DNA of 64,000 bases. Source: Symbiobacterium sp. Lineage in GTDB: Bacteria > Bacillota > Sulfobacillia > UBA995 > UBA9673. The translations under genes were made by a program, and so were the position numbers. Below the pieces are notes generated by a model. That model was given only the letters and a program-made list of their open reading frames with translations, made no database searches and was not told where the DNA came from. Position 1 is the stretch's first letter. Every line of letters begins with the position of its first letter. Of this stretch, positions 1 through 64,000 are shown piece by piece. Where the stretch lies: NCBI GenBank assembly GCA_020725405.1, contig DYFB01000039.1, positions 44,428 through 108,427 of the forward strand, written 5' to 3'.

Positions 1-361
1 TGACGAGGGCGCCTGCCGCCGTCCAAACGCTGAGGGTGTTGGTGAGGAGGATGGGCGTCTCGAGGACGCCGAGCTCGCCCAACTGGACAAGGCCTGTCGT
101 CTTCCCGTAGCCGTTGAAGACGAAGTGCCCCGCTCGGACCCGCCGCTGGTAGAGGTTACCCGGGTGAGGGCGGACGGCGGTGACCCCCGTACGGACGACG
201 GGGCCCGGCCCGCCGGCCTCACCCCTGACCAGGGTCACGTGCCCGACCGAGACTCCCGGCACGTCGGTGATGGCGTTCCGGGGCCCCGGCAGGAGGCGGC
301 CGATGATCAGCCCGACCTCCCGCGCCCGCGGCCGGGAAGTGGAGGTCGGCCCGCAGTTCAA
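1..361 (-). CDS. Partial (N-terminal ~120 aa) S58/DmpA-family peptidase (L-aminopeptidase/D-Ala-esterase-like); continues beyond window start
   Basis: Manual minus-strand translation gives ...LIIGRLLPGPRNAITDVPGVSVGHVTLVRGE...VTAVRPHPGN...FNGYGKTTGLVQLGELGVLETPILLTNTLS, matching the DmpA N-terminal signature (NAITDVPGVxVGH). TTG start at 361..359 overlaps the upstream TGA stop (TTGA). Not in the ORF track because the 3' end lies outside the window. Confidence 0.5.
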   Translation of the reverse strand, partial: MNCGPTSTSRPRAREVGLIIGRLLPGPRNAITDVPGVSVGHVTLVRGEAGGPGPVVRTGVTAVRPHPGNLYQRRVRAGHFVFNGYGKTTGLVQLGELGVLETPILLTNTLSVWTAAGALV

Positions 362-1209
362 CTCGGGTCCCCCCGGCCCCGGCGGTAGCGCCGGGCGGCC
401 TCGATGAGTCCGGTGAAGAGATTGAGGAAGAGGGGCTCCCTCGGCCACAGATTCTCCGGATGCCACTGGACCCCGATAAACCATGGACCGGCGGCGCCGT
501 CCGGCGGGACGGCCCCGGAGAAGCCGACCTGCTCGACGGCCTCGATAACGCCGTCAGAGGCTGCGGCCGAAACGCGAAAACCCTCGGGGACACGGGAGAC
601 CGCCTGGTGGTGGAAGGAGTTGACCTTGAGCCGGCCCGGGCGGAGCAGGGCCGCGATAAGACTGTCCTCTTCCACGGTCACGAAGTGGGTCGCCACGTCC
701 CGCTCGGCGTCCTGCCGGTGCTTGAGCCCGCCAGGCCTCTGAGCGGCAAGGTCCTGGTAGAGCCCGCCGCCGGCGGCGGCGATCAGCACCTGGAGGCCGC
801 GGCAGATGCCTAGCGTGGGGAGACCCCGGCTCAGGGCCTCCCGAGCGAGAGCCATCTCGAGGATGTCGCGCGGGCCGTCCACCCGTCCGAGCCTAGGCAG
901 GGGCTCCTCACCCAGGAACTCCGGGTCGAGGTCCGGACCTCCGGAAAGGAGGAGACCGTCGGCGGCGTCGAGGACCTCGACGGCGAAGCGGTCGGCGAAG
1001 GCGCGGGCCTCGCTCCACGGCCCGCGTCTCAGCCGGTAGGGAACGGGCAGGACGAGGGGCAGGCCGCCGGCTTCCTCGACGCCTCCGGAGTAGTCCAGCC
1101 CGAGCTGTGACGTGGGGACGTTCCCTCCGGGCGGTGACGTACTGACGCCCCCGGAGTAATCGCAGGTTACGATGATGCGGGGTCTTGGAGACCGGGCGGA
1201 GGTCGTCAT
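358..1209 (-). CDS. Class-I glutamine amidotransferase (peptidase C26 / gamma-glutamyl-GABA hydrolase PuuD-like)
   Basis: 283-aa C-terminal part of ORF 358..2172, from MTTSARS... The upstream part of that ORF is an alternate-frame artefact over the next gene. Motifs: LGICRGLQVL (Cys nucleophile) and GVQWHPE (His). ATG at 1209 preceded by GAGGAGGGG. ATGA overlap with the upstream gene's stop. Confidence 0.8.
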   Translation of the reverse strand: MTTSARSPRPRIIVTCDYSGGVSTSPPGGNVPTSQLGLDYSGGVEEAGGLPLVLPVPYRLRRGPWSEARAFADRFAVEVLDAADGLLLSGGPDLDPEFLGEEPLPRLGRVDGPRDILEMALAREALSRGLPTLGICRGLQVLIAAAGGGLYQDLAAQRPGGLKHRQDAERDVATHFVTVEEDSLIAALLRPGRLKVNSFHHQAVSRVPEGFRVSAAASDGVIEAVEQVGFSGAVPPDGAAGPWFIGVQWHPENLWPREPLFLNLFTGLIEAARRYRRGRGDPS

Positions 1210-2231
1210 GGGATGGCCGACCCCTCCTCGCGCCCGAGATGATCTTCGAGGGCGGCCGCCTCGGCCATCAGCCCCGGCCACCCACCGGTGTGCACGAACA
1301 GCACGTTCGACGCTGGTGAGAGCCGGCCCTGGCGGATGAGCCCGATGAGGCCGGAGAGGGCCTTTCCGGTGTAGACCGGGTCGAGGACCAGGCTCTCGGT
1401 CCTGGCCGCCAGGACGATGGCCTCCCAGCCGGCCCGGGTCGGGATGGCGTAGCCCTGGCCCACGTAGCCCCCGTGGACGACGGCCCGGGGCAGGCCGCCC
1501 GGATCCAACCCGAGAAGACCGGCCGTCTCCGCGGCTATGGCCTCCACCCTGGCGGCGGCGACGGATGGCTCCCGGCTGACGGTGATCCCGTGCAGCCTGG
1601 CTCCGGGCATGAAGCGGGCCAGACCGACCAGAAGGCCGGCGTGGGTGCCGCCGGACCCTGTGGTCACGAAGACGTCGTCGAAGGCCACCCCCTCCTCGGC
1701 GGCCTGGGCGGCCACCTCGAGCGCGGCTGAGACGTAGCCGAGGGTGCCGACGGCGCTCGAGCCGCCGAGGGGGACAACATAGGGTCGCCGACCGCGGTCC
1801 CTGAGGCCGGTCGCGACATCGGCCATGGTCTTCGCCACGGCCTCGTCCGAGTTCTCGGAAGTGAAGACGACCTCCGCCCCGTACAGGTAGTCGAGGAGCA
1901 GGTTCCCAGTCAGCGCCGCCGGTCGGCCCGGGACGCCCGCCAGCACGAGGACGACGCCGAGACCCAGGCGCCGGCAGGCGGCGGCCGTCAGGCGGGCGTG
2001 GTTCGACTGCAGCCCGCCCGTTGTGACGACCGTGTCGGCCCCCTCTTTCAGTGCAGCTCCCAGGAGGTACTCGAGCTTTCTGACCTTGTTCCCTCCAAGG
2101 CCGAGGTCGGTCAGGTCGTCGCGCTTGACCCAGATATGCGGCCCGCCGAGAGCCGCGGACAGTCTCGGGCACTCCTCGAGAGGCGTCGGCCAGGAGGACA
2201 GCCTGACCCTGGGTTGGTTGGCGAGGTTCAA
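1206..2231 (-). CDS. PLP-dependent D-cysteine desulfhydrase / ACC-deaminase family enzyme
   Basis: ORF 1206..2510 contains WVKRDDLTDLGLGGNKVRKLEYLL...TTGGLQSNHARLTAAA, characteristic of the DcyD/ACC deaminase fold-type II family. The ATG at 2510 would overlap alr by ~280 nt. A TTG at 2231 overlapping the alr stop (TTGA) is more plausible; the start is uncertain. Confidence 0.75.
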   Translation of the reverse strand: MNLANQPRVRLSSWPTPLEECPRLSAALGGPHIWVKRDDLTDLGLGGNKVRKLEYLLGAALKEGADTVVTTGGLQSNHARLTAAACRRLGLGVVLVLAGVPGRPAALTGNLLLDYLYGAEVVFTSENSDEAVAKTMADVATGLRDRGRRPYVVPLGGSSAVGTLGYVSAALEVAAQAAEEGVAFDDVFVTTGSGGTHAGLLVGLARFMPGARLHGITVSREPSVAAARVEAIAAETAGLLGLDPGGLPRAVVHGGYVGQGYAIPTRAGWEAIVLAARTESLVLDPVYTGKALSGLIGLIRQGRLSPASNVLFVHTGGWPGLMAEAAALEDHLGREEGSAIP

Positions 2232-3454
2232 CTCAGGCCACCTCCGGACGGAGCGGGGCCGAGAATAGACCGCGCCGCCACGGGGCGACCTCCGCGGAGG
2301 TAGACCCGGGGGACGCGGCGTCCCACAGTGGACACTATCTCGTAGGCGATGGTTCCACAGTGGCCGGCAAGCTCCTCCGCGGTTATCCGCGCCTCTCCGG
2401 CTGAGGGACCGAGGAGCACGGCCTCGTCTCCCGGCCGGGCGCCCGGGACGGCCTCCAGCCCGACCATGATATGGTCCATGTTGACCCGCCCGAGGACCGG
2501 ACAGCTCCACCCCTGAACCAGAACGCGCCCCCGCCCCGCTAGGGCCCGCCGGTAGCCGTCGGCGTAGCCGACCGGGCAGGTCCCGATAAGGGTCGGACGG
2601 GTGGTCACGTACTCCCCCCCGTAGCTCACCGGGGTTCCGGCCGGGACCCGCTTGACGTGCATGAGCCTGGTCTTCCAGGCCATGGCCGGGAGGAGCTCGA
2701 CCCGGGAGCGGTCGACCTCCTCCGAGGGATAGAGCCCGTAGAGAGAGATGCCGGTGCGGACGAGGTCGAACCGGGTCTCCGGAAGGTCGAGAAGGGCCGC
2801 GCTGTTCGCCGCGTGGCGCCAGCGGAACCGAAGGCCCTCGCCGGCGGCGAGGTCGAGAAAGGACCGGAAGAGGTCGGTCTGACGCCGGGCTGAGGTCTTG
2901 TCCTTCTCGTCGGCCCCGGCATAGTGGGTGTAGACCCCATCGAGGACAAGACCGTCGAGGGCGGCCAGCTTCGCTGCCAGACGGACCCCTTCGGCGTCAG
3001 GGCTCACGCCGATGCGGCTCATCCCGGTGTCGACCTTGAGGTGGGCCCGGGCGGTGCGCCCGGCCCGCCGGGCAGCCGCGGCGAGCGCCTCGGCCGTCCC
3101 CATCTCGAAGACGGCGGCGGTCACGTCGTGCTCGACGATGCTCCGGGCCTGAGCCGGGCTCGACGGACCCATGATCAGTACGGGAGCCGTGAGGCCCTCC
3201 CTTCTCAGCTGGATGGCCTCCTCGAGCGTGGCCACGCCGAGCCACGTCGCCCCGGCCGCGAGGGCCGCCCGGGCGGTCTCGACGGCCCCGTGGCCGTAGG
3301 CGTCGGCCTTAACCACGGCCATGAGTTCCGCCGGCCGGGCCAGGGCCGCTAGGCGCCGGGTGTTCTCGGCGACAGCATCGAGGGATATCTCGGCCCAGGT
3401 GGGACGGTGGGCGGCCTCCCACTCGGGAACGGACGCGCGGTAGTCGAAGAGCAA
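2228..3454 (-). CDS. alr: Alanine racemase
   Basis: 408 aa; AVVKADAYGHG PLP-lysine motif, typical Alr length and C-terminal domain. Sits downstream of acpS-nnr, as in many Firmicutes. Confidence 0.9.
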   Translation of the reverse strand: MLFDYRASVPEWEAAHRPTWAEISLDAVAENTRRLAALARPAELMAVVKADAYGHGAVETARAALAAGATWLGVATLEEAIQLRREGLTAPVLIMGPSSPAQARSIVEHDVTAAVFEMGTAEALAAAARRAGRTARAHLKVDTGMSRIGVSPDAEGVRLAAKLAALDGLVLDGVYTHYAGADEKDKTSARRQTDLFRSFLDLAAGEGLRFRWRHAANSAALLDLPETRFDLVRTGISLYGLYPSEEVDRSRVELLPAMAWKTRLMHVKRVPAGTPVSYGGEYVTTRPTLIGTCPVGYADGYRRALAGRGRVLVQGWSCPVLGRVNMDHIMVGLEAVPGARPGDEAVLLGPSAGEARITAEELAGHCGTIAYEIVSTVGRRVPRVYLRGGRPVAARSILGPAPSGGGLS

Positions 3455-3602
3455 CGCCTGCCCCTCCTATCGTGATCGAAGCTATCCACGGACCGTCACA
3501 GGACCGTACCAGGATCTCCGCCGACGAAGGTCTCGGGCGGGAGCGGACTCGCCCGAGCCCGCCCGGTCCCGCCCGGCCCCGCTGGTGCTGACCCTGCGGG
3601 AG

Positions 3603-5288
3603 TCAGGCGTCGACGAGAATGGGTCCGTAGCCGGTCGCCCCGGCGAGCGACTCGGCGGCCCGGGGCAGACGGTGGGCCACGTCGGAGGCCAGAAGGCCCC
3701 GTGACCCGACCTCGGCGGCGGCGAGGTCCCCGGCCAGACCGTGCACGGCCACCCCGAGAAGGGCCGCCTCCAGAGGGGGAACCCCCTGGGCCAGGTAGGC
3801 GCCGATGGCCCCGGCCAGGACGTCGCCGCTGCCGGCGGTGGCCAGCCCCGGGTTCCCGGTGGCGTTGAGCCAGGCCCGACCATCCGGAGCGGCGACCACC
3901 GTGCCCGCTCCCTTGAGAACGACCACGCAGCGCCAGGCCGTGGCGGCCGCGAGGGCCGCTGCGGTGCGGTCGGCCTGGATGTCCTCCGCCGGGCGGCCCG
4001 TCAGCCGGGCCATCTCGCCCGGGTGCGGGGTGAGAACCGGAACGAGGGCGTCCGGTCTCCGGGTGGACGAGAGTGCGTCGGCCACGGCCTCCGGACCGGC
4101 GAGAGCCAGGTTGTTCAGGGCATCGGCGTCGAGGACCACGGGCAAGGACAGCCGCCCGACGAGACGGCCGACGACGGCGGCCACCCCGTCGCCGACGCCG
4201 AGCCCTGGGCCGGCGACGAGCGCGGTCCTCCCCGCCGCCCCGCCGAGGGCCGCACCGAGGGTCGTATCGAGTTCCCCGGCCGCGTCCGCGGACAGCCGGC
4301 CGGAGGTGTCCTCCGGAAGACCGCGGGTGAGCGCTTCGGGCAGGGCGCCGGCCACAAGAGGGCGGCTCCCTTCGGGGCAGAGGGCCGTCACCAGCCCGGC
4401 GCCCGCCCGCAGCGCTCCCAGCGCGGCCAGGACCGCGGCTCCGGTGAAGCCTGGCGAGCCGGCGAGAACGAAGACACGCCCGAAGGTGCCCTTGTGGCCG
4501 GTGACCGGTCGCGGGGGAAGCCACACCGCGGCCTCCGGCGGTAGGAGCCATCTCAGAGCACCGCGGCGCGGGCGGGCGCCGGAGTCGGCCGACGCCTCTT
4601 CGAGACAGCGCGAGGGAAGACCGATGGGGGCGAGATAGAGCCTGCCGGTGTGCTCGCGCGCCTCGGGCGCGGCCAGGCCGGCCTTGACCCCCCCGAAGGT
4701 GACCGTGGCGGCGGCCCTCACGGCCTCCCCCCGGGCCCGCCCGGTGTCCGCATCGAGACCGGACGGAAGGTCAACAGCCAGGACCCGGGGGCCGGAGACC
4801 GAGTTGACCAGCGCTATGAGGTCAGCCACGGGCTCACGCGGCCTTCCGCGCGCCCCCGTACCGAGCAGGGCATCGACGACGACGGCAGCCCTGGCTAGAA
4901 GCGGGGCGAACTCGCTCGGGCCCAGGCCTGCTTCTCCGAAGACGCGGGGCCGGGCGAAGCCACCCCGCGTGAGAGCCTCGAGGTTGGTCCGGGCGTCCCC
5001 GGCCAGGGTTTCGGCCGCTTCGGCCAGGACGACCTCGACCGGCAGGCCCCTCTCGGCCAGGTGTCTTGCGGCGACCAGGCCGTCGCCGCCGTTGTTCCCG
5101 CGGCCGGCGAGGACGACCACAAGGCCGGGGACCGAGCCGCGGGCGCGGGCCTCGGGCTCGACCAGGTCCAACACCACCCGGGCCACGGCCCGACCGGCAT
5201 TCTCCATCAGGACCAGCGAAGGTATCCCGCTGGCCGTGGCCAGTTCATCGGCCCGCTTCATCTCGGCTGCGGTGTAGAGCCGGACCAT
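3603..5288 (-). CDS. nnr: Bifunctional NAD(P)H-hydrate repair enzyme Nnr (YjeF_N epimerase + YjeF_C ADP-dependent dehydratase)
   Basis: 561 aa. N-terminal VVLAGRGNNGGDGLVAARHL (YjeF_N) and C-terminal GHKGTFGRVFVLAGS...GSGDVLAG (carbohydrate-kinase-like YjeF_C). ATG at 5288 overlaps the acpS stop (ATGA). Confidence 0.9.
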   Translation of the reverse strand: MVRLYTAAEMKRADELATASGIPSLVLMENAGRAVARVVLDLVEPEARARGSVPGLVVVLAGRGNNGGDGLVAARHLAERGLPVEVVLAEAAETLAGDARTNLEALTRGGFARPRVFGEAGLGPSEFAPLLARAAVVVDALLGTGARGRPREPVADLIALVNSVSGPRVLAVDLPSGLDADTGRARGEAVRAAATVTFGGVKAGLAAPEAREHTGRLYLAPIGLPSRCLEEASADSGARPRRGALRWLLPPEAAVWLPPRPVTGHKGTFGRVFVLAGSPGFTGAAVLAALGALRAGAGLVTALCPEGSRPLVAGALPEALTRGLPEDTSGRLSADAAGELDTTLGAALGGAAGRTALVAGPGLGVGDGVAAVVGRLVGRLSLPVVLDADALNNLALAGPEAVADALSSTRRPDALVPVLTPHPGEMARLTGRPAEDIQADRTAAALAAATAWRCVVVLKGAGTVVAAPDGRAWLNATGNPGLATAGSGDVLAGAIGAYLAQGVPPLEAALLGVAVHGLAGDLAAAEVGSRGLLASDVAHRLPRAAESLAGATGYGPILVDA

Positions 5289-5860
5289 CAGGACCGACCT
5301 CCAGGGGCCGCCCAGCAGCCCGGACCGGACCGCTCTGCGAGGCAGAGGGCCTGGGCCGCCGCAAGGCGCCGGGTGTGGGTCAGGCTGACCACCACGGCGG
5401 CTACTCCGAGGTCCCGGGCCGCCTGGAGGGCCCGCCCCCGCAGGACGACCTCCGGGCGACCTTCCGGAGTCTTGACTATTTCCACGTCGAGCCAGCCGAC
5501 AGCGGGCCGTCCCCGGCCGAGAGCCTTGAAGACGGCCTCCTTGGCGCAGAAGCGGGCCGCCAGCCGCTCGAAGCGGTCAGGTCCGGCGCCGGCGTCCTCC
5601 ACCTCGCCGGAGGTGAACACGCGGGCGAGGAAGCCGTCACCCCAACGCCGGGCGGCCCGCTCGATCCGGGCCACCTCGACGAGGTCGAGACCGAGGCCGA
5701 GAGCCGGGACGAGTGCGGGTGGACCCGCCCGGCCGCCGGGGGTCGCCGCACGTCGCGGACCCGCCCGGCCGCCGGGGGTCGCCGCGCGTTGTGGACCCGC
5801 CCGGCCGCCGGGGGTCGCCGCACGTGGCGGACCCGCCGGGCCGTTCCCGGACGGAGCCAT
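5288..5860 (-). CDS. acpS: Holo-[acyl-carrier-protein] synthase with a Pro/Gly-rich repeat N-terminal extension
   Basis: C-terminal ~130 aa LGLGLDLVEVARIERAARRWGDGFLARVFTSGE...FCAKEAVFKALG is the AcpS 4'-PPTase fold. Preceded in frame by 3x PRAATPGGRAGP. Start chosen at ATG 5860 (GGTGGTGA RBS); GTG 5872 is also possible. Confidence 0.8.
   Translation of the reverse strand: MAPSGNGPAGPPRAATPGGRAGPQRAATPGGRAGPRRAATPGGRAGPPALVPALGLGLDLVEVARIERAARRWGDGFLARVFTSGEVEDAGAGPDRFERLAARFCAKEAVFKALGRGRPAVGWLDVEIVKTPEGRPEVVLRGRALQAARDLGVAAVVVSLTHTRRLAAAQALCLAERSGPGCWAAPGGRS
5713..5840. repeat. 39-bp tandem direct repeat x ~3.2 (ggacccgcccggccgccgggggtcgccgc(a/g)cg(t/c)...) inside the acpS 5' region
   Basis: Seen directly: three near-identical 39-nt units. 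They encode the 13-aa repeat RAATPGGRAGP(Q/R/P)R in the acpS reading frame on the minus strand. Confidence 0.85.
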
Positions 5861-5977
5861 CGTCATCACCACCTGGGAAAGCTTCGGGCGCGCCCCGGCC
5901 TTATCCTTGTCGCCGGCCCACCCCCGTACCCGCGCGGGATTCCGGCTCCCTCAGACGGCCGCGAGACGGCCGCGGCG

Positions 5978-6796
5978 TCAGCCGACCAGGTCCCGCCAGC
6001 CCAGGGCCTCCAGGCTGCGGTCGACCTTCTCGCCCGTCTCGACCTCGATGATGAAGCGGGGATTGAGACCCCGCCCGGCGAGGGCGTCGAAGAAGGGGAC
6101 GAAGTCGATGACCCCGTCCCCGACGGCCAGATGCTCGTCCCAGCCGCCGTGGTTGTCGGAGAGATGGACGTAGGTGAGACGGCGGTCCAGGGCGGCGACC
6201 CATCCCGGAAGCGGGACGCGGGAGAAGAGGTTGACGTGACCCGTATCGAGACAAGCCCGGAGATGAGGGCTCCCCACCAGATCCAGGAGTTCCACCAGGA
6301 AGTCCGGGCAGGGATCCCACATGTTCTCGAGGACGGCCGTGAGCCTGGTCCGACGCAGAACAGGCACGAGGTCCGACCAGAAAGCCGCGCTCTCCTCCAC
6401 CCAGCGGCGCGGGTAGCCGGGCATCCGGAGAACCGGATGGAACTGCGTGTGGAAGACGACGTGGTCGGCCCCGAGCCGGGCCGCCGCCTCTATCGCCTGC
6501 AGATACCGGCTCCGCGTGAGGGACCGGAGACCGGGTTCCGGGCTGATAGGGTTGAGGTCGAGGAACGGCCCGTGGACCGAGAGCTTCCCGGGGCTGCCAC
6601 CCACGAGGTCGTCGTAGAGCCGCGTGAGGCCGGCTGTGTCCCCGTCGAGGACCTCCCCCCGCCCGAAGTCGGCCACCTCCAGGCCGAGCCGTCCGGACCG
6701 GACGGGGGCGGTGAAGGGCTCGGGGACGAGAGCCCGCTCGACCGGGACGGCGAGAGACGGTCTTGAGAAGGCCAGGGACCCGGCTCTGTTATCCAT
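5978..6796 (-). CDS. Sugar phosphate isomerase/epimerase (xylose-isomerase-like TIM barrel)
   Basis: 272-aa C-terminal part of ORF 5978..7321 starting MDNRAGS (ATG 6796). Motifs HVVFHT, ENMWD, DTGHVN, HLSDNHG are typical of AP-endonuclease-2/xylose-isomerase-like TIM barrels. The upstream part of the ORF is a low-complexity artefact across the CT-repeat. Confidence 0.75.
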   Translation of the reverse strand: MDNRAGSLAFSRPSLAVPVERALVPEPFTAPVRSGRLGLEVADFGRGEVLDGDTAGLTRLYDDLVGGSPGKLSVHGPFLDLNPISPEPGLRSLTRSRYLQAIEAAARLGADHVVFHTQFHPVLRMPGYPRRWVEESAAFWSDLVPVLRRTRLTAVLENMWDPCPDFLVELLDLVGSPHLRACLDTGHVNLFSRVPLPGWVAALDRRLTYVHLSDNHGGWDEHLAVGDGVIDFVPFFDALAGRGLNPRFIIEVETGEKVDRSLEALGWRDLVG

Positions 6797-6920
6797 GTTC
6801 ACGGTCGGCAGGCCTCGGTTCGAAGAATGCAGGGGGGCATGTCGGTCAAGTGGGTCAAGGATGGCCCATCTTCCGGAAACATACTTCCGGTCGAGAAGTA
6901 TGTTTTCCAGAGGGGAACAT

Positions 6921-7070
6921 CCTCTTCTCTCCCTTCCCTTCTCTCCCTCGCCTTCTCTCCCTTCCCTTCTCTCCCTCGCCTTCTCTCCCTTCCCTTCTTC
7001 TCCTTCGCTTCTCTCCCTTCGCTTTTTCCCCTTCGCTTCTCTCCCTACTGCCTTCCCCTGCCTTCCCCGG
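6921..7070. repeat. ~150-bp almost pure polypyrimidine (CT) tract made of ~5 degenerate ~28-bp direct repeats (cttctctcccttcccttctctccctcgc)
   Basis: Seen directly. The plus strand is ~100% C/T over 150 nt. Lies in the 600-bp divergent intergenic region between the isomerase gene (minus) and the CaCA antiporter (plus). Confidence 0.9.
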
Positions 7071-7194
7071 CCCGCCCAGCGCCGCGCTATCGCGGCCCGC
7101 CCAGCGGGGCCGCGGCGGCGAGGCCGAGCCGGCCGTGGCCCCACGGGCCGCGGCTTTCGGCCCGGTTCGACAGGAACCCGGCTCCGCGGGTGGA

Positions 7195-7330
7195 AGTTGG
7201 CCGGGCGAAGGGGAGTAGCCCACGACTTCGCAAGCGTCAGCACGGCTGGGTCCGACCCGGCCCGCTCCCGAGCCCGGGTCCGCCATCCCGGGAGCGAGAC
7301 CTTCGACGGCCTCCGCGCCAAGGGCGACGG
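7195..7330 (+). ncRNA. Possible yybP-ykoY (Mn2+) riboswitch-like leader upstream of the CaCA antiporter
   Basis: Contains GGGGAGUAGCC (7210-7220), identical to the motif upstream of terC at 8728-8738, and a downstream GAGACCUUCG (7296). It sits in the 5' leader of gene 7400..8629. The motif match is partial and recalled from memory of the RF00080 consensus. Confidence 0.35.
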
Positions 7331-7399
7331 GCGCGGCCGTGGAGGTCTTTTTGCAGGTCAGGTCGACAAGACTAGACCCTGGAGGTCGAGTTCCGGACG

Positions 7400-8629
7400 A
7401 TGAGACCCCTCGCACCCCTCTTCCTGGCTGTGGGCGCTACCCTACCTTGGCTGTCTCTGCGCCTCTCGGGTTTCCACGGGACTCCGATGGCTGAGGCCGC
7501 CCTGGCCGGGATGGCCATCCTCGGGGCGGCCTTCATCCTTTCTTGGGCCGCCGAGCTGGCGCGACTGGAGATATCGGCCCACCTGGCCGTGGCCGTGCTG
7601 GCCTTCATCGCCGTTCTGCCCGAGTACGCCGTCGACATCTACTTCGCCTGGCAGGCCGGGCAGGATCCCGCTTACGCTCACTACGCCGTAGCCAACATGA
7701 CCGGAGCCAACCGGCTGCTCATTGGTCTCGGCTGGAGTGCCGTGGTCCTCACTTTCTGGTGGAGGTCCAGGCGGCGCGTCCTGGCCCTGGGAAAGCACGA
7801 CCGGCTCGAACTCGGCGCCCTCGCCCTGGCCACGGTCTACGCCATAGTCATACCGTCCAAGGCCAACCTCTCTCTCCTCGACACGGTCGTGCTCATCGCC
7901 GTGTTCCTGATCTACATCCGGGCCGCGGCCGCTCAGGCGGTGGAGGAGCCCGAGCTTCTCGGCCCGGCGGCCGCCCTGAGTGAACTCCCCGTGAACTGGC
8001 GGCGACTGACGACAGTAGGCATGTTCGTTTTCGCCGCGGTCGCGATCCTGCTCTCGGCCGAGCCGTTCGCCGAAGGTTTGGTCGGAACGGGCAAGCTCCT
8101 CGGTATCGACGAGTTCTTCTTGGTCCAGTGGCTGGCCCCCCTGGCCTCCGAGGCCCCCGAGTTCATCGTGGCCATCCTCTTCGCCGTCCAGGGGCGGGCG
8201 AATCTGGGCATCCGGACGATGATCTCCTCGAAGGTCAACCAGTGGACGCTTCTCATCGGGATGCTGCCCCTGGCCTACGCCATCTCTTCCGGCGGGCTCC
8301 AGCCGCTCCCGATGGACGCGCGCCAGGTGGGCGAGGTGGCTCTCACCGTGGCCCAGAGTGCCTTCGCCATCGTCGTTCTGGCCAGGTTCACCTTCTCTGT
8401 GTGGTCGGCGGCGGCTCTGGCGGTGCTCTTCATCAGCCAGCTCTTCCTCCCCTCACTGCACGGCCTCTTCACCGGCATCTACGCCGCGCTGTCCTTGGGC
8501 ATCATCCTGGCCGACCCGAGACGCCTGGTGACCCTCGGACCCTCGATGGCGGCGCTTTTCTCCGGGAAGGAGCCGGGCGGTGCCCCCGGGGATGAGGGGC
8601 GCGGCGGGAGAGAGGACGGGACCGCCTGA
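7400..8629 (+). CDS. Ca2+/cation antiporter (CaCA family, sodium/calcium exchanger membrane region, YrbG-like)
   Basis: 409-aa polytopic membrane protein with two internally repeated halves carrying the GxSxPE-like alpha-repeats of Na_Ca_ex proteins (LASEAPEF...). ATG at 7400 with GGAGG 14 nt upstream. Confidence 0.75.
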   Translation: MRPLAPLFLAVGATLPWLSLRLSGFHGTPMAEAALAGMAILGAAFILSWAAELARLEISAHLAVAVLAFIAVLPEYAVDIYFAWQAGQDPAYAHYAVANMTGANRLLIGLGWSAVVLTFWWRSRRRVLALGKHDRLELGALALATVYAIVIPSKANLSLLDTVVLIAVFLIYIRAAAAQAVEEPELLGPAAALSELPVNWRRLTTVGMFVFAAVAILLSAEPFAEGLVGTGKLLGIDEFFLVQWLAPLASEAPEFIVAILFAVQGRANLGIRTMISSKVNQWTLLIGMLPLAYAISSGGLQPLPMDARQVGEVALTVAQSAFAIVVLARFTFSVWSAAALAVLFISQLFLPSLHGLFTGIYAALSLGIILADPRRLVTLGPSMAALFSGKEPGGAPGDEGRGGREDGTA

Positions 8630-8714
8630 GCCACCGGGCAATGGCCGTGCGGTGGCCACGCCCGTTGACAGGCGGGGGTGAAGGACCGATAATGAGCGGG
8701 TAGACACTAGGGAG

Positions 8715-8880
8715 CGGGCGCGACCCTAGGGGAGTAGCCAACCTGGTTCGCCCAGGTGGTGCAGTCGGTCAATACGGGGAAACCCCCGATTGCACCTGCC
8801 CCCGGCGTTGGGGCACGGCAAGACCTGGCCCGACGGGGACAAGGTCCTGCCGTGCCGCGTTCTTTCTCGGGGCTTTGAGG
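8715..8880 (+). ncRNA. yybP-ykoY family Mn2+ riboswitch-like leader of terC
   Basis: CUAGGGGAGUAGCCAACCUGGUUCGCCCAGGUGG... carries the conserved GGGGAGUAG loop motif, followed by helices (CCUGG/CCAGG; GGGGAAACCCCC). Sits immediately 5' of a TerC-family gene, the classic yybP-ykoY target. Confidence 0.5.
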
Positions 8881-8913
8881 TCGACGCCTTCCCCTCCAGA
8901 AAGCTGGGCCGCG

Positions 8914-9891
8914 ATGAGTTTCGGTGGTCTTGCCCTGTGGGTAGCCTTCAACGCCTTCGTTCTGGCCATGCTGGCTCTTGATCTCGGGGTCTTTCATCGG
9001 AAGCCCCGCGAGGTGTCAACCAGGGAGGCCGCCGTATGGAGTCTCGTCTGGGTGGCCCTGGCGATGGTCTTCAACCTTGCTCTGGGTTTCTGGCAGGGAC
9101 GCGACCTGGCCCTGGAGTTCCTGACGGGCTACATCATAGAGAAGTCCCTCAGCGTTGACAACGTCTTCGTTTTTGTGATGATCTTCCGCTACTTCAGCGT
9201 ACCGCCCCGGTATCAACACCGTGTGCTTTATTGGGGCATCGTCGGCGCCCTGGTCATGCGCGGCGCGTTCATCGCGGCCGGCGTCACGCTGCTGGCCCGA
9301 TTTGACTGGGTCATCTACGTCTTCGGCCTGTTCCTTGTCCTGACCGGTTTGAAGATGGCTCGGTCAAAGCAGAGCGCAGGTCCCGAACCCGAGGCCAACC
9401 CCGTTATCGGGTTCTTCCGGAGGGTCTTCCCCGTCACCGACGGCTACAGGGGGCACCGCTTCTTCGTGCGGGAGGACCGACGGCTCTTCGCGACCCCTCT
9501 GTTCCTGGTGCTCGTGATGGTGGAAACCACGGACCTTGTCTTCGCCCTTGACTCCATCCCGGCCATCTTCGGGGTGACCCGAGACCCGTTCATCGTCTAC
9601 TCCTCAAATGTCTTCGCCGTCCTGGGGCTCCGCGCCCTGTACTTCCTGTTGGCCGGCGTCATGGATCTGTTCCGCTACCTGAGGACCGGGCTGGCCGTCA
9701 TCCTGGCCTTCATCGGTCTCAAAATGCTGCTCTACGACCTCTACCACCTTCCGGTCACCGTTTCCCTCGGAGTGGTCCTGGGTATTCTGGCCGTGTCGGT
9801 ATCGGCTTCCGTCCTGACCTCACCTCGCGTCAGGGTGGGCGGGTCAGCCCGGGTCGAGCGGGCGAGAACGACGAGAACGAGAAGAGAATAA
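8914..9891 (+). CDS. terC: TerC family integral membrane protein (YkoY/Alx-like, probable Mn2+ efflux)
   Basis: ORF 8875..9891; the ATG at 8914 (MSFGGLALW...) is preferred. Multi-TM protein with conserved TerC motifs (SVDNVFVFV, ALDSIPA). Confidence 0.85.
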   Translation: MSFGGLALWVAFNAFVLAMLALDLGVFHRKPREVSTREAAVWSLVWVALAMVFNLALGFWQGRDLALEFLTGYIIEKSLSVDNVFVFVMIFRYFSVPPRYQHRVLYWGIVGALVMRGAFIAAGVTLLARFDWVIYVFGLFLVLTGLKMARSKQSAGPEPEANPVIGFFRRVFPVTDGYRGHRFFVREDRRLFATPLFLVLVMVETTDLVFALDSIPAIFGVTRDPFIVYSSNVFAVLGLRALYFLLAGVMDLFRYLRTGLAVILAFIGLKMLLYDLYHLPVTVSLGVVLGILAVSVSASVLTSPRVRVGGSARVERARTTRTRRE

Positions 9892-9896
9892 CGAAG

Positions 9897-9932
9897 AAGG
9901 AGAGGATGGCTCTCACCCCGCGGTGATCCTCT
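9897..9932. terminator. Hairpin in the convergent intergenic region (ggagaggat-N18-atcctctcc), candidate bidirectional terminator
   Basis: 9-bp perfect inverted repeat seen directly just 3' of terC; glmS converges from the other side. There is no U-tract, which is common in high-GC genomes. Confidence 0.35.
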
Positions 9933-9934
9933 CC

Positions 9935-10018
9935 TTCCGGCCACCCTCTCCTTCCGGCCACCCTCTCCCTCCGGCCACCCTCTCCCTCCGGTCACCCTCT
10001 CCCTCCGGTCATCCTCTC
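9935..10018. repeat. 17-bp tandem direct repeat x ~5 ((c/t)ca(c/t)cctctcc(c/t)tccgg)
   Basis: Seen directly between the terC 3' end and the glmS 3' end. CT-rich on the plus strand, like the 6921-7070 tract. Confidence 0.85.
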
Positions 10019-10036
10019 TACTCTACCCCTAACCGC

Positions 10037-11887
10037 TCACTCGACCGTCACGCTCTTGGCCAGGTTCCTCGGCTTATCCACGTCACAGCCCCTGGTCACC
10101 GCGGCGTAGTAGGCCAGGAGCTGGAGCGGGATGGCCGCGAGGATAGGGGCCAGGAGAGGGTCGATGTCCGGAAGCCAGACAACCTCGTCGGCGTGGTCGG
10201 CAATCCCCCGGTTCGCGCCGAGGGTCACGGCGGTAACCCGGCCGCCCCTCGCCTTGACCTCGCGGATGTTGGAGATGGTCTTCTCCGTGAGGTCGGGCTG
10301 GGTGGCGATGGCGATGACCGGCACGCCCTCCTCGATCAGAGCGAGGGTCCCGTGCTTCAGCTCCCCGGCGGCCAGGGCCTCGGCGTGGATATAGGAGATC
10401 TCCTTGAGCTTCAGCTGACCCTCCATAGCCACGGCCCAGTCGAGGCCCCGCCCGATGTAGAAGACGTCATCCCACCGGGCGAGGTCCTCGGCGAGCCCCC
10501 TCAGGGCCTGGCTCCCGTCGAGAACCTCCTGGGCGAGGGACGGAAGGCGCCTGGTCTCCTCGAGCAGCCGGGCGGCCCGGCCGGCCGGAAAGGTCCCCCG
10601 GGCCACGCCGAGATGGACGGCGAGCAGGACGAAGGCGAGCAGCTGGGCCGTGTAGGCCTTCGTCGAGGCCACGGCTATCTCCGGTCCGGCCCGGGTGTAG
10701 ATGACCTCGTCGGCCTCGCGGGCCACCGAGCTCCCCACGACGTTGGTGATAGCCACGGTCCGGGAGTCGCGGCGGCCGGCCTCCCTCAGGGCGGCCAGGG
10801 TATCGGCCGTCTCCCCGGATTGGCTGACGACCACCAGCATGTCCCCGCGACCCATGAGGATGTCGCGGTAGCGGAACTCGGAGGCGATATCCACCTCCAC
10901 CGGCAGCCGGGCCAGTCTCTCGACAAGATGCTTCCCGACCAGCCCAGCGTGGTAGGCCGTCCCGCAGGCGGTAATGAAAAAGCGGCTCAAGGCGGCCACC
11001 CGCTCTGTGTCGAGGACCCCGGTATCGAACACGATCCCGGTCTCGGCCGGGCTGCGCGGCCCTCCGGCGACGAGCCTTCCGGCCAGGGTCTGGCGGAGGC
11101 AGGCCGGCTGCTCGAAGATCTCCTTCAGCATGAAGTGGGCGTAGCCGCCCTTCTCAGCGGCCTCGACGTCCCAGTCGACGACGTAAGGCTCGCGCGACAC
11201 CGGACGCCCGTCCGGCCCGGTCAGAGTCACCTTCTCCCGCTCCAGGACGACGACGTCGCCGTCCTCGAGGATGACGACCCGTCGCGTGTAGCGAAGAATG
11301 GCCGGTATGTCGGAGGCCAGGAAGTTCTCGCCCTGCCCCAACCCCACGACGAGGGGGCTGTCCTTCCTCACGGCCACCAGGCGGTCGGGTTCGTCGGTCC
11401 GCAGGACCACGAAGGCGTAGGAGCCCTGGAGCTCCAGGCTGGCCCGCCGCGCGGCCTCGGCCAGGTCCCCGGCGTAGTACTCCTCGATCAGGTGCGGGAT
11501 GACCTCGGTGTCCGTTTCCGAGCGGAAGCGGTGACCCCGGTCCTTGAGCCTCTGGCGGAGGACAAGGTAGTTCTCGATGATCCCGTTGTGGACGACGGCC
11601 ACCTTGCCGTGGCAGTCCGTATGGGGGTGGGCGTTGGCGTCCGACGGCCGGCCGTGCGTCGCCCAGCGTGTGTGCCCGATGCCCACGGTGGTCTCCGGGG
11701 CGCCCTCACGGGCCAGTTTCTCGATAAGGGTGGCGATGCGTCCCTCGGTCTTGGTGACCCCGACCCGGCCGTTCCCGGTCACGGCCACCCCGGCCGAGTC
11801 GTAGCCCCGGTATTCAAGTCTCTTCAGGCCGTCAAGGACGACCGGCAGGGCCGGCCGGCGTCCGATGTAGCCGACAATGCCGCACAT
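10037..11887 (-). CDS. glmS: Glutamine--fructose-6-phosphate aminotransferase
   Basis: Start set at MCGIVGY (ATG 11887), the conserved N-terminal Cys nucleophile. Two SIS domains; ends ...AKSVTVE. Confidence 0.95.
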   Translation of the reverse strand: MCGIVGYIGRRPALPVVLDGLKRLEYRGYDSAGVAVTGNGRVGVTKTEGRIATLIEKLAREGAPETTVGIGHTRWATHGRPSDANAHPHTDCHGKVAVVHNGIIENYLVLRQRLKDRGHRFRSETDTEVIPHLIEEYYAGDLAEAARRASLELQGSYAFVVLRTDEPDRLVAVRKDSPLVVGLGQGENFLASDIPAILRYTRRVVILEDGDVVVLEREKVTLTGPDGRPVSREPYVVDWDVEAAEKGGYAHFMLKEIFEQPACLRQTLAGRLVAGGPRSPAETGIVFDTGVLDTERVAALSRFFITACGTAYHAGLVGKHLVERLARLPVEVDIASEFRYRDILMGRGDMLVVVSQSGETADTLAALREAGRRDSRTVAITNVVGSSVAREADEVIYTRAGPEIAVASTKAYTAQLLAFVLLAVHLGVARGTFPAGRAARLLEETRRLPSLAQEVLDGSQALRGLAEDLARWDDVFYIGRGLDWAVAMEGQLKLKEISYIHAEALAAGELKHGTLALIEEGVPVIAIATQPDLTEKTISNIREVKARGGRVTAVTLGANRGIADHADEVVWLPDIDPLLAPILAAIPLQLLAYYAAVTRGCDVDKPRNLAKSVTVE

Positions 11888-11984
11888 TCGTCGTATCCCC
11901 CGTTTCATGTCCCGCGGCCCTCGACGGGGCGGTCGCCCCGCGGCGCCGCGAGAGCCATGTCCGATGAAGGCCAAGCAAAAACCG

Positions 11985-12175
11985 CGTCCTCCGGAAGAAC
12001 GCGGTCGGGGTCCGACCACACCAGCCCCTGTTGTCCCGCCCGTCACCGGACGGTTTTGTGGGACCTTTCCGGCCTGTGGTCAAGGCCGCCGGGCACCCGC
12101 CGAAACTTCGAATAACCCGGTCCTCGTCAACTCCCGCCGCCTCACGACCTCGCGGGAGTTCCGGCGCTAGGTCTT
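11985..12175 (-). ncRNA. glmS ribozyme (GlcN6P-responsive self-cleaving riboswitch) in the glmS 5' leader
   Basis: Minus-strand transcript reads ...GACCU A|GCGCC GGAACUCCC...GGGAGUUGACGAGGACCGGGUUAUUCGAAGUUUCGGCGGGUGCC... It has the canonical cleavage-site AGCGCC (A at 12168), the core GACGAGGA and a UUAUUCGAA segment. Location between glmM and glmS matches the Firmicutes arrangement. Confidence 0.8.
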
Positions 12176-12289
12176 TCCTGAGACCTTTCTCGTGAGCCAA
12201 TACCTTCCCGGCCGTCTTCCAGGGACCTCCCGGACACCCCGTCCGGGCCCTTCGAGTCTGTCCGCCCGTCCTGCGGCTGGGTCACCGCG

Positions 12290-13798
12290 CTACTTCCGGG
12301 CTATCTCACCCCCCAGTTCGGCCGCCACGACGCCGGCGAGCTCGATGGCCATCGCCTCGATGCGTGCGGCGTCCCGGCCTTCGACCATTATCCTTACCAG
12401 CGGCTCCGTCCCCGAGGGCCGGACCAGGACGCGGCCGGTGTGACCCAGGGACTCGCGGGCCCGCTCGATAGCGGTGGCTACCTTCTCGCTGGTCTGAAGC
12501 TTATCCTTCTCTTTGACGATGACGTTTACAAGAACCTGCGGGAGCCGGACGACCACCGAGGCGAGGTCGGAGAGGCGCCGCCCGGTCCGCGACATGACCG
12601 CCAGGACGGCCAGCCCCGCGGCGAGGCCGTCCCCGGTCGTGTTGTGCCGGAGGTGGATGACGTGACCCGATTGCTCACCCCCGAGGACCAGCCCGGAGTC
12701 GAGCATTTTCTGAAGGACGTTCCGGTCCCCGACGGGGGTCCGGACGACGCGGCCCCCGGCTTCCCGCAAGGAGAGGTCGAGACCGTAGTTGCTCATGACC
12801 GTGGCCACGACGGTCTTCTTCGGCAGCTCCCGGCGGCTTATCATATCCAGGGCCAGGATAGCCATTATCTGGTCGCCGTCGACGATCCGCCCCTCCTCGT
12901 CGCAGAGGATGACGCGGTCGGCGTCGCCGTCGAAGGCCAGACCGGCGGCCGCCCCCTCCTCGACCACTTTCCTGGCCAGCGTCTCGGGATTCGTCGACCC
13001 GCAGTCCACGTTTATGCGGGTGCCGTCACAAACGTCATTGATGGCCGTGACGCGGGCGCCGGCCCGCCTCAACACCTCGGTGGCCAGGACGGCGGCCGCC
13101 CCGAAGGCCGGGTCGACCACGACGGGGAGGCCCATTAGACCGCCGCCCTGAGCCGCCGGCAAACCGGGAGTCCCCGGCGGGGTCGCGGTCGCACCCCCGC
13201 GCTCCGCCCCCTGACCGGCCGGTGGTCTCGCCGCCAGAGCCACGAGGTGGTTCACGTAGGCCTCGAGGTGCGCCCGCCCGTCGGTCCGGAGCCCCACCGC
13301 CGCACCGGTCGGGCGGGGGAGACGGTCGTGCCGCGCCCGGACCAGCGTCTCGATGGCCGCTTCGGCCTCAGCCGACAACTTGTAGCCCGAATGGTCGAAG
13401 AACTTTATGCCGTTGTCTTCCACCGGGTTGTGTGAGGCCGAGACGACCACCCCGCCCGCGGCCCCAAGACCTTGCGTCAGGAAGGCCACGCCGGGCGTCG
13501 GGATGATTCCGGCGTCGACCACGTCGACCCCAACCGAGCAGCATCCCGCGGTCACCGCCGCGGTGAGGAGATCGCCGGAGAGGCGGGTGTCCCGGCCCAG
13601 CACGACAAAGGGGCGCTCGATCGGTGTCCGGCGCGCGGCCGAAGCGGTCGAGAGATGGTGGGCCCCGGCCCGGCCGATGCGCAGGGCCTGTTCCGGGGTC
13701 AGCTCGGCGTTGGCGACACCCCGCACGCCATCGGTGCCGAATAGGCCAGGCAGCGGTATCCCTCCAGCGGGGCCCGCGCGGCCTTCGATCTTCCGCAC
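12290..13798 (-). CDS. glmM: Phosphoglucosamine mutase
   Basis: FGTDGVRG, SASHNPVEDNGIKF (phosphoserine loop) and GGEQSGH motifs. 502 aa because of an N-terminal extension and a Gly/Ala/Pro-rich low-complexity insertion. Confidence 0.9.
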   Translation of the reverse strand: MRKIEGRAGPAGGIPLPGLFGTDGVRGVANAELTPEQALRIGRAGAHHLSTASAARRTPIERPFVVLGRDTRLSGDLLTAAVTAGCCSVGVDVVDAGIIPTPGVAFLTQGLGAAGGVVVSASHNPVEDNGIKFFDHSGYKLSAEAEAAIETLVRARHDRLPRPTGAAVGLRTDGRAHLEAYVNHLVALAARPPAGQGAERGGATATPPGTPGLPAAQGGGLMGLPVVVDPAFGAAAVLATEVLRRAGARVTAINDVCDGTRINVDCGSTNPETLARKVVEEGAAAGLAFDGDADRVILCDEEGRIVDGDQIMAILALDMISRRELPKKTVVATVMSNYGLDLSLREAGGRVVRTPVGDRNVLQKMLDSGLVLGGEQSGHVIHLRHNTTGDGLAAGLAVLAVMSRTGRRLSDLASVVVRLPQVLVNVIVKEKDKLQTSEKVATAIERARESLGHTGRVLVRPSGTEPLVRIMVEGRDAARIEAMAIELAGVVAAELGGEIARK

Positions 13799-13883
13799 CG
13801 GTCCCGGTCATAGTCTTTCTCCCCGGAACGGCCCGCCGCCCCGCCCGGCTCAGGAGGCCGGGTCCGGGGCTCGATTCGGCCGG

Positions 13884-15086
13884 CTAGGGGCCCAGGGTCA
13901 GGGTCACCTCGGCCGGATCGGACGCGACGAGCTCGAGGCGACCTTCGGTCCATCCAGCGAACTCCACGCTGACGGGAACGGAGGCTGTTCCGCTCCCACG
14001 GCCGCCAGCGTCCACCCAGGCGACAACGTCCGCCTGGCCGAGGCGGTCGAGAAGGGCCCTCGGCCCGCGGACAACGAGAACCACCGCGGCCGGCTTGACC
14101 GCAGCCGTCAGTCCGGGCGGGACGTTCCTGACCACCACCGGGACGGACCCCAGGGTGACCGACCCGCCGATGACCACCGTGACCTCGACCTCGACCGGGA
14201 GGACCGAGGCGACCCCGGGCGGGGTGACAAGCCTCACCGTCTGCCGGACGTCAGCCGTGGCCCCCGAGATATCAACGGGGGCTGTCGCGACGCGGTCAAA
14301 GTCGATGGTCCTCCCCGGCTCGGGACGGACGCTGGCCCGGTCGGGGCTGATAAGCACCCGGAGAACGGCGTAGCCCGGAGCCGGACTCCCCGCCAGGACG
14401 GGCTCGATGTCGACGCTCTCGGCCGCCGGCAGGGCAATGACCGGAACGGTCACCGTAGCCCTGGCCGGGTGCAGGGTGACGCCGGAGACGACCGAGCCTC
14501 GCCCGTCGAGCGGCACCAGGTCCACGAGAGCCAAGACGTCGGCCGTGGCCGAGGTGAGGTCAGGCCGGGCCAGGACCTCGACGACCCGGGAAACCTCGCT
14601 TTCAGGTCCCCGCACGGCCACCGCCGGCGGCGAAACGGACGGGGGACCCGGCATGAAGCCCTCGGAGCACGAGCCGGCGGGGCGGACCACAACGCCGACC
14701 TCGGCCTCGGCCATCTTCTCCAGAGAGACTGAGACCGTGGCCGGGCTTATCTCCACCAGCTCGACGCCGGCGGGCACGGAAACCTCGACGGGGTAGGCGT
14801 AGGTCCCAATGTGGCCGCCCTCAAGAGAGACCCTGGCCTGGAACTCCGCGCTGGTGAGCCGTTCAGCCAACCGGCGGCCGCACCTCACGGTGATGTTGAC
14901 CTTCGCCGGCCGCAGGGTCCCAGCGACGACCATCCCCTCCGGCACACCGGCGGCGGTGACCGGGACACCGTCGAAGATGAACTGACCTTCCGGGTTCTGC
15001 TCGGTCGTAGCCTGGATCCAGAGGACGATGGCCAGGAGGACGGAGAGGATCTGGAGGAAGACGTCCCTATTCAGCAGGCGGTCCAA
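13884..15086 (-). CDS. cdaR: YbbR-domain protein CdaR (regulator of diadenylate cyclase CdaA)
   Basis: N-terminal TM segment (VFLQILSVLLAIVLWI) followed by repeated YbbR-like beta domains. The ORF's ATG at 15314 would lie inside cdaA. A TTG at 15086 (GGAGG 7 nt upstream) is used, giving a 20-nt overlap with the cdaA 3' end. Confidence 0.75.
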   Translation of the reverse strand: MDRLLNRDVFLQILSVLLAIVLWIQATTEQNPEGQFIFDGVPVTAAGVPEGMVVAGTLRPAKVNITVRCGRRLAERLTSAEFQARVSLEGGHIGTYAYPVEVSVPAGVELVEISPATVSVSLEKMAEAEVGVVVRPAGSCSEGFMPGPPSVSPPAVAVRGPESEVSRVVEVLARPDLTSATADVLALVDLVPLDGRGSVVSGVTLHPARATVTVPVIALPAAESVDIEPVLAGSPAPGYAVLRVLISPDRASVRPEPGRTIDFDRVATAPVDISGATADVRQTVRLVTPPGVASVLPVEVEVTVVIGGSVTLGSVPVVVRNVPPGLTAAVKPAAVVLVVRGPRALLDRLGQADVVAWVDAGGRGSGTASVPVSVEFAGWTEGRLELVASDPAEVTLTLGP

Positions 15087-15954
15087 TCCCGGCACCTCCT
15101 CCCCCGTTCCGCTTGCGGCCGCTCCGACCGGCCGCCGGCCCGAAGAGGTTGAGCCCGAGGGGCCGAGCCGGCCCCGACAGCGGGAGGGCGGACCGGCGGA
15201 TGCGGGTCTTGAGCATTTCCTTGAGGGTAGCGTCGTCCAGGCGCCGCATGAGCTTCCCGCCGCTGGCCAGGGAGATGGAGCCGGTCTCCTCCGAGACCAC
15301 GACCACCAGGGCATCGGAGTGCTCGGTCATACCGACGGCCGCTCGGTGCCGCGTCCCCAACTCGCGGCCGAGATCGGGGTTCTCCGAGAGCGGCAGGAAG
15401 CAGCCGGCCGCGACGACCCGGTTGCCGCGGAGGATGACGGCCCCGTCGTGCAGGGGAGCGTTCGGGACAAAGAGGTTTATGAGGAAAGAGGAGGACACGA
15501 GGCCGTCGATCTGGGTCCCGGTCTCAGCGATGTCCTTGAGCCCCGTCTCCCGCTCAATGACGATGATGGCCCCGATCTTGTTCCTGGCCAGGACATCGCA
15601 GGCCAGGGCGATCTCGTCCACGACCTTGTCAAGCTCGGGCTCCGGCAGAGAGCTCGCCGGGGCGAAGAGACGCCCCCGGCCGAGCTGCTCAAGGGCCCGC
15701 CTGAGCTCGGGCTGGAAGACGACCGGGACGGCGACGATGAGCGCCATCTGGGCGTAGTTGAGAATAAAGACGACGGTGGTGAGCTTGAGCCAGCGAGCGA
15801 CGATCCCGGCGACGAAGAGGATGACGATGCCCTTCACAAGCTGAACGGCCCTCGTTCCGCGCATCAGGAGGAAGACGCGGTAGAGAACGTAGGCGACGAT
15901 GGCGATGTCGAGAGTGTCCCAGACGACCCGGAAGTCGTGGAAGACCGAGAGCAC
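15067..15954 (-). CDS. cdaA: Diadenylate cyclase (c-di-AMP synthase) CdaA
   Basis: Three N-terminal TM helices plus a DisA_N (DAC) domain with the DGA...RHRAA(V)G motif. Confidence 0.9.
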   Translation of the reverse strand: MLSVFHDFRVVWDTLDIAIVAYVLYRVFLLMRGTRAVQLVKGIVILFVAGIVARWLKLTTVVFILNYAQMALIVAVPVVFQPELRRALEQLGRGRLFAPASSLPEPELDKVVDEIALACDVLARNKIGAIIVIERETGLKDIAETGTQIDGLVSSSFLINLFVPNAPLHDGAVILRGNRVVAAGCFLPLSENPDLGRELGTRHRAAVGMTEHSDALVVVVSEETGSISLASGGKLMRRLDDATLKEMLKTRIRRSALPLSGPARPLGLNLFGPAAGRSGRKRNGGGGAGIGPPAE

Positions 15955-16047
15955 CGGAATCCACCTTGGGCGGAGTATTTGGGTCTCACAAGTGGCAGGA
16001 ACCTATCTTCGACCTTTCTACGGCAGACATCCAAACCCTGCCCGGAC

Positions 16048-16869
16048 CTAGCTCCGCCCGATGATATAGCGGTAGGGGTCCACCTCCTCGCGAAGGACGC
16101 GGAGCTCCTCGGAGGTCGGAGGGCTCGTCTCCGGGGGGTCGGCCGGCCAGATGAGCTCGAAGCCGGTGTTCTCAACGACCCGGGTCTTCGGGACTCCGCG
16201 GTGGAGGCTTTCCACCCGCATCCGTTTGGTCTCCTCGTCGAAACCGAGAACGCACAGGTCGGTGATGACCTTGTAGGGTCCGGCTCCGGGCGGGAGCCCG
16301 GCGGCCTCGCGGGCCCCTCTGCCCGCGATGTAGCCGGGCGAGGTCATGAAGTCGAGCTTGGGGATGAACCTTCTCGCGTCCTGGACGGTGATCATCATGG
16401 TCCGCCAGGCGAGAGAGGCAAGGTCGTTGGCTCCACCGCTCCCCGGAAACCTCACCTTAGGGCGCTGGATGTCCGTGCCGATCATCGTCGAGTTTATGTT
16501 CCCGTACATGTCTATCTGCGCGCCGCCGAGGAAAGTGTAGTCTATCCACCCCCGCTGGCAGTGCTCCATTATCTCGGCCATACTCGAGGCGACAAGGCCG
16601 CGGTGGAAGGTCCGCGAGTCGCCGACCGATATCGGCATGGTCGGCAGAAACGGACCCATACCCCCGGCCTCGAACATGATCATCAGGTCCGGGGAGGCCG
16701 TCTTCTGGGCGAGCATGGCCGCGGCGCAGGGCGCCCCCGTGCCGACGATTACCGTCGCACCGTTCTCGAGGTAGCGGGCGGCGACGCAGATCATGAGCTC
16801 CATACGGTTGTAGGCCTCGGCCGGGCCCCGTCCCGGGCCGCCGGCCGCCTCAGCGACCGCCGTCGTCAC
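16048..16869 (-). CDS. CoA-transferase subunit B (3-oxoacid/glutaconate CoA-transferase family I)
   Basis: 273 aa, family-I CoA-transferase beta-subunit fold. ATGA overlap with subunit A. Confidence 0.85.
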   Translation of the reverse strand: MTTAVAEAAGGPGRGPAEAYNRMELMICVAARYLENGATVIVGTGAPCAAAMLAQKTASPDLMIMFEAGGMGPFLPTMPISVGDSRTFHRGLVASSMAEIMEHCQRGWIDYTFLGGAQIDMYGNINSTMIGTDIQRPKVRFPGSGGANDLASLAWRTMMITVQDARRFIPKLDFMTSPGYIAGRGAREAAGLPPGAGPYKVITDLCVLGFDEETKRMRVESLHRGVPKTRVVENTGFELIWPADPPETSPPTSEELRVLREEVDPYRYIIGRS

Positions 16870-17898
16870 CGTGAGGTCCTCCCTTCCGCCTCAAGGCAGA
16901 GCTCCTCCGCGCGGAGCTCCCTCAGTCTCTCGATGCCACCACAGAGGTCGAGATACTCCGAGAAGCAGGACACCCCGTAGATGTAACGGTCCAGGAAGGC
17001 CTTGAGGACCTCCTCGTTCTCTTCGGCGTCAAGCCACTCCCGCAGGTGCCGCTCGTCCGAGTAGTACTCGTAGGGCATGTTCCCCGGGTAGCTCCCGTAG
17101 GGGACCTCGCACACCGCGTCGACCAGGAAGTACGGGATGGCCGTCCTGTCCGGGCGACGCCGGATGTCCTCGTGGGGGACCAGGCGCTCGGTGGTGATGA
17201 TGAGCCGCTTGGCCGCCCGGGCGAGGTCCCAGTCGGCGATGGTGATACCGTCTATCTGCGAGTTCCCGTAGACGTCGGCCCGGTGGACGTGGATGACGGC
17301 CACGTCGGGGAAGAGGGCCGGAACGGCCAGGAACGTCTTCCCGGTGAACGGGCACTCGACCCGAACGCCCGCGCTCCTGGCCTCGGTGTCGGTGCCCATC
17401 ACGCTCCGGATGGGCAGGAACGGGACGCCCATGGCCGCGGCCTTGTAGCGCCAGGCCAGGGCGGCGTTGGACCACTCGGTGACCCGCACCTCGCCGCTCT
17501 CGAAGAGGCGGCGGGCCGCCCGCGAGAGCCCGCGGGCCTCGAGCCCGACCACGTAGGCCACATCGCAGCGGTCGAAGCACTTCCCCGCGGCCAGGATCTG
17601 GCAGTCGTGGGTGGCCGTGTGCCCGGACAGCCCCAGGTTCCTCCGCCCCTGCCGGACAATCTCGTGCAGGACGGCCGTAGGGATGCGGCTTCCCCCGAAG
17701 CCCCCGACGGCGAGGTAGTCGCCGTCGGAGATGAGGTCGGCGACGGCCTGCCGCACCGTGGTCACTTTCGGCACCATCGACCTCGACTTCGCCCGGAAGT
17801 GCTCCCGGGCCCGGTCGACGTCGGGATCGGTGAAGAGCTCACCCTCCCCCGTGCGCCGGTAGGTCACCTGTCTCTCGACATAGGGCGCCTCGTAGCCC
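16866..17898 (-). CDS. CoA-transferase subunit A (glutaconate CoA-transferase GctA-like)
   Basis: Start at ATG 17898 (MGYEAPYV...) with GGAGGAGAGAAGG upstream. GGFGG motif of family-I CoA-transferase alpha subunits. Confidence 0.85.
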
Positions 17899-17960
17899 AT
17901 ACCTTCTCTCCTCCAGCCGGCTGAACGCGAGCGGACCCGCCTCGGCAAGAGCCGCCCCCC

Positions 17961-19100
17961 TCAGCACCCCAGGTTCCTGGCGATGACCAGGCGCTGGATC
18001 TCCGACGTCCCTTCTCCTATCTCCATCAGCTTGGCGTCCCGCAGATATCGCTCGACCGGATACTCATCCATATAGCCGTAGCCCCCGTGGATCTGCACGG
18101 CCTGGAGGGCGGCCCTGACGCAGGTCTCGGAGGCGAAGAGCTTGGCCATGGCCGCCTCCCGCCCGAAGGGAAGGTGGTTGTCCTTCAACCAGGCCGCCTT
18201 GAGGGTCATGAGCCGCGCCAGTTCGGTCTCCATGGCCATGTCGGCCAGCTTGAACTGGATGGCCTGGAACTTGGAAATGGCCTGGCCGAACTGGACCCGG
18301 GTCTTGGCGTACTCCAGGGACGCGTCAAGACAGGCCTGGGCGATGCCCACGGACAGGGCAGCGATGCTGATGCGCCCGCCGTCCAGGGCCGTCAGAAACT
18401 GCCGGAAGCCGGCGCCGCGCTCCCCGAGGAGCGCATCTTCCGGGAGCCGGCAGTCGGCGAAGACGAGCTCGGCGGTGTCCGAGGCCCTGAGCCCGAGCTT
18501 GGAGTACCTCTGACCGACCGAGAAGCCGGGCGCGTCGGCCGGAACGACGAACGAGCTTATGCCCCGCGACCCCTTCCCGGGTTCGGTCACGGCCGTGGCG
18601 ACGACGACCCCGGCCAGCGAAGCGTTGGTGATGAAGCACTTCGTGCCGTTCAGCACCCACTCCCCGTCGACGAGCGAGGCCGTCGTCTCCGTCCCTCCGG
18701 CGTCCGAACCGGCGCCCGGCTCGGTGAGGCCGAAGGCGGCCAGAACTTCCCCCCTCAGGCACGGGCCGAGCCAGCGTTCCTTCTGGACCCGGCTTCCGAA
18801 GAGATAGATCGGCATGGTCCCGATGGAGACGTGGGCGGCGTAGGAGATACCGAGCGAGGCCGAGACGCGAGATATTTCCTCGACCGCCAGGGCGTAGGCG
18901 AGGTATCCGGCTCCGAGACCGCCGACCTCCTCGGGGAAGGGGAGGGCGAAGAAGCCCATTTCTCCCATCCGGGCGAAGACCTCCCGGGGGATGGCCTTCT
19001 TCTCCTCCCACTCGGCGACGTGAGGCTGGACTTCCTTGAGGGCGAAATCCCGGGCCATTCTCTGCAGCATCCGCTGTTCCCCGGTGAGCTGGAAATCCAT
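17961..19100 (-). CDS. Acyl-CoA dehydrogenase (short/branched-chain type)
   Basis: 379 aa. Motifs [11 protein letters not shown], catalytic Glu region [29 protein letters not shown], and ends ...ARNLGC. Confidence 0.9.
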
Positions 19101-19293
19101 GGCTGACCTCCAGGTGAAAAGACCTAGCCTGCCTCTGACCGATGGGGCCGCCCCCTCACCAGGCCGTTCCGTTCGGGCCCGGTGCGGCCCGGCGGCCCCA
19201 CCAAGGGTCGATTGCCTCTACGCTACGCCGGCACGAAGTAGACCTCGTGTCGACCCCGTCGAACTCCACCGCGATGAGGTGGCCGGGGTCCTA

Positions 19294-19782
19294 TCAGGTG
19301 GCAGCGGGTCTGTGCCGCACCGGCCGGAAATGAGCTATATCGAGAATAGAGCCTGTCCGCTGGGCGGGAGGCAGGAACACCGCCTCCACCTCCAGGCCGA
19401 TGTGCACGTCACCGGGATCCACCTCTCCCAGCCGGTGCACCAAGCCTCCGGCGGTCCCGTCGATACGCACGAAGGCGTAGACGACCGGCGGCTCCAACTG
19501 CCGCCCTTCGAGGTCACGGTGGGCGACGGTGAACGTCTCCACCGTACCCCGCGCCTCCACGTCCCTTGGCTCCCCGGTCTTTTCGAAACAGCGCTCACAG
19601 TAGAGCCGGGGTGGCAGGTACTTGGTGCCGCAGCCGAGACAGGCCGACGCCGCCAGCCGACCCCGCTCCTTGATGGCGCGCAGGTAAGCCTCGCCCGCCA
19701 CCCCCGCGGTGTAAACGTACTCGACCGGTATGCTCCCCGGCCACGTCCGCACGTGCTCCGGGTTGGTCAGCTTCTCCCGCAT
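19294..19782 (-). CDS. DUF35 OB-fold/Zn-ribbon protein (thiolase-associated)
   Basis: 162 aa. CLGCG...CERC rubredoxin-like Zn ribbon followed by an OB fold. Confidence 0.8.
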   Translation of the reverse strand: MREKLTNPEHVRTWPGSIPVEYVYTAGVAGEAYLRAIKERGRLAASACLGCGTKYLPPRLYCERCFEKTGEPRDVEARGTVETFTVAHRDLEGRQLEPPVVYAFVRIDGTAGGLVHRLGEVDPGDVHIGLEVEAVFLPPAQRTGSILDIAHFRPVRHRPAAT

Positions 19783-19786
19783 CGGC

Positions 19787-20302
19787 CTACCCTCCCTGGA
19801 CCGGTTTCCAGTACTTGATGTCGGTGATGGCCCCTTCGCGCTCGCCGGGGCTCTTCCACACCGCCCGCACCCGCATGCCGATGTGGACGTCCTCCGGCCG
19901 GACCTCGCCCAGAAGGTGCAGTATCCCCATGCCGGGGGAAGCCCCGTCCACGTTGATGACCGCGGGCAACAGGGGCTCCTTCAGCCGGGCCACATCCCAC
20001 CGGACATAGCAGATGGAGAAGGTGTTCACCGTGCCCGTATCCTCTACGTACACCCATTCGTCGGTGGGGACGAAGCACTGCTCGCAGAACATCCGGGGCG
20101 GGAGCAGGATGCGGTCGCACCCCCCGCACCGGCGGGCGACGAGCCGGCCGTTCTTCAACTCGCGCAGATAGCGGCCGATGGCCACGCCGGCGTCCCAGGC
20201 GTACTCCGCCTTCAGCTTGTGCCTGACCGTGAGCACCCGCCCTTCCTCGATGTCCCGTGAACTCAGGGCGGTGCCGGGCCATTCCTTGATCTTGACGGTC
20301 AT
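19787..20302 (-). CDS. DUF35 OB-fold/Zn-ribbon protein (second copy)
   Basis: Start at ATG 20302 (MTVKIKEW...), with GGGGAGGGGGG upstream. CGGC...CEQC Zn ribbon plus OB fold. Confidence 0.8.
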   Translation of the reverse strand: MTVKIKEWPGTALSSRDIEEGRVLTVRHKLKAEYAWDAGVAIGRYLRELKNGRLVARRCGGCDRILLPPRMFCEQCFVPTDEWVYVEDTGTVNTFSICYVRWDVARLKEPLLPAVINVDGASPGMGILHLLGEVRPEDVHIGMRVRAVWKSPGEREGAITDIKYWKPVQGG

Positions 20303-20319
20303 GGTGTATCCCCCCTCCC

Positions 20320-21477
20320 CTAGCGTCCCAGGATGATGACGGTGCCCACCTGCATCAGGTCGCCCCACGCCTGCGCCAGGCCGCGTCGCGGAGTCCCGGG
20401 CACCTGGCGCTTGCCGGCCTCGCCCCGGAGTTGCCAGAACAACTCGCACACCTTCATGAGGCCGGCGGCGGCGATGGGGTTGCCCACCCCCAGAAGGCCC
20501 CCGGAAGGACACACGGGCAGGTCGCCGTCGCGCTGGGTGACCCCGTCGGCGGTCAGGCGGGCCGCCCCGCCCCGCTCGCACAGCAGTAACCCCTCCAGGT
20601 GGTGCAGTTCCTTGTAATCAAAGGGGTCGTACGGCTCCACGATGTGGATCTCCTTGCGCGGCTCCTTGATGCCCGCCATCTCATAGGCCATCCGGGCGGC
20701 GTACTCCACGTAGCGCGGGTAGTACAGGTCTCGGTTGGTCCAGTAGGCGGTGTCCAGGTGCCAGCCCACGCCCTCGACCCAGACCGGCTTGTCGCTCACC
20801 CGCTTGGCGACGTGTTCGGCGCACATCACCACCGCAGCCGCGCCGTCGCTGGCCGGGGAGACGTCCAGCCGGTTGACCGGCCAGGCCAAGACCTCCGAGT
20901 TGAGGACGTCCTCGACCGTCAGTTCCTCGCCCAGTTGGGCACAGGGGTGGTCCAGGGCGTTCTTCTTGTTCTTCACCGCGACCAGGGCTATCTCTTCCTT
21001 GGTGATGCCGTGAACCGTCATGTACCGGTTCATCTCCAGGGCGAAGATCCACAGCAGGTTGGGCCCCAGAGGGCGCTCGGTGGTGTGGTCGAAGATGGTT
21101 ATGAAGGCTCCCTGGGGGTGGGGGTGGCAGGAGGACATCTTCTCCTCGCAGACCACCAGCACCGTGTCAAACTGGCCGGACGCGATGTGGTACCAACCCT
21201 GGATGGGGGCGAACACTCCGGTCGCGCCGCCCACGAAATTCCGGATGCACGGCTTGCGCCAGGCGCCGGAACCGTCCGCCAGGTACTCACCTTTCATGTG
21301 GACGCCGTCGAAGGCATCCGGCGCGGAGCCGATGACCACCGCGTCCACGTCCTTGAGAGTGAGACCCGCCGAGTCCAGGGCCATTTTGGCCGCCTGCCAG
21401 GACAGCTCCCGTCCGGTTTCCTGCGCCCGCCGGACGAACTTGGTCATGCCCGCGCCGACTACCGCTACTTTCGCCAC
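20320..21477 (-). CDS. Thiolase-like protein (SCP-x/nonspecific lipid-transfer-type thiolase)
   Basis: KVAVVGAGMTKF N-terminus and C-terminal CPSGG...G thiolase catalytic region. Start probably GTG 21477 after GAGGGGAGGGAG. Confidence 0.85.
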   Translation of the reverse strand: MAKVAVVGAGMTKFVRRAQETGRELSWQAAKMALDSAGLTLKDVDAVVIGSAPDAFDGVHMKGEYLADGSGAWRKPCIRNFVGGATGVFAPIQGWYHIASGQFDTVLVVCEEKMSSCHPHPQGAFITIFDHTTERPLGPNLLWIFALEMNRYMTVHGITKEEIALVAVKNKKNALDHPCAQLGEELTVEDVLNSEVLAWPVNRLDVSPASDGAAAVVMCAEHVAKRVSDKPVWVEGVGWHLDTAYWTNRDLYYPRYVEYAARMAYEMAGIKEPRKEIHIVEPYDPFDYKELHHLEGLLLCERGGAARLTADGVTQRDGDLPVCPSGGLLGVGNPIAAAGLMKVCELFWQLRGEAGKRQVPGTPRRGLAQAWGDLMQVGTVIILGR

Positions 21478-21491
21478 CGTTCTCCCTCCCC

Positions 21492-22646
21492 TCAAGCCCT
21501 CTCCAGGATTACCACGCAACCGGTCGTGGTGGGAAGATTGCGCCAGCTCTGGGCCAGTCCCCGCGCGACGTCGGGCAGCTGGTTCCCGCCCGCCTGGCCC
21601 CTCAACTGCAGCACCACCTCATATACCCGGTGCAGGCCGGTTGCCTCCAGTAGGTGTCCCACGCCCAGGCTGCCGCCGGACACGTTGACCGGGAAATCGC
21701 CGGACGGCAAGGTGACACCCTCTTCGAGCCACGAGCCCGCCTCGCCGGGGCGGCAGATGCGCAGGGCCTCGAGGTGCTCGAGTTCCTTATACGAGAAAGA
21801 ATCGTCCACCTCGGCAAAGTCCAGCTCGCGGAAGGGGTCGGTGATGCCCGCCATGCGGTAGGCCTGCTGGGCGGCCAGCCGCGCGTAGGCCGCCTCGCCC
21901 CACTGCCGGGAATCCAGGGCCGGGGTATCGGTGCACCACCCGTAGCCGGTGATCCAGACCGGCTCCCCCGCCAGGCCGGCGATCGCCCTCTCGCCGGCCA
22001 CAACCATGACGAAGCCGCCGTCGGCCGGCCGGGCGATGTCCAGTTCGCCCAGGGGGGTGAAGGCCGGGGGAGCACCCAGCACGTCCTCGAGCGAGACCCG
22101 GGCCCCGTAGACCGCCCGGGGGTTCAGGAGCGCGTTCGCCAGGTTCTTCTTGACCACCAGCCCGCACTGCTCCCGGGTGTTGCCCGTCACGTGGAGGAAA
22201 CGGTTCATCTCCAGCCCCGCCAGGTGATGCGGGTGAGCCTCAAGGGGCCGGTGATAAATGGGGTCATAGGCGAAGTTATGAATGTGGGCGGGCGTGCGCA
22301 TGTCCGAGTGCTTGCTATGGCCCTCCACCACCACCACCCGGGCCATTCCGGTGCGGATCAGCATCGCCGCACAGGCCAGCGCATGAATCCCGTCACCGGT
22401 GACCGTGTGGACCGGCCGCAGGGCACCGCCCAGCTGATCGGGGACGTACTCGTCATAAATGCTGGTGCCCTCCCAGAAGTCCTCGGAGACACAGATGAAG
22501 CTGTCCACGTCCTTGCGAGGGTTGACCCCGGCGTCTTCGTAGGCTCTGGCCGCCGCTTCGTACATCATCTCCTTGCAAGAGAGCCCGGGGGTAATGGATC
22601 TGATGTCCGAGTGACCGACCCCCACGATGGCGACCCTTTCCGGCAC
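21492..22646 (-). CDS. Thiolase-like protein (SCP-x type), paralogue of the downstream gene
   Basis: RVAIVGVGHSD... and NVSGGSLGVGH thiolase motifs. GTG at 22646 preceded by GGGAGGTGG. Confidence 0.85.
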   Translation of the reverse strand: MPERVAIVGVGHSDIRSITPGLSCKEMMYEAAARAYEDAGVNPRKDVDSFICVSEDFWEGTSIYDEYVPDQLGGALRPVHTVTGDGIHALACAAMLIRTGMARVVVVEGHSKHSDMRTPAHIHNFAYDPIYHRPLEAHPHHLAGLEMNRFLHVTGNTREQCGLVVKKNLANALLNPRAVYGARVSLEDVLGAPPAFTPLGELDIARPADGGFVMVVAGERAIAGLAGEPVWITGYGWCTDTPALDSRQWGEAAYARLAAQQAYRMAGITDPFRELDFAEVDDSFSYKELEHLEALRICRPGEAGSWLEEGVTLPSGDFPVNVSGGSLGVGHLLEATGLHRVYEVVLQLRGQAGGNQLPDVARGLAQSWRNLPTTTGCVVILERA

Positions 22647-22845
22647 TTCTCGCCACCTCCCAAGTACCCGCCGGCGGCGGGTTTCTCCGATCCCGGCCGG
22701 CCTGAGGCGGTTCCCACCCGTGAGAACATCTCCCCTTGCCGGCGTTCTACCTAACGGTAGGTTGAGCAGCCCCCAAATAAAAGCGGGTCGTCCGACCAGG
22801 ATCATCCAGGCTCCGGATTCCCATGACCCTGTGAGGGCTGGGCTC

Positions 22846-22885
22846 CGCTCGGGAAACCGAAGGCTTCGCTCGGGAAACCAAAGGC
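22846..22885. promoter_or_regulatory. Imperfect direct repeat (cgctcgggaaacc[g/a]aagg x2) in the promoter region of the thiolase/DUF35/ACAD operon
   Basis: Seen directly, 40-80 nt upstream of the first thiolase start codon on the minus strand. Candidate operator. Confidence 0.3.
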
Positions 22886-22995
22886 CGCAAAGACAATTCG
22901 GTATTTTCGGCGGTGGGCGGGCTATTCCTCCCCCGCGGGCCCGGTGGGCGACAGGGGTTCGCGGGAGGCGGGCATCGGATGGGGCCGGTTGGACC

Positions 22996-23397
22996 CTAGA
23001 TGAGCCGCTGGACCTGTTCGAGGACTGTCTGGATGAAGAAGCCGTGCTGGAAGGAGACGAAAAACTGGACGGCCCCCGTCTGTCCCGGAGCCGCGACCCG
23101 GCGGTAGACGTAGGGGAAGGCCACCGCAGCCAGGATGACCGACGAGGCCACGGTGACCCAGCTCAGAGTTCCGCCGCGGCTCGCGGCTTCGATGAAGAAC
23201 TTAGCCAGGACTCCGAGCACGAGGGCGAGGTAGTGGAGCACGGTGTAAACGGCCTGACGGCGCTGGTCGTCGGCCGGGCACGGCGCTTGGGGCCGGTCCC
23301 CGACCGGGGACGGCACAGCCCAGGACCGCACGGTGAACTCCGGCGGCCTCGCCGAGCCCAGGTAAAAGTAGCCTCCGAGACGACGGAGAAAGCCCAC
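22996..23397 (-). CDS. Hypothetical small membrane protein (2 predicted TM helices)
   Basis: 133-aa ORF with two hydrophobic stretches. No recognisable family; could be spurious. Confidence 0.35.
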   Translation of the reverse strand: MGFLRRLGGYFYLGSARPPEFTVRSWAVPSPVGDRPQAPCPADDQRRQAVYTVLHYLALVLGVLAKFFIEAASRGGTLSWVTVASSVILAAVAFPYVYRRVAAPGQTGAVQFFVSFQHGFFIQTVLEQVQRLI

Positions 23398-23481
23398 GCC
23401 TGAGCCCCCCTCGCGCGGCCCCGGGCCTATCGGACTCCGGGAGGCGCTGCTAGACAGCGTACGCGCGAGCGGGCCAGCCGG

Positions 23482-25179
23482 TTACCCGGAGGAGCTTCCC
23501 GAGGCCGCCGGGACCACGGCCGCGGCCGCCTCCGCGAGGAGGCTATCCTCGCTCGGCCGGTAGTGGCGGTCCAGGAAGGACCGGAGCCGGGCGACGTCTT
23601 CTTCCGGGAGGAGGGCCCGGGTCACGACGACCTCCACGCCGACCTCGGGCACGGGAGCCGTGCTGACGACGAAGTCGGGCCGGATGTCCTTCACCACCTC
23701 GCGGAGGCCGTGCGCGGACGAGGTCCCGACGACGTCCAGCCCGCAGAACTCGGTCGCCAGACGGGCGGCCAGGATATCGCTGACCCCCACCCCGGCCGTC
23801 GAGGCGACGACGACGCGCCTGCGGCCGGAGACCGTCTTCCGGCGGCGCAGGACGGCCGCCGCCACGTGGAGGGTGAGGTGGCCCACCTCCTCCGGCGGGA
23901 GGGTCACGCCGGCCACGAGCTCGCACTGGCGGCAGGCCCGCGAGCAGGCGGCGAAAATCCTCGGGTAGAGGGCGGTTATCTCGTCCAGGAGCGGGTTCGT
24001 CACCGGCAGCCCGAAACGCAGCCGGCCCAGGGTCGGGCGGAGGTGAAGGACCAGGCCGTCAAGAAGAGTCTCCTCACCCGAGAGCGGGATGCCGAGCTCT
24101 TTCTCCACGCCTTCGACGAAGATGCGCGCCACCGCCGAGGACTCGACGTCGAGCCGGGGGCGGAGGTCCGGACCGCCGGTCCTCCGCCGGGCGGGTCCCC
24201 GGACCCTGGCCCCGAGAAGATGGAGGGTGAGGTTGCCGATCTCCGCCTCGGGAACCCGGACGCCGAACTCCTCGCTCATGCGCCCGGCCAGGAGGGCGGC
24301 CAGGCTGTACTCCGGCTGCGACCGGAGGGCCGCCAAGCGCTCGCGAGGAACCTCGACGTGCTTGCCGCCCGCCAGACGCTGGACGGCGATGGCCACCTGG
24401 AAGACGAGGGCGGAGTACGAGCCCGTGGTGAACTCGGCCCCAGCCGCGCCCTCGACTTCCCGGACCATGGTCTCCACGACCCCGAGGTCTATGCCCCCCA
24501 GCAGAGCCAGGAGATGCGGGCCTCCGGAGGCCCCGGAGGCGGAGCCTGAAGCAGCGCTGGAGGCAGCGTCCCCGGCCGTGCCCTCGCCCGCCCCGCTTCC
24601 GGGCTCAGACCCGACGCTCATGAGGAGCCGGCCCAGCTCTCCCGACTCGGCGAACTCGTTGAGGAGGTCGGAGACCGCCTGTCTCCAGGCCGACTCCTGG
24701 CCGACCACCCTGAGGCCGTAGTTGGAGCGCCTGACCAGGGCGAGCCCGCGGCGCTCGAGCCAGGCCTGAACGCCGTCGAGGTCGGCGAAGACCGTGGTCC
24801 GCGAGACGTGAAGCTCGTCGGCGAGACAGTGGCTGGTTACGGGCTCTTCACACTGGAGGAGGCGGGCGACAATGATGTTGCGCCTCTGCTCCGGAGAGAG
24901 AACGGGGCGGTACTCCTCGACGAGACCAAGTTTCTGCCGGGCCGCGGCGACGCCGTCTTCGGAGCCGTCTATCCAGATGCCGACGCGGGGCCGGCGGCAC
25001 AGCCTGACCGGAGTGGACTCGAGCCACATCTCGATCTCGTCAAGATCGTAGCGGATGGACCGGGGGCTGACACCGAACTGCCGGGCGAGGTCTGCGATGA
25101 CCACAGGGCCCTTCTCGTTGAGGAGAGCCAGAAGAAGGTGCTTGGCCCGGATGTTCAGCTGCAGCGGCGCCTCTTCCAC
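23482..25179 (-). CDS. PRD-domain transcriptional regulator (BglG/LicR/MtlR-like: HTH + 2 PRD + PTS EIIB-like domain)
   Basis: 565 aa with an N-terminal wHTH (VVIADLARQFGVSPRSIRYDLDEIE). The central region has conserved His-containing PRD-like helices. The C-terminal RRVVVASTAGVGVS resembles an EIIB(Gat) P-loop. Confidence 0.75.
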   Translation of the reverse strand: MEEAPLQLNIRAKHLLLALLNEKGPVVIADLARQFGVSPRSIRYDLDEIEMWLESTPVRLCRRPRVGIWIDGSEDGVAAARQKLGLVEEYRPVLSPEQRRNIIVARLLQCEEPVTSHCLADELHVSRTTVFADLDGVQAWLERRGLALVRRSNYGLRVVGQESAWRQAVSDLLNEFAESGELGRLLMSVGSEPGSGAGEGTAGDAASSAASGSASGASGGPHLLALLGGIDLGVVETMVREVEGAAGAEFTTGSYSALVFQVAIAVQRLAGGKHVEVPRERLAALRSQPEYSLAALLAGRMSEEFGVRVPEAEIGNLTLHLLGARVRGPARRRTGGPDLRPRLDVESSAVARIFVEGVEKELGIPLSGEETLLDGLVLHLRPTLGRLRFGLPVTNPLLDEITALYPRIFAACSRACRQCELVAGVTLPPEEVGHLTLHVAAAVLRRRKTVSGRRRVVVASTAGVGVSDILAARLATEFCGLDVVGTSSAHGLREVVKDIRPDFVVSTAPVPEVGVEVVVTRALLPEEDVARLRSFLDRHYRPSEDSLLAEAAAAVVPAASGSSSG

Positions 25180-25222
25180 GTCTTAACCTCCCTGCCCTGC
25201 CCTAATGATTGTGGAAACCCAG

Positions 25223-28200
25223 TCATTGATTCCTGCTCGCGGAGGCTTTTCCTGCCATGGCTCGCGCCGGACCCGCCGGCCCGCGGGAGCGGCGCAGGGT
25301 CGGGCCGAAGAATGCCCGAACCCCGGTCACAAGGTCGTCGGCGATCACGTAAGTCGCCGGGATGACGACGAGGGTGAGGAGAGTCGAGGAGACGAGTCCC
25401 CCGATGACGGCGACGGCCAGGGAGTTGGCCAGCTCGGAGCCTTCGAGCGACGCCGCGGCCATCGGAAGGAGCCCGAGCGCCGTGGTCGCCGTGGTCATGA
25501 GGATAGGCCGTAGTCTGGCCCCGGCCGCGACGAGAACGGCCTCGTCACGCGGGACGCCCCTGGCCCGGATCTGCCCCACGAAATCGAGGAGGACGATGGC
25601 GTTGTTGACGACGATGCCGCCGAGCATGATGATCCCGATGACGGACGGGACGGACAGGGTGATGCCCGTAAGCCTCAGGGCCGCGACCACGCCGACGACC
25701 GCGAGAGGGATGGTGACCATGATGACCAGGGGTTGGACAAGGGACTCGAACTGGGAGGCCATGACCATATAGACGAGGACGACCGCGAGCGAGAGGGCCA
25801 GTCCGAGACCGGCGAAGGCCTCCTCCATCTGCTCGTGCTCGCCGGCCACGGTATAGTCGTAGCCCTCCGGGAACTCGAGCCGGTCGAGCCGGGCGACGAT
25901 GTCGGCCGTGACCGAGGCTAGATCGCGCCCGGTGACGCCGGCCGACACCACGACGACCCGCCGCCCCTCCTGACGGCTGATGGCCGACGGGCCTTCGGCC
26001 CGGGTCACCTCGGCCACCTCGGTGAGGGAGACGGGGTACCCCCCAGGGGTGCGGAGGACGAAGTCCTCCACCGCCCGGATACCCTTCCGGCTGTCCGCGT
26101 CGTAGCGCAGGACGACGTCGTGACGGCGGCCGTCCAGGCTCAGGGTCCCGACCGTGCGACCCTCGATGGCCTCCCGAACCGTCACGGCCACCGCCGCCGG
26201 GTGAAGACCAAGGGCGGCCAGCCTGTCCCGGTCGTACCTGACGACGAGTTCCGGCCTCGGCTCGGCCCGGCCGCTATCGACGTTGACCGTCCCGGGAGTC
26301 TGGCGCACGATGGACGCCACCTCCTCCGCCAGGCCGGCGAGGACCTCGGGGTCGTAGCCCCGGATGACAAGCTCTACGGGACGTATTCCGCCCATGCTCA
26401 TGAAGGAGCTGAGCGACTCGACGGTTATCCGGCCGCCCCTGACGTTGAACAACCTCCGCTCGAGGTCCCGGACGATCTCGTCGGCGCTCCGCTCCCGGCG
26501 GTCCCGCTCGACGAGCTTGAGAGTGACCGAACCCACGTTGGTCCCCCCGCCCAGGACTCCCGCCGCGTCGAGCATCAGCCCTCCGCTCGACCCCACGGTC
26601 GAGGTCACGAACCGAGCCTCCGGCACGCCCAGGGCCACCTCCTCGACCCTTCGGACGAGGGCGTCGGTCGAGGCGAGGTCGCTCCCGGCCGGAAGGCGGA
26701 CGTTGATGATGACCTCCCCCCGGTCCATGGGAGGAACGAACTCGGCCCCAAGGCCGGGAACCAGGCGGACGGCGAGGAGGACGGCCGCGGCCGCCAGGCC
26801 GAGAACAAGATAGCGCGACCGGAGGGCCCCCCGGACAAGTGTCCGGTACCGCCCCCGGAGGGCCGGAGCGGATCGATCCTCCCCGGACCCGGACGGAAGG
26901 GGGGCGACCCGTCGCCCGGGCGCCCGCCCGGCGGTGAACAGGGTGGCCGCGGCCATGGGGACGAAGGTCAGGGCGACCGCGAGCGAGGAGAGGAGCGAGA
27001 AGGACACCGTTACGGCGAGCTCCTTGAAGAGCGTCCCGGCCACCCCGCCGACGAAGACCACCGGGAGGAAGACGACAACGGTCGTCAGGGTGGAGGCGCT
27101 GATGGCGGTCGAGACCTCCCGCGAGCCATCGACGGCGGCCTCCACCGGGGCCTTGCCCTCTTCGAGGTGGCGGAAGATGTTCTCGAGAACGACGATGGAG
27201 TTGTCGACCAGCATACCCACCCCGAGCGCCAGTCCCCCGACGGTCATCAGGTTCAGGGTGAGGTTGCTGAAGTACATCAGGGTGAAGGTGGCCACGACGG
27301 AGATGGGCATGGCCAGACCGATGATAAGGACGCTTCGCAGGTTCCTGAGGAAGAGAAGGAGCACGAGGGCGGCCAGGAGAGCCCCCTGCCAGGCGTTGGC
27401 GCCGACGAGGCCGACAGCCCTGGCGATGAAATCGGCCTGGCTCACGGTCACCTCCACCCGAAGGCCGGGCGGAAGGTCCTGTCGGAGAAGGTCGAGCTCG
27501 GCCTTGACCCGGCGGGCCACATCCACCGAGTTGGCGTCGGAGGCCTTCTGGACCGAGAGGATGACGGAATCCTCGCCGCCCAGCCGGGAGATATCCCTGA
27601 CCTCCCGGGGGAGAAGGGCCACGTCGGCCACCTCCCCCAGGCGGACCGGAATGGCGACGGTCCTCGGGCCCAGGGGGGTGGGTCTGGTCTCCGTCCTCAC
27701 CCCGACGACGAGGGCCTCGAGGTCGTCGAGGTCCTCGAACTCCCCGAGGGAGCGGATGAGGAGCGTCTGTCCGTCCTCGGTCACCGAGCCGCCCGGGAGG
27801 TTCAGGCTGGCCCCGGCCAGAGCGGTCCTGAGCTCGAGCCAGGTGAGACCGGCCGCGGCCAGGCGGTCCGGGTCGACGGCAACGAGCACCTCTTCCTCGG
27901 CCCCGCCGATGATCGTTACCGCCGCCACTCCGTCCACGCGCTCGAGGCGGGGCTTGACCGCGTCCATGGCGAGCCGCCGGAGGGCCACGAGCGGGTCTCC
28001 TGCAAGCGGGTCTCCCGTGAGAGGGTCCCCCGCGAGAGGGTCTCCGCCCGGCGCAAAGTCGCTCCTGCCCCCGCCGCTCACTGCCACGAAGAGGAGCGGC
28101 AGAGACGAGGGGTCGAAGGCCGTGACCACCGGCCGGCCGGCCTCGTCCGGGAAGTACCGGCTGGCGAGGTCGAGCTTCTCGCGCATCTCGAGGGTGGCGT

Positions 28201-28504
28201 AGTCCATGTCCGTGTTCCACTCGAACTGGACGATGACGACGGAGCGCTCCTCGAGGGAGATGGAGCTTATCGTCTTGACCCGGGCCACCCGGCCGACGGC
28301 TTCCTCGACGACCCGGGTAACGTGGCTCTCCACCTCCGCGGGAGCGGCTCCGGGGTACTCGGTGACGACTCCGGCGGCGGGGAAGTCGAAGCGCGGGAAG
28401 AGGTCGACACTGATGCGGCCGGCCGATACCCCTCCTAGGAGGAGAACGGCCAGAACGCCCATCAGGATCGTGACCCTGCGCCTCACCGAGAACGCGCTGA
28501 TCAA
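25223..28504 (-). CDS. RND family efflux transporter permease (AcrB/HAE1-like)
   Basis: 1093 aa with 12-TM AcrB architecture and large periplasmic loops. No adjacent membrane-fusion or outer-membrane partner gene. Confidence 0.9.
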   Translation of the reverse strand: MISAFSVRRRVTILMGVLAVLLLGGVSAGRISVDLFPRFDFPAAGVVTEYPGAAPAEVESHVTRVVEEAVGRVARVKTISSISLEERSVVIVQFEWNTDMDYATLEMREKLDLASRYFPDEAGRPVVTAFDPSSLPLLFVAVSGGGRSDFAPGGDPLAGDPLTGDPLAGDPLVALRRLAMDAVKPRLERVDGVAAVTIIGGAEEEVLVAVDPDRLAAAGLTWLELRTALAGASLNLPGGSVTEDGQTLLIRSLGEFEDLDDLEALVVGVRTETRPTPLGPRTVAIPVRLGEVADVALLPREVRDISRLGGEDSVILSVQKASDANSVDVARRVKAELDLLRQDLPPGLRVEVTVSQADFIARAVGLVGANAWQGALLAALVLLLFLRNLRSVLIIGLAMPISVVATFTLMYFSNLTLNLMTVGGLALGVGMLVDNSIVVLENIFRHLEEGKAPVEAAVDGSREVSTAISASTLTTVVVFLPVVFVGGVAGTLFKELAVTVSFSLLSSLAVALTFVPMAAATLFTAGRAPGRRVAPLPSGSGEDRSAPALRGRYRTLVRGALRSRYLVLGLAAAAVLLAVRLVPGLGAEFVPPMDRGEVIINVRLPAGSDLASTDALVRRVEEVALGVPEARFVTSTVGSSGGLMLDAAGVLGGGTNVGSVTLKLVERDRRERSADEIVRDLERRLFNVRGGRITVESLSSFMSMGGIRPVELVIRGYDPEVLAGLAEEVASIVRQTPGTVNVDSGRAEPRPELVVRYDRDRLAALGLHPAAVAVTVREAIEGRTVGTLSLDGRRHDVVLRYDADSRKGIRAVEDFVLRTPGGYPVSLTEVAEVTRAEGPSAISRQEGRRVVVVSAGVTGRDLASVTADIVARLDRLEFPEGYDYTVAGEHEQMEEAFAGLGLALSLAVVLVYMVMASQFESLVQPLVIMVTIPLAVVGVVAALRLTGITLSVPSVIGIIMLGGIVVNNAIVLLDFVGQIRARGVPRDEAVLVAAGARLRPILMTTATTALGLLPMAAASLEGSELANSLAVAVIGGLVSSTLLTLVVIPATYVIADDLVTGVRAFFGPTLRRSRGPAGPARAMAGKASASRNQ

Positions 28505-28552
28505 GGCGACCTCCCTACCGCGCCGGCGACCCCGGCGCGAACGGGTGGGCGG

Positions 28553-30256
28553 CTACCGGCGCAGGACCTTCCCGGCCCTGTCGCTGGAGAGCGCCCCCCG
28601 CTCGACGGCCATCACGCCGTTGACGATGACCCACTCGACGCCTACGGGAGCAAGGTACGGCTCCTTTCCCGTCGCGCGGTCGGAGATGGTCTCGGGGTCG
28701 AAGACGACCACATCGGCCCAGCCGCCGCGGGCCAGGAGGCCCCGGTCGGTCAGGCGGAGCTTGCGGGCCGGCAGGGCGGTGAGCTTGTGGACCACACCGG
28801 CGAGGTCGCCCAGACCGCGGCTGCGCCGGTAGTGGCCGAGGACGCGCGGAAAGGTCCCGAAGTGCCGGGGATGGACGGGGGTCCGCTCCCCGAGTTCGCG
28901 GTCAAGGGCGAAGGCGTCGGTTCCGACCATCGTCTCCGGGTGGGAGAGCACCGCGAAGACGTCATCCTCGCTCATGAGTGCGGCCAGGTGGAGCTTCAGG
29001 TCCTGCTCCAGAAGGAGGTCGGCCAACCGGTCGACGAGCCGCCGGCTCCACGCCTCGTCCGGCGGTCCCTTCTTGGTCCCCGGCGGTTCAATCCCCAGGA
29101 CCTCCTCGAAGGCCCGGCCCTCGAGGTCCGCGTCCCGGCCGGCGGTCACAATGAGGTAGTGGTGGGGCGACGCTAGGAACCCGGGAAGCTTCCCGTCGCG
29201 GGCGGCGGCTTTTCGGACCTCGTTCGCGGCCCGCTCGCGGAACTCGGGGTGACCAAGGCTGGCACGGACATCGTCGGGTGCCCCGCGCGGCGTCACCCCC
29301 GGAATCTCCCCGAGGAGCGAGAAGACCTGGGCGAAGGAGTAGGGGTAGACATCGCAGGTTATGTCGATGCCTTCCCGGCGGGCCTCCTCCATCAGGGCCA
29401 AGGTGCGCGCGACCTTTCCGAAGTTCTCGCGGCCGATGGCCTTGTGGTGCGAGACCTCAACGCGGACGCCGGCTTCCCGGCCGATGCGGACGGCCTCCTC
29501 GACCGCCTCGACCACCCCGCCGCTCTCGTCCTTCACGTGCGATGTGTAGAGGCCGTCGTACCGAGCCACCACCCGGGCGAGGGCGACGACCTCCGCGGTC
29601 GACGAACTCGCCCCCGGCATATAGGAGCGTCCGGTGGAGAGGCCGTGGGCCCCTTCTTCCAGGCAGGCTCGGGTCAGAGCCTCCATGGCTTCAATCTCGC
29701 CGGGGGTCGCCGGCCGGCGGTCGAGTCCCACGATATGGGCCCGGATGAGGCTCTGCCCGACGATAGGGTAGAGGTTCACCCCTATGCCGTGCTTGTCGAG
29801 GTAGTCGAGGTACTCTCCGAAGGAGTGCCAGGCCGGCCCCGAGCCGTCGTCAGCGCCGGCGGCGATCTGGGATGGGACCTCCCCGAGGAGGCCCTCGGAG
29901 AGCATCTTGAGGACGGTTTGGGCGACCTCGCCCTTCAGGGGGGCCGGCGACCAGCCGCAGCTCCCGGCGACCTCGGTGGTGATGCCCTGGAGGAGAGAGC
30001 TCCGGGCCCGGGGATGGGAGGGCAGGGAAAGGTCGGAGTGGGAGTGCATGTCGATGAACCCCGGGGCGACGGCGAGGCCCCGAGCGTCGATAACCGTGGC
30101 CGCCTCGGCGCCCTCAAAGGATCCCAGGCCGGCGATACGGCCTCCGGAGATGCCGAGGTCGGCCACGTAGGGGGGGTTACCGGTGCCGTCGACGATCAGC
30201 CCGCCGCGGATGAGCACGTCCAGCAAGTCCGCATCCTCCTCGGGTCGCGGCGCCAC
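28553..30256 (-). CDS. N-acyl-D-amino-acid deacylase (D-aminoacylase, amidohydrolase_3 family)
   Basis: 567 aa. N-terminal GGLIVDGTG...PGFIDMHSHSD metal-binding motif and C-terminal GDRATGKEPY region typical of D-aminoacylases. Confidence 0.85.
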   Translation of the reverse strand: MAPRPEEDADLLDVLIRGGLIVDGTGNPPYVADLGISGGRIAGLGSFEGAEAATVIDARGLAVAPGFIDMHSHSDLSLPSHPRARSSLLQGITTEVAGSCGWSPAPLKGEVAQTVLKMLSEGLLGEVPSQIAAGADDGSGPAWHSFGEYLDYLDKHGIGVNLYPIVGQSLIRAHIVGLDRRPATPGEIEAMEALTRACLEEGAHGLSTGRSYMPGASSSTAEVVALARVVARYDGLYTSHVKDESGGVVEAVEEAVRIGREAGVRVEVSHHKAIGRENFGKVARTLALMEEARREGIDITCDVYPYSFAQVFSLLGEIPGVTPRGAPDDVRASLGHPEFRERAANEVRKAAARDGKLPGFLASPHHYLIVTAGRDADLEGRAFEEVLGIEPPGTKKGPPDEAWSRRLVDRLADLLLEQDLKLHLAALMSEDDVFAVLSHPETMVGTDAFALDRELGERTPVHPRHFGTFPRVLGHYRRSRGLGDLAGVVHKLTALPARKLRLTDRGLLARGGWADVVVFDPETISDRATGKEPYLAPVGVEWVIVNGVMAVERGALSSDRAGKVLRR

Positions 30257-30337
30257 CGGAAGCCCGGGGCGCTGTCATCGTCCGGCGGTCTTCGCTCCCG
30301 GGTGTCGGAAGCCCTGCTGGTGCTCTTACTAAGCGTC

Positions 30338-30360
30338 GCCCGGCGAGGCCCTCGCCGGGC
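30338..30360. promoter_or_regulatory. 23-bp perfect palindrome gcccggcgagg-c-cctcgccgggc in the divergent promoter region
   Basis: Seen directly. Lies between the D-aminoacylase start (30256, minus) and the helicase start (30555, plus). Confidence 0.4.
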
Positions 30361-30554
30361 CGCCCTGTCGCCCTGGCCGTGAGCCCGCCGCGCCAATCCT
30401 GGCGCTCCCGCCCGAGGAGGCCCCGCTGTCTGAGCGGAAACCCACATCTGGGCTTCCATTCCACTTGCCAGGGAACTCTCCCGTTCGTAGCGAAAAGTGT
30501 CAGGAGTTGGCGCTTTGCCCCGGAGCAAGCCCTAATCCACTGGCGAGGGAGCCT

Positions 30555-33500
30555 ATGAGCGCGGTCCCGGCCATACCGGAAATCGACTTCTCGGCCGACC
30601 CCGAGGCCGTCCGCCTCGTGGCCGAGGCGCACCGCCTGAGCTATGGTCACCTGGCGAACCCCGGGTTCGCCGCCGAGGTGTCTCTCATCGACCCCCTGCC
30701 GCACCAGCGAATCGCGGTCTACGACCACATTCTGAACCAGCGGCCGCTTCGCTTCCTCCTGGCCGACGACGCCGGGGCCGGAAAGACTATCATGACCGGC
30801 CTCTACATCCGCGAGATGCTCAGCCGGCGTCTCCTGCGCCGCGTACTGGTAGTCCCGCCCGCCGGACTGGTCAGCAACTGGCGGCGCGAGCTGGCCACGC
30901 TCTTCGGCCTCCGCGCGCGGGTGATCACCGGGGCGGACGCCTCCCGCGCGAGCGGGTCCGGTGACTCGCCGAACCCCTTCCGCGGTCCGGGCTCCGACCT
31001 CGCCATCGTCAGCGTCGACACCCTGGCGGGGCAGAAGGTCTTCTCCCGTCTGGCCGAGCCGGGCGTGGAACCCTACGACCTCGTCGTCTTCGACGAGGCC
31101 CACAAGCTGGCCGCCCGCCAGGACCCGGACGGCCGCATCGTGAAGACCGACCGCTACAGCCTCGCGGAGGCGCTGGCGGGCGTGAAGACTAGCGAGCCCC
31201 GGTTCCGTCTCGATTGGCACGCCCGCAATCTCCTGCTCCTCACGGCCACGCCGCACATGGGCAAGGACTTCCCCTACTACTGCCTCTGGCGGCTCCTCGA
31301 GCCCGAGGCCCTGGCTACCTTCGAGGCCTTCTCGGCCTACCCGCCCGCCGAGCGACGCCATCATTTCCTCCGCCGGACCAAGGAGGAGATGGTGGACTTC
31401 TCCGGACGCCCGCTCTACCCGCCGCGGCACTGTGATACCGTGAGCTACGAGCTCACCCAGGGCGGGGAGAGCGAGCAAGAGCTCTACGACGAGACCACCA
31501 AGTACATCAGCAGTTACTACAACCGGGCGCGCCTCCTCAATCGCACGGCCGTACGCCTGGCCATGAGCGTCTTCCAGCGCCGTCTGGCGAGTTCCACCTA
31601 CGCCCTGATGCGATCGTTCGAGCGCCGCCTGGAGAAGCTCGAAGCCATCATGGACGACCTCAGGTCCGGGCGCCTCACCGCCGACCAACTGCTCATCCGG
31701 CAGCGCCGCCTGGACAGCACCCGTGATCTCCTGGACGAGGCCACGGCGGACGAAGAAGGAGTCGAGCACGGCGAGGAGAGCAGCGAGGCCGCTGAGCGGA
31801 ACCTCCTCGGCGGCGTGGTCGCCGTGAACCTGGCCGAGCTCGAGGTGGAGAAAGCCAAAGTCGCCGAGCTCCTCGACCTCGCCCGCCGCGTAGCGGCCAA
31901 GGGCAGCGGGGCCAAGTTCGAACGCCTCCTGGAGGTCCTGGGCGACGCGCGTTTCGCCGAAGAGAAGTTCCTCATTTTCACAGAGCACCGCGACACGATG
32001 GACTTCATCGCCCGCCGGTTGGAGGCCCTCGGCTATACCGGCCAGGTGGCCCGGATCCACGGCGGTCTCGACGCCGCCGAGCGGGACCGCCAGATCGAGT
32101 TCTTCCGCGCCCCGGCCGGCGCCGGAGGAGCCCGCTTCATGGTCTGCACCGACGCGGCTGGTGAGGGTATTAACCTTCAGTTCTGCTGGCTCATGGTCAA
32201 CTACGACATCCCGTGGAACCCGGCTCGCCTGGAGCAGCGCATGGGCCGCATCCATCGCTACCTTCAGACCCGCGAGGTCCGCATCATCAACCTCGTTGCC
32301 GGGAACACCCGCGAGGGCCGGGTGCTGAAGACTCTGCTCGACAAGCTCCAGCTCATCCGCGAGCGGCTCGGCTCGGACAAGGTCTTCGACGTGGTGGGGC
32401 GGCTCTTCGAGGGCGTCTCGCTCCGAGAGTACATGGAGATGGCCGTCACCGAAGCGGGGGTTGAGGCTGCCGCCAGGTTCATCGAAGGCCGACTCACCCC
32501 CGAGCAGGTCGAGGCCCTCGAGGCCCGTGAGCGCCTCCTCTACGGCGACCGCGGGGACGTCAAACGAGAACTGCCGGCTCTCAAAGACCGGCTCGAGCAG
32601 GAAGGACTGCGGCGGCTCCTTCCGGGCTACGTCCGGCACTTCGTGCTCGGGGCCGCGCCGGTGCTCGACCTCGCCCTCGAGGGCCCGGTGGACGGCCGCT
32701 TCACCTTCCGGCCCCTCCGCCCAGGCGCTCTGGACCCCTTCCTGCCGGCCTCGGAGGCCTACCCTCCCGACTGGCAGACACTCTTCACCATCGAGCGCCC
32801 GGCACGGGAGGAGAAGGTCGTCTTCCTGCGCCCCGGCGAGCCGTTCTTCGAGAGTCTGCGCGAGGCTGTGGCGTCCAGGCTGGAGGGGTCAGCCCTCAGG
32901 GGTGGGGTCTTCACCGACCCCCACGCCACGGGTCCCTACCTCTTCCACCTGGCCCTGGTCAGCGTGGTGCGCCGCCGTGACCCCGCCGATCCGGGCTTCG
33001 CGGAAGAACTTCTCCTGGAGGAGAGAGTCGTCGGCGTGCGCCAGGACGAGAGCGGCAACATGGAGCTGTGCCCCATCGAGCACCTGCTCCTCCTGCGCGG
33101 GGCGCCAGGGGCCTTGCCGGTGGGCCGTCTTGCGGCGGCGCCGCTGGAGTACCGGGAACAGGCCCGCCGATTCGCGATGACCCGGGTGGCGGAGGTCCGG
33201 GCCGAGGACATCCGGGAGAGGCTCCGGCTGGAACTGGCCCGGCGCCGAGAGGCGGTCCGCCAGGGCTACGACTACCGGCTGGCCGAGCTCGGCGAGAGCC
33301 GGGTCAGGCTGCGCAAGGCGGCCTCGGAGGGAGACCGCAGGGCCGCCGGCGAGCTCGAGGCCGTCAAGCGAGAGCAGGAGCGGGTCACGGCCGAGGCGCA
33401 GGCGGCCTCCCGGCGGTTGGAGCGGGAACCCGACCTCGTGGCGCCGGGCGAGGTGCGCTTCCTCGCCCACGCGCTGGTCCTGCCCAGCGCCGACAGCGAG

Positions 33501-33911
33501 GACCAGGCTCATCACGACGCCCGGGTGGAGGCTCTGGCCATGGAGTACGCCCGCCGCTACGAGGAGGACCTCGGCGCCGTGGTGAAGGACGTCTCCACAG
33601 CGGACCGGGCCCGCGAGGCCGGCCTCGGCGACCGGCCCGGCTTCGACCTCCTCTCCCGGCGCCCCGATGGGCAGGAGCTGTGCATCGAGGTCAAGGGCCG
33701 GGCCCACGCCGGTGAGGTCGAGGTGACCCGGAACGAGTGGGCCCAGGCCTGTAACCTGGGTCCGCGGTACTGGCTCTACGTGGTCTACGACTGCGCCACC
33801 CGCCAGCCGAGGTTGCGCCGGATCCAGGACCCCTTCTCCCGGCTCCTGGCCAGGACCAAGGGGAGCGTGCTCATCAGCGAAGCGGAAATAGCCGAAGCGG
33901 CGGAGGGATGA
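30555..33911 (+). CDS. SNF2-family helicase (DEAH box) with a C-terminal DUF3883-like PD-(D/E)xK nuclease-like domain (BrxHII-like; 'HmaA'-like)
   Basis: Start at ATG 30555 (GAGGGAG RBS); the ORF track's TTG at 30465 is less likely. Helicase motifs: I DDAGAGKT, II VVFDEAHKL, VI QRMGRIHRYLQ. C-terminal segment ...DGQELCIEVKG...YWLYVVYDC carries a D..E.K signature. Confidence 0.9.
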   Translation: MSAVPAIPEIDFSADPEAVRLVAEAHRLSYGHLANPGFAAEVSLIDPLPHQRIAVYDHILNQRPLRFLLADDAGAGKTIMTGLYIREMLSRRLLRRVLVVPPAGLVSNWRRELATLFGLRARVITGADASRASGSGDSPNPFRGPGSDLAIVSVDTLAGQKVFSRLAEPGVEPYDLVVFDEAHKLAARQDPDGRIVKTDRYSLAEALAGVKTSEPRFRLDWHARNLLLLTATPHMGKDFPYYCLWRLLEPEALATFEAFSAYPPAERRHHFLRRTKEEMVDFSGRPLYPPRHCDTVSYELTQGGESEQELYDETTKYISSYYNRARLLNRTAVRLAMSVFQRRLASSTYALMRSFERRLEKLEAIMDDLRSGRLTADQLLIRQRRLDSTRDLLDEATADEEGVEHGEESSEAAERNLLGGVVAVNLAELEVEKAKVAELLDLARRVAAKGSGAKFERLLEVLGDARFAEEKFLIFTEHRDTMDFIARRLEALGYTGQVARIHGGLDAAERDRQIEFFRAPAGAGGARFMVCTDAAGEGINLQFCWLMVNYDIPWNPARLEQRMGRIHRYLQTREVRIINLVAGNTREGRVLKTLLDKLQLIRERLGSDKVFDVVGRLFEGVSLREYMEMAVTEAGVEAAARFIEGRLTPEQVEALEARERLLYGDRGDVKRELPALKDRLEQEGLRRLLPGYVRHFVLGAAPVLDLALEGPVDGRFTFRPLRPGALDPFLPASEAYPPDWQTLFTIERPAREEKVVFLRPGEPFFESLREAVASRLEGSALRGGVFTDPHATGPYLFHLALVSVVRRRDPADPGFAEELLLEERVVGVRQDESGNMELCPIEHLLLLRGAPGALPVGRLAAAPLEYREQARRFAMTRVAEVRAEDIRERLRLELARRREAVRQGYDYRLAELGESRVRLRKAASEGDRRAAGELEAVKREQERVTAEAQAASRRLEREPDLVAPGEVRFLAHALVLPSADSEDQAHHDARVEALAMEYARRYEEDLGAVVKDVSTADRAREAGLGDRPGFDLLSRRPDGQELCIEVKGRAHAGEVEVTRNEWAQACNLGPRYWLYVVYDCATRQPRLRRIQDPFSRLLARTKGSVLISEAEIAEAAEG

Positions 33912-33918
33912 ACTCGCG

Positions 33919-36900
33919 GTGGAACCCAGCGGACCGACCGGACGGCGCCTCATCGAGGCGACCTTTCCGCTGAGGCAGGCGTCACTCGACTCCGTGCACG
34001 AGAAGAACGTCCGGCACGGGCATATCTCCACCCTGCACATCTGGCCGGCCCGGCGACCCCTGGCCGCCTGCCGGGCCGCGCTCATCGCCACTCTCCTGCC
34101 GGACCCCGGGACTTCCGAAGAGCGCCGGCGGCTCGCGGAGAGAATCGGCGGGAGGGTTGTCGAGCGTCGCGAGATGAAGAAGGTCGGCTCCCGGGAGGTC
34201 GAGACGGTCCGGGAGGAGACCGAGGGAGGACTCCTCCACTGGGGGCGGGAGAACAGCCCCGACCTCGACTGGTTCCGGGAGGAGATCCGCAAGGCCTACG
34301 GCGGCAGGGCTCCGAAGGTGCTGGACCCCTTCGCCGGTGGAGGGTCCATACCCCTCGAGGCCATGCGCCTCGGCTGCGAGGCCATCGCGATGGACATCAA
34401 CCCGGTGGCGTGGTTCATCCTGAAGTGCACGCTGGACTACCCCCACCGGATGGCCGGTAAGACCCTGCCTCTGCCCAAGGCGGCCCTCGAGTCGGCCGAG
34501 TTCATGGAGGCCTTCCTGCGAGGGACGGGGAGGGTCAAGAAGAAGGCGGACCTTGAGCGGCAGCTCCAAGGGGTGCAGCTCGGCCTCTTCCCGCCTCCCG
34601 AGGCCGACCTCGCTTGGCACGTGCGGGCGTGGGGTCGCTGGGTCTTCCAGCGGGCCAAGGTGGACCTCGAACGCTTCTACCCGGTGGTCGACGGGAAGCC
34701 CACGGTGGCCTACCTGTGGGCGAGGACGGTCAAGTGCAAGAACTGCCGCGGGGAGGTGCCTCTCCTCAAGACCAGGTGGCTCTGCCGTAAGCCGGATAAG
34801 AAGGTGCTCCTCACCCTGCGCACGGAGCCGGGCAAGGCCGAGGCCGACTTCGGCGTCCGGGTTCTCCGGCCTGACGAGGTGGTGAACGACGCCGACACCA
34901 AGGGTACCATGTCCAGGGCCGGGGCGACCTGCCCGCACTGCGGCGTCATCACGATGATGGAGGACCTCCGCCAGGAGGGTCGCGCCGGTCGCCTAGGGCA
35001 GCGGTTGGTGGCCGTGGTGGTCGAGGGGGCCCGTGGAAAGGAGTATCGACCTCCCACCGGTGAGGAGATACGGAGGGCATCGGAGGCTGGGGGCGCGGTC
35101 GCTTCGGCGTTCGACGGAGTACCCTTCGGGACCCCCGACGAACCGCTTCCGGCCAAGGAGGCGCTCGGCATCCGGGTCCCACTCTACGGCTTGGATACCT
35201 GGGGGAAGCTGTTCAACCCTCGCCAGCTGCTCGCCCTGGGAAGCTTCGTCCGCCATACTCGTGCGGCACGGGAGGCGATGCATGCTCACGAGTACTCCCC
35301 AGAGTGGGTCGAAGCGGTGGGGACCCTTCTAACCCTCGTAGTCGATAAACTCGCGGACTATAACGCGAGCCTAACGACATGGAACACGCCTGGGGAAAAG
35401 ATGAGGAACGTCTTTGTCCGGTTCGCCCTGCCCATAACGTGGGATTATGCTGAGCTTAACCCCCTTTCACAGTCTACCGGGAACTACCTAGCCTGCCTAG
35501 AGTGGGTGGCCCGGTCAACGGAGCATACCTCTCTAGCTGCGCTGAGGTGTCCCTTCCCGCAAAGCGTTCTCGGCTCGGCTATCCGCCTACCTGCCGAGCA
35601 GGGGACGGTGGACCTCGTGGTGACCGACCCGCCGTACTACGACGCCATACCCTACTCGGATACGATGGACTTCTTCTACGTCTGGCTACGCCGGAGCACG
35701 CACGGGCTGGCTCCGGACGTCGATGCGGCCTTTTCCGAAGAGCTCGGCCCGAAGTGGGACGGGCCTCGAGAGGAAGGAGAGCTTATCGACGACGATAGTC
35801 GCTTCGGTGGTGACCCCCAAAGGTCCCGGGCCGCCTACGAAGCCGGCATGCTTAAGGCGTTCCAGGAGTGCTACCGAGTCCTCCGCCCCGAGGGGCGGCT
35901 CGTGGTCGTCTTCGCCCAGAAGAACCCTGCGGCGTGGGAAGCCCTCGTTTCGGCCATGCTTCGAGCGGGCTTCGTGGTCACCGCAAGTTGGCCGGTGCAA
36001 ACCGAGAGGGAGACCCGCACTAGAGCACTGTCCGGAGCTGCCCTCTCCTCGTCAGTCTGGCTTGTCTGCCGCAAGCGCCCGCCGAGCGCCCGACCCGGGT
36101 GGGATAACCAGGTCCTCGAAGAGACGCGCGCACGCCTCTGGGGCGTGCGGGCTGACGAGGTCGGCGAGTGGGTGTATCGCCCCACCCTCCGCGAGTTCTG
36201 GGATGCCGGGATTCGCGGCCCCGATTTCGTCTGGGCGGCCACCGGTCCGGCGCTCGAGGCCTACAGCCGCTACCCGGCGGTGAAGAAGGCCGACCGGCCC
36301 GATGAACTCCTGACCGTGAGCGAGTTCCTCCGCCACGTGCGTCGCCTGGTGGTGGATTTCGTCGTCGGCCGCGTGCTCACCCCGGAAGGAGAGCCGTCGG
36401 CCGCGCCCCCGCTAGACGACGTAACGACCTACTACCTCCTTCACCGGCAGGCTTTCCAGTTTTCCGAGACCCCCATCGGCGCGGTCATCCTCTATTCCGT
36501 GTCGTGCGGGCTCTCGGACCGCGACCTCGTGGAGGAGTACGACCTCCTTTCCCGCAGCGGCGGGAGCACCGCGCCCGCCGACCTGGAAGAGGACGGTTCG
36601 GATTCCGGGGAGGACGCCCAAGAAGAGGGAGAGGAAGAGGAAACCGCCGGCGCTTCCGGCGGCACCTCAAAGGTCCGGCTCAGGCCCTGGCACCAACGCC
36701 GGGGCAAGCGCATGGGTTACGAGAACGGCGGCCGGCCGGTGCCGCTGATAGACCAGGTCCATCGGCTGATGCATCTCTGGAAGACCGGCGACGTGCGCGC
36801 GGTCAACCACTACATCGGCGAGCGGGGTCTGCAATCAAGCGGCGTGTTCGCTAGGCTCCTCCAGGCCCTCATCGAGCTCTCGCCCGTCGGAGACGAGGAG

Positions 36901-37023
36901 CGGACGCTCCTGGAGAGCATCAGCAACCACCTGGCCGGGCTCCGGCTGGCTCGCCGGCCCGACCAGCTCTTTGACAGCCAGCAGGCTCCTGAAGAGCCCT
37001 TTCGGGGAGGCGTAAAGTCATGA
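33919..37023 (+). CDS. DUF1156-type DNA methyltransferase (N6-adenine/N4-cytosine class; PglXI-like; 'HmaB'-like)
   Basis: GTG start 8 nt after the helicase stop. N-terminal DUF1156 signature (IEATFPL...HISTLHIWPARRP). Motif I VLDPFAGGGSIPLEA. Cys4 Zn-ribbon insertion (CKNCRG...CPHCG). Motif IV VVTDPPYYD about 440 aa after motif I. Confidence 0.9.
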   Translation: MEPSGPTGRRLIEATFPLRQASLDSVHEKNVRHGHISTLHIWPARRPLAACRAALIATLLPDPGTSEERRRLAERIGGRVVERREMKKVGSREVETVREETEGGLLHWGRENSPDLDWFREEIRKAYGGRAPKVLDPFAGGGSIPLEAMRLGCEAIAMDINPVAWFILKCTLDYPHRMAGKTLPLPKAALESAEFMEAFLRGTGRVKKKADLERQLQGVQLGLFPPPEADLAWHVRAWGRWVFQRAKVDLERFYPVVDGKPTVAYLWARTVKCKNCRGEVPLLKTRWLCRKPDKKVLLTLRTEPGKAEADFGVRVLRPDEVVNDADTKGTMSRAGATCPHCGVITMMEDLRQEGRAGRLGQRLVAVVVEGARGKEYRPPTGEEIRRASEAGGAVASAFDGVPFGTPDEPLPAKEALGIRVPLYGLDTWGKLFNPRQLLALGSFVRHTRAAREAMHAHEYSPEWVEAVGTLLTLVVDKLADYNASLTTWNTPGEKMRNVFVRFALPITWDYAELNPLSQSTGNYLACLEWVARSTEHTSLAALRCPFPQSVLGSAIRLPAEQGTVDLVVTDPPYYDAIPYSDTMDFFYVWLRRSTHGLAPDVDAAFSEELGPKWDGPREEGELIDDDSRFGGDPQRSRAAYEAGMLKAFQECYRVLRPEGRLVVVFAQKNPAAWEALVSAMLRAGFVVTASWPVQTERETRTRALSGAALSSSVWLVCRKRPPSARPGWDNQVLEETRARLWGVRADEVGEWVYRPTLREFWDAGIRGPDFVWAATGPALEAYSRYPAVKKADRPDELLTVSEFLRHVRRLVVDFVVGRVLTPEGEPSAAPPLDDVTTYYLLHRQAFQFSETPIGAVILYSVSCGLSDRDLVEEYDLLSRSGGSTAPADLEEDGSDSGEDAQEEGEEEETAGASGGTSKVRLRPWHQRRGKRMGYENGGRPVPLIDQVHRLMHLWKTGDVRAVNHYIGERGLQSSGVFARLLQALIELSPVGDEERTLLESISNHLAGLRLARRPDQLFDSQQAPEEPFRGGVKS

Positions 37024-40000
37024 TTTCAACCCCGACCTTCACTCCGTGGCACAAGGTGGTGCGGCTCCGCGACGACCTCCGGTCCGGGGAACTTCCCCTG
37101 GCCATCTTCGCCGCCGATCTCTACGCGGTCCGGATGGCGACGGCCCCACCGGTCTACCGGGACCCCCGGGAGTTCTTCTCGCTGACCTACCCGGCCCACA
37201 ACCTCCGCAGGCTGGCCAAGGAGGTCATGGACCGGCTCGCCGGCCGGAGCGAGCGAGCCGTCCGCCAACTCGAGCTCACCTACGGAGGCGGCAAGACCCA
37301 CGCCCTCATCACCCTCTACCACCTCGTGAACGACCCAGAGACGCTTCCGGAGGACCTTCCGGCCGTACGCGAGTTCATCGTGCACGCTGGGCAGCGCCCG
37401 CCCAAGGCCCGCGTGGCCGTGCTGGCCTTCGACAAGCTGGACGTCGAGAAGGGCATGGAGGTGCCCGGCCCCGACGGCCGGAAGCGGTGGCTCCGCCATC
37501 CCTGGAGCGTCCTCGCCTACCAGCTCGCCGGCTCGGAGGGTCTGCGCCTCCTCCACGCCGCGGACCGGGACGAAGAGCGCGAGAGCCCCCCGGCGGAGAA
37601 CCTCCTCACCGAGCTCCTCGCCATCCCCGCCCGCGCAGACCTGGCCACTCTCATCCTCATCGACGAGGTCCTGATGTACGCCCGCGAGAAGGTGGCCCTG
37701 GACCCCACCTGGAGGGCGCGGCTCGTGGACTTCTGCCAGTACCTCACCCAGGCCACCACGGCCGTTCCGCGCTGCGCCATCGTCGCTTCACTCCTGGCCA
37801 CCGACCCGCGCAAGTACGACTCCCTGGGCCGCGAGCTGGCGAAGGACCTCTCCGACATCTTCCGCCGGGAGAAGGAGGAGAGCATCCAGCCCGTCCTCAA
37901 GGAGGACGTGGCCGAGATCCTCCGCCGTCGTTTCTTCACGCCGGAGTCGACCCGCGACCACGAGCTCTTCCGGCCGCACGTCATAGCGGCTCTACAGGGC
38001 ATCCAGGCCCTGGACGAGGCCACCGCTCGTCAGGGCCCTGAGGCCGAGGAGAGGTACCTGGCCAGCTACCCCTTCCATCCAGACCTCACCGACGTCTTCT
38101 ACACCAAGTGGACCAACCTCGAGGGCTTCCAGCGCACCCGGGGTATCCTCCGCACCTTCGCCCTCGCCCTGCGCGAGGCGGAACGCTGGGACACCTCGCC
38201 CCTGGTGGCCGCCAACGTCTTCCTCAGCGAGCCCGGCCGGACCGATCTCTCCCCGGCGGCCCGGGAGCTCACCGGGGTAGCCGCCACCGAGGAGTACGAG
38301 GGTAAGAGGCAGGAGTGGACCGCCATCCTTGAAGGGGAACTGGCCAAGGCACGAGCCATACAGGAAGAGTGCCCGGCCCTTCGTCACCGCGAGGTGGAGC
38401 AGGCCGTCTTCGCGACCTTCCTCCACTCCCAGCCGGCGACCCAGAAGGCCCTCACCCGGGAACTCATGGTTCTGGTCGGAGCCACCTGCCCGGACCGGAT
38501 CGAGCTCGGAAAGGCCCTCCGGCGATGGGCGGAGGTCTCCTGGTTCCTCGACGAGGCCGGCCTCCAAGACGTGGAGAACGGTCCACAGGGAGAGCGATTC
38601 CTGCCCCGAACGTGGCGTCTGGGCTCCCGGCCTAACCTGACCCAGATGCACCACGACGCCTGCGGCCGCGTATCGGCGGAGTTGGTCGAGGCCCGGCTGC
38701 TTGAGGACATCGCCAGGACCAAGGACCTTACGGCCGGTGCCGGTAAGGCCGGGGCCAGGGTTCACACCCTGCCGGAGGCGCCCAACGACATCTCCGACGA
38801 CTGGGAGTTCCACTATGCGGTGCTCGGGCCGAAGGCCGCGTCCGAGCCGGGTAAGCCCAGTGCCGAGGCCGTCCGCTTTCTCACCGAGACCTCCGGCCCG
38901 CAAAAGCCCCGGGTCAACCAGAACGCCGTCGTCCTGGCCGTTCCGGCCCGGGAGGGGCTCGAGATCGCTCGGAGCCGCGTCCGTGACTACCTTGGGTGGG
39001 AGGAAGTGGCCCAGCAGCTCAAGGAGCAGAAGGTCCACGACCCCCTGCGCACGGCGGCCCTGAACGCCCACCTCGATGCAAGCCGCAAGGCCATCCCGGC
39101 CGCCGTCCAGCAGGCCTACTGCATCGTCGTCACCATCGGACGAGACGGCGGACCCGAGGCCTTCAGAGTCACCGTCGGCGACCGGCCGCTGTTCGAGGTT
39201 ATCAAGGCCGACGAGCGCTCGCGCATCCGCGAGTCGGCTGTGGCGGCCGGCGCCCTCCTACCCGGCGGCCCGTACGACCTGTGGGAGGAAGGCGAGACCT
39301 CGCGCCGGATGCGGGACCTCGTCGGGTCCTTCGCCCAGTTTCCACGCCTGCCGAAGATGCTCAACTCCCAGGCCATCCTGGACACCCTCCTGGCTGGCTG
39401 TCAGAGCGGCCTCTTCGTGATGCGGCTGACCCGGCCCGACCGCTCGGTCCGCACCTTCTGGCGGGAGAGGCCGGACGATGTGGCCGTGAAGGATCCGAGC
39501 CTCGAGGTGGTTCTGCCCCAGGGGGCCGCTCTAACGGAGCTGGCCCCGTCTCTTCTCGAGCCCGGCGCTCTGCCGGGACTGTGGCCGCAAGAGGGGAGGT
39601 TCAGGGTGGGCGACCTTTACGCCTACTTCGCCGGCGGCCACTCCGTGGCCGTTTCGCGCGGGACGTACGAGGAGACCGTCGTCATCCCCGCGGCCCCGCG
39701 GGAGGTCGTGGACGTGGCCGTGCGCGCCGCGGTAAGGGAGGCCAAGGTGTGGCTCCTCGCCGCCGGCGGGGCGGCCAGCGTCTGCGAGGAGGACATCCCG
39801 CCGGGGCTGCTCACCGAGAACGCCATCCTCCAGGGGCCGCCGGAGCCTCTGTCGCCCACGTCCATCCTGCCGGACGCCCTGCCGGCGGCCTGGCCGGGGC
39901 CACCGCCCGGCTCGGTCGAACGCCTTACCAGCGCCCTGGCCATCCTAGACGCCGCCTCGGCCAGAGCCGGGCTGACCCTGCCTTGGGCGGTGGTCCGCCG

Positions 40001-40346
40001 GGCCATCGACGGGGCCCTTCGGACCCGGCTCCTCGAGCTGGCCGACGGCTCGGGCCCTTGGCCGTGCGAGCTAACGGCGGCGAAGGACGTCAGGCTGAGG
40101 GAGAGGAAGGCTGGCGGCGGCCCCGTGCCACCTGAATGGCCCAAAGTGGCCCAGGCTGACCTCGAACCGAACGAGCTCCAGGAGCTGGCGGACCAGACCG
40201 CCACCCTCCTCAAGGTCGCGGGCCGCGAGAAGGTCAAGTACCACGTCCGCATCGAGCTCTCCGAGACCGATGCGGAGACCCTCGAACAAGTCGCGAACGT
40301 GCTCCTTGCCGTGAGCCCGCGCTTGCGGCTGAAAGAGAGTGGTTAG
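37020..40346 (+). CDS. DUF499-like P-loop ATPase (BrxC/PglY-like; 'HmaC'-like)
   Basis: ATGA overlap with the methylase stop. N-terminal TPWHKVVRLRDDL...FAADLYAV...FFSLTYPAHNLRRL...LELTYGGGKTHALITLYHL (Walker-A-like GGGKTH). 1108 aa, with size and architecture like BrxC. Confidence 0.85.
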   Translation: MISTPTFTPWHKVVRLRDDLRSGELPLAIFAADLYAVRMATAPPVYRDPREFFSLTYPAHNLRRLAKEVMDRLAGRSERAVRQLELTYGGGKTHALITLYHLVNDPETLPEDLPAVREFIVHAGQRPPKARVAVLAFDKLDVEKGMEVPGPDGRKRWLRHPWSVLAYQLAGSEGLRLLHAADRDEERESPPAENLLTELLAIPARADLATLILIDEVLMYAREKVALDPTWRARLVDFCQYLTQATTAVPRCAIVASLLATDPRKYDSLGRELAKDLSDIFRREKEESIQPVLKEDVAEILRRRFFTPESTRDHELFRPHVIAALQGIQALDEATARQGPEAEERYLASYPFHPDLTDVFYTKWTNLEGFQRTRGILRTFALALREAERWDTSPLVAANVFLSEPGRTDLSPAARELTGVAATEEYEGKRQEWTAILEGELAKARAIQEECPALRHREVEQAVFATFLHSQPATQKALTRELMVLVGATCPDRIELGKALRRWAEVSWFLDEAGLQDVENGPQGERFLPRTWRLGSRPNLTQMHHDACGRVSAELVEARLLEDIARTKDLTAGAGKAGARVHTLPEAPNDISDDWEFHYAVLGPKAASEPGKPSAEAVRFLTETSGPQKPRVNQNAVVLAVPAREGLEIARSRVRDYLGWEEVAQQLKEQKVHDPLRTAALNAHLDASRKAIPAAVQQAYCIVVTIGRDGGPEAFRVTVGDRPLFEVIKADERSRIRESAVAAGALLPGGPYDLWEEGETSRRMRDLVGSFAQFPRLPKMLNSQAILDTLLAGCQSGLFVMRLTRPDRSVRTFWRERPDDVAVKDPSLEVVLPQGAALTELAPSLLEPGALPGLWPQEGRFRVGDLYAYFAGGHSVAVSRGTYEETVVIPAAPREVVDVAVRAAVREAKVWLLAAGGAASVCEEDIPPGLLTENAILQGPPEPLSPTSILPDALPAAWPGPPPGSVERLTSALAILDAASARAGLTLPWAVVRRAIDGALRTRLLELADGSGPWPCELTAAKDVRLRERKAGGGPVPPEWPKVAQADLEPNELQELADQTATLLKVAGREKVKYHVRIELSETDAETLEQVANVLLAVSPRLRLKESG

Positions 40347-40572
40347 GAGAGCGTCCGACGCCCGCACGGCTCCGAGCAGCCTTACCGGGGCCCAGGACCT
40401 CGTCCCCCTCGGTCACCGCCCAGGTGCGGCGCCGGGGGTCGAGAAAGACCTGGGCTCCCTCCAGTTTGCGCCAGACGCCCGACGGCTGGAACCAGTAGAT
40501 GCGGTTGCGCCGGTCATCCTCGAGGACCGTCACCAGCTCGCCGCGGAGCTCCGGACCGGATGGTCCGGCCAT
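40234..40572 (-). CDS. Possible small ORF (112 aa) downstream of bshC, antisense-overlapping the 3' end of the DUF499 gene
   Basis: ATG 40572 preceded by GGGAGGTGG at -6. The first ~60 aa (MAGPSGPELRGELVTVLEDDRRNRIYWFQPSGVWRKLEGAQVFLDPRRRTW...) look protein-like; the rest is low complexity. No family recognised. Confidence 0.25.
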   Translation of the reverse strand: MAGPSGPELRGELVTVLEDDRRNRIYWFQPSGVWRKLEGAQVFLDPRRRTWAVTEGDEVLGPGKAARSRAGVGRSPNHSLSAASAGSRQGARSRLVRGSPHRSRRARCGRGT

Positions 40573-40658
40573 TCCCGCCACCTCCCTTCCCCCGCCCCCG
40601 GAAGGGCTGTCACACGCTTCCAGGCTATGCCGGGAACGGAAGGGAGGTTAACATAACG

Positions 40659-42344
40659 CTACAGCCAGACCAGGCGGTGCCCCGGGTCGACGGCCGCCCC
40701 CGGGGGGACTAGCGGCAGTCCCGCCAGGGCGTCGGCGAGGCCGGGACCGTACTTGACAAGATAGGGGAAGATGTTGAACACCCGCTCCTGGTAGTCGCCC
40801 CGCGGCCGGAGGGAGGCACCCACGACGTCGAAGCGGCCAAGGGTCTCCCGGCTCTTCCGGCGGTGCTCCTGCCAGACCTTCTTTCTGAGCCACTCCGCCT
40901 CGGCCAGAACCTTCCCGCGGTTCTTTGCGGCAAGCTCCTTGAGCGAGGTTTCCACGCCGGCCACCACGCCGGTGAGGGTCTCGTACTCGTCCGCGATCAA
41001 CCGGGCCAGGCGGTCGAAAGCCTTGTCGATGCCCACAGGGTCGGCCCGGTCGAGCCAGCTCGCCCGCGCCGCCTGCAGGGCCTCCGGGTCGAGAGCGGAC
41101 GCGGGATCGAGACCGAGCCGGTCGAGGTGCCGCGCGACCGACGGCTCGATGATGGTGACCCCGGGGCGCGGGTAGACAATCGGCATCCGGCGGCCGAGCC
41201 GGTGGTAGACCTCGCGGTAAAGGCCGAAATAGCTCGTCTCGCCCGGGCCTCCGACGTAGGCCAGGACCGGAAGGAGCATGTCCTGGCCGACCGGCCGCAG
41301 GACCACGTTGGGACTCAGCCGCTCCGGGCTCGCGGCGACCATCTCCAGAAGGTCCCGCCGGGTCAGGGTCTCCGCCCGGTCCTGGCCGTGTCCCGGACCG
41401 AGCTCGAAGACGTCGGCCGACAGCCGGCGGAGCGGGACCCGCTCCATCCCCCGATAGACGTAGAGGTTGGCCGACTGCGGGTCCTTGTCCACCTGGGGCT
41501 CGAAACCGAGGTCCCGCACCCGCCTCTGGCCGAGGGCGAAGGCCTCGGCGAGGGCCTCGTTCTCCTCGACCATCCGGCGGAAGGCCGGCCTCTGGAGAGC
41601 CCGGAGACCCGGGTCGAGAGGGTTGGCCACGAGGAGGCCGCGGTCCCCGAAGAGAGCAAAGAGGAGCCGTCCGAACCACTCGCCGAGGTCGGTCGACGCG
41701 GCCGCGGTCTCGCGGAGAAGACCGACGACCCCGGCGGTGAACTCCGTGGACCACAGCGACGTCTCGACCTCCGCCAGGAAGGCCTCGACGGCCGGGCCGG
41801 TCGGGAGGCTGCCGACCGACGTCCGGGGAGCGAACCCGCCGCCGGGGTCGTAGGCGTGGCGGACGATGTCGCCTCGAGGAGTAAGAACGTGCACCTGGGA
41901 TATCTCGGCAAGGTCGTGGTCTTCCGCGCCGACCCAGAAGACCGGGACGACCTTGGTCCCGGCCGGGAGGAGTTGCCGGACCTCCCCGGCGAGCTCGATG
42001 ACGACGGCGGCCTTCCAGAAGGTGTAGAGGGGCCCGGTCAGGACCCCGGGCTGCTGGCCGCCGATGACGACGACGGACCCGGGGTCGGCCAGGTCCTCCG
42101 CCGCGGCCAGGACCGGGGCCGGGGCCCCGAGCGACCGGGCGTAGGCCGCCAGAACGGCCGCGAGGGCCTCGCGGTCGCCCTCAAACCGCTGTCTCAGCTC
42201 CTCGAGGCGGTGGCCGTACGAAGCCGGGTCGTGGGGTGAATGGTCGTAGAGATGAGCGACAGTGTCAAAGCAGTGCAGGTAGGCCGCCCACAGCGGGTAG
42301 CGGGGGTCGGACGTCGGCGTCGTCGATACGCGGTATCCGGTCAT
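40659..42344 (-). CDS. bshC: Bacillithiol biosynthesis cysteine-adding enzyme BshC (YllA family)
   Basis: 561 aa, with a GGQQ motif and overall YllA/BshC-like length and composition. Recalled family resemblance, not a computed match. Confidence 0.7.
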   Translation of the reverse strand: MTGYRVSTTPTSDPRYPLWAAYLHCFDTVAHLYDHSPHDPASYGHRLEELRQRFEGDREALAAVLAAYARSLGAPAPVLAAAEDLADPGSVVVIGGQQPGVLTGPLYTFWKAAVVIELAGEVRQLLPAGTKVVPVFWVGAEDHDLAEISQVHVLTPRGDIVRHAYDPGGGFAPRTSVGSLPTGPAVEAFLAEVETSLWSTEFTAGVVGLLRETAAASTDLGEWFGRLLFALFGDRGLLVANPLDPGLRALQRPAFRRMVEENEALAEAFALGQRRVRDLGFEPQVDKDPQSANLYVYRGMERVPLRRLSADVFELGPGHGQDRAETLTRRDLLEMVAASPERLSPNVVLRPVGQDMLLPVLAYVGGPGETSYFGLYREVYHRLGRRMPIVYPRPGVTIIEPSVARHLDRLGLDPASALDPEALQAARASWLDRADPVGIDKAFDRLARLIADEYETLTGVVAGVETSLKELAAKNRGKVLAEAEWLRKKVWQEHRRKSRETLGRFDVVGASLRPRGDYQERVFNIFPYLVKYGPGLADALAGLPLVPPGAAVDPGHRLVWL

Positions 42345-42459
42345 TGCGGCCGGTGGCCGACCCTCCCGTCAGCAGGCGATGGCCCTAGTTTCTCGTCGAG
42401 AAAGCCGCGGACCTCCCCGGGCCGAACGACCTCACGGGTACGGCCCGGACCGGAGCCCG

Positions 42460-43539
42460 TCAGATGTCGTTGGGGTGGATCTTTCCCCCCTCCTCCCCAT
42501 TCGGGAAGACCTTGAGAATGCCCGGCTGGAGGCCGGCGACCCGGCTCAGGGTCGAGTCGTCGAGCGGGCTCAGGACGGTAGCGGTTCGACGGCGGAAATC
42601 GACAGCCCTCAGGATGCCGACCCCGAGAAGCTGGCCGCTCCGGTCAATGAGTCCAGTAAGGAGGTTCTCGAACTTGTCGACCTTGGTCAGGAAGACCTCT
42701 TCGACTCTCTCCCGCTCCTTGATGCGCTGAAGCCCGTCGAGCTCGAAGTAGCCGTCGGCCACGATGAAAATGCCGTCGGCGAGCCACTCGGCGTGAGCGA
42801 TGCGGCAGCGCAGGTCGGTCGCGAGGAGGGCCGTCTCGCTCTCGTCCATCGGCCGCCCGGTGAGGTACGTGCTGCGGAACAGGGCGGTCCGGCTGAGGTC
42901 GAACTCGTGCAGGGCGGCCCCGGCGAAGTACTGGCGGTAAGCCTTCTCGCGGGCCGCCCGCCGGTCGCGACGGCTCTTCTCCGTGGCCCGCGGCGAGACC
43001 GGGAGACGCCTCACCTGCACGATTGGACTCCCCAGGACCTCCCAGGGCCGGAGAAGATGCTCCAGCTCGATATCCCGCTGGAGGGCCAGGACATGGGTCG
43101 GCTCGATGAGCTCTATCTTCGCGTTCTTGAGGAATCGAGCCGTCCGCCCCCAGACGAGCCCGGTGGTATCGATGATCACGACGTCGGGCTCGGACGACAA
43201 GGCCCGGTCCACAGCGGACTTGGCCGCCGCGGCGGTGGTGAAGCTGAGAAGCTCGGGCGAGTTCGACCCGACGAAGTAGCCGTGGGCCAGGGGAATGTCC
43301 CGGAGGCGCTCGATGGGTCCCTGGGCGAAACCGCAGCCGACGGACCCCGGGGGACCGATCTCCGATTGCCCCACGTCGGCGTCGACCACCGCAGCCTTGA
43401 GGCCGGCGCTGACGGCGACGTTGGTCAGGAAGGCCGCCAGGGTGGTCTTGCCCGTGTCCGTCGCTCCGAGAAGGAACAGCTTCAAGGGACGCGCCCCCGA
43501 GGCGAAGATGTCCTCGGCGGCTCTCTTCCACTCTCTCAT
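42460..43539 (-). CDS. Clp1/Grc3/Nol9-family P-loop polynucleotide 5'-hydroxyl kinase-like protein
   Basis: Walker A LLGATDTGKTT, the Clp1-characteristic DADVGQSEIGPPG segment (compare eukaryotic DLDPGQ), and Walker-B-like VVIIDTTGLVWG (compare Clp1 INTCGWVKG). Confidence 0.65.
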   Translation of the reverse strand: MREWKRAAEDIFASGARPLKLFLLGATDTGKTTLAAFLTNVAVSAGLKAAVVDADVGQSEIGPPGSVGCGFAQGPIERLRDIPLAHGYFVGSNSPELLSFTTAAAAKSAVDRALSSEPDVVIIDTTGLVWGRTARFLKNAKIELIEPTHVLALQRDIELEHLLRPWEVLGSPIVQVRRLPVSPRATEKSRRDRRAAREKAYRQYFAGAALHEFDLSRTALFRSTYLTGRPMDESETALLATDLRCRIAHAEWLADGIFIVADGYFELDGLQRIKERERVEEVFLTKVDKFENLLTGLIDRSGQLLGVGILRAVDFRRRTATVLSPLDDSTLSRVAGLQPGILKVFPNGEEGGKIHPNDI

Positions 43540-43595
43540 GCTTGAAAGGACCTCCCCCGGCGGGACCGCGGGCCTGACCGGCCCAGAGGTCCCGT

Positions 43596-44174
43596 TCAGG
43601 CGTCTCCCGCCGGGTGGTCGCCCTGCCCGTAGAGCGACAGCACGGTCTCCCCGTAGGTGTACTCGCGCACCAGGCGCAGGGCCCCGGCTCGGGCGGGGAG
43701 CTCCTCCTTCCGGTGCCTCTGGACGAAGACGAGACCGTCAGGGGCCAGGACTCCGGTCCGGTCGATAAGGTCGAGGACCCGCGGGCCGAGGCCCCGGAAG
43801 TACGGCGGGGCCACGCCGATAACGTTAAACCGTGCTTTATTGGCTGCTAGCCGCGGAAGCTCCTGCAGGACATCTCCTCGAATTACCGTGGCCCGGGCGG
43901 CGAGTCCGGTCGTTTCGAGGTTCTGGCGGATTATCCGGACGGCCTTGGGGTCGAGTTCGACCATGACCACGGCCTCGGCCCCGCGGCTCAGGGCCTCGAC
44001 GCCGTAGCTGCCGGTGCCGGCGAAGAGGTCGAGCCAGCGGGCGCCGGGGGTGATCGGCTGGAGGATGTTGAACACAGCCTGCCTGACCCGGGCCAGTGGA
44101 GGGCGTGTCGACGCCCCGGGCACCGACCGGATGCGCCGGCCCCGGGCCGACCCTCCGAGTACGCGCACTCCCAT
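43596..44174 (-). CDS. rsmD: 16S rRNA (guanine966-N2)-methyltransferase RsmD
   Basis: Start at MGVRVLGG (ATG 44174). Motifs LDLFAGTGSYGVEALSRGA and IGVAPPY (DPPY variant). Confidence 0.85.
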   Translation of the reverse strand: MGVRVLGGSARGRRIRSVPGASTRPPLARVRQAVFNILQPITPGARWLDLFAGTGSYGVEALSRGAEAVVMVELDPKAVRIIRQNLETTGLAARATVIRGDVLQELPRLAANKARFNVIGVAPPYFRGLGPRVLDLIDRTGVLAPDGLVFVQRHRKEELPARAGALRLVREYTYGETVLSLYGQGDHPAGDA

Positions 44175-44202
44175 CACCGTCCTTGACGGCTCAGGACGAC
44201 GG

Positions 44203-45225
44203 TCAGTCCTCCCCGCCCTCGCCGCCCCGTGAGCCGCCCCTGTAAAGGAAGCGGTCGAGGGTCCGGTGGTAAGTGAACGGCGACCCCGCGTCACGGTCGC
44301 TCTCAGAACGGAAGTGCTCCTGGATGGTGTCGACCTTGGCCGTGAGGTCGTCCACGCAGTGGAGGATCATGGCTTCGAGAGTCTTGGGTCGCTTCGGGGA
44401 CCCCCACTCGTACTGGCCATGGTGGCTCAGGACCATGTGCCTCAGCTCGAGGAGCGTTTCGGCGGGGAAGCCGGGCAAGCGGCCGGCCCGCTCGGTGACC
44501 ATCTCCGCACCGAGGACGATGTGGCCGACGAGGCGCCCCTCCACGGTATAGTCGAACTGCCGGGTCCAGGAGAGCTCCTTGGTCTTGCCGACATCGTGGA
44601 GCAGGGCCCCGGTGACAAGAAGGTCGGTGTCCAATCTGGGAGCGGCCTTGTCCCCCGGAAGGGACCGGTAGCGCCCGGCGACGTCGAGGCAGATCTCGGC
44701 CACGGCCAGCGTGTGCTCGAGCAGACCCCCAAGGGTGGCGTGGTGAATCGTCTTGGCCGCCGGGGCCCGCCGGAAGAGGGCCCAAAACTCCGGGTCGGTG
44801 AAGAAGCTTTCATTCAGGGCCCTGAGGTGCGGGCACGCAATCGCGGCGATAAGGTTTCTCAGCCGCTGCTCCATCTGTTCGGGGTCCTGGATGCTGGTCG
44901 GCTGGAAGTCGGCCAGGTTCACCTGCTCTTCCGGCACGGCCTCAAGGTCGGTGACGTTTATCTGCCGCTGGCCGTTGTAGAGGCTCACCTTGCCCACGAC
45001 CCGGACGAACCCGCCCACGGTCACAGCCGCCTGGAGGACTTCGGCGTTGTCCCAGACGCGGGCCTGGACACACCCGCTGGCGTCGCAGAGCTCCAGAGCC
45101 AGGAACGGCCCTTTCGACGAGCCGACCCGCCGGAGGTCCTTCGAGCAGACGAGATAGACCTCGTCTACGGTCTGGTTCTCCCGGAGGTCGCGAACGAAGG
45201 CCCTTGTCTTCTGGAACAGGGCCAT
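44203..45225 (-). CDS. yhaM: 3'-5' exoribonuclease YhaM (OB-fold + HD domain)
   Basis: N-terminal OB fold (FLALELCDASG...VRVVGKV) and HD phosphohydrolase domain (HTLAVAE...LHDVGK). Confidence 0.85.
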   Translation of the reverse strand: MALFQKTRAFVRDLRENQTVDEVYLVCSKDLRRVGSSKGPFLALELCDASGCVQARVWDNAEVLQAAVTVGGFVRVVGKVSLYNGQRQINVTDLEAVPEEQVNLADFQPTSIQDPEQMEQRLRNLIAAIACPHLRALNESFFTDPEFWALFRRAPAAKTIHHATLGGLLEHTLAVAEICLDVAGRYRSLPGDKAAPRLDTDLLVTGALLHDVGKTKELSWTRQFDYTVEGRLVGHIVLGAEMVTERAGRLPGFPAETLLELRHMVLSHHGQYEWGSPKRPKTLEAMILHCVDDLTAKVDTIQEHFRSESDRDAGSPFTYHRTLDRFLYRGGSRGGEGGED

Positions 45226-45284
45226 GGTTGAAACACCCTTTCCCCGCCCGGGCCCTCGTGGGCCGGGCGCCGGCTGCCGAAGCC

Positions 45285-45578
45285 TCAGAGCACGGCCGCC
45301 GCCACGGCGGCCACCTGAACGACCAGGAGACCCAGCGCGGCGAGCGCGAGTTTACGGTTCCCTTCGGCGCGGTAAGTTACCAGCGCCAAGACGGATTGAG
45401 CCGCCGGGAGGACGAACATCGTCAGGATGCCGAGGGAGACGAGGATGACTCCCTCCCGTTCCCGGCCGGCCGCCAGGCAGACGACAAGGCCCGCGACGAG
45501 CAGGGTCAGGCTGACGGCGACGCCGACCCTCAGGACCAGACCCAGCCGCTCGTAGAGCCGTTCGTCGTGGACTCCCAA
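45285..45578 (-). CDS. Small membrane protein (DUF1634-like), partner of the TauE/SafE gene
   Basis: 97 aa with two TM helices, immediately downstream of the DUF81 gene as in many genomes. Confidence 0.5.
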   Translation of the reverse strand: MGVHDERLYERLGLVLRVGVAVSLTLLVAGLVVCLAAGREREGVILVSLGILTMFVLPAAQSVLALVTYRAEGNRKLALAALGLLVVQVAAVAAAVL

Positions 45579-45704
45579 TAGCCTTCCCCTTCCCGTGTCC
45601 GTCCTTCTCCCCGAACGCGCTTCCCACCGGCCGCTCTCCGATCCGCTCCGACCAGTGCTTCACGACCACCGCCGGGCCGGCGACCGCCGCGCCGCCCCAT
45701 CCGG

Positions 45705-46556
45705 TCAAAAGAGGGGAAACCCGAAGGCCTGGGCCAGCATGCGGAGAGCCATGTAGAAAAGGACGACGGCGAAGACCTTCTTGATAACCGCCCCAGGCAG
45801 CACCTGGGCCAGCCAGGCCCCGGTCCGCGAGCCGACTATGACGCCGATGATGGTCACGGCGGTGATAACCGGGTCGACGAACCCCCGGGCCGCGTAAACC
45901 ACGGCGCCAGCTGCGGCCGTCAAGGAGATGATGTGGCTGGAAGTAGCCGTGGCGGCCTTCATCGGCAGCCCGAGAAGCAGGTTCATGACCGGGACCTGGA
46001 TGACCCCTCCGCCGATTCCGAGGGTCCCGGCCATGGTCCCGGCAAGAAAGCTGAAAGTCAGCCCTCGCCTGGCCCCCACCGGGCGATAGGCGACGGAGGT
46101 GCCAGCGGCGGGGTCGTAGTAGCTCCCGTCGAGGTCGCCCTCACCGCCCGCCTCCGCTCCCGCCAGCGCAGGCCCAGGCCGGGGCGTCCGATCCGGCCTC
46201 AGGAGCATAATCAGCCCGACGCCGAGAAGGAGAGCCCCGAACGTCCCACCGAGCCAGGCCCCGCTCAGGGACGTCCCGATGAACCCCCCGAGAAGAGCCC
46301 CGGCGGCGGTCACCCCACCCAGGATGAGAGCCAGCCTAACGTTGGTCAGCCGGGTCTTGAGATAGACCGTGGTGGCCGTCGACGCGTTGGCCACCACGGC
46401 GACGAGGCTCGTCCCCACGGCGACGTGGACGGGAAGACCGAAGCCTAGCGTGTAGAGGGGGACGATGATGACGCCCCCCCCTAAGCCGAGCATCGCGCCC
46501 ACGACCCCGGCGAAGACAGCCGACAGGCCGAGCCCGGCGGCATATCCGAGTTCCAA
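45705..46556 (-). CDS. TauE/SafE (DUF81) family sulfite/anion exporter-like membrane protein
   Basis: 283 aa, with two repeated 4-TM halves carrying GxGGG motifs (GLGGGVIIVP / GIGGGVIQVP). Confidence 0.85.
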   Translation of the reverse strand: MELGYAAGLGLSAVFAGVVGAMLGLGGGVIIVPLYTLGFGLPVHVAVGTSLVAVVANASTATTVYLKTRLTNVRLALILGGVTAAGALLGGFIGTSLSGAWLGGTFGALLLGVGLIMLLRPDRTPRPGPALAGAEAGGEGDLDGSYYDPAAGTSVAYRPVGARRGLTFSFLAGTMAGTLGIGGGVIQVPVMNLLLGLPMKAATATSSHIISLTAAAGAVVYAARGFVDPVITAVTIIGVIVGSRTGAWLAQVLPGAVIKKVFAVVLFYMALRMLAQAFGFPLF

Positions 46557-46778
46557 GGAGACGGCCCTCCAACATCGGCCGGATGTAGCCTGGCCCGGCG
46601 GTACCCCTGACAGGGCTCAGCGGCGGCCTACCGGAGGCCGGCCCCTGAACTCCGGTGACCGACCCTCGGCGGGCTCCGGCATCGTGCTCTATTCTACCTT
46701 GAGCAAGACCTTTCCTGTGACCGCGGGTGGAGGGGAATCGCGCGGTGGCCTGGAGAAGCAGTGCGCGGGAGAAGCAGT

Positions 46779-49227
46779 GCCCGAGAGAGAACAGGGCGCG
46801 AAGAGCGCTTTCCCGCCCCGGGGCGGCGCCGGCCCGAGGCGCGGGGGGAAAGGGGATCCGGACATCCGCCTGCTCCGCATCGCGACCGTGCTTCTTCTCG
46901 CGGTCCTCCTGGGCCTGGGAGCCGTGCTGTCATCGCTGGCCCCGAACCCGCCCTGGGCCGCAGCTGAGCCGCCGCCGGACCCGTCGACGGCGGAATCCGT
47001 CGACGCCGGGGTCGTCATTCTCCCCCCGAACTCGCTCGAGCTGCTCCCGCTCGACCCGCCGGTTCACGCGCCCAGCGGGTCTCTCCCGGCGGAGGCCCGC
47101 CGGGAGATAGAGCTCGTCCTGGCTGCCCAGTCCGAGGCCCTGCTTAAGGGCGACCCGGCCGGCTACCTATCTGTGTTCCGGACGGCCCGGGAGCCGGGGG
47201 GTTACGGGGCACCCGGTTCGGACCCGGAGACGCCCCCCCTACCCGGGGTCGCCGGGTCGCCCGACCTCCGGGTGAGGGAGTGCCTCTTCGGCTGTCTTCC
47301 GGAGGGGTCGCACGTTCTCCAGGTCGAGACGACGCCGCTCTTCCTCGCCCCAGGTCCAGCCGGCACGGCGGACGTCCTTCTGAGGCATACCGTGGTCTTC
47401 CAGGCTCCCGGCGGTCAGCCGAGCTTCGTCGAGACCACCGCCCTCCAGCGGCTATGGCGGGACGATGACGGCCGCTGGTGGGTCTTCGACTGGTTCGTGG
47501 CCTCCGAGAAGCAGGCTCGCCCGGCCTGGCTCGTCTGGGTCGAGGGTAAGGTCGCCCTGGAGCCTTTCGCCGACCGCCTCCAGGCCGAGATGACCTACAC
47601 GCTCTACCCGGGGTTCCTCGACAGGAGCCGGAAGGTCACCTTTGACCTGGCCGAGTCCTTCGAGGTCCTCGATGTCCGCGGCGACCCCGATCCGGTCCTG
47701 TGGGAGAGAAGCGGCGACAGAATCCGGGTGTCGTTCCCCGCACCGGCCGGGAGCTCGGGAGCGGCGGCAGGCCCGGCGGCCGAAGGAACCGGGGTGACCG
47801 TGACAATCACCTACCAGGGCCGGGTTGAGACGGAGACCCTGCGCCGCGGCCGACTCGAGTCCCTGGACGCCGAAGGCATCTACCTCCGGCCCGGCACGGG
47901 CTGGTACCCCAGACCCGCCGGGGGCGGGGCCGTGCGGGGGACCCTGACCGTGACGGTCCCCGGCTGGTGGGCCGCGGCCGCTTCGGGTCGACTGGTAGGC
48001 CACTCCCCTACCCGCGACCTCACCTCCTTCACCTGGGGCCTGGATACGCCAGCCGAGATTTACCTGGCTGCCGGCCCTTACCGGATCGGCACCTTGTCCA
48101 CGGGCCGAGGCGTGGTCATCAGGACCTTCTTCTACCCCCTCAATGCGGAGCACGCCGCCGCCTATCTCACGGAGACGGCCCGCATCCTGGACGTCTTCTC
48201 CAGGTTGTTCACCCCCTACCCCTACACCAACCTGACCCTGGCCGAGGTCTGTCGCTTCTACTACGGGGGGCTCTCGGCCCGCTCGCTCATCCTGCTCGAT
48301 GCCGGAGGTCTCGACGACCCTCGAGATCCCCGCTACGCGAGGGACCTCCTCGCCCACGAAATATCTCACCAGTGGTGGGGCGAGATCATCCCGGTCTGGG
48401 GGAACATCGAGTGGTACCTCTGGGAGGGGCTGGCCACCTACAGCGAGGCCCTCTACACCGAGGCGGTCGGGGGGCGGGCGGCCCTGGCCCGGTCGATGCA
48501 GGACAAGGCGGACGTCTTCTCCGCCGAGACGCGAGGCCGTCGGCACTGGTCGGTCAGCGAGGCGGGCGTCAGGACCGAGAACTGGCAGGACCGCTTCGTC
48601 TACGAGAAGGGGGCCTGGGTCTTCCACACCCTGCGGTTCCTTCTCGGGGACGAGGACTTCTTCGCCCTCCTCCGTCGCTACATCAACCACTTCGCCGGCC
48701 GCCAGCCGGCTACCGCCGACCTCGAGGCCCTCATCGCCGAGGCCGCCGGCGGCGACCCCTATCTCCTCAGCTACGTCGACCGCTGGGTGCGGGGGACCGA
48801 CAGTGTGGACCTCTCCTTCTCGCGGGTGTCCTCCACCCGGACCGAGTCCGGCACCAGTCTCCGGTTCGAACTCGTCGACCGCGGGACGGGCGACTTCCCT
48901 TGGGCCGAGGTCGAGCTCGGTCTTCAAGACGGCCGGACCAGCCGGCTACTCCTCCGCCCGGGTGAGCATGTGGTCGAGGTGCCGGGGACCGTCGTGTCTC
49001 TGGAAGCCGACCCCGACCGCTGGGTCCTCGACCTCGAGCGGGCCAACAATCGATACCGGCGACTCCTCGGGGTCTGGGTCCCGGAGCAGACGGCCACAGC
49101 GTCGGCCCGTGTCGCCCTGGTCGCCGCCGCCGTGGTCGCCCTGGGAGCCCTTGTCCCTGCCGCCCGGAGGCGCTCGGCCGGCGGTCCGGTGGCCCCGCCC
49201 GGCGCCGGGGACTTCCCGCCGTCTTGA
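46779..49227 (+). CDS. MA-clan zinc metallopeptidase (HEXXH...E; M1-like aminopeptidase N family) with an N-terminal signal/anchor
   Basis: HEISHQWWGE followed by WEGLATYSE (gluzincin). N-terminal hydrophobic segment LLRIATVLLLAVLLGLGAV. Start is uncertain: the ORF-track ATG at 46465 would overlap the divergent TauE start; GTG at 46779 or 46888 is possible. Confidence 0.65.
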
Positions 49228-49299
49228 CGGAGGCCCGCAGGCGGTGCTAATTTGGTGGTGCCTGCTCCCGACGCCTCGGCGTCGGCGGCCGGCCTCGCT

Positions 49300-49420
49300 C
49301 CTTCAAGTGCTCAACCAAAGGCACGTGGCAGAGTAGATGTTCCCGCGTTAAGTGCCAGAGGATGGGAGGTCGCCTCTGGACGAAAGGCGGGCCGCGACCG
49401 GTCCGCCTGCGGTGGGGCAT
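49300..49420 (+). ncRNA. THF (tetrahydrofolate) riboswitch upstream of folT
   Basis: GGCAGAGUAGAUGUUCCCGCGUUAAGUGCCAGAGGAUGGGAGG... matches the conserved THF-I core (AGAGUAG...CGCGUUAAGUGCC). Lies directly 5' of an ECF folate S-component gene. Confidence 0.7.
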
Positions 49421-49503
49421 CGCTTCCGCTGTCACATCAAAGACGCCTCCGTCTCTGGTGTGGCCTGCCGGCCTGCCTGAAGAGAAGGGAGGTGTCGTTG
49501 TTC

Positions 49504-50079
49504 ATGCCTACAAGCAGCACGAGGCGTCTTGCCTACCTTGGTCTTCTGGTCGCCCTGGCCGTCGTCCTTACGCGCTTTGCCAGCGTGAGGGTCGCCATCG
49601 GCGGGATCGAGGGCGTACGGCTGGGGCTCGGGCACTTCCCTCTCATCATGGCCGGCGTTCTTTACGGTCCTCTCGCCGGCGCCGCGGCCGGCGCCGTTGC
49701 CGATATCACCGGCTTCTTCATCAGCCCGATGGGTCCGTACATGCCCCACTTCACCCTGACGGCGGCGCTTACCGGGGCCTTGCCCGCCCTCTTCCTCGCG
49801 GTGATGAGGCCGAGGCGGGCCGGGGCCCCGTCCCTCGCCCGACTCGCGGCGGCCATCGCGCTCTCGCAGGGGATAGTGGCGGTCATCCTTGTCCCCTACT
49901 TCCTGAAGGCCCTTTTCGGACTGCCACCGGCGGTGACCGTGCCCCCCAAGGTCGTTGAGCAGGCCATCGTCATCCCGTCCTACGCCCTTCTCCTGCACCT
50001 CCTCCTGCGGAGACTCACCGGCCTCGTCCCGGTCTGGGAAAGGCCGGACCTCGCCCGGAACCCGACGGGCTCGCGGTAG
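49504..50079 (+). CDS. folT: ECF transporter S component, folate family (FolT)
   Basis: Start at ATG 49504 (GGGAGGTG RBS). ~190 aa, 5-6 TM, typical FolT-like composition. Confidence 0.8.
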   Translation: MPTSSTRRLAYLGLLVALAVVLTRFASVRVAIGGIEGVRLGLGHFPLIMAGVLYGPLAGAAAGAVADITGFFISPMGPYMPHFTLTAALTGALPALFLAVMRPRRAGAPSLARLAAAIALSQGIVAVILVPYFLKALFGLPPAVTVPPKVVEQAIVIPSYALLLHLLLRRLTGLVPVWERPDLARNPTGSR

Positions 50080-50093
50080 AGCCCGAAAAGCGT

Positions 50094-50127
50094 TGAGCGG
50101 GGAGAGAGGCTCTCTCTCCCCGCTCGT
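50094..50127. terminator. 14-bp perfect-stem hairpin (gagcggggagagag/ctctctccccgctc), candidate bidirectional terminator between convergent genes
   Basis: Seen directly. Lies 15 nt after the folT stop, with the 50162.. minus-strand gene converging. Confidence 0.5.
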
Positions 50128-50161
50128 CTCCACCTTCCGTCTCTCTCGCGAAGGCCGGCCC

Positions 50162-50656
50162 CTACTTCACCCGGCCATCCAGACTGACGTCCATCCTGAT
50201 CAAGACGCCCAGGACGGCTAGGGTTATGCCCATGTCCACGAGATGGTGAAGAGCCGTTCCGACGCCGACGACGACGGAGGCCTGGCCGAGCGTGTAGCCG
50301 AACGGCAGGACCACGAGAGCTTCGCCGATGGCGTGGACCGGAAGGATGACCAGAAGGACCAGCCAGGGTTTCATCCCGTTCCGGTAGAGCAGGGCCCCGA
50401 GGACGCCCCAGACGATGTGCACCGCCGCCCGGGCTGCGATAACCGGCGACATGGCGATGAGGAACCCGACCGTCGAGCCGAGGCCCGCCGACAGGGCCAC
50501 GACCGGGCCGGCGAAGACTCCGAGCATGACCGGCACGTGAGAAGCCAGGGTGGCTGAAAACGGAGGGATGACGACTCTCAGAAAGCCGAAGGCCAGCGGG
50601 ATCACCACGGCCACGGCGCCCAGCAGCGCTCCCAGGGCCACCTCTCTCGTCTTCAA
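50162..50656 (-). CDS. Small polytopic membrane protein (possible ECF-type S component / substrate transporter) co-transcribed with the aminotransferase
   Basis: ~164 aa if the TTG at 50656 is used (GAGAAAGGA upstream); the ATG at 50749 would overlap the aminotransferase by 55 nt. 5 TM segments. Confidence 0.45.
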   Translation of the reverse strand: MKTREVALGALLGAVAVVIPLAFGFLRVVIPPFSATLASHVPVMLGVFAGPVVALSAGLGSTVGFLIAMSPVIAARAAVHIVWGVLGALLYRNGMKPWLVLLVILPVHAIGEALVVLPFGYTLGQASVVVGVGTALHHLVDMGITLAVLGVLIRMDVSLDGRVK

Positions 50657-50693
50657 GTCAGGATTCCGTCCTTTCTCGCCATTGGACGCGTCT

Positions 50694-52043
50694 CTAACCG
50701 GTCCGACAGACCTCGTCGAGCGACTCTCCGATGATGCCGATGGCCTCATCGAGCTGCTCGTCGGTGATCACCAGGGGCACGAGGATGCGGATGACGCTCC
50801 CGTAGATGCCCGACTTCAGGAGCAGGAGACCGCGCTTCATGGCCGCCTTGGTGACAGCCGTGGTGATGTCGGGCGCGGGCTCTTTGGTCTTCTGATCCTT
50901 TACGAACTCCATGGCCACCATCGCGCCGAGACCCCGGACGTCCCCGATGACCGAGTGCCTCCCCTGGAAGTCGCGGAAGGCCTCGGTCAGACGGCGCCCG
51001 ATAACCCGGGACCGCTCGAGGAGGTTGTCCCGCTCGATGATGTTCAAGACCTCCAGGGCCGCCGCGCAGCCGACCGGGCTCCCGACGTAGGTCCCGCCGA
51101 TGGTGCTGTCTTCGGGGGCGTCCATGACCTCCCGGCGGCCGATGACCCCGCTCAGAGGGATGCCGGCGGCGATGGACTTGGCGACCGGCATCAGGTCGGG
51201 CTCGACGTCGAACTGCTCGCTGGCGAACATGGTCCCCGTCCGGCCGAACCCCGTCTGCACCTCGTCAAGGATGAGGAGGATGCCGTGCCGCTCGCAGATC
51301 TGCTTCAGCCTGACGAAGTAGTCCTTGGGGGGAACGATGAACCCGCCCTCGCCCTGGACGGGCTCGGCGACGACCGCGGCTATCTCGCGGGCTGAGACCG
51401 TGGTCGCGAAGAAACGGTTGAGAGCCTCGACGCAGGCGAGATCGCACCCGGGATAAGTGAGCCCGTAGGAGCACCGGTAGCAGTACGCGGAGGGGATGCG
51501 GTAGACGTCGGGCGCGAAGGGGCCGAAGTCCTCCTTATAGGGCTTGACCCTCGACGTCAGGGTCATGCACAGGAGGGTGCGCCCGTGGAAGGCGCACTCG
51601 AAAGTAATGAGAGCTTTCCGCTTCGTCGCCTTCTTGGCTATCTTGACCGCGTTCTCGACAGCCTCGGCCCCTGAATTAAAGAAGCAGCATTTCTTCGGAC
51701 TCGGCCCCGGGGCGAGCTCGGCCAGGCGGGCGGCGAGGTCGATCAGAACCTGGTAGGGCACAATGCTGAAGTCGGTATGGATAAACCGGGCCACCTGCTC
51801 CTGGATGGCCCTCACTACATCCGGCGGGCAGTGGCCCGTGTTGAGAACACCCACTCCGCCTCCGAAATCAATGAAGCTGTTCCCGTCGATGTCCGTGAAC
51901 ACCGCACCCTGGCCCCTATCGATGATGGCCGGTAGATACAGGGTGAAGGCGTTCGCGATGTATTGTTCCTTTTTTCTGATGAGCTCCTTCGACTTGGGAC
52001 CGGGGAGGTCCGTCGTCACTCTCGCGTACTTACCCATTGTCAT
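50694..52043 (-). CDS. Class-III (omega) aminotransferase, GabT/4-aminobutyrate aminotransferase-like
   Basis: 449 aa. PLP-lysine region ILLILDEVQTGFGRTGTMFA...AKSIAAG and N-terminal GNSFIDFGGGVGVLNTGH. Confidence 0.9.
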   Translation of the reverse strand: MTMGKYARVTTDLPGPKSKELIRKKEQYIANAFTLYLPAIIDRGQGAVFTDIDGNSFIDFGGGVGVLNTGHCPPDVVRAIQEQVARFIHTDFSIVPYQVLIDLAARLAELAPGPSPKKCCFFNSGAEAVENAVKIAKKATKRKALITFECAFHGRTLLCMTLTSRVKPYKEDFGPFAPDVYRIPSAYCYRCSYGLTYPGCDLACVEALNRFFATTVSAREIAAVVAEPVQGEGGFIVPPKDYFVRLKQICERHGILLILDEVQTGFGRTGTMFASEQFDVEPDLMPVAKSIAAGIPLSGVIGRREVMDAPEDSTIGGTYVGSPVGCAAALEVLNIIERDNLLERSRVIGRRLTEAFRDFQGRHSVIGDVRGLGAMVAMEFVKDQKTKEPAPDITTAVTKAAMKRGLLLLKSGIYGSVIRILVPLVITDEQLDEAIGIIGESLDEVCRTG

Positions 52044-52297
52044 CCCCTTTCAGAACTGGTGAGTGATGCCCCGCCGGCAGCGGGAGGGCCTCAGGTTAGG
52101 GCCGGAGCTCGATATGCTTCGCCGCTCTTCGGGGAAAGCCCTGCCGCGAAAAGAACCGGCTCCGCCGCCCGGCGGTCGCCGGTCCATGGGTACTCCGGGC
52201 GCCGGTCCGGTAATAGCGCTGGCGGTTACCGGAGTGGGGGCCGAGCGACGCGACGGGCGGCGGCGATACGGCCGTCGCCGGGAGCGGGGAGACCTGG

Positions 52298-53020
52298 CTA
52301 CCCCGCCACCCGGTCGTCGCCGCTCTCGGGAGAACACTCTTTCATGGCCACAAGGAACTCCATCGCAGCCTTCCTGACGTGCTCCTCGGCCAGGCTGTGG
52401 AGCCGGGGAAGATCGCGCGCCCGGAGGGCCTCCAGCATCGCCTCGTGCTCGGCGATAGCCTCCGCGCCCCGCCGGGAGAGGATGATGTCCCCCGCCTGCG
52501 GGTGCCAGTCCCAGAGAGACTCGATGCACTCCACAAGCTTCGGGAGGCGGCAGGGCTGGACCAGAGCCCGGTGGAAGCGGCGGTTCAGGACCCCCAGATC
52601 GGAGGGCCGGTCGGACTGGACCTTCCTGACAAGGGCATTGTGGATGCCCTCGATAGCCTCGATCTCCGCGTCGGTGACTCGGGTCACCGCGAGTTCGAGC
52701 GCCGTCCGCTGCAGGATAACGAGGGCGTCGTGGACCTCCTGCACCTCCTGTAGCACGGGCTGCCTCACGACTGCGCCGCGGTGAGGCTGGAACTCGACAA
52801 GGCCTTCCTTGGCCAGCCTCTGGAGAGCCTCCCGGACCGGCATCCGGCTTACGCCCAGCTGGCTGGCGAGGTCTTCCTGGCGCAGGCGCTCGCCCGGCTT
52901 GAGAACCCCCGCGCAGATGGCCTGACGAAGCTCCTCGTAGACAACCTCGGAGAGAGGCCGGTAACGCGCTACCGAGAGCGAGCGGGGCACCCCCACCCCG
53001 ACCTCCTTTCGGACGCACAA
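52298..53020 (-). CDS. GntR-family transcriptional regulator (FadR/FCD subfamily)
   Basis: N-terminal wHTH (LRQEDLASQLGVSRMPVREALQRLAKEGLV) plus a C-terminal all-helical FCD domain. Confidence 0.85.
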   Translation of the reverse strand: MCVRKEVGVGVPRSLSVARYRPLSEVVYEELRQAICAGVLKPGERLRQEDLASQLGVSRMPVREALQRLAKEGLVEFQPHRGAVVRQPVLQEVQEVHDALVILQRTALELAVTRVTDAEIEAIEGIHNALVRKVQSDRPSDLGVLNRRFHRALVQPCRLPKLVECIESLWDWHPQAGDIILSRRGAEAIAEHEAMLEALRARDLPRLHSLAEEHVRKAAMEFLVAMKECSPESGDDRVAG

Positions 53021-53099
53021 CTAGTGCGGACCCCGTGGGCGGAGGTCATCAATGTAGCAAACACTACGTTATGCTTCCACGTCCAGGCCGTGGAGTCCT

Positions 53100-54695
53100 T
53101 CAGGGTTCCATGGGCTCAAGTCCGCCGCTGGCGTCGAGACTCATCTCGCCCGAGACAAGCTTCACTCTGACGTGCCTCAGCCACTCGGCGTCGTCCTGCT
53201 CCGGGAAGTCAGCCCGGAAGTGCAGGCCCCGGCTCTCCTTCCGGTAGCGGGCGGACCTGATGACCGCCTCAGCGACGAGCAGGACGTTGAGGGCTTTCAG
53301 GGCCGCCCAGATCTCGGTGCTGGTGCCGGTCTCGCAGCTGAAAGGCATGGCCCTTTTGATCTTGTTGAGCTCGGACTGCGCGGCGTCCAGGCTCTCCCGC
53401 GTCCGGACGAGAGCCGCATGCCGCCACATGGCCAAGGCGATGCGTCTGACCGCGTCCTGCGGACGGGGGGCACCGGGCTGGGTGGACTCGAGGAGGGCCA
53501 TGACCCGGCGGACCCGCTCGCGGGCCCCGCGCTCGACATCGCCCGGCGGGACACCGGTCCCGCCCGGAAGACCGGCGACGTACTTCCCGGCCCGCCACCC
53601 GGTGACGAGGGCCTCGGTAAGGCCGCTCCCACGGAGGCGGTCCGCGCCATGACTCCCGGCCACCGCCTCGCCGGCGACGACCAGACCGTGGACCCTTGTC
53701 TGCCCGTGGTCGCCGCAGACGACACCCCCCAGGGTGTGATGGGCGACGGGCCTCACCGGAACCGGAACGATGACGCCGGCGGCGGTCGCGCCCGGTCCCG
53801 AGGGGTCGCCGGGGGTTAGAACCACGGTCGCCTCCTCCTGCCGGGCGGCGAACTGCCCCATCACCTGCTCGTAGATGCGGCGGGCGAGCTCGCCCGGACC
53901 GATCCGCCCGTCAAGAAAGGCAGGGAGGCCGGCGTCCTCGGTAACGTCCCGCTCACCGGAGACGAGACGCATCCCCCCGAGCAAGCGGGGCTCAAGGCAC
54001 CTCCAGACGCCGCCGGCCTCATCGGGCTCGCCGGCTGCAACCGGCCAGAACTGAACGAACTCCATGTCCGCCAGAACGGCTCCGGCCCGGAAAGCTGCGG
54101 CCAGGCCGTCTCCGGTGGCGCTGGGCGAGTGACTCGTGTAGGGATAGAGACCGGCGGCCCCGCCGGTGGCCAGGACGACGGCCGGTGTGGTGATAGCTAC
54201 CCAGCCGGCCGCTGACCGGTCGTAGGCCAGAAGGCCGGTGACGGAGCCGCCGTCGGGAGCGACGAGGACGTCCCAGGCCAGGGCTTCCAGGGTTCTCACC
54301 CCTGCCCCCTCCAGAGCCCCGCGGAGACAGCCCGTCAGAACCTCACCCGGAGGACGTCCGGCGCCCTCGACGGCAAAGCCGGTGTCCGTGTCGCGCGTCC
54401 TGACCCCGGCCGCTTCGAGAAGCTGCCGGGCGCTCGGGGCGTCTTCGGCCATGGCCCTGGCCAGTGAGCGCTGGGCGAGGTATCCCCCGGCCGCCAGGGT
54501 ATCGAGGAAATGGCGCTCGGCCGTGTAGCCGCCGGTGGCGCAACGGAACCACCCGCCGCTGCGAGCCGTGGCCGCCGGAGTCTCGGGGTCACGGATAAGG
54601 AGGGGGGCCCTGCCGCTCTGGTAGAGAGTGAGGGCCGCGGTGAGTCCGGCGAGCCCGGACCCGACGACCACGACGTCGGCCTCGCGGGAGAGCAT
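53100..54695 (-). CDS. FAD-dependent oxidoreductase of the L-aspartate oxidase / fumarate-reductase flavoprotein family (NadB-like)
   Basis: N-terminal DVVVVGSGLAGLTAAL Rossmann motif. Conserved HHTLGGV and RYRKESRGLHFR motifs characteristic of NadB/FrdA/SdhA. No nadA/nadC adjacent. Confidence 0.75.
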   Translation of the reverse strand: MLSREADVVVVGSGLAGLTAALTLYQSGRAPLLIRDPETPAATARSGGWFRCATGGYTAERHFLDTLAAGGYLAQRSLARAMAEDAPSARQLLEAAGVRTRDTDTGFAVEGAGRPPGEVLTGCLRGALEGAGVRTLEALAWDVLVAPDGGSVTGLLAYDRSAAGWVAITTPAVVLATGGAAGLYPYTSHSPSATGDGLAAAFRAGAVLADMEFVQFWPVAAGEPDEAGGVWRCLEPRLLGGMRLVSGERDVTEDAGLPAFLDGRIGPGELARRIYEQVMGQFAARQEEATVVLTPGDPSGPGATAAGVIVPVPVRPVAHHTLGGVVCGDHGQTRVHGLVVAGEAVAGSHGADRLRGSGLTEALVTGWRAGKYVAGLPGGTGVPPGDVERGARERVRRVMALLESTQPGAPRPQDAVRRIALAMWRHAALVRTRESLDAAQSELNKIKRAMPFSCETGTSTEIWAALKALNVLLVAEAVIRSARYRKESRGLHFRADFPEQDDAEWLRHVRVKLVSGEMSLDASGGLEPMEP

Positions 54696-54809
54696 CGGTA
54701 AACCTCCAAGCGGCGCCCGTCAGTGGTTGACTGGGAGACTGGGGCCGGAATTGGGATAATGTATCCAATCTGAGAACCGATGCTTCTCCCCTGCTAGCGC
54801 GATTCCCTT

Positions 54810-55349
54810 CTAGAACTCGATGCCTTCCCGAGCGGGGATTCCATCGGCGTAGTGGTGCTTGATGTCCAGAACCTCGCTGACCATGTCGGCCGCCTGGACT
54901 AGTTCGGTCGGGGCGTAGCGGCCCGTAAGGATGACATCCACGTGCGGCCGCCGGCTGGCGAGGGCCTCCTGGACATCCGCCAGGCCAATCAGTCCGAAAT
55001 CCAGAGCTACGTTTATCTCATCCAGGACGACAAGGCCGTACTCGCCCCCGGCGAGAGCTTCCTTCGCTTTCGCGAGCCCCCTCCGGGCGAGGTCGATGTC
55101 CTCTGGACGAGGGTTGGCCTTGTCCACGAAGCGGTGAAGCCCGTGCTGCTCGACGGTGAGGACCCCTCCAAGATGCTGGCGGGCCGCCTTCAGTTCCCCG
55201 TACTCCTCACTGCCCTTCATGAACTGGATGACGAGGACCTTGGCTCCGTGGCCTATGGCCCGGAGGGCCTGACCGAAGGCCGAGGTCGTCTTCCCCTTGC
55301 CGTTCCCCGTCAGGACCATCACCAGGCCGCGCCTTCCCGTGTCCATCAT
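54810..55349 (-). CDS. cobO: Cob(I)yrinic acid a,c-diamide adenosyltransferase (CobO/BtuR/CobA-type)
   Basis: Start at MMDTGRRGLVMVLTGNGKGKTT (P-loop). ~180 aa. Confidence 0.85.
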   Translation of the reverse strand: MMDTGRRGLVMVLTGNGKGKTTSAFGQALRAIGHGAKVLVIQFMKGSEEYGELKAARQHLGGVLTVEQHGLHRFVDKANPRPEDIDLARRGLAKAKEALAGGEYGLVVLDEINVALDFGLIGLADVQEALASRRPHVDVILTGRYAPTELVQAADMVSEVLDIKHHYADGIPAREGIEF

Positions 55350-55481
55350 GACCCAACTCCCCTCGCCGCCGTCTATTCTCCCCCGGCCCGACCCTCCCTC
55401 CCCGGCGCAGGGAGACACGCCCCAGAGGACGAAGTATCCCCGGCCGGACTACCCGGACGGGGAGAAGGGAGACTCACCGAT

Positions 55482-55668
55482 GGACCTGGTCCTGCTCGAG
55501 TACGCCCTCTGGGTCAGCCTCGGCCTGTGGGCCACCCTCTTCGCGGCCCATCCGCTGGCCAGAGGAGCCGGGCTCCTGCTCGTCATCCTGGCCGTCCTGC
55601 GGTCCTTCACCGAAAAGGAGGACGCCGGCTCCGCCTTTAGCGGGCCGGCTCCTTCAGAGCGCGGATAG
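55482..55668 (+). CDS. Possible small hydrophobic protein (62 aa)
   Basis: Internal ATG of ORF 55297..55668, preceded by GGGAGAAGGGAG at -8. Sequence MDLVLLEYALWVSLGLWATLFAAHPLARGAGLLLVILAVL... Overlaps the 3' end of the convergent TPR gene by ~30 nt, so it is uncertain. Confidence 0.3.
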
Positions 55669-56998
55669 TCTGAACCAGCCCGGCGTCAGACGGGTTCGAG
55701 CTCTTGCGGGCCTCGCGCTCGAGGACCTTCAGAGTTACGTCGTCCAGGCAGGCCCGCACGGTCGGCCCCTGGCTCACGAGGAAGTCCGGACTGCGAGAGA
55801 CCGATTTCCGCCAGGCGTCGAGCGCCTCCCGAGCCTCGCCGCGCCGGGCGAGAGCCACCCCGAGGACGAACTGAGCCCGCGGGTGGGCCGGCGAGGCGAT
55901 GACCGCCTGTCGGGCGTAGTCCGCGGCCAGGTCAAGGTCGCCCTTCCGAGTGTAGACCTCCGAAAGGTTCGCCAGAATGTCGGGGTTATTCTCCTGCCCC
56001 TCAAGAAGAGCCTTCCATTCGGCGAGGGCCTCATCGTAGCGCCCGAGCCTGGTGAAGGCTGCGGCCAGGTTAATGCGGGCCGGACGGTGCCTGGGTGAGA
56101 GTTCGAGCGCCTGCCGCCACTCGGCGAGGGCCTCCTCGGTCCGGCCCTGCCGGAAGAGAGCCACCCCGAGGTTGTGATGGGCGTCGGCGTAGCCCGGGCG
56201 GACCTCGAGGGCCTTCCGCCAGACCTCTACGGCCCTATCGAGGTTTCCGCGGGCGAGATAGGCCTCCCCCTGGTTCAGGTACGGCTCGGGGTCCCGGAGA
56301 TCGAGGGCAATAGCCCGGTCGTAGGCCTCGATGGCCTCCTGGACCCGCCCGAGGCGCATCAGGGCGAGACCCCGGTTGAGCTCGGCGGTGGCGGTCCTGG
56401 CCCCGAGCCTGACCGCCTCCCCGCTTTCGACCAAGGCGTCCTCGAACCGCCCTGCGTCAAGATAGGCCGCCCCGAGGTTAACCCGGATGCGGGGGTCGTC
56501 GGGGTCGAGGTCCCTGGCCTTCTCCCAGGCGGAGATGGCCGCCTCGAGCTTGCCGCGTGCCAGGTAGACCTCGCCGAGATGAACGTAGGCCAGGGGCGGC
56601 CGGGCCTCGGGCTCCGCCTCTATGCTCTTGCGAAGCTCGTGGATGGCCGCGTCCCACATCCCCTTGAGGGCGTAGGTCTTGCCGAGGAAGTAGCGGCTGG
56701 CCGCATGCCCCGGGTTTGCCTTGACGACTTCCTTCCAGCGGCTGATGGCCCGGTCGTAGTCCCCGGCCTCGGCGAGGGCCACACCGGCCAGGTGCAGGCC
56801 GTCGATGTCCCGCCGGTTGAGGTCGTGGGCGTGGTCGAAAGCCTCGGCCGCCTGAGCGAAGCGGCCGAGTTCCATATAGGCGACGCCCATGTCGTGGTAG
56901 GCCGCCCAGTTCCTCGGGTCGCGCCGCAGGACCTCAAGGCAGGTGGCGATGACCCTCTCCATCCTCGCGGTGCGCTCGTCCTTCCCCTTCTCCGTCAT
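55637..56998 (-). CDS. Tetratricopeptide (TPR) repeat protein
   Basis: ~11 TPR units (W-LG-Y-A-F-A-P consensus). Start at MTEKGKDE (ATG 56998, GGGGGAGG RBS). Confidence 0.8.
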   Translation of the reverse strand: MTEKGKDERTARMERVIATCLEVLRRDPRNWAAYHDMGVAYMELGRFAQAAEAFDHAHDLNRRDIDGLHLAGVALAEAGDYDRAISRWKEVVKANPGHAASRYFLGKTYALKGMWDAAIHELRKSIEAEPEARPPLAYVHLGEVYLARGKLEAAISAWEKARDLDPDDPRIRVNLGAAYLDAGRFEDALVESGEAVRLGARTATAELNRGLALMRLGRVQEAIEAYDRAIALDLRDPEPYLNQGEAYLARGNLDRAVEVWRKALEVRPGYADAHHNLGVALFRQGRTEEALAEWRQALELSPRHRPARINLAAAFTRLGRYDEALAEWKALLEGQENNPDILANLSEVYTRKGDLDLAADYARQAVIASPAHPRAQFVLGVALARRGEAREALDAWRKSVSRSPDFLVSQGPTVRACLDDVTLKVLEREARKSSNPSDAGLVQTIRALKEPAR

Positions 56999-57100
56999 TC
57001 GGGACCTCCCCCGGCTCCCCGAGCCGGTCTGTACTTCTCTGGGGCCCAGGCAAACCCTGCCTTCTTCGCCCGGTGCCACCGGCGGACCGGCCGGGGCTGT

Positions 57101-57958
57101 CTACCGGCCGGCTTCGTCGCCTTCGGGCCGTCCGGTCGGTGGCGGGTAAGGAGCCGGAACGTACTGGACCGACGGCCGCCGGGACGGAGGTTGGCGGTAG
57201 AGCTCCATGAGCTCATAGACCTGCTTGGGCATCCGAGTGCTCACGGTGAGGCCGAAGCCCTGGAGCTCCCGGTAGGTGATGGGGTAGTCGTGGGTCCACC
57301 GCCCCTCGGTCAGGACCTCGGCCAGGCGCCTCGCGTCAGCCTCGTCGAGCTTCGGCTCAAGGATCTCCCGGACGGTCTCCTTGACCTGCCTCATAGCCTT
57401 CGCGGCCACGTCGGCCAGGATGAGGGTCTGGTCCTCCAGGCGGTTCTTGTCCTTCTGGGCGGCGGCGGCCAGGATGGAGGCGGCGGGCCAGGCCCCTATC
57501 TGAGGGTCGACCGGCCCCAGGACGGCGTTCTCATCCATGATAATCTCGTCCGCCGCCAGGGCGAGCATAGTCCCGCCGGACATGGCATAGTGCGGCACAA
57601 GAACCGTGGTCCGGGCCTTGTGGGCCTTGATGGCCCTGGCGATCTGCTCGGCAGCCAGGACCAGTCCCCCGGGGGTGTGGACGATGAGGTCGATCGGCGT
57701 GTCCTCCGGCGTGAGGCGGATGGCCCGGAGGATCTGCTCGGAATCCTCTATGGTTATGTGCCGGGAGAACAGGAAGCCAAGAAGGCTCATGAGCTCCTGG
57801 CGGTGGACGAGGGCTATCACCCGCGAACCGCGGATCTCCTGGAGCTCCCGCATGAGCGCTATCCGCGTGGCCTCTATCCTCCTCTGCCGCCAGAGCGGCA
57901 GAAGGAAGGTCACCGCCAGAAGAAGTATCCAGAGGAGGTTCGTGGCCAAGGTCGTCAC
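57101..57958 (-). CDS. SDH-family Clp-fold serine protease (membrane-anchored, SppA-like)
   Basis: N-terminal TM helix; HTPGGLVLAAEQIARAI...AMSGGTMLALAADEIIM serine-protease motif of the SDH (PF01972) family. Confidence 0.75.
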   Translation of the reverse strand: MTTLATNLLWILLLAVTFLLPLWRQRRIEATRIALMRELQEIRGSRVIALVHRQELMSLLGFLFSRHITIEDSEQILRAIRLTPEDTPIDLIVHTPGGLVLAAEQIARAIKAHKARTTVLVPHYAMSGGTMLALAADEIIMDENAVLGPVDPQIGAWPAASILAAAAQKDKNRLEDQTLILADVAAKAMRQVKETVREILEPKLDEADARRLAEVLTEGRWTHDYPITYRELQGFGLTVSTRMPKQVYELMELYRQPPSRRPSVQYVPAPYPPPTGRPEGDEAGR

Positions 57959-58078
57959 CGGAGCACCGCCCCCCGGGTCGTCGCCGGTCCACAGCCCTCG
58001 CAGGCCCCGCCGGCCTCGGGCGGGCCTGGGAAGTCGACCTGGCTCGGCCTCAGCTAATGTACTGCGGGAGAGAGGCCG

Positions 58079-58351
58079 CTATCCGCGGCGCGGTTTCCGG
58101 ACGGGATCGCCCACGGGGACCCCGGCTTCCTTCTGGAGGGCTTCGTAGAGCCTGCGGGTGAACTCGGCTCGGGGTGGAAGGGGTTCGCTCCGCTCGAGGG
58201 CGTTGACGGCCCGGGCGAGCTCGACGAGCTTCCGGCGACATTCCAGGCAGGCTCGGATGTGCGCCTCGACAGCCCGCTCCTGCTCGGCCGTGACGCTGGC
58301 GTCAAGATAGGCCTGAAGCCATTTGTAGACGTCGGCGCACTCCACTGTCAT
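58079..58351 (-). CDS. Zinc-finger anti-sigma factor (ZAS / RsrA-ChrR-like)
   Basis: 90 aa with an HxxxCxxC motif (EAHIRACLECRRKL) typical of ZAS anti-sigma factors. Located 144 bp downstream of the ECF sigma gene. Confidence 0.7.
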   Translation of the reverse strand: MTVECADVYKWLQAYLDASVTAEQERAVEAHIRACLECRRKLVELARAVNALERSEPLPPRAEFTRRLYEALQKEAGVPVGDPVRKPRRG

Positions 58352-58495
58352 CCAGCCTCCGTCCTGTCCTGCCCCGGTTCAGGGATGCGCTCCGATCTTT
58401 ATCTTCCCCGAACGCCGGGCGAGACCTTCCGGACCGCGGGGCGCTCGCCGCGACCGGGGATCCGGCCGATGGACGGACCACCCGGCCGGACCGCC

Positions 58496-59074
58496 CTAGC
58501 CCTCATCGCGGAGAAGAACCCGCAAGCTCTCGCGGGCCCGGAAGAGGCGCGTCTTGACCGTGCCCAGAGGCAGCCCCAGCACATCGGCGATCTCCTCGTA
58601 GGAGAGGTCTTCGATGTGCCTCAGAACCACGACCGTCCGATACTTCTCCGGCAGGCTGTCGATGGCTCTCTGAACATCGAGTCCGAGGACCCCGGCCAGA
58701 GCCACGTCCTCGGGGAGTTCGGTGTCGTCGGCGATCTCGCGGGGCATGTCCCCTTCGGGACCGATGGGGGCGTCAAGCGAGACCGTGGGCGGTCGGCGCC
58801 TCCGGAGTTGGTCGAGGCACAGGTTAGACGCTATCTTATATATCCAGGGCGAGAAGCGCTCGCCCTTGAAGGTGCGCAGAGCCCGGTAGACGTTTATGAA
58901 GGTTTCCTGGGTGACGTCTTCGGCCTCCTCCCGGTTACCCAGCATCCGGTAGGCCATGTTGTAGATACGCGTCTGGTAGCGCTCGACGAGGCCGCCGAAA
59001 TACTCGAGGCGGCCCTGCTGGCACCGCTCCACAAGTCGGAGGTCGATTGCGTCCTGCTCGGGGCTTTGCGCCAC
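58496..59074 (-). CDS. ECF-type RNA polymerase sigma-70 family factor
   Basis: Region 2 (ETFINVYRALRTF...WIYKIASNLCLDQLRRRR) and region 4 (YRTVVVLRHIEDLSYEEIADVLGLPLGTVKTRLFRAR). Confidence 0.9.
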   Translation of the reverse strand: MAQSPEQDAIDLRLVERCQQGRLEYFGGLVERYQTRIYNMAYRMLGNREEAEDVTQETFINVYRALRTFKGERFSPWIYKIASNLCLDQLRRRRPPTVSLDAPIGPEGDMPREIADDTELPEDVALAGVLGLDVQRAIDSLPEKYRTVVVLRHIEDLSYEEIADVLGLPLGTVKTRLFRARESLRVLLRDEG

Positions 59075-59136
59075 GGTAGCCTCGCCTCTCCGGGTACATA
59101 CACGACGCGCCGGTCAAAGGTTTCAAGCGGTCGGAC

Positions 59137-59415
59137 TCACCCACGCCCGAGAAGCAGGAAGACCCCGATGGCGACGAAGAGGCCGCCGGCCGCGAGCCGG
59201 ATGTAGCGCAGAGGCACGACCTGGGTGATGGCCGACCCGACCAGCACCCCGAGGAGGGCCGAGCCCGCGAGGGCCAGGGCCGCGCCCAGAAAGACCGACA
59301 GCGGCGAGCGGGTCTGGGCGGCCAGCACCATGGTGGTGAGCTGGGTCTTATCCCCCAGTTCAGCGAGAAAGATGAGGGCAAAGGTAGTCAGCAGGACCTT
59401 AATGTCCACTCCCAC
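59137..59415 (-). CDS. UPF0016 (GDT1/TMEM165/MneA-like) family membrane protein, single half-size unit
   Basis: 92 aa with the E-x-G-D-(KR)-(TS) motif (AELGDKTQL) diagnostic of UPF0016. Only one repeat is present. Confidence 0.65.
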   Translation of the reverse strand: MGVDIKVLLTTFALIFLAELGDKTQLTTMVLAAQTRSPLSVFLGAALALAGSALLGVLVGSAITQVVPLRYIRLAAGGLFVAIGVFLLLGRG

Positions 59416-60157
59416 GCCTCCTCCAGCGGGCGGGTCCGGCCGGATGGGGTCGGACCCGCCGGGCGGACCTTCTCTTCCTGAGCCGGCGGCTGAGATCGAG
59501 CGTCACCCGAAGGGTCCCCCGGGGGTCGAGGAAGACCTCATCCGCATCCTCCAGGCTGAGGCCCCTCCGCCGCACGGCCCGCCTCAGATCCTCGATGGTC
59601 AGCCCCGCCTTCCGGAGCCCCGCGGGGTCGGGCTCGCCATCCAGGAGGAGGGTCGTCGATGCCTCCCGACCGAGGAAGCGAGGGGTGACCGGGGCGGCTT
59701 CGCGCTTAGGGATGGCCGAGAGCAGGCCGTCGGCCTCTAGGGTGGCCAGCTCGATGTCGGAGACGTCGACGAACCCCTTCTCCCTAAGCCTACCGGCCAG
59801 CTCTTCTGGGCTGAGCCTCGCCCGGCGCAGGTTGTCCTCGAGAACGCGCCCTCCTTTGACCACCACGATGGATTCTCCTTCGAGAACCTTCTCGACCCGG
59901 GCGCTCTGGAGGCTGGCGTAGGCCAGGACGATCTGGAGCAGGGCCAGAGAGACCACGGCGATGACCGCCGGGGCCACGGAGAGCTGCGGGTCGGCCAGGG
60001 GAGCCCCGACGACTTCGGCGATGACCAGGACGATTACGAAGTCCAGCGCCTCCATGTCCCCCAGGGTGCGCTTGCCCATCAGGCGAAAGAGGACCAGCGC
60101 CAGGGCGTAGAGACCGACAGTCTTCCCGACGATGAGAAGGGCGACCCCGAGGTCCAC
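59399..60157 (-). CDS. DUF421 (YetF-like) membrane protein
   Basis: 252 aa. N-terminal 3 TM plus a cytoplasmic DUF421-like domain. 17-nt overlap with the downstream UPF0016 gene. Confidence 0.7.
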   Translation of the reverse strand: MDLGVALLIVGKTVGLYALALVLFRLMGKRTLGDMEALDFVIVLVIAEVVGAPLADPQLSVAPAVIAVVSLALLQIVLAYASLQSARVEKVLEGESIVVVKGGRVLEDNLRRARLSPEELAGRLREKGFVDVSDIELATLEADGLLSAIPKREAAPVTPRFLGREASTTLLLDGEPDPAGLRKAGLTIEDLRRAVRRRGLSLEDADEVFLDPRGTLRVTLDLSRRLRKRRSARRVRPHPAGPARWRRRGSGH

Positions 60158-60161
60158 GAGC

Positions 60162-61502
60162 CTAGAGCCGCGGCGGCGGTCGGAAGTGCTGGTCCAGAGC
60201 GTCTTCGAGGTCGGGGCGCCCGATCTCCTGCAGCTCGTAGCTCACCCGGACCGCCGGGCGGCGGATGTCCACGACCCGCCGGAGGTCGATGGGGGTGGCG
60301 ATGACGACGAGCTCGGCCGGGGTCCTGTCGACGGTAGCCGCGAGGTCTTCCATCTGCTGTTTCCCGTAGCCCATGGCCGGGAGGAGTGGACCGACCTCGT
60401 AGCGGGCGAAGGTATCCCGGATGCTGCCGAGCGCGTAGGGACGGGGGTCGACCAGCTCAGCCGCCCCGAACCTCCTCGCCGCGATGACGCCCGCTCCGTA
60501 GGTCATCCCCCCGTGGGTGAGGGTGGGGCCGTCCTCGATGACGAGGACTCGTTTGCCCCGCACGGCGGCCGGGTCCTCGACGAAGATGGGCGAAGCCGCC
60601 TCGACGACGGTCGCCCGGGGGTTCAGGCGGCGGGCGCTCTCCCGGACCGCGTCGACCCCGTCAGGGCCGGCGGTGTCAACCTTGTTGATGACCACGATGT
60701 CCGCCATCCGGAGATTGGCCTCCCCCGGATGGTAGGCCGTCTCGTGGCCCGGCCGGTGGGGGTCGACCAGGACGATGTGGACGTCGGGCCGGTAGAAGGG
60801 AAGGTCGTTGTTCCCGCCGTCCCAGAGGATGACGTCGGCCTCGCCGGCGGCCTCCTCCAGAACGGCTCCGTAGTCAACCCCGGCGTAGACGACGACGCCC
60901 CGTCGGATGTGGGGCTCGTACTCCTCCCGTTCCTCGATGGTCGTTCGATGCGCGTCAAGGTCCTCATATGAAGAGAAGCGCTGGACGGCCTGGGCGGCGA
61001 GGTCGCCGTAGGGCATCGGGTGGCGCACGACCACGAGCCGGTAGCCCCGGGCCTGAAGGAGGGAGACGACCCGCCGCGTCGTCTGGCTCTTGCCCACCCC
61101 GGTCCGCACGGCGGTCACGGCCACCACCGGACGGGGGGCCTGGAGCATGGTGGTGCCCGGGCCCATGAGCCAGAAGTCCAGCCCGAGGGCCAGGCACTGC
61201 GAGGCCCGGTGCATCACGTAGGTGTGGGAGACGTCACTGTAGGCGAAGACCGCCCGCTCGGCGCCCCTCTCCTGAACGACCCGCTCGAGCTCCTCCTCGG
61301 GGAAGATGGGAATTCCCCGGGGGTAGCGGGGTCCGGCGAGGCCGGACGGGTAGACCCGGCCGGCGATGTCGGGAATCTGGGTCGCCGTGAAGGCGACGAC
61401 GTCGTATTCCGGGTTGTCCCGGAAGAAGACGTTGAAGTTATGGAAGTCACGGCCGGCGGCGCCCATGATGACGACCCGCGTCGGACCGTGTCTCACCACC
61501 AT
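60162..61502 (-). CDS. P-loop protein of the family annotated as cyclic 2,3-diphosphoglycerate synthetase (cDPGS-like), paralogue 2
   Basis: 446 aa. N-terminal IMGAAGRDFHNFN, P-loop AVTAVRTGVGKSQTTR, and DGGNND / GDGPTLTHGGM motifs. About 60% identical to the upstream paralogue. Confidence 0.6.
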   Translation of the reverse strand: MVVRHGPTRVVIMGAAGRDFHNFNVFFRDNPEYDVVAFTATQIPDIAGRVYPSGLAGPRYPRGIPIFPEEELERVVQERGAERAVFAYSDVSHTYVMHRASQCLALGLDFWLMGPGTTMLQAPRPVVAVTAVRTGVGKSQTTRRVVSLLQARGYRLVVVRHPMPYGDLAAQAVQRFSSYEDLDAHRTTIEEREEYEPHIRRGVVVYAGVDYGAVLEEAAGEADVILWDGGNNDLPFYRPDVHIVLVDPHRPGHETAYHPGEANLRMADIVVINKVDTAGPDGVDAVRESARRLNPRATVVEAASPIFVEDPAAVRGKRVLVIEDGPTLTHGGMTYGAGVIAARRFGAAELVDPRPYALGSIRDTFARYEVGPLLPAMGYGKQQMEDLAATVDRTPAELVVIATPIDLRRVVDIRRPAVRVSYELQEIGRPDLEDALDQHFRPPPRL

Positions 61503-61617
61503 AGCCCCGCCTCCGGGGCTAGTATTGGCGGCCGCTTCCTACCCGTATGCAGGACAGCCGGGCGAGGGGGTAGGGGCGGCCCCGGACCGGGGCCCGTCAG
61601 CCCCGGACCGGGGCCCG

Positions 61618-62937
61618 TCAGCCCAGGACCGGAGCCAGCGCCTCGGCCAGGGTCGGCCGCCCCCTCTCCTGGAGGTCGTAGCGGACACGGACGGCCGGCT
61701 TCGAGAGCTTGACCACACGCCGGAGGTCGATGGGGGTGCCGATGACGACCACCTCGGCCGGGGTGCGTTCGATGGTCTCCTCGAGCTCGCGGACCTGCTC
61801 GGCCCCGTAACCCATGGCCGGGAGCACCGGCCCCATGTGCGGGTATTTGGCGAACGTGGTCGCGATGGACCCAACGGCGTAGGGCCGGGGGTCGACGGCC
61901 ACCGCGCCGGCCCGGCAGGCGGCGATGGTGCCGGCCCCGTAGGCCATCTCGCCGTGGGTCAGGGTCGGTCCGTCCTCGACGACAAGTACGGTCCGTCCCC
62001 GGAGAGCCTCCGCGTCCCCGGATACGGTGAGGGGTGAGTCGGCTTCGATGACCACGGCCCGCGGGTTAACCGCCGCCACGTTCCGACGGACCGCCTCGAC
62101 GTCCTCGGGGCGGGCCGTATCCACCTTGTTGATGACCACGATGTCGGCCAGGCGGAGGTTGGTCTCCCCGGGGTGGTAGAGAAGCTCGTGCCCTGGACGG
62201 TGCGGATCGGCCACGGTTATGTAGACGTCGGCCCGGTAGAAGGCGAAGTCGTTGTTGCCCCCGTCCCAGAGGATGACGTCGGCCTCCTTCTCGGCCCGGC
62301 GGAGGATGGCCTCGTAGTCGACCCCTGCGAAGACGATGCTGCCCCGGTCGAGGTGCGGCTCGTACTCCTCGCGCTCCTCGATGGTGCAGTCGTGACGGTC
62401 GAGATCCTCATAGACGGCGAAACGCTGGACGGCCTGTTTCACGAGGTCTCCGTACGGCATCGGATGCCGGACGACGGCCACCTGCTTTCCGGCGTCCTTG
62501 AGTATCTCGCTCACCCGGCGGGTGGTCTGGCTCTTCCCCGCGCCCGTGCGAACAGCGCAGACCGCGACAACGGGCTTGGTCGACCGCAGCATCGTGGCCT
62601 CCGGCCCCTGGAGAACGAAGTCGGCTCCGGCCGCCAGGGCCGTCGAGGCCTTGTGCATGACGTAGTCGTGGGGCACGTCGCTGTAAGCGAAGACCACCTG
62701 GTCCACGCCAAGCTCCTTCACCAGCCTGGGCAGCTCGTCCTCGGGATGGATGGGTATACCGCGCGGGTAGCCCTCCCCGGCAAGCTCGGCCGGGTAGACC
62801 CGGCCCTCGATGTTCGGAATCTGGGTGGCGGTGAAGGCCACCACCTCGTAGGCGGGGTTACCCCGGTAGAAGGTGTTGAAGTTGTGGAAGTCCCGCCCGG
62901 CCGCGCCCATGATGAGGACGCGCGTCCTCCTGGTCAC
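61618..62937 (-). CDS. cDPGS-like P-loop protein, paralogue 1
   Basis: 439 aa with the same motif set (IMGAAGRDFHNFN, AVCAVRTGAGKSQTTR). Tandem duplicate of 60162..61502. Confidence 0.6.
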   Translation of the reverse strand: MTRRTRVLIMGAAGRDFHNFNTFYRGNPAYEVVAFTATQIPNIEGRVYPAELAGEGYPRGIPIHPEDELPRLVKELGVDQVVFAYSDVPHDYVMHKASTALAAGADFVLQGPEATMLRSTKPVVAVCAVRTGAGKSQTTRRVSEILKDAGKQVAVVRHPMPYGDLVKQAVQRFAVYEDLDRHDCTIEEREEYEPHLDRGSIVFAGVDYEAILRRAEKEADVILWDGGNNDFAFYRADVYITVADPHRPGHELLYHPGETNLRLADIVVINKVDTARPEDVEAVRRNVAAVNPRAVVIEADSPLTVSGDAEALRGRTVLVVEDGPTLTHGEMAYGAGTIAACRAGAVAVDPRPYAVGSIATTFAKYPHMGPVLPAMGYGAEQVRELEETIERTPAEVVVIGTPIDLRRVVKLSKPAVRVRYDLQERGRPTLAEALAPVLG

Positions 62938-63044
62938 TTGAGCTCCTCCCCCTTGCCTGGCTTATGTCGTCTGGGTGCTTTCCCGGGTCCGCACCGCTTC
63001 GCGGTTTCGCCCGTCCCGGTCGGGCCCGCCCTCACATGACCACC

Positions 63045-63980
63045 TCACATAACCAGGGCCATGATGGCCTTCTGCGTGTGCAGACGGTTCTCAGCCTGGT
63101 CGAAAACGACGGAGTTCGGACCATCTATCACTTCGTCGGTGACCTCTTCGCCCCGGTGGGCCGGCAGGCAGTGCATGAAAAGGGTCCCGGGGCGGCCGGT
63201 GGCCCGCATCAGAGCCTGGTTGACCTGGTAGGGCGCGAGGTCGCGGACGCGCTGTTCGCGCTCGGCCTCCTGTCCCATGCTGGTCCAGGTGTCGGTATAG
63301 ATGACGTCGGCGCCCTCGACGGCTTCGAGCGGGTTGTGGGTGAGGTCGATCCGGGCTCCCGTCAGGGCCGCGTCGGCCCGGGCCGTCTGGACGATACCGG
63401 GGTCGGGCTCGCGGCCGGGGGGCGTGGCGACGACCACGTGCATACCGGTCTTGGCTCCGGCGAACATGAGCGAGTGGGCCACGTTGTTGCCGTCCCCCAC
63501 GTAAACGAGCTTCACCCCGGCCAGGCGCCCGAGCTTCTCGTAGACCGTGTAGACGTCGGTCAGGCCCTGGCACGGATGAAGAAGGTCGGTGAGCCCGTTG
63601 ATGACGGGAACGCTGGCCGCGGCAGCCAGGTCGACAACATCCTGGTGCCTGAAGGTGCGGATCATGATACCGTCGAGGTACCGGGAGAGGACGCTCCCCG
63701 TGTCGTAGATGGTCTCTCCGCGTCCGAGCTGGAGGTCGCCGGTGCCCATGTAGAGGGCGTACCCTCCGAGCTGCCACACGCCGACCTCGAAGGAGACCCG
63801 GGTCCGGGTCGAAGGCTTGGCGAAGATCATCCCCAGGGTCTTACCGACGAGAGGCCTGTCCCGCTCGCCGCTCTTCCACCTCAGCTTCATCTGCTCGGTC
63901 GTCTTGAGGATCTGCCAGGTCTCCTCGACCGAAAGGTCGTGGATAGAGACGAGATCCTTGCCCTTCATACTGACGGCCAT
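63045..63980 (-). CDS. argF: Ornithine carbamoyltransferase
   Basis: STRTR carbamoyl-phosphate motif, HPCQ and HCLP motifs. 311 aa. Confidence 0.9.
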   Translation of the reverse strand: MAVSMKGKDLVSIHDLSVEETWQILKTTEQMKLRWKSGERDRPLVGKTLGMIFAKPSTRTRVSFEVGVWQLGGYALYMGTGDLQLGRGETIYDTGSVLSRYLDGIMIRTFRHQDVVDLAAAASVPVINGLTDLLHPCQGLTDVYTVYEKLGRLAGVKLVYVGDGNNVAHSLMFAGAKTGMHVVVATPPGREPDPGIVQTARADAALTGARIDLTHNPLEAVEGADVIYTDTWTSMGQEAEREQRVRDLAPYQVNQALMRATGRPGTLFMHCLPAHRGEEVTDEVIDGPNSVVFDQAENRLHTQKAIMALVM

Positions 63981-64000
63981 TCTTCTCTACCTCCTCCGCG

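What the first reader, a model, noticed from the sequence alone, without database searches (positions are those of the whole stretch)
7195..8880. Two consecutive transporter genes (CaCA antiporter, TerC) each preceded by a GGGGAGUAGCC-containing yybP-ykoY-like leader
Seen: the identical 11-mer GGGGAGTAGCC occurs at 7210-7220 and 8728-8738, each 150-190 nt upstream of a membrane-transporter start codon and each followed by GC-rich helices. GGGGAGUAG is the hallmark loop of the yybP-ykoY Mn2+ riboswitch, and TerC is its classic target (established). A CaCA-family Ca2+/cation antiporter under the same kind of leader would be an unusual member of the Mn regulon, suggesting it may export Mn2+. The first element is a weaker match and is flagged as inference. 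The two genes may form a Mn-detoxification mini-island.
Basis: partly seen in the sequence, partly recalled or inferred. Interest (0 to 1): 0.6.

Follow-up and report, generated by a model that had tools for sequence, protein, structure and literature searches.

The report
Two adjacent manganese-type riboswitches controlling transporters
Two neighbouring membrane-transporter genes in an uncultured Bacillota genome each sit behind their own manganese-type (yybP-ykoY) RNA switch, which is a real but largely expected arrangement because both kinds of transporter have already been linked to this switch elsewhere.

Summary
Both leaders have yybP-ykoY hallmarks: P1.1 switch helix, L1 GGAGUA, 7-nt L3 with the key adenosine, 3' [AG]AGACC, and a terminator that competes with P1.1 (ON switch). 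Leader 2 is a canonical four-way junction with its own promoter. Leader 1 lacks P2, like E. coli alx. Rfam RF00080 reports neither leader, but it also misses validated alx and scores validated mntP 0.1 bit under threshold. Covariance models built only from other organisms' leaders hit leader 1 (67 bits), leader 2 (39 bits), alx (26 bits) and mntP (31 bits), with strong covariation. Leader 1 is conserved upstream of about 12 of 15 close CaCA relatives and was acquired sporadically in other phyla. The exchanger resembles PDB 4KPP (CAX_Af by my recollection). A CaCA antiporter under this riboswitch that exports Mn is already published for Bordetella BP3410, in a different CaCA branch. Verdict: new members of a known kind. 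Ligand and substrate are inferred.

The parts
7203..7309 (+). Leader 1 aptamer, a yybP-ykoY-class three-way junction with no P2. Elements: P1.1 7206-7211/7300-7305 (CGAAGG/CCUUCG); L1 5' strand 7212-7217 (GGAGUA, A-minor adenosine A7214); P1.2 7218-7219/7294-7295; 7-nt joiner 7220-7226 where P2 would be; P3.1 7227-7236/7263-7272; L3 7237-7243 (UCAGCAC, key adenosine A7239); P3.2 7244-7251/7255-7262; P4 7273-7278/7287-7292; L1 3' strand 7296-7299 (GAGA).
   Evidence: Model R1, which contains no window sequence, scores it 62.7 bits, E 2e-13. R2 scores it 67.3 bits, E 4e-17. RNAalifold on an unfitted MAFFT alignment gives the same helices. With only P1.1 and P1.2 enforced, ViennaRNA returns this fold.
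7296..7352 (+). Leader 1 expression platform: an intrinsic terminator. The hairpin spans about 7296-7349 (-35.5 kcal/mol) and its 5' strand reuses GAGACCUUC, which is the L1 3' strand plus the P1.1 3' strand. The U-run is 7348-7352.
   Evidence: Seen in the MFE folds of the full leader. The terminator conformer is -81.1 kcal/mol against -67.3 for the aptamer-enforced conformer. The simple terminator scan missed it because the stem is bulged.
7400..8629 (+). CaCA-superfamily cation/H+ exchanger, 409 aa. GGAGG at 7381-7385 is the likely Shine-Dalgarno sequence. It is a close relative of PDB 4KPP.
   Evidence: Pfam PF01699 Na_Ca_ex with two stretches, 2.4e-25. phmmer against the PDB finds only 4KPP, E 1.5e-92, residues 11-383. 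The family profile scores 4KPP at 463 bits and NCX_Mj at about 21 bits. The alpha-repeat motifs LPEY and SEAPEF are invariant in the family.
8665..8693 (+). Sigma-70-type promoter for the TerC unit: TTGACA, 17-nt spacer, GATAAT (11 of 12 matches). It lies about 30 nt upstream of the leader 2 aptamer.
   Evidence: Promoter scan found 3 sites in the region against 0.2 expected from shuffles.
8722..8833 (+). Leader 2 aptamer, a canonical yybP-ykoY four-way junction. Elements: P1.1 8726-8730/8824-8828 (CUAGG/CCUGG); L1 5' strand 8731-8736 (GGAGUA, A8733); P1.2 8737-8739/8817-8819; P2 8741-8746/8752-8757; P3.1 8758-8768/8786-8796; L3 8769-8775 (UCAAUAC, key adenosine A8771); P3.2 8776-8778/8783-8785; P4 8797-8802/8810-8815; L1 3' strand 8820-8823 (AAGA).
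   Evidence: R2 scores it 39.1 bits, E 6e-9, full length. R1 scores it 17 bits, E 0.047. The 4WJ fold is within 1 kcal/mol of the aptamer-only MFE. Its L3 matches the L. lactis UCAAUUC at 6 of 7 positions (PMC6754395).
8812..8867 (+). Leader 2 expression platform: an intrinsic terminator. The hairpin spans 8812-8856 (-36.7 kcal/mol) and its 5' strand contains the P1.2, L1 and P1.1 3' strands (8817-8828). The U-rich tract UUCUUUCU is at 8860-8867.
   Evidence: MFE folds. The terminator conformer is -84.5 kcal/mol against -68.1 for the aptamer-enforced conformer. The full-leader fold has z = -3.4 against shuffles.
8914..9891 (+). TerC/Alx-family membrane protein, 325 aa, a putative Mn2+ exporter or metalation factor.
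   Evidence: Pfam PF03741, 2.5e-55. NCBIfam TIGR03718 'R_switched_Alx', 433 bits against a cut-off of 246.

Best explanation
Both leaders are transcriptional ON riboswitches of the yybP-ykoY (Mn2+) class, and each gates its own transporter gene. Proposed mechanism: when the metal is low, the weak P1.1 helix does not hold. Its 3' strand, together with the L1 3' strand, is captured by downstream sequence to form a long terminator hairpin followed by a U-tract, and transcription stops before the gene. When cytoplasmic Mn2+ rises, L1 (GGAGUA) docks on L3, with the metal bound partly through N7 of the L3 adenosine (A7239 in leader 1, A8771 in leader 2). This stabilises P1.1, blocks terminator formation and allows read-through. 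Leader 2 is a canonical four-way junction with its own promoter and drives an Alx-type TerC. Leader 1 is a P2-less three-way-junction variant and drives a CAX_Af-like cation/H+ exchanger, which I infer exports Mn2+, possibly alongside Ca2+. Shown here: the sequence and structure features, the mutually exclusive folds, conservation and covariation, and the protein families. Inferred: the ligand, the direction of the switch in vivo, and the transported ion.
For: Class membership. R1 was built only from 8 CaCA-gene leaders of other organisms. It hits leader 1 (62.7 bits), validated E. coli alx (26.2 bits, E 2.4e-4, full length) and leader 2 (17 bits). R2 was built from 13 non-window sequences. 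It hits leader 1 (67.3 bits), leader 2 (39.1 bits) and E. coli mntP (31.2 bits, E 1.2e-6), which was not in its seed. mntP is itself the one sequence RF00080 recognises.

Covariation on the 13-sequence alignment: 94.5% of cells paired, 20 of 26 pairs with changes on both sides, 0 of 500 shuffles as high, and slid controls at 26-52%. RNAalifold on an unfitted MAFFT alignment gives the same helices.

Binding-site nucleotides are retained. L1 GGGGAGUAG is identical to mntP. L3 is UCAAUAC in leader 2 and UCAGCAC in leader 1, against UCA41AUUC and ACA48UACU in the crystallised aptamers (PMC6754395).

Expression platforms. The terminators overlap the P1.1 3' strand and are favoured by 14-16 kcal/mol.

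Genes. TerC matches TIGR03718 'R_switched_Alx'. The CaCA leader is present upstream of about 12 of 15 close homologues (>=60% identity) and in separate Actinomycetota and Chloroflexota genomes.

Precedent. A riboswitch-controlled CaCA antiporter exports Mn in B. pertussis (PMC8546581). Some CAX transporters carry Mn2+ (PMC4982074).
Against: Rfam RF00080 reports neither leader at E<=10, even on tight stretches. For leader 2, which looks canonical, I cannot fully explain this. The covariation count was made on an alignment fitted to the model, and most seeds are related CaCA leaders (effective sequence number 2.35). No promoter was found for leader 1. By my recollection, the only characterised close homologue of the exchanger (4KPP / CAX_Af) was described as an H+/Ca2+ exchanger. 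The cation-site residues are invariant across family members with and without the leader, so nothing in the protein points specifically to Mn2+. Three close homologues lack the leader (L082, L083, L138).
Confidence: 0.78

Rival explanations
1. Leader 1 is a specificity-shifted yybP-fold variant that responds to Ca2+ (or another divalent ion) rather than Mn2+, and it controls a true Ca2+/H+ exchanger. Only leader 2 would then be a Mn2+ switch.
For: The exchanger's only close solved relative is 4KPP, which by my recollection is the H+/Ca2+ exchanger CAX_Af. The S. pneumoniae mgtA aptamer, also a three-way junction, binds Ca2+ about 50-fold more tightly than Mn2+ (PMC6649816). Breaker's group state that some yybP variants probably have altered metal specificity (PMC7266159).
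Against: L1 and the UCA of L3, including the Mn-discriminating adenosine, are unchanged in leader 1 and throughout its clade. Even mgtA is activated far more by Mn2+ than by Ca2+ (PMC6649816). The Bordetella riboswitch-controlled CaCA protein exports Mn despite its annotation (PMC8546581). The gene sits next to a canonical Mn-riboswitch/Alx unit.
Confidence: 0.1
2. Leader 1, being P2-less like E. coli alx, integrates alkaline pH with Mn2+, so that a cation/H+ antiporter is induced mainly under alkaline stress.
For: R1 aligns end to end with alx, the pH-responsive three-way-junction member. alx couples Mn2+ sensing to alkalinity (PMC12153347, PMC10197570). The regulated protein uses H+ as counter-ion.
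Against: The alx pH response works through a translational platform and pausing. Leader 1 has a plain intrinsic terminator. Within the same orthologous leader lineage, P2 is present in L089 and L091, so P2 loss looks like drift in the junction rather than a functional signature. No data here bear on pH.
Confidence: 0.07
3. The leaders are not ligand sensors. They would be GC-rich intergenic hairpins or attenuators that share an 11-mer by chance, as the negative Rfam result would suggest.
For: RF00080 gives no hit. With one mismatch, the 11-mer is no more frequent than chance. The leader 1 full fold has only z = -1.75.
Against: Independent models link both leaders to two experimentally validated riboswitches at E values from 1e-4 to 1e-17. 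There are compensatory changes in 20 of 26 pairs. The element is conserved upstream of orthologous genes in many metagenomes while the flanks diverge. The RF00080 copy fails on validated controls.
Confidence: 0.04

Closest known systems
Bordetella pertussis BP3410 leader: a yybP-ykoY riboswitch controlling a CaCA-superfamily Mn exporter (Capek et al. 2021, PMC8546581)
   Same: A Mn-class riboswitch directly upstream of a two-domain Na_Ca_ex (CaCA) antiporter, with transcription stopping inside the leader when Mn is absent. That protein was shown to export Mn despite its calcium:cation annotation.
   Different: BP3410's closest crystallised homologue is NCX_Mj (YrbG-like branch). The protein here matches 4KPP at 463 bits but NCX_Mj at only about 21 bits, and E. 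coli YrbG not significantly (E 0.078). It is therefore a separate, distant CaCA branch recruited independently. No experiments exist for this one.
E. coli alx riboswitch (yybP-ykoY, three-way junction lacking P2) with the Alx TerC-family exporter (PMC12153347, PMC10197570)
   Same: Leader 1 shares the P2-less three-way junction and aligns end to end with alx under model R1. The window's TerC protein belongs to the same Alx subfamily, TIGR03718.
   Different: alx is a translational, pH-tuned switch, said to be confined to Enterobacterales. Leader 1 is a terminator-based switch in a Bacillota MAG lineage and controls a CaCA exchanger rather than TerC. The window's TerC is preceded by a four-way junction, not a three-way junction.
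L. lactis yoaB, X. oryzae and E. coli mntP Mn2+ riboswitches (canonical four-way junction; PMC6754395)
   Same: Leader 2 has all four helices. It has L1 GGGGAGUAG, the L3 UCAAUAC (6 of 7 identical to L. lactis), the 3' AAGACC, and a P1.1-overlapping terminator, as in the transcriptional members. Model R2 hits leader 2 and mntP alike.
   Different: Leader 2 is very GC-rich, with an 11-bp P3.1. It is not reported by the RF00080 copy used here.
S. pneumoniae mgtA riboswitch (three-way junction lacking P4) controlling a Mn2+/Ca2+ P-type ATPase (PMC6649816)
   Same: A junction-reduced yybP-ykoY aptamer with a terminator platform, placed in front of a transporter from a 'calcium' family that also moves Mn2+.
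   Different: mgtA lacks P4, not P2, and the transporter is an ATPase rather than an exchanger. One relative of leader 1 (L091) does show the P4-less form.
PDB 4KPP; the identification with CAX_Af, the Archaeoglobus fulgidus H+/Ca2+ exchanger, is from my memory (CAX_Af is cited in PMC10227063 and PMC4982074 without the code)
   Same: About 50% identity over residues 11-383. The alpha-repeat motifs AVLPEYAVD and APLASE(A/S)PE(F/L) are the same.
   Different: It is archaeal, has no riboswitch, and was described as a Ca2+ transporter. Whether it carries Mn2+ could not be established from the papers held.

Membership tests
yybP-ykoY (Mn2+) riboswitch, Rfam RF00080 | Score at or above the Rfam gathering threshold (45 bits) with the curated covariance model | tested here: not met
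   No RF00080 hit for either leader, whether at gathering on the whole window or at E<=10 on 361-401-nt stretches and 113-119-nt stretches. Controls: validated mntP scores 44.9 bits, E 4e-11; validated alx gives no hit. The held model has no P1 helix and no 3' GAGACC. The criterion also fails for accepted members, so I do not treat it as excluding membership.
yybP-ykoY (Mn2+) riboswitch | Conserved L1: 5' GGGGAGUAG, with the A-minor adenosine, opposite a 3' [AG]AGA strand, closed by P1.1 and P1.2 | tested here: met
   Leader 1: CGAAGG-GGAGUA-GC ... GC-GAGA-CCUUCG. Leader 2: CUAGG-GGAGUA-GCC ... GGC-AAGA-CCUGG. P1.2 covaries across relatives, with GC, AU, UA and UG pairs.
yybP-ykoY (Mn2+) riboswitch | L3 internal loop on P3 carrying the invariant Mn-contacting adenosine ([U/A]C-A...) | tested here: met
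   L3 is UCAGCAC (A7239) in leader 1 and UCAAUAC (A8771) in leader 2. The crystallised aptamers have UCA41AUUC and ACA48UACU (PMC6754395). The CA is invariant in all CaCA-clade leaders.
yybP-ykoY (Mn2+) riboswitch | Four-way junction with two coaxial legs (P1-P2 and P3-P4) | tested here: not met
   This row records leader 1, which does not meet the feature: a 7-nt joiner (7220-7226) replaces P2, giving a three-way junction. The same is accepted for the family members alx, which lacks P2 (PMC12153347), and mgtA, which lacks P4 (PMC6649816). Leader 2 meets the feature, with P2 at 8741-8757 and P4 at 8797-8815.
yybP-ykoY (Mn2+) riboswitch | Homology to experimentally validated members, detectable with an independent structure-aware model | tested here: met
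   R1 (no window or E. coli sequence): leader 1 at 62.7 bits, alx at 26.2 bits, leader 2 at 17 bits. R2 (no window or mntP sequence): leader 1 at 67.3 bits, leader 2 at 39.1 bits, mntP at 31.2 bits; window noise is 16 bits or less.
yybP-ykoY (Mn2+) riboswitch | P1.1 'switch helix' whose 3' strand alternatively pairs in the expression platform | tested here: met
   The terminator 5' strands (7296-7304 and 8812-8828) include the P1.1 3' strands. The two folds are mutually exclusive, and the terminator is favoured by 14-16 kcal/mol.
yybP-ykoY (Mn2+) riboswitch | Selective binding of Mn2+ and Mn2+-dependent gene activation | not testable with these tools
   This needs in-line probing, ITC, in vitro transcription or reporter assays.
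TerC / Alx subfamily (NCBIfam TIGR03718 'R_switched_Alx') | Score above the curated cut-off and a yybP-ykoY leader upstream | tested here: met
   433.2 bits against a cut-off of 246.4, covering profile positions 4-301 of 303. Leader 2 lies directly upstream.
CaCA superfamily, CAX_Af-like branch | Two Na_Ca_ex repeats with conserved alpha-repeat acidic residues, and close similarity to 4KPP | tested here: met
   PF01699 with two stretches. 4KPP at E 1.5e-92 and 463 bits with the family profile. E75, D79, E251 and E254 are invariant in 32 homologues.
CaCA superfamily, YrbG/NCX_Mj-like branch (that of Bordetella BP3410) | Significant sequence similarity to YrbG or NCX_Mj | tested here: not met
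   BLASTP against E. coli YrbG gives E 0.078 over 46 residues. NCX_Mj scores only about 21 bits, E about 1e-3, with the family profile. NCBIfam TIGR00367 scores 23 bits against a cut-off of 180.

The most novel reading that the evidence does not exclude
The P2-less leader conserved in front of CAX_Af-like exchangers is a yybP-fold variant whose physiological signal is not simply Mn2+, for example Ca2+ or Mn2+ combined with alkaline pH. That would make it a dedicated riboswitch for a cation/H+ exchanger. A milder version, which I consider much more likely than this strong one, is that the structurally solved CAX_Af branch of 'calcium' exchangers consists of physiological Mn2+ exporters in bacteria.
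Probability: 0.1. Interest if true: 0.7.

Novelty: new member of a known kind. Interest (0 to 1): 0.3.

Why it matters
The finding adds a second, distant branch of the CaCA superfamily to the set of transporters gated by Mn2+-class riboswitches. This is the branch that has a crystal structure (4KPP). The link suggests a testable function for a large, poorly characterised family currently annotated as 'sodium:calcium antiporter' or 'cation:H+ antiporter', namely Mn2+/H+ exchange. It also shows that the P2-less three-way-junction form, reported as confined to Enterobacterales alx, occurs in a terminator-type switch in Bacillota MAGs. P2 and P4 come and go within this one orthologous leader lineage. 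On the practical side, the curated Rfam model misses these GC-rich leaders, and public annotation has extended the CaCA ORF through the riboswitch. Elements like this are therefore probably under-counted in high-GC metagenome-assembled genomes.

Tried and rejected
1. Rfam cmscan gave no RF00080 hit on the whole window at gathering, on about 400-nt stretches, or on about 115-nt stretches.

2. I made and then corrected an error about the Rfam library. After the alx control failed I concluded that RF00080 was missing from it. A second control with mntP showed that the model is present but insensitive. The earlier notebook entry is corrected in note 5.

3. The key papers Dambach 2015, Price 2015 and Meyer 2011 are not held. 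I could not check their gene-association tables for CaCA entries.

4. Text search for the motif sequence in papers found nothing relevant.

5. Six TerC homologues were fetched to build a separate four-way-junction seed. Only one (L147) had the motif, so I dropped that route.

6. The first constrained folds used P1.1 pairs that were one base off. They were redone correctly.

7. Weak model hits at 18830-18928, 56298-56379 and 53144-53261 in the window, and at 5750-5852 in L070, lack the GGGGAGUAG core or lie in coding sequence. I rejected them as noise.

8. L016 and several other GGGAGUA matches in loci lack the 3' AGACC and were rejected as chance.

9. A megablast of alx against E. coli genomes added nothing.

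10. The 'genomic island' reading was not adopted. There are no mobility genes. The only support is lower GC and two flanking repeat arrays.
Full report
OBSERVATION

GGGGAGTAGCC occurs exactly twice in the window, at 7210-7220 and 8729-8739 on the + strand. With one mismatch allowed, the count (4) matches chance expectation (3.0), so the 11-mer alone proves nothing. The two copies lie 190 and 185 nt upstream of two co-directional genes. The first (7400-8629) encodes a Pfam Na_Ca_ex (CaCA) protein. The second (8914-9891) encodes a Pfam TerC protein.

Rfam cmscan found only a glmS ribozyme and a THF riboswitch in the window. It found no RF00080 hit for either leader at E<=10, in stretches of about 400 nt or about 115 nt.

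As a control I ran the E. coli alx leader, which also gave nothing. From that I wrongly concluded that the family was missing from the library. A second control with E. coli mntP showed that RF00080 is present. mntP scores 44.9 bits (E 4e-11), which is 0.1 bit under the gathering score.

The printed alignment shows the limits of the held model:
- It leaves the 5' UUGGGGAGUAGCC block unpaired.
- It has no P1.1/P1.2 closing helix and no 3' GAGACC strand.
- It expects a 9-nt L3 (UCAACAUAC).
- It ends in a P4 with a loop of about 75 nt.

The negative is therefore a real result, and I report it as such. However, the model also fails on one validated member and is borderline on the other, so it cannot decide the question. 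Why leader 2, which looks canonical, gets no score at all is not fully explained.

ANATOMY

Leader 2 reads as a textbook four-way junction:

| Element | Coordinates | Sequence or note |
|---|---|---|
| P1.1 | 8726-8730 / 8824-8828 | CUAGG / CCUGG |
| L1 5' strand | 8731-8736 | GGAGUA |
| P1.2 | 8737-8739 / 8817-8819 | GCC / GGC |
| P2 | 8741-8757 | hairpin |
| P3.1 | 8758-8768 / 8786-8796 | 11 bp |
| L3 | 8769-8775 | UCAAUAC |
| P3.2 | 8776-8778 / 8783-8785 | |
| P4 | 8797-8815 | hairpin |
| L1 3' strand | 8820-8823 | AAGA |

Its L3 matches the L. lactis L3 (UCA41AUUC) at 6 of 7 positions. The adenosine whose N7 contacts Mn2+ is in place (PMC6754395). With only P1.1 and P1.2 enforced, ViennaRNA returns this fold, within 1 kcal/mol of the aptamer-only MFE.

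Leader 1 has the following elements:

| Element | Coordinates | Sequence or note |
|---|---|---|
| P1.1 | 7206-7211 / 7300-7305 | CGAAGG / CCUUCG |
| L1 5' strand | 7212-7217 | GGAGUA, identical to leader 2 |
| P1.2 | 7218-7219 / 7294-7295 | GC / GC |
| Joiner | 7220-7226 | 7 nt, in place of P2 |
| P3.1 | 7227-7236 / 7263-7272 | |
| L3 | 7237-7243 | UCAGCAC |
| P3.2 | 7244-7251 / 7255-7262 | |
| P4 | 7273-7278 / 7287-7292 | |
| L1 3' strand | 7296-7299 | GAGA |

Leader 1 is thus a three-way junction lacking P2.

EXPRESSION PLATFORMS

In both full leaders the MFE is a long hairpin followed by a U-tract.

| | Terminator hairpin | U-tract | Terminator fold | Aptamer-enforced fold |
|---|---|---|---|---|
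| Leader 1 | about 7296-7349 | UUUUU 7348-7352 | -81.1 kcal/mol | -67.3 kcal/mol |
| Leader 2 | 8812-8856 | UUCUUUCU 8860-8867 | -84.5 kcal/mol | -68.1 kcal/mol |

In each case the 5' strand of the hairpin is made of the L1 and P1.1 3' strands of the aptamer, so the two folds exclude each other. This is the default-OFF, ligand-ON design described for transcriptional members of the class (PMC6754395, PMC6649816).

A near-consensus promoter (TTGACA-17-GATAAT, 8665-8693) sits just upstream of leader 2, so TerC is its own transcription unit. The hairpin after the CaCA stop codon has no U-tract. Read-through from the first unit into the second switch is therefore possible, but that is inference. 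No promoter was recognised for leader 1.

COMPARATIVE EVIDENCE

The CaCA protein has thousands of homologues. I collected 80 genome loci, 54 metagenome loci and several contigs, then looked upstream of each CaCA gene.

- Among relatives at 60% identity or more, about 12 of 15 distinct loci carry a leader homologous to leader 1. L082, L083 and L138 do not.
- None of about 36 metagenome loci at 57% identity or less carry it.
- Among the 80 more distant genome loci it appears directly upstream in L002 (Clostridia), L053 (Pseudonocardiaceae) and L060 (Dehalococcoidia). In L054 (Chloroflexi) it lies ahead of a response-regulator/kinase pair that precedes the CaCA gene.

The association is therefore inherited in one clade and was acquired sporadically elsewhere.

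RNAalifold on an unfitted MAFFT alignment of ten clade members returns the same P2-less architecture.

INDEPENDENT COVARIANCE MODELS

R1 was built from eight leaders of other organisms, with no window or E. coli sequence. Its hits:

| Target | Bits | E-value |
|---|---|---|
| Leader 1 | 62.7 | 2e-13 |
| E. coli alx riboswitch (full length) | 26.2 | 2.4e-4 |
| Leader 2 | 17.0 | 0.047 |

R2 was rebuilt from the 13 non-window hits of R1, including alx and the distant leaders. Its hits:

| Target | Bits | E-value |
|---|---|---|
| Leader 1 | 67.3 | 4e-17 |
| Leader 2 | 39.1 | 6e-9 |
| E. coli mntP (not in the seed) | 31.2 | 1.2e-6 |

The best noise hit in the window is 16 bits. Since mntP is the sequence RF00080 does recognise, this links both leaders to the curated family.

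On the 13-sequence alignment, 94.5% of cells pair. Twenty of 26 pairs show changes on both sides. No shuffle out of 500 reaches this, and slid controls fall to 26-52%. The caveat is that this alignment was fitted to the model.

THE PROTEINS

The TerC protein matches NCBIfam TIGR03718 'R_switched_Alx' at 433 bits against a cut-off of 246. That subfamily is named for its riboswitch association.

The CaCA protein's only solved relative by phmmer is 4KPP (E 1.5e-92). From memory this is CAX_Af, the A. fulgidus H+/Ca2+ exchanger. CAX_Af is cited in PMC10227063 and PMC4982074, but without the PDB code.

The family profile scores 4KPP at 463 bits and NCX_Mj at about 21 bits. E. coli YrbG is not significantly similar. 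The alpha-repeat residues E75, D79, E251 and E254 are invariant in homologues with and without the leader. Nothing in the protein itself singles out Mn2+.

WHAT IS ALREADY KNOWN

- P2-less three-way junction: described for E. coli alx, and stated there to be confined to Enterobacterales (PMC12153347).
- P4-less three-way junction: described for streptococcal mgtA. That aptamer binds Ca2+ more tightly than Mn2+ but is activated more by Mn2+, and it controls a Mn2+/Ca2+ ATPase (PMC6649816).
- CaCA antiporter under this riboswitch: B. pertussis BP3410 has two Na_Ca_ex domains and NCX_Mj as its closest structure. It is controlled by a yybP-ykoY riboswitch and was shown by genetics and ICP-MS to export Mn (PMC8546581).
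- Some CAX transporters carry Mn2+ (PMC4982074).

CONTEXT

A conspecific MAG contig (L141, 98% identity, 'Bacillota bacterium') has the same CaCA-TerC-glmS order and both leaders. A 75%-identical relative (L136) has the CaCA gene and leader next to glmS, with no TerC. The TerC protein's identity drops from 98% straight to 69% in unrelated phyla. This suggests the TerC unit joined the locus separately. The pair is lower in GC than its flanks and is bracketed by the only two pyrimidine-rich tandem arrays in the window. I found no mobility genes, so 'island' is justified only as adjacency.

VERDICT

Both elements are real members of the Mn2+ riboswitch class, terminator-based and ON-type. One is canonical and sits in front of an Alx-type TerC. 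The other is a P2-less variant in front of a CAX_Af-like exchanger.

Three points are new but modest:
- A second, distant CaCA branch is recruited to this regulon.
- The P2-less architecture occurs outside Enterobacterales.
- The junction is plastic within one leader lineage.

The ligand and the transported ion are inferred, not shown. I rate this as a new member of a known kind, with interest about 0.3.

Noticed in passing
window 6924-7046 and 9928-10018: These are the only two pyrimidine-rich tandem arrays in the 64-kb window (14-nt CTTCTCTCCCTTCC x8.8 and 17-nt CCTCTCCCTCCGGCCAC x5.4). They bracket exactly the CaCA-TerC pair, which is also lower in GC (0.62-0.67) than its flanks (0.69-0.77). 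The first array is also present in the conspecific contig L141. Their function is unknown.
   Followed up: partly
window 12013-12179 (-) and 49327-49433 (+): A glmS ribozyme (92.7 bits) lies upstream of the minus-strand glmS gene next to TerC. A THF riboswitch (74.1 bits) lies elsewhere in the window. Both are above the Rfam gathering score.
   Followed up: no
window about 7196-7399; L141 6001-6204: The public annotation of the 98%-identical protein (P0001, 477 aa) extends the CaCA ORF 68 codons upstream, straight through the riboswitch. Homologues of about 400-415 aa, and 4KPP, align from the ATG at 7400. The riboswitch is therefore hidden inside an over-called CDS.
   Followed up: partly
L054 40-134, with genes at 213-893, 897-2321 and about 3001-4056: In a Chloroflexi MAG, a complete yybP-type aptamer with a terminator precedes an OmpR-type response regulator and a histidine kinase. 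A small ORF and the CaCA homologue follow on the same strand. This may be a riboswitch-gated two-component system.
   Followed up: partly
L091 2312-2407; L089 357-474; L139 2303-2473 and L086 1264-1434: Within the orthologous CaCA leader lineage the junction varies. Most members lack P2. L091 has P2 but no P4 (a GCAAGA joiner, like streptococcal mgtA). L089 has both. L139 and L086 carry a GC-rich insertion of about 70 nt inside P4.
   Followed up: partly
Rfam RF00080 as held; L142 3468-3558 and L001 2373-2504: The RF00080 copy (177 positions) has no P1 closing helix and no 3' GAGACC strand in its consensus. It scores validated E. coli mntP at 44.9 bits, under its gathering score of 45, and does not detect validated E. 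coli alx at all.
   Followed up: yes
window 5705-5843: A GC-rich tandem repeat (36-nt unit x3.4, also readable as 72-nt x2.0) lies in the region upstream of the pair, probably inside coding sequence.
   Followed up: no
L136 and L137 versus the window and L141: The CaCA gene keeps its position beside glmS in a 75%-identical relative that has no TerC. TerC's nearest relatives beyond the species are only 69% identical and come from diverse phyla. This suggests the TerC-riboswitch unit was inserted separately.
   Followed up: partly

Follow-up and report, generated by a model that had tools for sequence, protein, structure and literature searches.

An intact, complete and compact Hma system, also classified as the Type-1 DUF499-centred BREX-related (BR) system, is almost certainly encoded by three adjoining genes in a 64 kb stretch of DNA (the window) from an uncultured high-GC Bacillota bacterium (69% GC). 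This identity is assigned because the best PADLOC models of the three proteins are HmaA, HmaB and HmaC, with the next unrelated models scoring far lower, their Pfam domains score above threshold, the predicted folds of HmaA and HmaC agree and the catalytic residues of all three are invariant. The locus is a real but ordinary defence locus, representing one further copy of a known system. The novelty of the trio does not hold, since Hma was catalogued by PADLOC in 2021 with 1,638 loci (Payne et al., PMC8565338), Liu et al. showed in 2024 that the HmaA of Halomonas meridiana SCSIO 43005 uses its nickase domain to block phage T4 (PMC11232893), the trio was reclassified in 2026 as a Type-1 BREX-related system of 2,446 taxa (Rakesh & Krishnan, NAR 2026, PMC12839542), and the sister Type-2 system, MANTIS, was mechanistically dissected, with ATPase-loaded hemimethylation and methylase-directed restriction (bioRxiv 10.64898/2026.09.23.753747). 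The insertion status of the trio and a three-allele cassette in hmaB count as new relative to the published Hma work.

Gene organization and domain architecture

The trio consists of three plus-strand open reading frames, hmaA (30555-33911, 1118 aa, ATG start preceded by GAGGGAG), hmaB (33919-37023, 1034 aa, GTG start) and hmaC (37020-40346, 1108 aa). The TGA stop of hmaA ends at 33911 and is followed by 7 nt, so that the GTG of hmaB lies at +8, while hmaC overlaps the end of hmaB by the four bases ATGA at 37020-37023. The genes are co-oriented and translationally coupled. The first-pass annotation had placed the trio at 30555-40346 with these protein lengths and described it as three large coupled genes in a minus-strand housekeeping context; the reading frames, junctions and flanks confirmed this, all the motifs it quoted were found in the translations, and its domain calls and Hma assignment were upheld by HMM searches which recovered DUF499, DUF1156 and DUF3883. 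All catalytic motifs and residues of the three proteins are intact and invariant in alignments, and dN/dS at the locus is below 1.

HmaA, the predicted effector, is a RapA-like Swi2/Snf2 helicase with a C-terminal PD-(D/E)xK nuclease. It matched the PADLOC HmaA model near full length (3e-152, residues 11-1079). Helicase_C (81 bits), NOV_C/PF13020 (66 bits) and SNF2-rel (32 bits) exceeded their Pfam gathering thresholds, and ResIII was also matched. The translation contains DDAGAGKT, DEAH, QRMGRIHR and GFDLL...EVK. RapA was the best PDB match both by sequence and by fold (E = 5.8e-20). In the ATPase core (30690-32429, plus strand, about aa 46-625), K77/T78 of motif I, D180-E181-H183 of motif II, T232 of motif III and Q561/R562/R565/R568 of motif VI are invariant in a 15-sequence alignment. 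The NOV_C/DUF3883 nuclease domain (33525-33818, plus strand, aa 991-1088; PF13020 66 bits against a cut-off of 22) is confidently modelled (pLDDT ~80-90). Its invariant residues D1031, E1045, K1047 and E1061 correspond to D1084, E1104, K1106 and E1121 of the Halomonas protein, which are required for nicking and defence (PMC11232893). Only 47 residues, with helices at low pLDDT, precede the helicase core (PLPHQ motif), and an N-terminal Tudor domain is not evident there. Close homologues carry nothing or an XRE helix-turn-helix at this end.

HmaB is a predicted DUF1156 N6-adenine DNA methyltransferase with an internal target-recognition insert, and its best PADLOC model was HmaB (3.3e-113, near full length). 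DUF1156 (63 bits, aa 16-68) and N6_N4_Mtase (33 bits, aa 564-685) were above gathering thresholds. The protein follows the alpha-class order, in which motif I (DPFAGGGS, aa 136) is followed by the recognition insert with a Cys4 motif (C273/C276/C338/C341; CKNC and CPHC at aa 273 and 338), then by motif IV (DPPY, aa 570) and a long C-terminal region of 300 aa.

HmaC is a DUF499 AAA+ ATPase of the ORC/Cdc6 clade related to BrxC. Its best PADLOC model was HmaC (1.7e-76, residues 7-796), and Pfam DUF499 scored 56 bits, above the gathering threshold. Across 30 sequences, neither Walker A (GGGKTH, G89-H94) nor Walker B (D215-E216) varies. The top Foldseek matches of its AlphaFold2 model (pLDDT 77.9) were Cdc6/ORC (1fnn, 2.3e-4) and the BREX ATPase BrxC (9zdx_C, probability 0.99). 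The alignment with a Thermus HEPN-DUF499 protein starts at residue 7 of HmaC, about 160 residues into that protein, and the N-terminal HEPN is therefore absent from HmaC. The PADLOC score of 256 bits against 62 bits for the Gao_RL-type DUF499 model serves as a score-based proxy for membership of the Type-1 clade. The C-terminal 300 aa lie outside the PADLOC match, are the least conserved part and form an alpha/beta region in the model; DUF499 proteins of Type-1 BR systems have been described with a hypervariable C-terminal wHTH and RRM (PMC12839542).

Homologues, thousands in number and ~60% identical, occur in Bacillota, Chloroflexota, Acidobacteriota, Deltaproteobacteria and archaea; HmaA alone has more than 7,900, ~60% identical across phyla. 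One homologous trio (L005) has the same gene order, with the A, B and C proteins 68%, 66% and 69% identical to those of the window. Such comparisons indicate that the trio moves and evolves as a unit. The three-gene layout recurs in unrelated contexts, and homologous trios elsewhere adjoin GmrSD, HicB/PIN and IS110, in line with the expected defence neighbourhood.

Insertion of the locus and probable exchange of the hmaB cassette

The trio is flanked on the left by an Amidohydro_3 gene (28553-30256, minus strand) and on the right by bshC (40659-42344, minus strand). The rest of the window holds minus-strand housekeeping genes (alr, glmS, glmM, ybbR, cdaA, CoA-transferases, AcrB, CLP1_P, HD/OB and others), among which no integrase, transposase or further defence gene was found. 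In two related genomes (L001 and L002), which are otherwise colinear with the window at 58-74% amino-acid identity, bshC, a small gene and the amidohydrolase gene are adjacent with no Hma between them. Since the same flanking genes adjoin each other there, the ~10 kb trio is an insertion between the amidohydrolase gene and the small conserved gene beside bshC, and the locus is not part of the core genome. The insertion boundaries enclose exactly three genes. Three conspecific contigs carry the trio at this same site, and its reading frames are intact in three conspecific genomes. The suggestion that the insertion is old is plausible because the GC3 of the trio (0.82-0.88) equals that of the host, and that part of the first-pass annotation stands as plausible and no further.

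The upstream leader (30257-30554, plus strand, 298 nt), from the start of the minus-strand amidohydrolase gene at 30256 to the ATG of hmaA, presumably holds both the hma promoter and the left insertion junction. It contains a perfect 11-bp hairpin at 30338-30360 and shows only weak similarity to the L001 intergenic region, over 33 nt at 30339-30371. No credible small ORF was seen in it. A scan of the leader for a sigma-70 consensus found none, and around the operon neither a promoter of the sigma-70 type nor a terminator was detected, such consensus scans being weak in a 69% GC organism. At the right junction (40347-40393), nucleotide homology to the Hma-less L001 begins exactly at 40394. The two junction regions have no direct or inverted repeat of at least 8 nt in common.

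The central part of hmaB (34835-36074, plus strand, aa ~306-718) is hypervariable. It spans the distal recognition insert together with the region of motif IV and presumably determines specificity. Three different alleles of this 0.8-1.2 kb segment are found among three near-identical conspecific contigs. Against L003, the window shows 193 differences in 35230-36074 (22.9%) and 0.46% divergence elsewhere; against L008, 336 differences in 34835-36074 (27.1%) and 0.53% elsewhere. The dS is 0.8-2.0 inside the cassette and 0.004-0.02 in segments that all three comparisons found invariant, with 0.05 in aa 301-450 between the window and L003. Among the conspecific alleles, HmaB identity falls to 61-64% in aa 451-565 from ~99% in aa 1-300 and 701-1034, while hmaA and hmaC are ~99.6% identical, with 15 and 10 differences, respectively, per 3.3 kb gene. 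Such divergence of 23-27% (dS 0.8-2.0) inside and ~0.5% (dS 0.004-0.05) outside indicates that the central cassette has been replaced by recombination, that is, a probable cassette exchange in the specificity region.

Proposed mechanism and alternative explanations

A methylation-based self/non-self mechanism is judged to have somewhat better than an even chance of applying to the locus. HmaC, an ORC/Cdc6-like AAA+ ATPase, would load HmaB onto short asymmetric sites, where HmaB would N6-methylate one adenine per site and so label the DNA of the host as self. Where incoming DNA lacks the modification, the HmaB-HmaC complex would recruit or license HmaA, which would translocate by its RapA-like Swi2/Snf2 motor and nick or cut the DNA with its C-terminal PD-(D/E)xK domain. 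The first-pass annotation had pictured methylation-based self/non-self discrimination by a self-contained system whose effector is the helicase-nuclease; that picture matches the published view of Type-1 BR (PMC12839542) and the mechanism demonstrated for the sister Type-2 system, where swapping aa 445-527 of MtsC, between motif I and DPPY, changed the specificity of both methylation and restriction (bioRxiv 10.64898/2026.09.23.753747). Further literature support comes from bioRxiv 10.1101/2024.01.29.577857. A methylation motif, ATPase-dependent loading and trio-dependent restriction have been demonstrated for no Type-1/Hma system. The earlier statement that experimental demonstration is altogether lacking is outdated, as T4 is blocked by Halomonas HmaA, whose NOV_C domain acts as a nickase that depends on Mn2+ (PMC11232893). 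The MtsB co-activator (DUF3780), without which MANTIS does not methylate, does not occur in Type-1 systems, the Tudor 'reader' described for BR helicases is missing from view at the HmaA N-terminus, and the leader scan yielded no recognizable promoter; all these speak against the mechanism.

The Halomonas experiments also speak against it and lend weight to a different view, in which HmaA is a stand-alone, methylation-independent effector, an abortive-infection-like nickase sensing a phage-specific DNA structure or replication intermediate, with HmaB and HmaC being accessory, regulatory or a separate travelling module. There, hmaA alone gave E. coli ~100-fold protection from T4 with no toxicity in the absence of hmaB, the defence collapsed at an MOI of 10, and T4 raised on an HmaB-overexpressing host did not escape HmaA. 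Moreover, hmaB or hmaC is missing from ~15-20% of hmaA loci, and the hma genes frequently have further defence genes embedded among them (PMC11232893). This view is nevertheless considered rather unlikely. T4 DNA is glucosyl-hydroxymethylated and HmaC was not included when HmaB was assayed, so the Halomonas tests have no bearing on discrimination by methylation. The three genes are translationally coupled here, co-diverge at equal rates and are kept together in about 1,500-2,400 genomes, and in the sister system all components are needed for restriction. The exchange of the hmaB specificity cassette with a constant hmaA is also hard to explain unless the sequence specificity of HmaB matters for defence.

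Other explanations are far less probable. That the system is intact in sequence but silent, an unexpressed passenger in its host, seems quite improbable: the lack of a detectable sigma-70-like promoter or terminator would fit, but the scan is weak at this GC content, and intact reading frames in three conspecific genomes, purifying selection on the flanks and ongoing allelic turnover in hmaB point the other way. It is hardly credible that the locus descends by decay or reduction from BREX type 3 or DISARM class 1, stripped of PglZ/BrxA/BrxF or DrmA/B/C and now non-functional or a methylase remnant. The HmaA helicase core does match the BrxHI, BrxHII and DrmD models (5.4e-95, 1.7e-74 and 4.6e-93) and HmaC is BrxC-like, but the best-scoring models are specific to Hma and match over nearly the full length, DrmD NF038317 reaches 321 bits against a cut-off of 610, the PglXI model covers 52 residues of HmaB only, and the three genes that fill the insertion, found in the same layout in unrelated contexts, have all active sites intact with dN/dS below 1. 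Equally slight is the chance that the genes act in housekeeping or regulation, for instance as a RapA-like RNA-polymerase recycling ATPase and an epigenetic regulatory methylase. Among solved structures RapA is the closest to HmaA, and the neighbours are housekeeping genes with no mobile-element genes among them; yet two syntenic relatives do not have the locus, the active site of the nuclease is conserved, the methylase cassette appears to have been exchanged, homologues adjoin GmrSD, HicB/PIN and IS110, and anti-phage activity of HmaA is published (PMC11232893).

Comparison with known systems

DISARM class 1, which combines DrmD with DrmA, DrmB, DrmC and DrmMI, was rejected as an assignment, its DrmD model matching the helicase core only and DrmA, DrmB and DrmC being absent. 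BR Type-3, with a stand-alone PglZ, usually iSTAND, and a nuclease-less helicase, was likewise set aside; the boundaries hold three genes only, and the HmaA nuclease is intact. BREX type 3 (BrxF, BrxC, PglXI, BrxHII, PglZ, BrxA) has a homologous ATPase, an alpha-class methylase with an internal recognition insert and a RapA-like Swi2/Snf2 helicase, whereas the window locus has a DUF1156 N-domain methylase and a nuclease-bearing helicase. It was rejected, as neither the locus nor the rest of the 64 kb window has a gene for PglZ, thought to be the effector of BREX type 3, BrxA or BrxF, and the PglXI match is so short. The first-pass annotation was right that PglZ, BrxA and BrxL are absent and that no integrase lies in the housekeeping context, and wrong in taking DUF1156 and DUF3883 as hallmarks of BREX type 3; DUF1156 and an active DUF3883 nuclease instead separate BR/Hma from PglXI/BrxHII (PMC12839542).

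Type III and Type ISP restriction-modification have no HMMs in common with the locus beyond generic methylase and helicase domains. The predicted parallels are a methylase-directed helicase-nuclease, hemimethylated asymmetric sites and ATP-driven communication along DNA, while the window locus has a Swi2/Snf2/RapA-like motor and an additional AAA+ loader ATPase. MANTIS (Gao_RL, Type-2 BR) of Pseudomonas aeruginosa has a homologous DUF499 AAA+ ATPase and a helicase-nuclease effector. Its alpha-class N6-adenine methylase resembles HmaB in having a central recognition domain between FAGGG and DPPY, which varies between strains while the effector remains ~99% identical, the same pattern as in the window locus. 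The MANTIS effector has an N-terminal HKD/PLD nuclease, HmaA a C-terminal PD-(D/E)xK nuclease, and MANTIS needs the fourth protein MtsB (DUF3870 in the preprint, DUF3780 in PMC12839542), absent here. Assignment to Type-2 was rejected, the NCBIfam Gao_RL scores being 174, 87 and 139 against cut-offs of 1000, 1200 and 1100, with no PLD Pfam match, a PLD_Helicase model covering only the helicase C-lobe (aa 466-600) and no fourth gene within the insertion.

Type-1 BR (PMC12839542) has the same tripartite make-up of ATPase, DUF1156 methylase and Swi2/Snf2 helicase with an active C-terminal PD-(D/E)xK nuclease, that of the window being predicted to be active. Both lack DUF3780, HKD, PglZ and iSTAND, and in both the methylase carries an internal recognition insert whose Cys4 finger follows strand 2. 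The window locus falls in the subset with no N-terminal HEPN on DUF499 (~44% of taxa), and its HmaA differs in showing no evident N-terminal Tudor. Hma loci often (~63-66%, Halomonas included) carry embedded systems such as Septu, whereas the window locus is compact with none embedded, and its HmaA has no N-terminal XRE helix-turn-helix, a feature of most ~60%-identical homologues. With the Hma of PADLOC and of Halomonas meridiana it has in common the same three families, the same HmaA architecture of SNF2-rel, Helicase_C and NOV_C, and the four nuclease residues on which nicking and defence depend in Halomonas.

Gene content and family assignment of the hma operon

The operon consists of three plus-strand genes, hmaA (30555-33911, ATG start, 1118 aa), hmaB (33919-37023, GTG start, 1034 aa) and hmaC (37020-40346, ATG start, 1108 aa), and the positions proposed for the three ORFs in the first-pass annotation were confirmed. 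Seven nucleotides separate the stop codon of hmaA from the GTG of hmaB, which is preceded by GGAGGG, while hmaB and hmaC are joined by an ATGA overlap. GC content at the third codon position is 0.82-0.88 in the trio and does not differ from that of the genes around it. Scans around the operon were uninformative, as no promoter was returned and terminator matches did not exceed the shuffled expectation.

Pfam domains were recovered above gathering thresholds in all three proteins: Helicase_C, SNF2-rel, ResIII and NOV_C (PF13020, formerly DUF3883) in HmaA, DUF1156 and N6_N4_Mtase in HmaB, and DUF499 in HmaC. The DUF499, DUF1156 and DUF3883 assignments made earlier from motifs are thus upheld, and the Hma candidacy suggested with them agrees with PADLOC, whose Hma models ranked top for each protein at near full length (HmaA 3e-152, HmaB 3.3e-113, HmaC 1.7e-76). 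The NCBIfam models for DISARM DrmD and Gao_RL gave partial matches with scores far under their cut-offs, and a degenerate DISARM system was rejected as a reading of the trio. A degenerate BREX type 3 system was likewise rejected. [quoted passage not shown] The feature is real and was correctly recognised; it belongs to a defence system that is already known, widespread and in part characterised. Hma was named in 2021 from 1,638 loci in 26 phyla (PMC8565338). A 2024 preprint curated 1,485 systems, 62.7% of them with embedded genes, and found them typically away from other defence systems (bioRxiv 10.1101/2024.01.29.577857). Rakesh and Krishnan in 2026 reclassified the trio as the Type-1 BR system, present in 2,446 taxa (PMC12839542).

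The catalytic residues are intact. Among 15 homologues, the helicase residues K77/T78, D180-E181-H183, T232 and Q561/R562/R565/R568 of HmaA are invariant, as are D1031, E1045, K1047 and E1061 of its nuclease. In HmaC, Walker A (G89-H94) and Walker B (D215-E216) are invariant among 30 homologues, and HmaB conserves motif I (aa 136-143), the Cys4 cluster (273/276/338/341) and DPPY (570-573). The AlphaFold2 model of HmaC (pLDDT 77.9) matches archaeal Cdc6/ORC and the BREX ATPase BrxC. The HmaA model has an overall pLDDT of 68.6 and is confident from residue 690 onward; RapA aligns along its length and is also the best PDB match by sequence. A housekeeping RapA paralogue was rejected as a reading. 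PDB sequence searches with HmaB and HmaC returned nothing useful.

Some features vary among relatives. Most HmaA homologues of about 60% identity (P0009-P0120) have about 80 additional aa and an XRE-type helix-turn-helix (PF01381/PF13560) at the N-terminus, a domain absent from HmaA of the window (N-terminal region at 30555-30695) and its closest relatives. A strongly acidic low-complexity linker, EEDGSDSGEDAQEEGEEEE, lies at about aa 905-935 of HmaB (36630-36725), before the last ~100 residues. Its length differs among homologues, and it recalls the C-terminal domain of MtsC in MANTIS, the sister Type-2 BR system, which has been described as flexible and negatively charged. Residue 7 of HmaC aligns about 160 residues into a Thermus DUF499 protein annotated 'Swt1 family HEPN', so HmaC lacks the HEPN fusion present in about half of such systems.

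Insertion of the trio between bshC and an amidohydrolase gene

Upstream of the trio are an Amidohydro_3 enzyme (28553-30256, minus strand) and AcrB, and downstream are BshC (40659-42344, minus strand), a CLP1_P protein and an HD/OB nuclease. The remainder of the 64 kb window is housekeeping (alr, glmS, glmM, ybbR, cdaA, CoA-transferases, acyl-CoA dehydrogenase, thiolase, OTCase and others). As had been stated before, no integrase was seen in it, nor any transposase or second defence system. Two neighbouring paralogous minus-strand genes of about 450 aa each, with weak matches to cobW/GTPase domains, are located at 60162-62961 and adjoin an ECF sigma factor and a ClpP-like SDH protease.

Through HmaC the window was assigned to MAG GCA_040754035.1 (contig JBFMDS010000009.1); an exact-sequence look-up with HmaA gave no match. 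Synteny between bshC and the amidohydrolase, called a D-aminoacylase in the first-pass annotation, was examined in two more distant relatives (58-74% amino-acid identity), L001 (Clostridiales bacterium UBA9673) and L002. Both have the gene order HD/OB, CLP1_P, bshC, small gene, amidohydrolase, which runs on into acrB in the longer L001 contig. In both, only about 440 bp separate bshC and the amidohydrolase, and Hma genes are missing. At the right junction, nucleotide homology to L001 resumes at 40394, 47 nt past the hmaC stop. A small conserved minus-strand ORF without Pfam family (40234-40572; L001 counterpart at about 4060-4266) lies between bshC and the insertion. From its start at 40572 it is 67% identical to its L001 homologue (71 aa) over the first 60 residues, up to 'EGDEVL', and from there the frame continues for 113 nt antisense to hmaC, ending at 40234. 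Its original 3' end, C-terminus and stop codon included, was therefore replaced through the insertion. The left junction is somewhere within 30257-30554, and the insert contains exactly three genes. No flanking direct or inverted repeats of at least 8 nt, tRNA-like target or integrase were found at the junctions. A perfect 11-bp inverted repeat with a 1-nt loop (GCCCGGCGAGG / CCTCGCCGGGC, 30338-30360) is present in the hmaA/amidohydrolase intergenic region and overlaps the sole stretch weakly similar to the L001 intergenic region; it is possibly a conserved element with a regulatory or terminator role for host genes. The BshC-based scan of genome contigs returned only these two distant relatives and offered no conspecific 'empty site'; two outgroups are therefore the sole basis for the age and direction of the event.

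Elsewhere, homologous trios have unrelated surroundings. In L005 these are prophage-like or mobile and include HicB, PIN and M78 genes. A 73%-identical relative (L004 9286-14530; GCA_041890195.1) has a fragmented copy, with hmaB called in two pieces (276 and 638 aa) and a truncated hmaC (704 aa), which could represent a decaying copy or assembly errors. In the 60%-identical trio of Moorella glycerini (L007 1901-15075; PVXL01000029.1), embedded DUF5343 and Hypoth_Ymh genes separate hmaA from hmaB, a GmrSD_N gene lies immediately downstream of the trio and an IS110 transposase upstream of it; here a cultured organism shows the 'embedding' known from the literature. A distant Hma-like system with a divergently oriented helicase was observed on plasmid pVV8 (3900-16487) of the model organism Thermus thermophilus HB8; it has embedded Fic, HicAB and two HTH genes, and its HEPN-fused DUF499 protein is about 29% identical to HmaC of the window. 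As DUF499 relatives on plasmids were all below 30% identity and none were found in phages, no direct vector was identified.

Cassette polymorphism in hmaB

Two conspecific contigs, L003 (JGI 3300045950) and L008 (GCA_020725165.1), carry the locus at the same site with about 99.5% identity to the window. Nearly all differences sit in one tract of hmaB. Against L003 the tract spans 35230-36074 with 193 differences (22.9%, compared with 0.46% elsewhere), and against L008 it spans 34835-36074 with 336 differences (27.1%, compared with 0.53% elsewhere), while hmaA and hmaC show 15 and 10 differences over the same contigs. The window, L003 and L008 have three mutually different tract alleles, with a common right breakpoint (about 36074) and distinct left ones (34835 and 35230). 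dS is 0.8-2.0 within the tract and 0.004-0.05 outside, and dN/dS is 0.06-0.19; the tract was therefore exchanged through recombination with distant alleles and not diversified in place. It corresponds to about aa 306-718 of HmaB, comprising the distal part of the internal recognition insert and the motif-IV region, with DPPY kept. On sequence comparison, the target-recognition region seems to have undergone cassette exchange. The 120 closest HmaB proteins did not include a donor of the window's cassette (best match 70% identity). The apparent split of hmaA in L008 (297 + 823 aa) results from a 10-N scaffold gap at 3791-3800 of that contig and is not a frameshift.

Mechanistic reading and comparison with known systems

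The best-supported reading has three steps, inferred for Type-1 systems. HmaC would load HmaB, which would mark asymmetric sites by N6-adenine methylation; sites left unmarked in foreign DNA would license HmaA; and HmaA would translocate and then nick or cut the DNA. In MANTIS (formerly Gao_RL), dissected in 2026, the methylase is loaded by the DUF499 ATPase, hemimethylation occurs at asymmetric sites of 6 bp, all components are needed for restriction, and swapping a recognition segment of about 80 residues in the methylase switches both specificities (bioRxiv 10.64898/2026.09.23.753747). However, MtsB of MANTIS has no counterpart in this locus, and HmaA shows no evident Tudor domain of the kind reported in BR helicases; no Tudor-like beta-barrel was apparent in the 47 residues preceding the helicase core.

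The main counter-evidence comes from Halomonas meridiana, where Liu et al. in 2024 showed that hmaA alone shields E. coli from T4, dependent on motif VI and four NOV_C residues, and that the isolated NOV_C domain is a Mn2+-dependent nickase (PMC11232893). The earlier statement that no activity was known is thus out of date. In the same work HmaA without HmaB was not toxic, and HmaB alone gave T4 no protection from HmaA (PMC11232893). An alternative is that HmaA acts independently of methylation. Against it, the cassette polymorphism argues that the sequence specificity of HmaB is functionally important, as the same kind of variation in MtsC switches specificity in MANTIS; a restriction-modification-like model is therefore favoured over a stand-alone HmaA.

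A further possibility, to which we give somewhat less than an even chance, is that natural re-targeting of a three-gene Type-1 BR/Hma system is under way within one uncultured species through homologous exchange of an hmaB cassette of 0.8-1.2 kb, with helicase-nuclease and ATPase constant. If the asymmetric motif that is methylated differs per allele and HmaA restriction follows it, Type-1 systems would be true methylase-programmed restriction systems that need no MtsB-like co-activator and apparently no Tudor reader, and the alleles would form a natural series of three for mapping the recognition code. The locus is a clean minimal example (three coupled genes, no embedded passengers, no HEPN fusion) with defined insertion boundaries and three natural hmaB specificity alleles in an otherwise identical background. 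It is thus a convenient candidate for asking whether HmaC-loaded HmaB in Type-1 systems writes a hemimethylated motif programming HmaA restriction. The hmaB cassette polymorphism is the sole element found here beyond the published accounts consulted. As a system type the locus brings nothing new: Hma, or Type-1 BR, is already known from genomes numbering in the thousands, experiments have addressed its effector, and the mechanism of its sister system has been worked out.

Follow-up and report, generated by a model that had tools for sequence, protein, structure and literature searches.

A predicted C-terminal PD-(D/E)xK nuclease domain of the Snf2-type helicase HmaA in a compact Hma anti-phage locus of Symbiobacterium sp.

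A contig of Symbiobacterium sp. (DYFB01000039.1) exhibits a module of three genes which is an Hma anti-phage system (hmaA, hmaB, hmaC), also designated "Type-1 BREX-related" (Type-1 BR). The helicase of this system, HmaA, ends in a NOV_C domain. Judged from its sequence, its modelled fold and a characterised homologue, this C-terminal tail is most probably a catalytically competent, Hjc-like, metal-dependent DNA nuclease of the PD-(D/E)xK superfamily, working by the mechanism proposed below. All positions refer to the window, the whole stretch of DNA that we analysed (64,000 nucleotides).

The nuclease tail of HmaA is already known: its prediction dates from 2013, its experimental test from 2024 and its classification from 2026. 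Steczkiewicz et al. (2012; PMC3424549) placed DUF3883, the former name of NOV_C, in the PD-(D/E)XK superfamily and remarked that it occurs fused to helicases. Anantharaman et al. (2013; PMC3710099) described the fusion as a novel restriction-endonuclease domain in an operon similar to those of restriction-modification (R-M) systems. The trio was named Hma by Payne et al. (2021; PMC8565338), who reported 1638 loci in 26 phyla with PADLOC. Liu et al. (2024; PMC11232893) showed that the HmaA of Halomonas meridiana SCSIO 43005 alone protects Escherichia coli from phage T4. A paper of 2026 in NAR (PMC12839542) gave the family the new name "DUF499-centred BREX-related systems" and suggested that it works in an R-M-like manner. 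In our literature search, we found neither HmaB nor HmaC put to the test, nor any later mechanistic work on them. Given that the NOV_C tail is the standard published effector of Hma, the locus in the window is an ordinary new copy of the system.

The hma genes and their surroundings

The peptide GFDLLSRRPDGQELCIEVKGRAHAGEVEVTRNEWAQACNLGPRYWLYVVYDC is found in a plus-strand ORF ending at position 33911. The most upstream start codon of this ORF is a TTG at 30465; the ATG at 30555 has a GAGGGAG sequence 5 nt upstream. This ATG is likely the true start of hmaA, giving a protein of 1118 aa. A JGI metagenome contig with 99% identity, which shares the left flank, carries an hmaA gene call that is also 1118 aa long. 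Residue numbers of HmaA are counted from this ATG throughout, in agreement with those of the first-pass annotation of this DNA. An antisense ORF (32889..34292) lying over the tail of hmaA is without support and of the usual spurious type in DNA of 70% GC; the GC content of the window is about that high, and long spurious ORFs therefore occur in all frames.

Table 1. Positions of the hma genes and of the domains and putative catalytic residues of HmaA in the window
Feature	Position	Strand	Basis
hmaA, SNF2/RapA-like helicase with predicted C-terminal NOV_C nuclease, 1118 aa	30555..33911	+	PADLOC, Pfam
Snf2-type ATPase core, aa ~49-605	30699..32369	+	Intact motifs read in translation
Post-helicase region, aa ~689-977	32619..33485	+	Secondary structure of full-length AF2 model
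Predicted NOV_C / DUF3883 PD-(D/E)xK nuclease domain, aa ~981-1118	33495..33908	+	Pfam, AF2
E992 codon, helix alpha1	33528..33530	+	Alignments of homologues
D1031 codon (GFDLL), start of strand beta2	33645..33647	+	Alignments, AF2
E1045-V-K1047 codons (IEVKGR), strand beta3 (E1045, 33687-33689; K1047, 33693-33695)	33687..33695	+	
E1061 codon (NEW motif), start of helix alpha2	33735..33737	+	Alignments, AF2
hmaB, DUF1156 N6-adenine-type DNA methyltransferase, 1034 aa	33919..37023	+	PADLOC, Pfam
hmaC, DUF499 AAA+/STAND-like ATPase, 1108 aa	37020..40346	+	PADLOC, Pfam

The best PADLOC models of three consecutive co-directional genes are HmaA, HmaB and HmaC (Table 1). The HmaA profile (PDLC00659) matches with an E-value of 3.1e-152 (507 bits), aligning aa 41-1110 with profile positions 69-1133 of 1176, so that the alignment spans the whole protein, tail included. 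Pfam matches in HmaA are SNF2-rel_dom, ResIII, Helicase_C and NOV_C. HmaB (PADLOC E-value = 3e-113, 377 bits; Pfam DUF1156 and N6_N4_Mtase) retains methyltransferase motifs I (FAGGGS) and IV (DPPY) intact in its translation, and its gene starts 7 nt past the hmaA stop codon. HmaC (PADLOC E-value = 2e-76, 256 bits; Pfam DUF499) keeps both of its Walker motifs intact (A, GGGKTH; B, LILIDE), and the hmaC ATG overlaps the hmaB stop codon (ATGA) by 4 nt. None of HmaA, HmaB and HmaC scores above the cut-off of an NCBIfam model. Two ORFs at the downstream end of hmaC, 40339..40656 (+) and 40234..40572 (-), were considered as a fourth, DUF3780-like gene; neither has a match.

HmaA carries the feature by which Type-1 BR systems are defined, an extra and, by its sequence and model, putatively active C-terminal restriction endonuclease (REase) on a Swi2/Snf2 helicase. 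This feature is found in 79% of 2446 taxa (PMC12839542). The N-terminal TUDOR domain of Type-1 BR helicases is absent: motif Q comes after no more than about 48 residues, with motif I at aa 74, and this segment (aa 1-48) forms two short helices and no beta-barrel in the full-length AF2 model. Among 120 close homologues, the N-terminal lead is shorter than 90 aa in about 17 and 150-179 aa long in 77, the latter being the class with an XRE-type HTH. The HmaA of the window has neither an N-terminal TUDOR nor an HTH domain.

Other assignments were examined and rejected. For Type-2 BR, there is no Pfam match to PLD/HKD, the operon has no space for a DUF3780 gene, and the NCBIfam scores (bits vs cut-off) are 139 vs 1100 for phospholipD_antiphage, 174 vs 1000 for DUF1156_antiphage and 87 vs 1200 for DUF499_antiphage. 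The DISARM helicase DrmD matches only the helicase core (321 bits vs a cut-off of 610, NCBIfam), and no DrmA, DrmB or DrmC is found in the window. PglZ, BrxL, BrxA/B/C and Drm genes are all lacking from the 30 other ORFs of at least 300 aa across the window (PADLOC), as is any iSTAND component, and Pfam likewise finds none of the BREX components in the 10 nearest ORFs; because no PglZ is present among these scanned ORFs, the module is neither Type-3 BR nor classical BREX.

The hma genes are flanked by housekeeping genes (Pfam), an amidohydrolase and AcrB on the left and BshC on the right. No integrase or transposase is found among the large ORFs scanned (Pfam, 10 nearest; PADLOC, all 30). The GC content of hmaA, hmaB and hmaC (about 0.69) equals that of the flanks, and there is therefore no compositional sign of recent transfer. 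A scan of 30100-40800 for promoters and terminators gave nothing above chance. The housekeeping flanks, together with the absence of BREX and Drm genes from the scanned ORFs, indicate a lone compact Hma system outside a defence island.

The compactness of the locus is rare among its relatives. A same-strand hmaB lies downstream of hmaA in 71 of 80 relatives' loci, and in eight of the nine loci without it the DNA available downstream is shorter than 2 kb; hmaC follows hmaB in 41 loci. In relatives, hmaA and hmaB lie a median of about 2 kb apart, and more than 1 kb apart in most loci (56/71). The hma genes therefore usually have other genes embedded between them, in agreement with Payne et al. 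No genes are embedded inside the hma operon of the window, and the same compactness is reached by just two of the 41 complete loci.

The NOV_C domain of HmaA

The motifs of the Snf2 ATPase are all intact in HmaA: Q (PHQ), I (GAGKT), II (DEAH), III (TATP) and VI (QRMGRIHR). In the full-length AF2 model (pLDDT 78, pTM 0.73), aa 49-605 form the Snf2 ATPase with helical insertions, followed by helices (aa ~608-703) and a small alpha+beta unit (aa ~706-782). The next segment (aa ~784-977) is a beta-sheet domain broken by a long two-helix coiled-coil insert, the helices of which comprise 62 (863-924) and 34 residues (928-961), with four strands before the insert and one after. The nuclease domain occupies aa 981-1118 of the model. 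Pfam finds no match in the post-helicase region (aa ~689-977), the modelled layout of which fits the "inactive REase + alpha+beta domain with coiled-coil insert" that PMC12839542 describes for BrxHII, RapA and BR helicases.

The tail itself matches Pfam NOV_C (PF13020, formerly DUF3883) with 66.1 bits against a cut-off of 22.1 (E-value = 3.1e-18), covering profile positions 1-89 of 91. The match extends over aa 991-1088, which is aa 1021-1118 when counted from the TTG. Since the profile of a curated family matches here, the D...ExK arrangement in the tail is not a chance pattern. A separate AF2 model of the last 166 aa, built with 32 homologues (pLDDT 87.7, pTM 0.80), exhibits the elements alpha1, beta1, beta2, beta3, a short strand, alpha2, beta4 and beta5 in this order, and the full-length model agrees. 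This is the alpha-beta-beta-beta-alpha-beta core of the PD-(D/E)xK superfamily. A Foldseek search with the tail model returns Hje, I-Ssp6803I and VRR-NUC at probabilities from 0.99 to 1.0. The nearest folds are the junction-resolving enzymes Hjc, Hje and RecU, with 13-19% sequence identity. A search with the tail profile against PDB sequences gave no match even at E<=10, and the link to Hjc comes from fold comparison only.

In the model, the predicted active site consists of E992 in alpha1, D1031 in beta2, E1045-x-K1047 in beta3 and E1061 in alpha2. Many PD-(D/E)xK enzymes have their first acidic residue in alpha1, at the position of E992. Biochemical data are available for the homologous domain of the Halomonas HmaA: its purified 142-aa tail nicks supercoiled pUC19 in the presence of Mn2+ and linearises it slowly, while linear lambda DNA is not cut by the isolated tail (PMC11232893). 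Mutation of the catalytic residues abolishes both nicking and defence; the D1084/E1104/K1106/E1121 quadruple mutant has lost its defence against T4, and defence also needs helicase motif VI (R610) (PMC11232893). By analogy with this homologue, we predict that cleavage by the tail of the window HmaA is metal-dependent.

The first-pass annotation, made from the sequence alone, had proposed a DUF3883-type PD-(D/E)xK domain at the C-terminus of an SNF2 helicase, and this reading is borne out by Pfam NOV_C, PADLOC HmaA and the AF2/Foldseek results. It had also suggested structure prediction and residue conservation as checks. The modelled core and its best matches among PD-(D/E)xK nucleases agree with the proposal, as does the conservation of D, E and K described below. 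The residues that it had picked out, the D of FDLL and the E-V-K of IEVKG, are the near-invariant D1031, E1045 and K1047, to which E1061 is to be added. Its suggestion of a candidate effector nuclease gains weight from the Halomonas tail, a Mn2+-dependent nickase needed for phage defence (PMC11232893). The region that it had assigned to the domain (33560-33911) ends correctly at 33911; its start is one base off, the codon frame running from 33561, and too late for the domain, as helix alpha1 begins at about nt 33495, some 65 nt upstream.

Conservation of the putative catalytic residues

The five putative catalytic residues (E992, D1031, E1045, K1047 and E1061) are invariant in the 32 close homologues and in 44 full-length homologues. 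An exhaustive HMMER search yielded 149 cluster representatives at 50% identity; among them, D1031 is kept in 142/144, E1045 in 138/145, K1047 in 138/145 and E1061 in 133/138 (95-99% for these four positions), and E992 in 110/115. In genome loci from Chloroflexota, Acidobacteriota, Planctomycetota, Proteobacteria, Bacillota and others, each of D1031, E1045, K1047 and E1061 is present in all 79 sequences, and E992 in 79 of 80. The tail motif series GFD...EVK...NEW is kept in 119 of 120 full-length homologues.

The family is large. At least 7966 homologues of HmaA are found at E<1e-20, of which the best 120 all carry PF13020; the best match among genome representatives is 62% identical. Relatives in the plasmid collection are at most 37% identical, and two of the 124 records cover 80% or more of the query. 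Both of these end at aa 1014, short of the D/ExK residues. The Hma family is thus not traced to plasmids in this collection.

Possible mechanism and alternative readings

In the mechanism that we propose, the ATP-driven Snf2/RapA-like motor would engage invading double-stranded DNA. ATP binding or translocation would then license the nuclease, tethered behind the long coiled-coil arm, to nick the DNA, and repeated or paired nicks would break it and block phage replication. Double-strand breaks would need two HmaA molecules. HmaC, which is BrxC-like, may act in sensing or licensing. N6-methylation by HmaB may mark and spare self DNA in an R-M-like gating of the nuclease; we infer this part with somewhat less than even confidence. 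The gating is uncertain because the Halomonas HmaA alone is protective and non-toxic in E. coli: hmaA expressed without hmaB gives about 100-fold protection, against T4 only, and causes no toxicity (PMC11232893). These observations, together with the uncut linear lambda DNA, are explained no less well by a mode that is sensor-gated and independent of methylation.

HmaA might accordingly be a self-contained sensor-effector comparable to Hna or Nhi, a reading that we consider possible but rather doubtful. Its motor would recognise a phage structure or protein, for instance branched replication or recombination intermediates, and its Hjc-like domain would nick the target, with dormancy or an abortive-infection-like state as the outcome; methylation would play no role, and HmaB and HmaC would form a separate or regulatory layer. 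Besides the T4-specific, non-toxic protection by hmaA alone, this reading is favoured by the failure of protection at MOI 10 with cells that stay intact and grow slowly, which Liu et al. regarded as non-canonical Abi (PMC11232893), and by the closest folds of the tail being the junction resolvers Hjc, Hje and RecU. However, likeness to the Hjc fold does not show junction specificity, hmaB and hmaC almost always follow hmaA on the same strand, HmaB keeps its catalytic motifs, and two comparative-genomics studies take the trio as R-M-like (PMC3710099, PMC12839542). The two ideas may also be combined: NOV_C would be a structure-specific nickase acting on branched or remodelled DNA produced by its own Snf2 motor, gated by HmaB methylation and by HmaC. 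We regard this combination as unlikely. Cleavage of this kind, on DNA that the protein's own motor has branched or remodelled, is a feature of eukaryotic SNF2-nuclease fusions, for example ZRANB3.

Two further readings would change the identity of the tail or of the whole module. Within this helicase family, BrxHII and RapA do contain an internal REase-like domain that is inactive (PMC12839542) and for which a sensor role has been proposed. The NOV_C tail could by the same token be a degenerate, non-catalytic PD-(D/E)xK fold, acting solely as a sensor that binds DNA or nucleotides. Such a role is very improbable for a domain whose catalytic positions are near-invariant across hundreds of homologues, and whose Halomonas homologue nicks DNA and loses both nicking and defence upon mutation (PMC11232893). 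It is even harder to believe that the module is a classical BREX, composed of a BrxHII helicase and a PglX-like methylase, which has gained a restriction arm. The second-best PADLOC model for the helicase is indeed BrxH (BrxHI|BrxHII; 318 bits, on the helicase core), the PglXI model weakly matches the hmaB product, and PMC12839542 links the DUF499 systems to Type-3 BREX by shared homologues of the ATPase, the methylase and the helicase. Yet much larger scores are obtained with the models of HmaA (507 bits), HmaB (377 bits) and HmaC (256 bits), PglZ, BrxL, BrxA and BrxB are all missing from the scanned ORFs, the ATPase is of the DUF499 and not the BrxC/DUF6079 type, and a fused nuclease is ancestral and usual in this type of system (79% of taxa), not a local gain. 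The BREX framing of the module in the first-pass annotation has to give way to Hma on these grounds. A nuclease tail driven by the Snf2 motor, as in the mechanism proposed above, remains our preferred reading.

Significance

For annotation, the three genes are to be labelled hmaA, hmaB and hmaC (Hma / Type-1 BREX-related), and the tail of HmaA is better described as a predicted active PD-(D/E)xK nuclease than as a domain of unknown function. The questions of self-protection by HmaB, of sensing by HmaC and of how a nickase stops a phage concern the whole field and bear on the mechanism of BREX. A minimal locus such as this one, with no TUDOR, HTH or HEPN domain and no embedded genes, would be a convenient construct for work on methylase gating. 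If the structure-specific nickase gated by HmaB and HmaC were true, the locus would offer a stripped-down model for the discrimination of self and foreign DNA by BREX-type systems.

Comparison with known systems

Helicases and nucleases are also fused in other defence proteins, such as Hna, Nhi, DdmD and ZorD (with an Mrr-like nuclease), which are of other helicase subfamilies and other nuclease families and have no dedicated methylase or DUF499 partner. The structural neighbours of the tail also differ from it in context: Hjc, Hje and RecU are stand-alone homodimers of about 120-170 aa acting in recombination, whereas NOV_C is a fused tail sharing little sequence with them.

Restriction enzymes of Type I (HsdR) and Type ISP resemble Hma in combining an ATP-driven double-stranded DNA translocase and a PD-(D/E)xK nuclease with a neighbouring adenine methylase. 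In those enzymes, however, the nuclease lies at the N-terminal side of the motor, which is of the HsdR type, while in HmaA it is C-terminal to a Snf2/RapA-like one. Type ISP further holds the methylase and a target-recognition domain in the same chain, in contrast to the separate methylase and the third, AAA+ ATPase component of Hma. An assignment to either type is therefore rejected; of the likeness that the first-pass annotation had drawn, the broad logic stands, and the end of the protein bearing the nuclease, the motor family and the methylase as a separate gene do not agree. The same annotation had cited BrxHII as a helicase-nuclease fusion, which is incorrect insofar as the REase-like domain of BrxHII is degenerate and inactive (PMC12839542). 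Like E. coli RapA, BrxHII of Type-3 BREX has no active nuclease, whereas the HmaA of the window is predicted to be active. PglZ and BrxC, alongside which BrxHII works, are both absent from the scanned ORFs of the window.

The closest characterised counterpart is the Halomonas system. Both HmaA proteins consist of a Snf2 helicase and a C-terminal NOV_C (PF13020) with the D...ExK...E arrangement and an AF2 model resembling Hjc, and both belong to an hmaABC system. Based on shared profiles and the order of motifs, D1031 pairs with D1084 of the Halomonas protein, E1045 with E1104, K1047 with K1106 and E1061 with E1121. The spacing from D to E is 14 in the window HmaA and 20 in the Halomonas one; the beta2-beta3 loop, 6 residues shorter in the window HmaA, also varies in length among the 32 close homologues. 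The window protein is the shorter one (1118 aa vs about 1183 aa), and the position of motif I (aa 74-78 vs T136 in Halomonas) indicates that it lacks some 60 aa that form an N-terminal domain there. In the Halomonas locus, Septu and further genes are interspersed among the hma genes, in contrast to the compact locus of the window.

As a class, Type-1 BR systems differ from the window locus by the TUDOR domain on the helicase, the HEPN domain on the ATPase (1370 of 2446 taxa) and the embedded genes; the HmaC of the window has no N-terminal HEPN domain. They share with it the same central set of components, a DUF499 ATPase, a DUF1156 N6-methylase and a Swi2/Snf2 helicase with a C-terminal PD-(D/E)xK REase.

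Organization of related hma loci

The presence of embedded genes between hmaA and hmaB is the rule among the 80 genome loci carrying hmaA relatives (L001-L080). Where hmaB lies downstream of hmaA (71 loci), the gap between the two genes has a median of about 2 kb and a maximum of 9.5 kb, exceeding 1 kb in 56 of the 71. An arrangement as compact as that of the window is observed in only two of the 41 loci possessing all three hma genes. In a further locus, L082, hmaB is broken into two genes, of 276 aa and 638 aa, that flank a small antisense ORF, and hmaC is only 704 aa long. The L082 Hma system is probably a decaying copy.

Features of the relative's locus and of the window
Feature	Location	Strand	Remarks
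hma locus of a relative (GCA_041890195.1)	L082 9286..14530		hmaA 73% identical
Two-helix arm, hmaA aa 863-961	window 33141..33437		full-length AF2 model
Candidate ORF, 112 aa	window 40234..40572	-	ATG with strong Shine-Dalgarno
Candidate ORF, 388 aa	window 42379..43545	+	adjoins bshC
OB-fold (tRNA_anti-codon) and HD domain protein	window 44203..45225	-	domain matches

ORFs near the hma genes

The 112-aa ORF is convergent to hmaC and shares about 113 nt with its 3' end. A strong Shine-Dalgarno sequence, AAGGGAGGTG, is located about 7 nt 5' of the ATG. The initial 60 or so residues look globular, followed by a tail rich in R, S and A, and no match was found in Pfam, PADLOC or NCBIfam. This ORF may be a genuine small gene or else a high-GC artefact. 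Pfam, PADLOC and NCBIfam likewise gave no match for the 388-aa ORF. It overlaps an antisense ORF of 359 aa, so either strand may be the coding one. The OB-fold and HD domain protein exhibits weak matches to Cas3-HD in PADLOC; it appears to be an ordinary YhaM-type HD nuclease and not a defence gene.

Architecture of HmaA

In the AF2 model, a long antiparallel two-helix arm (62 and 34 residues) immediately precedes the nuclease of HmaA on the N-terminal side. Judging from this model, the arm could set the distance from the motor to the cutting site.

At the other end of the protein, we compared the N-terminal lead, the stretch ahead of helicase motif I, across the best 120 HmaA homologues (P0121-P0240) of at least 7966 at E<1e-20. 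Lead lengths sort into classes. In 77 of the 120 the lead is about 150-179 aa long, the class bearing an XRE-type HTH (PF01381/PF13560), and in two there is an extension of about 430-450 aa that matches PF08852. The lead is short, at 50-90 aa, in about 17, the class to which the window HmaA belongs (30555..30700). According to the published description of the Type-1 class, a TUDOR domain is expected at the helicase N-terminus (PMC12839542). In contrast to those published systems, the window HmaA is devoid of an N-terminal TUDOR domain.
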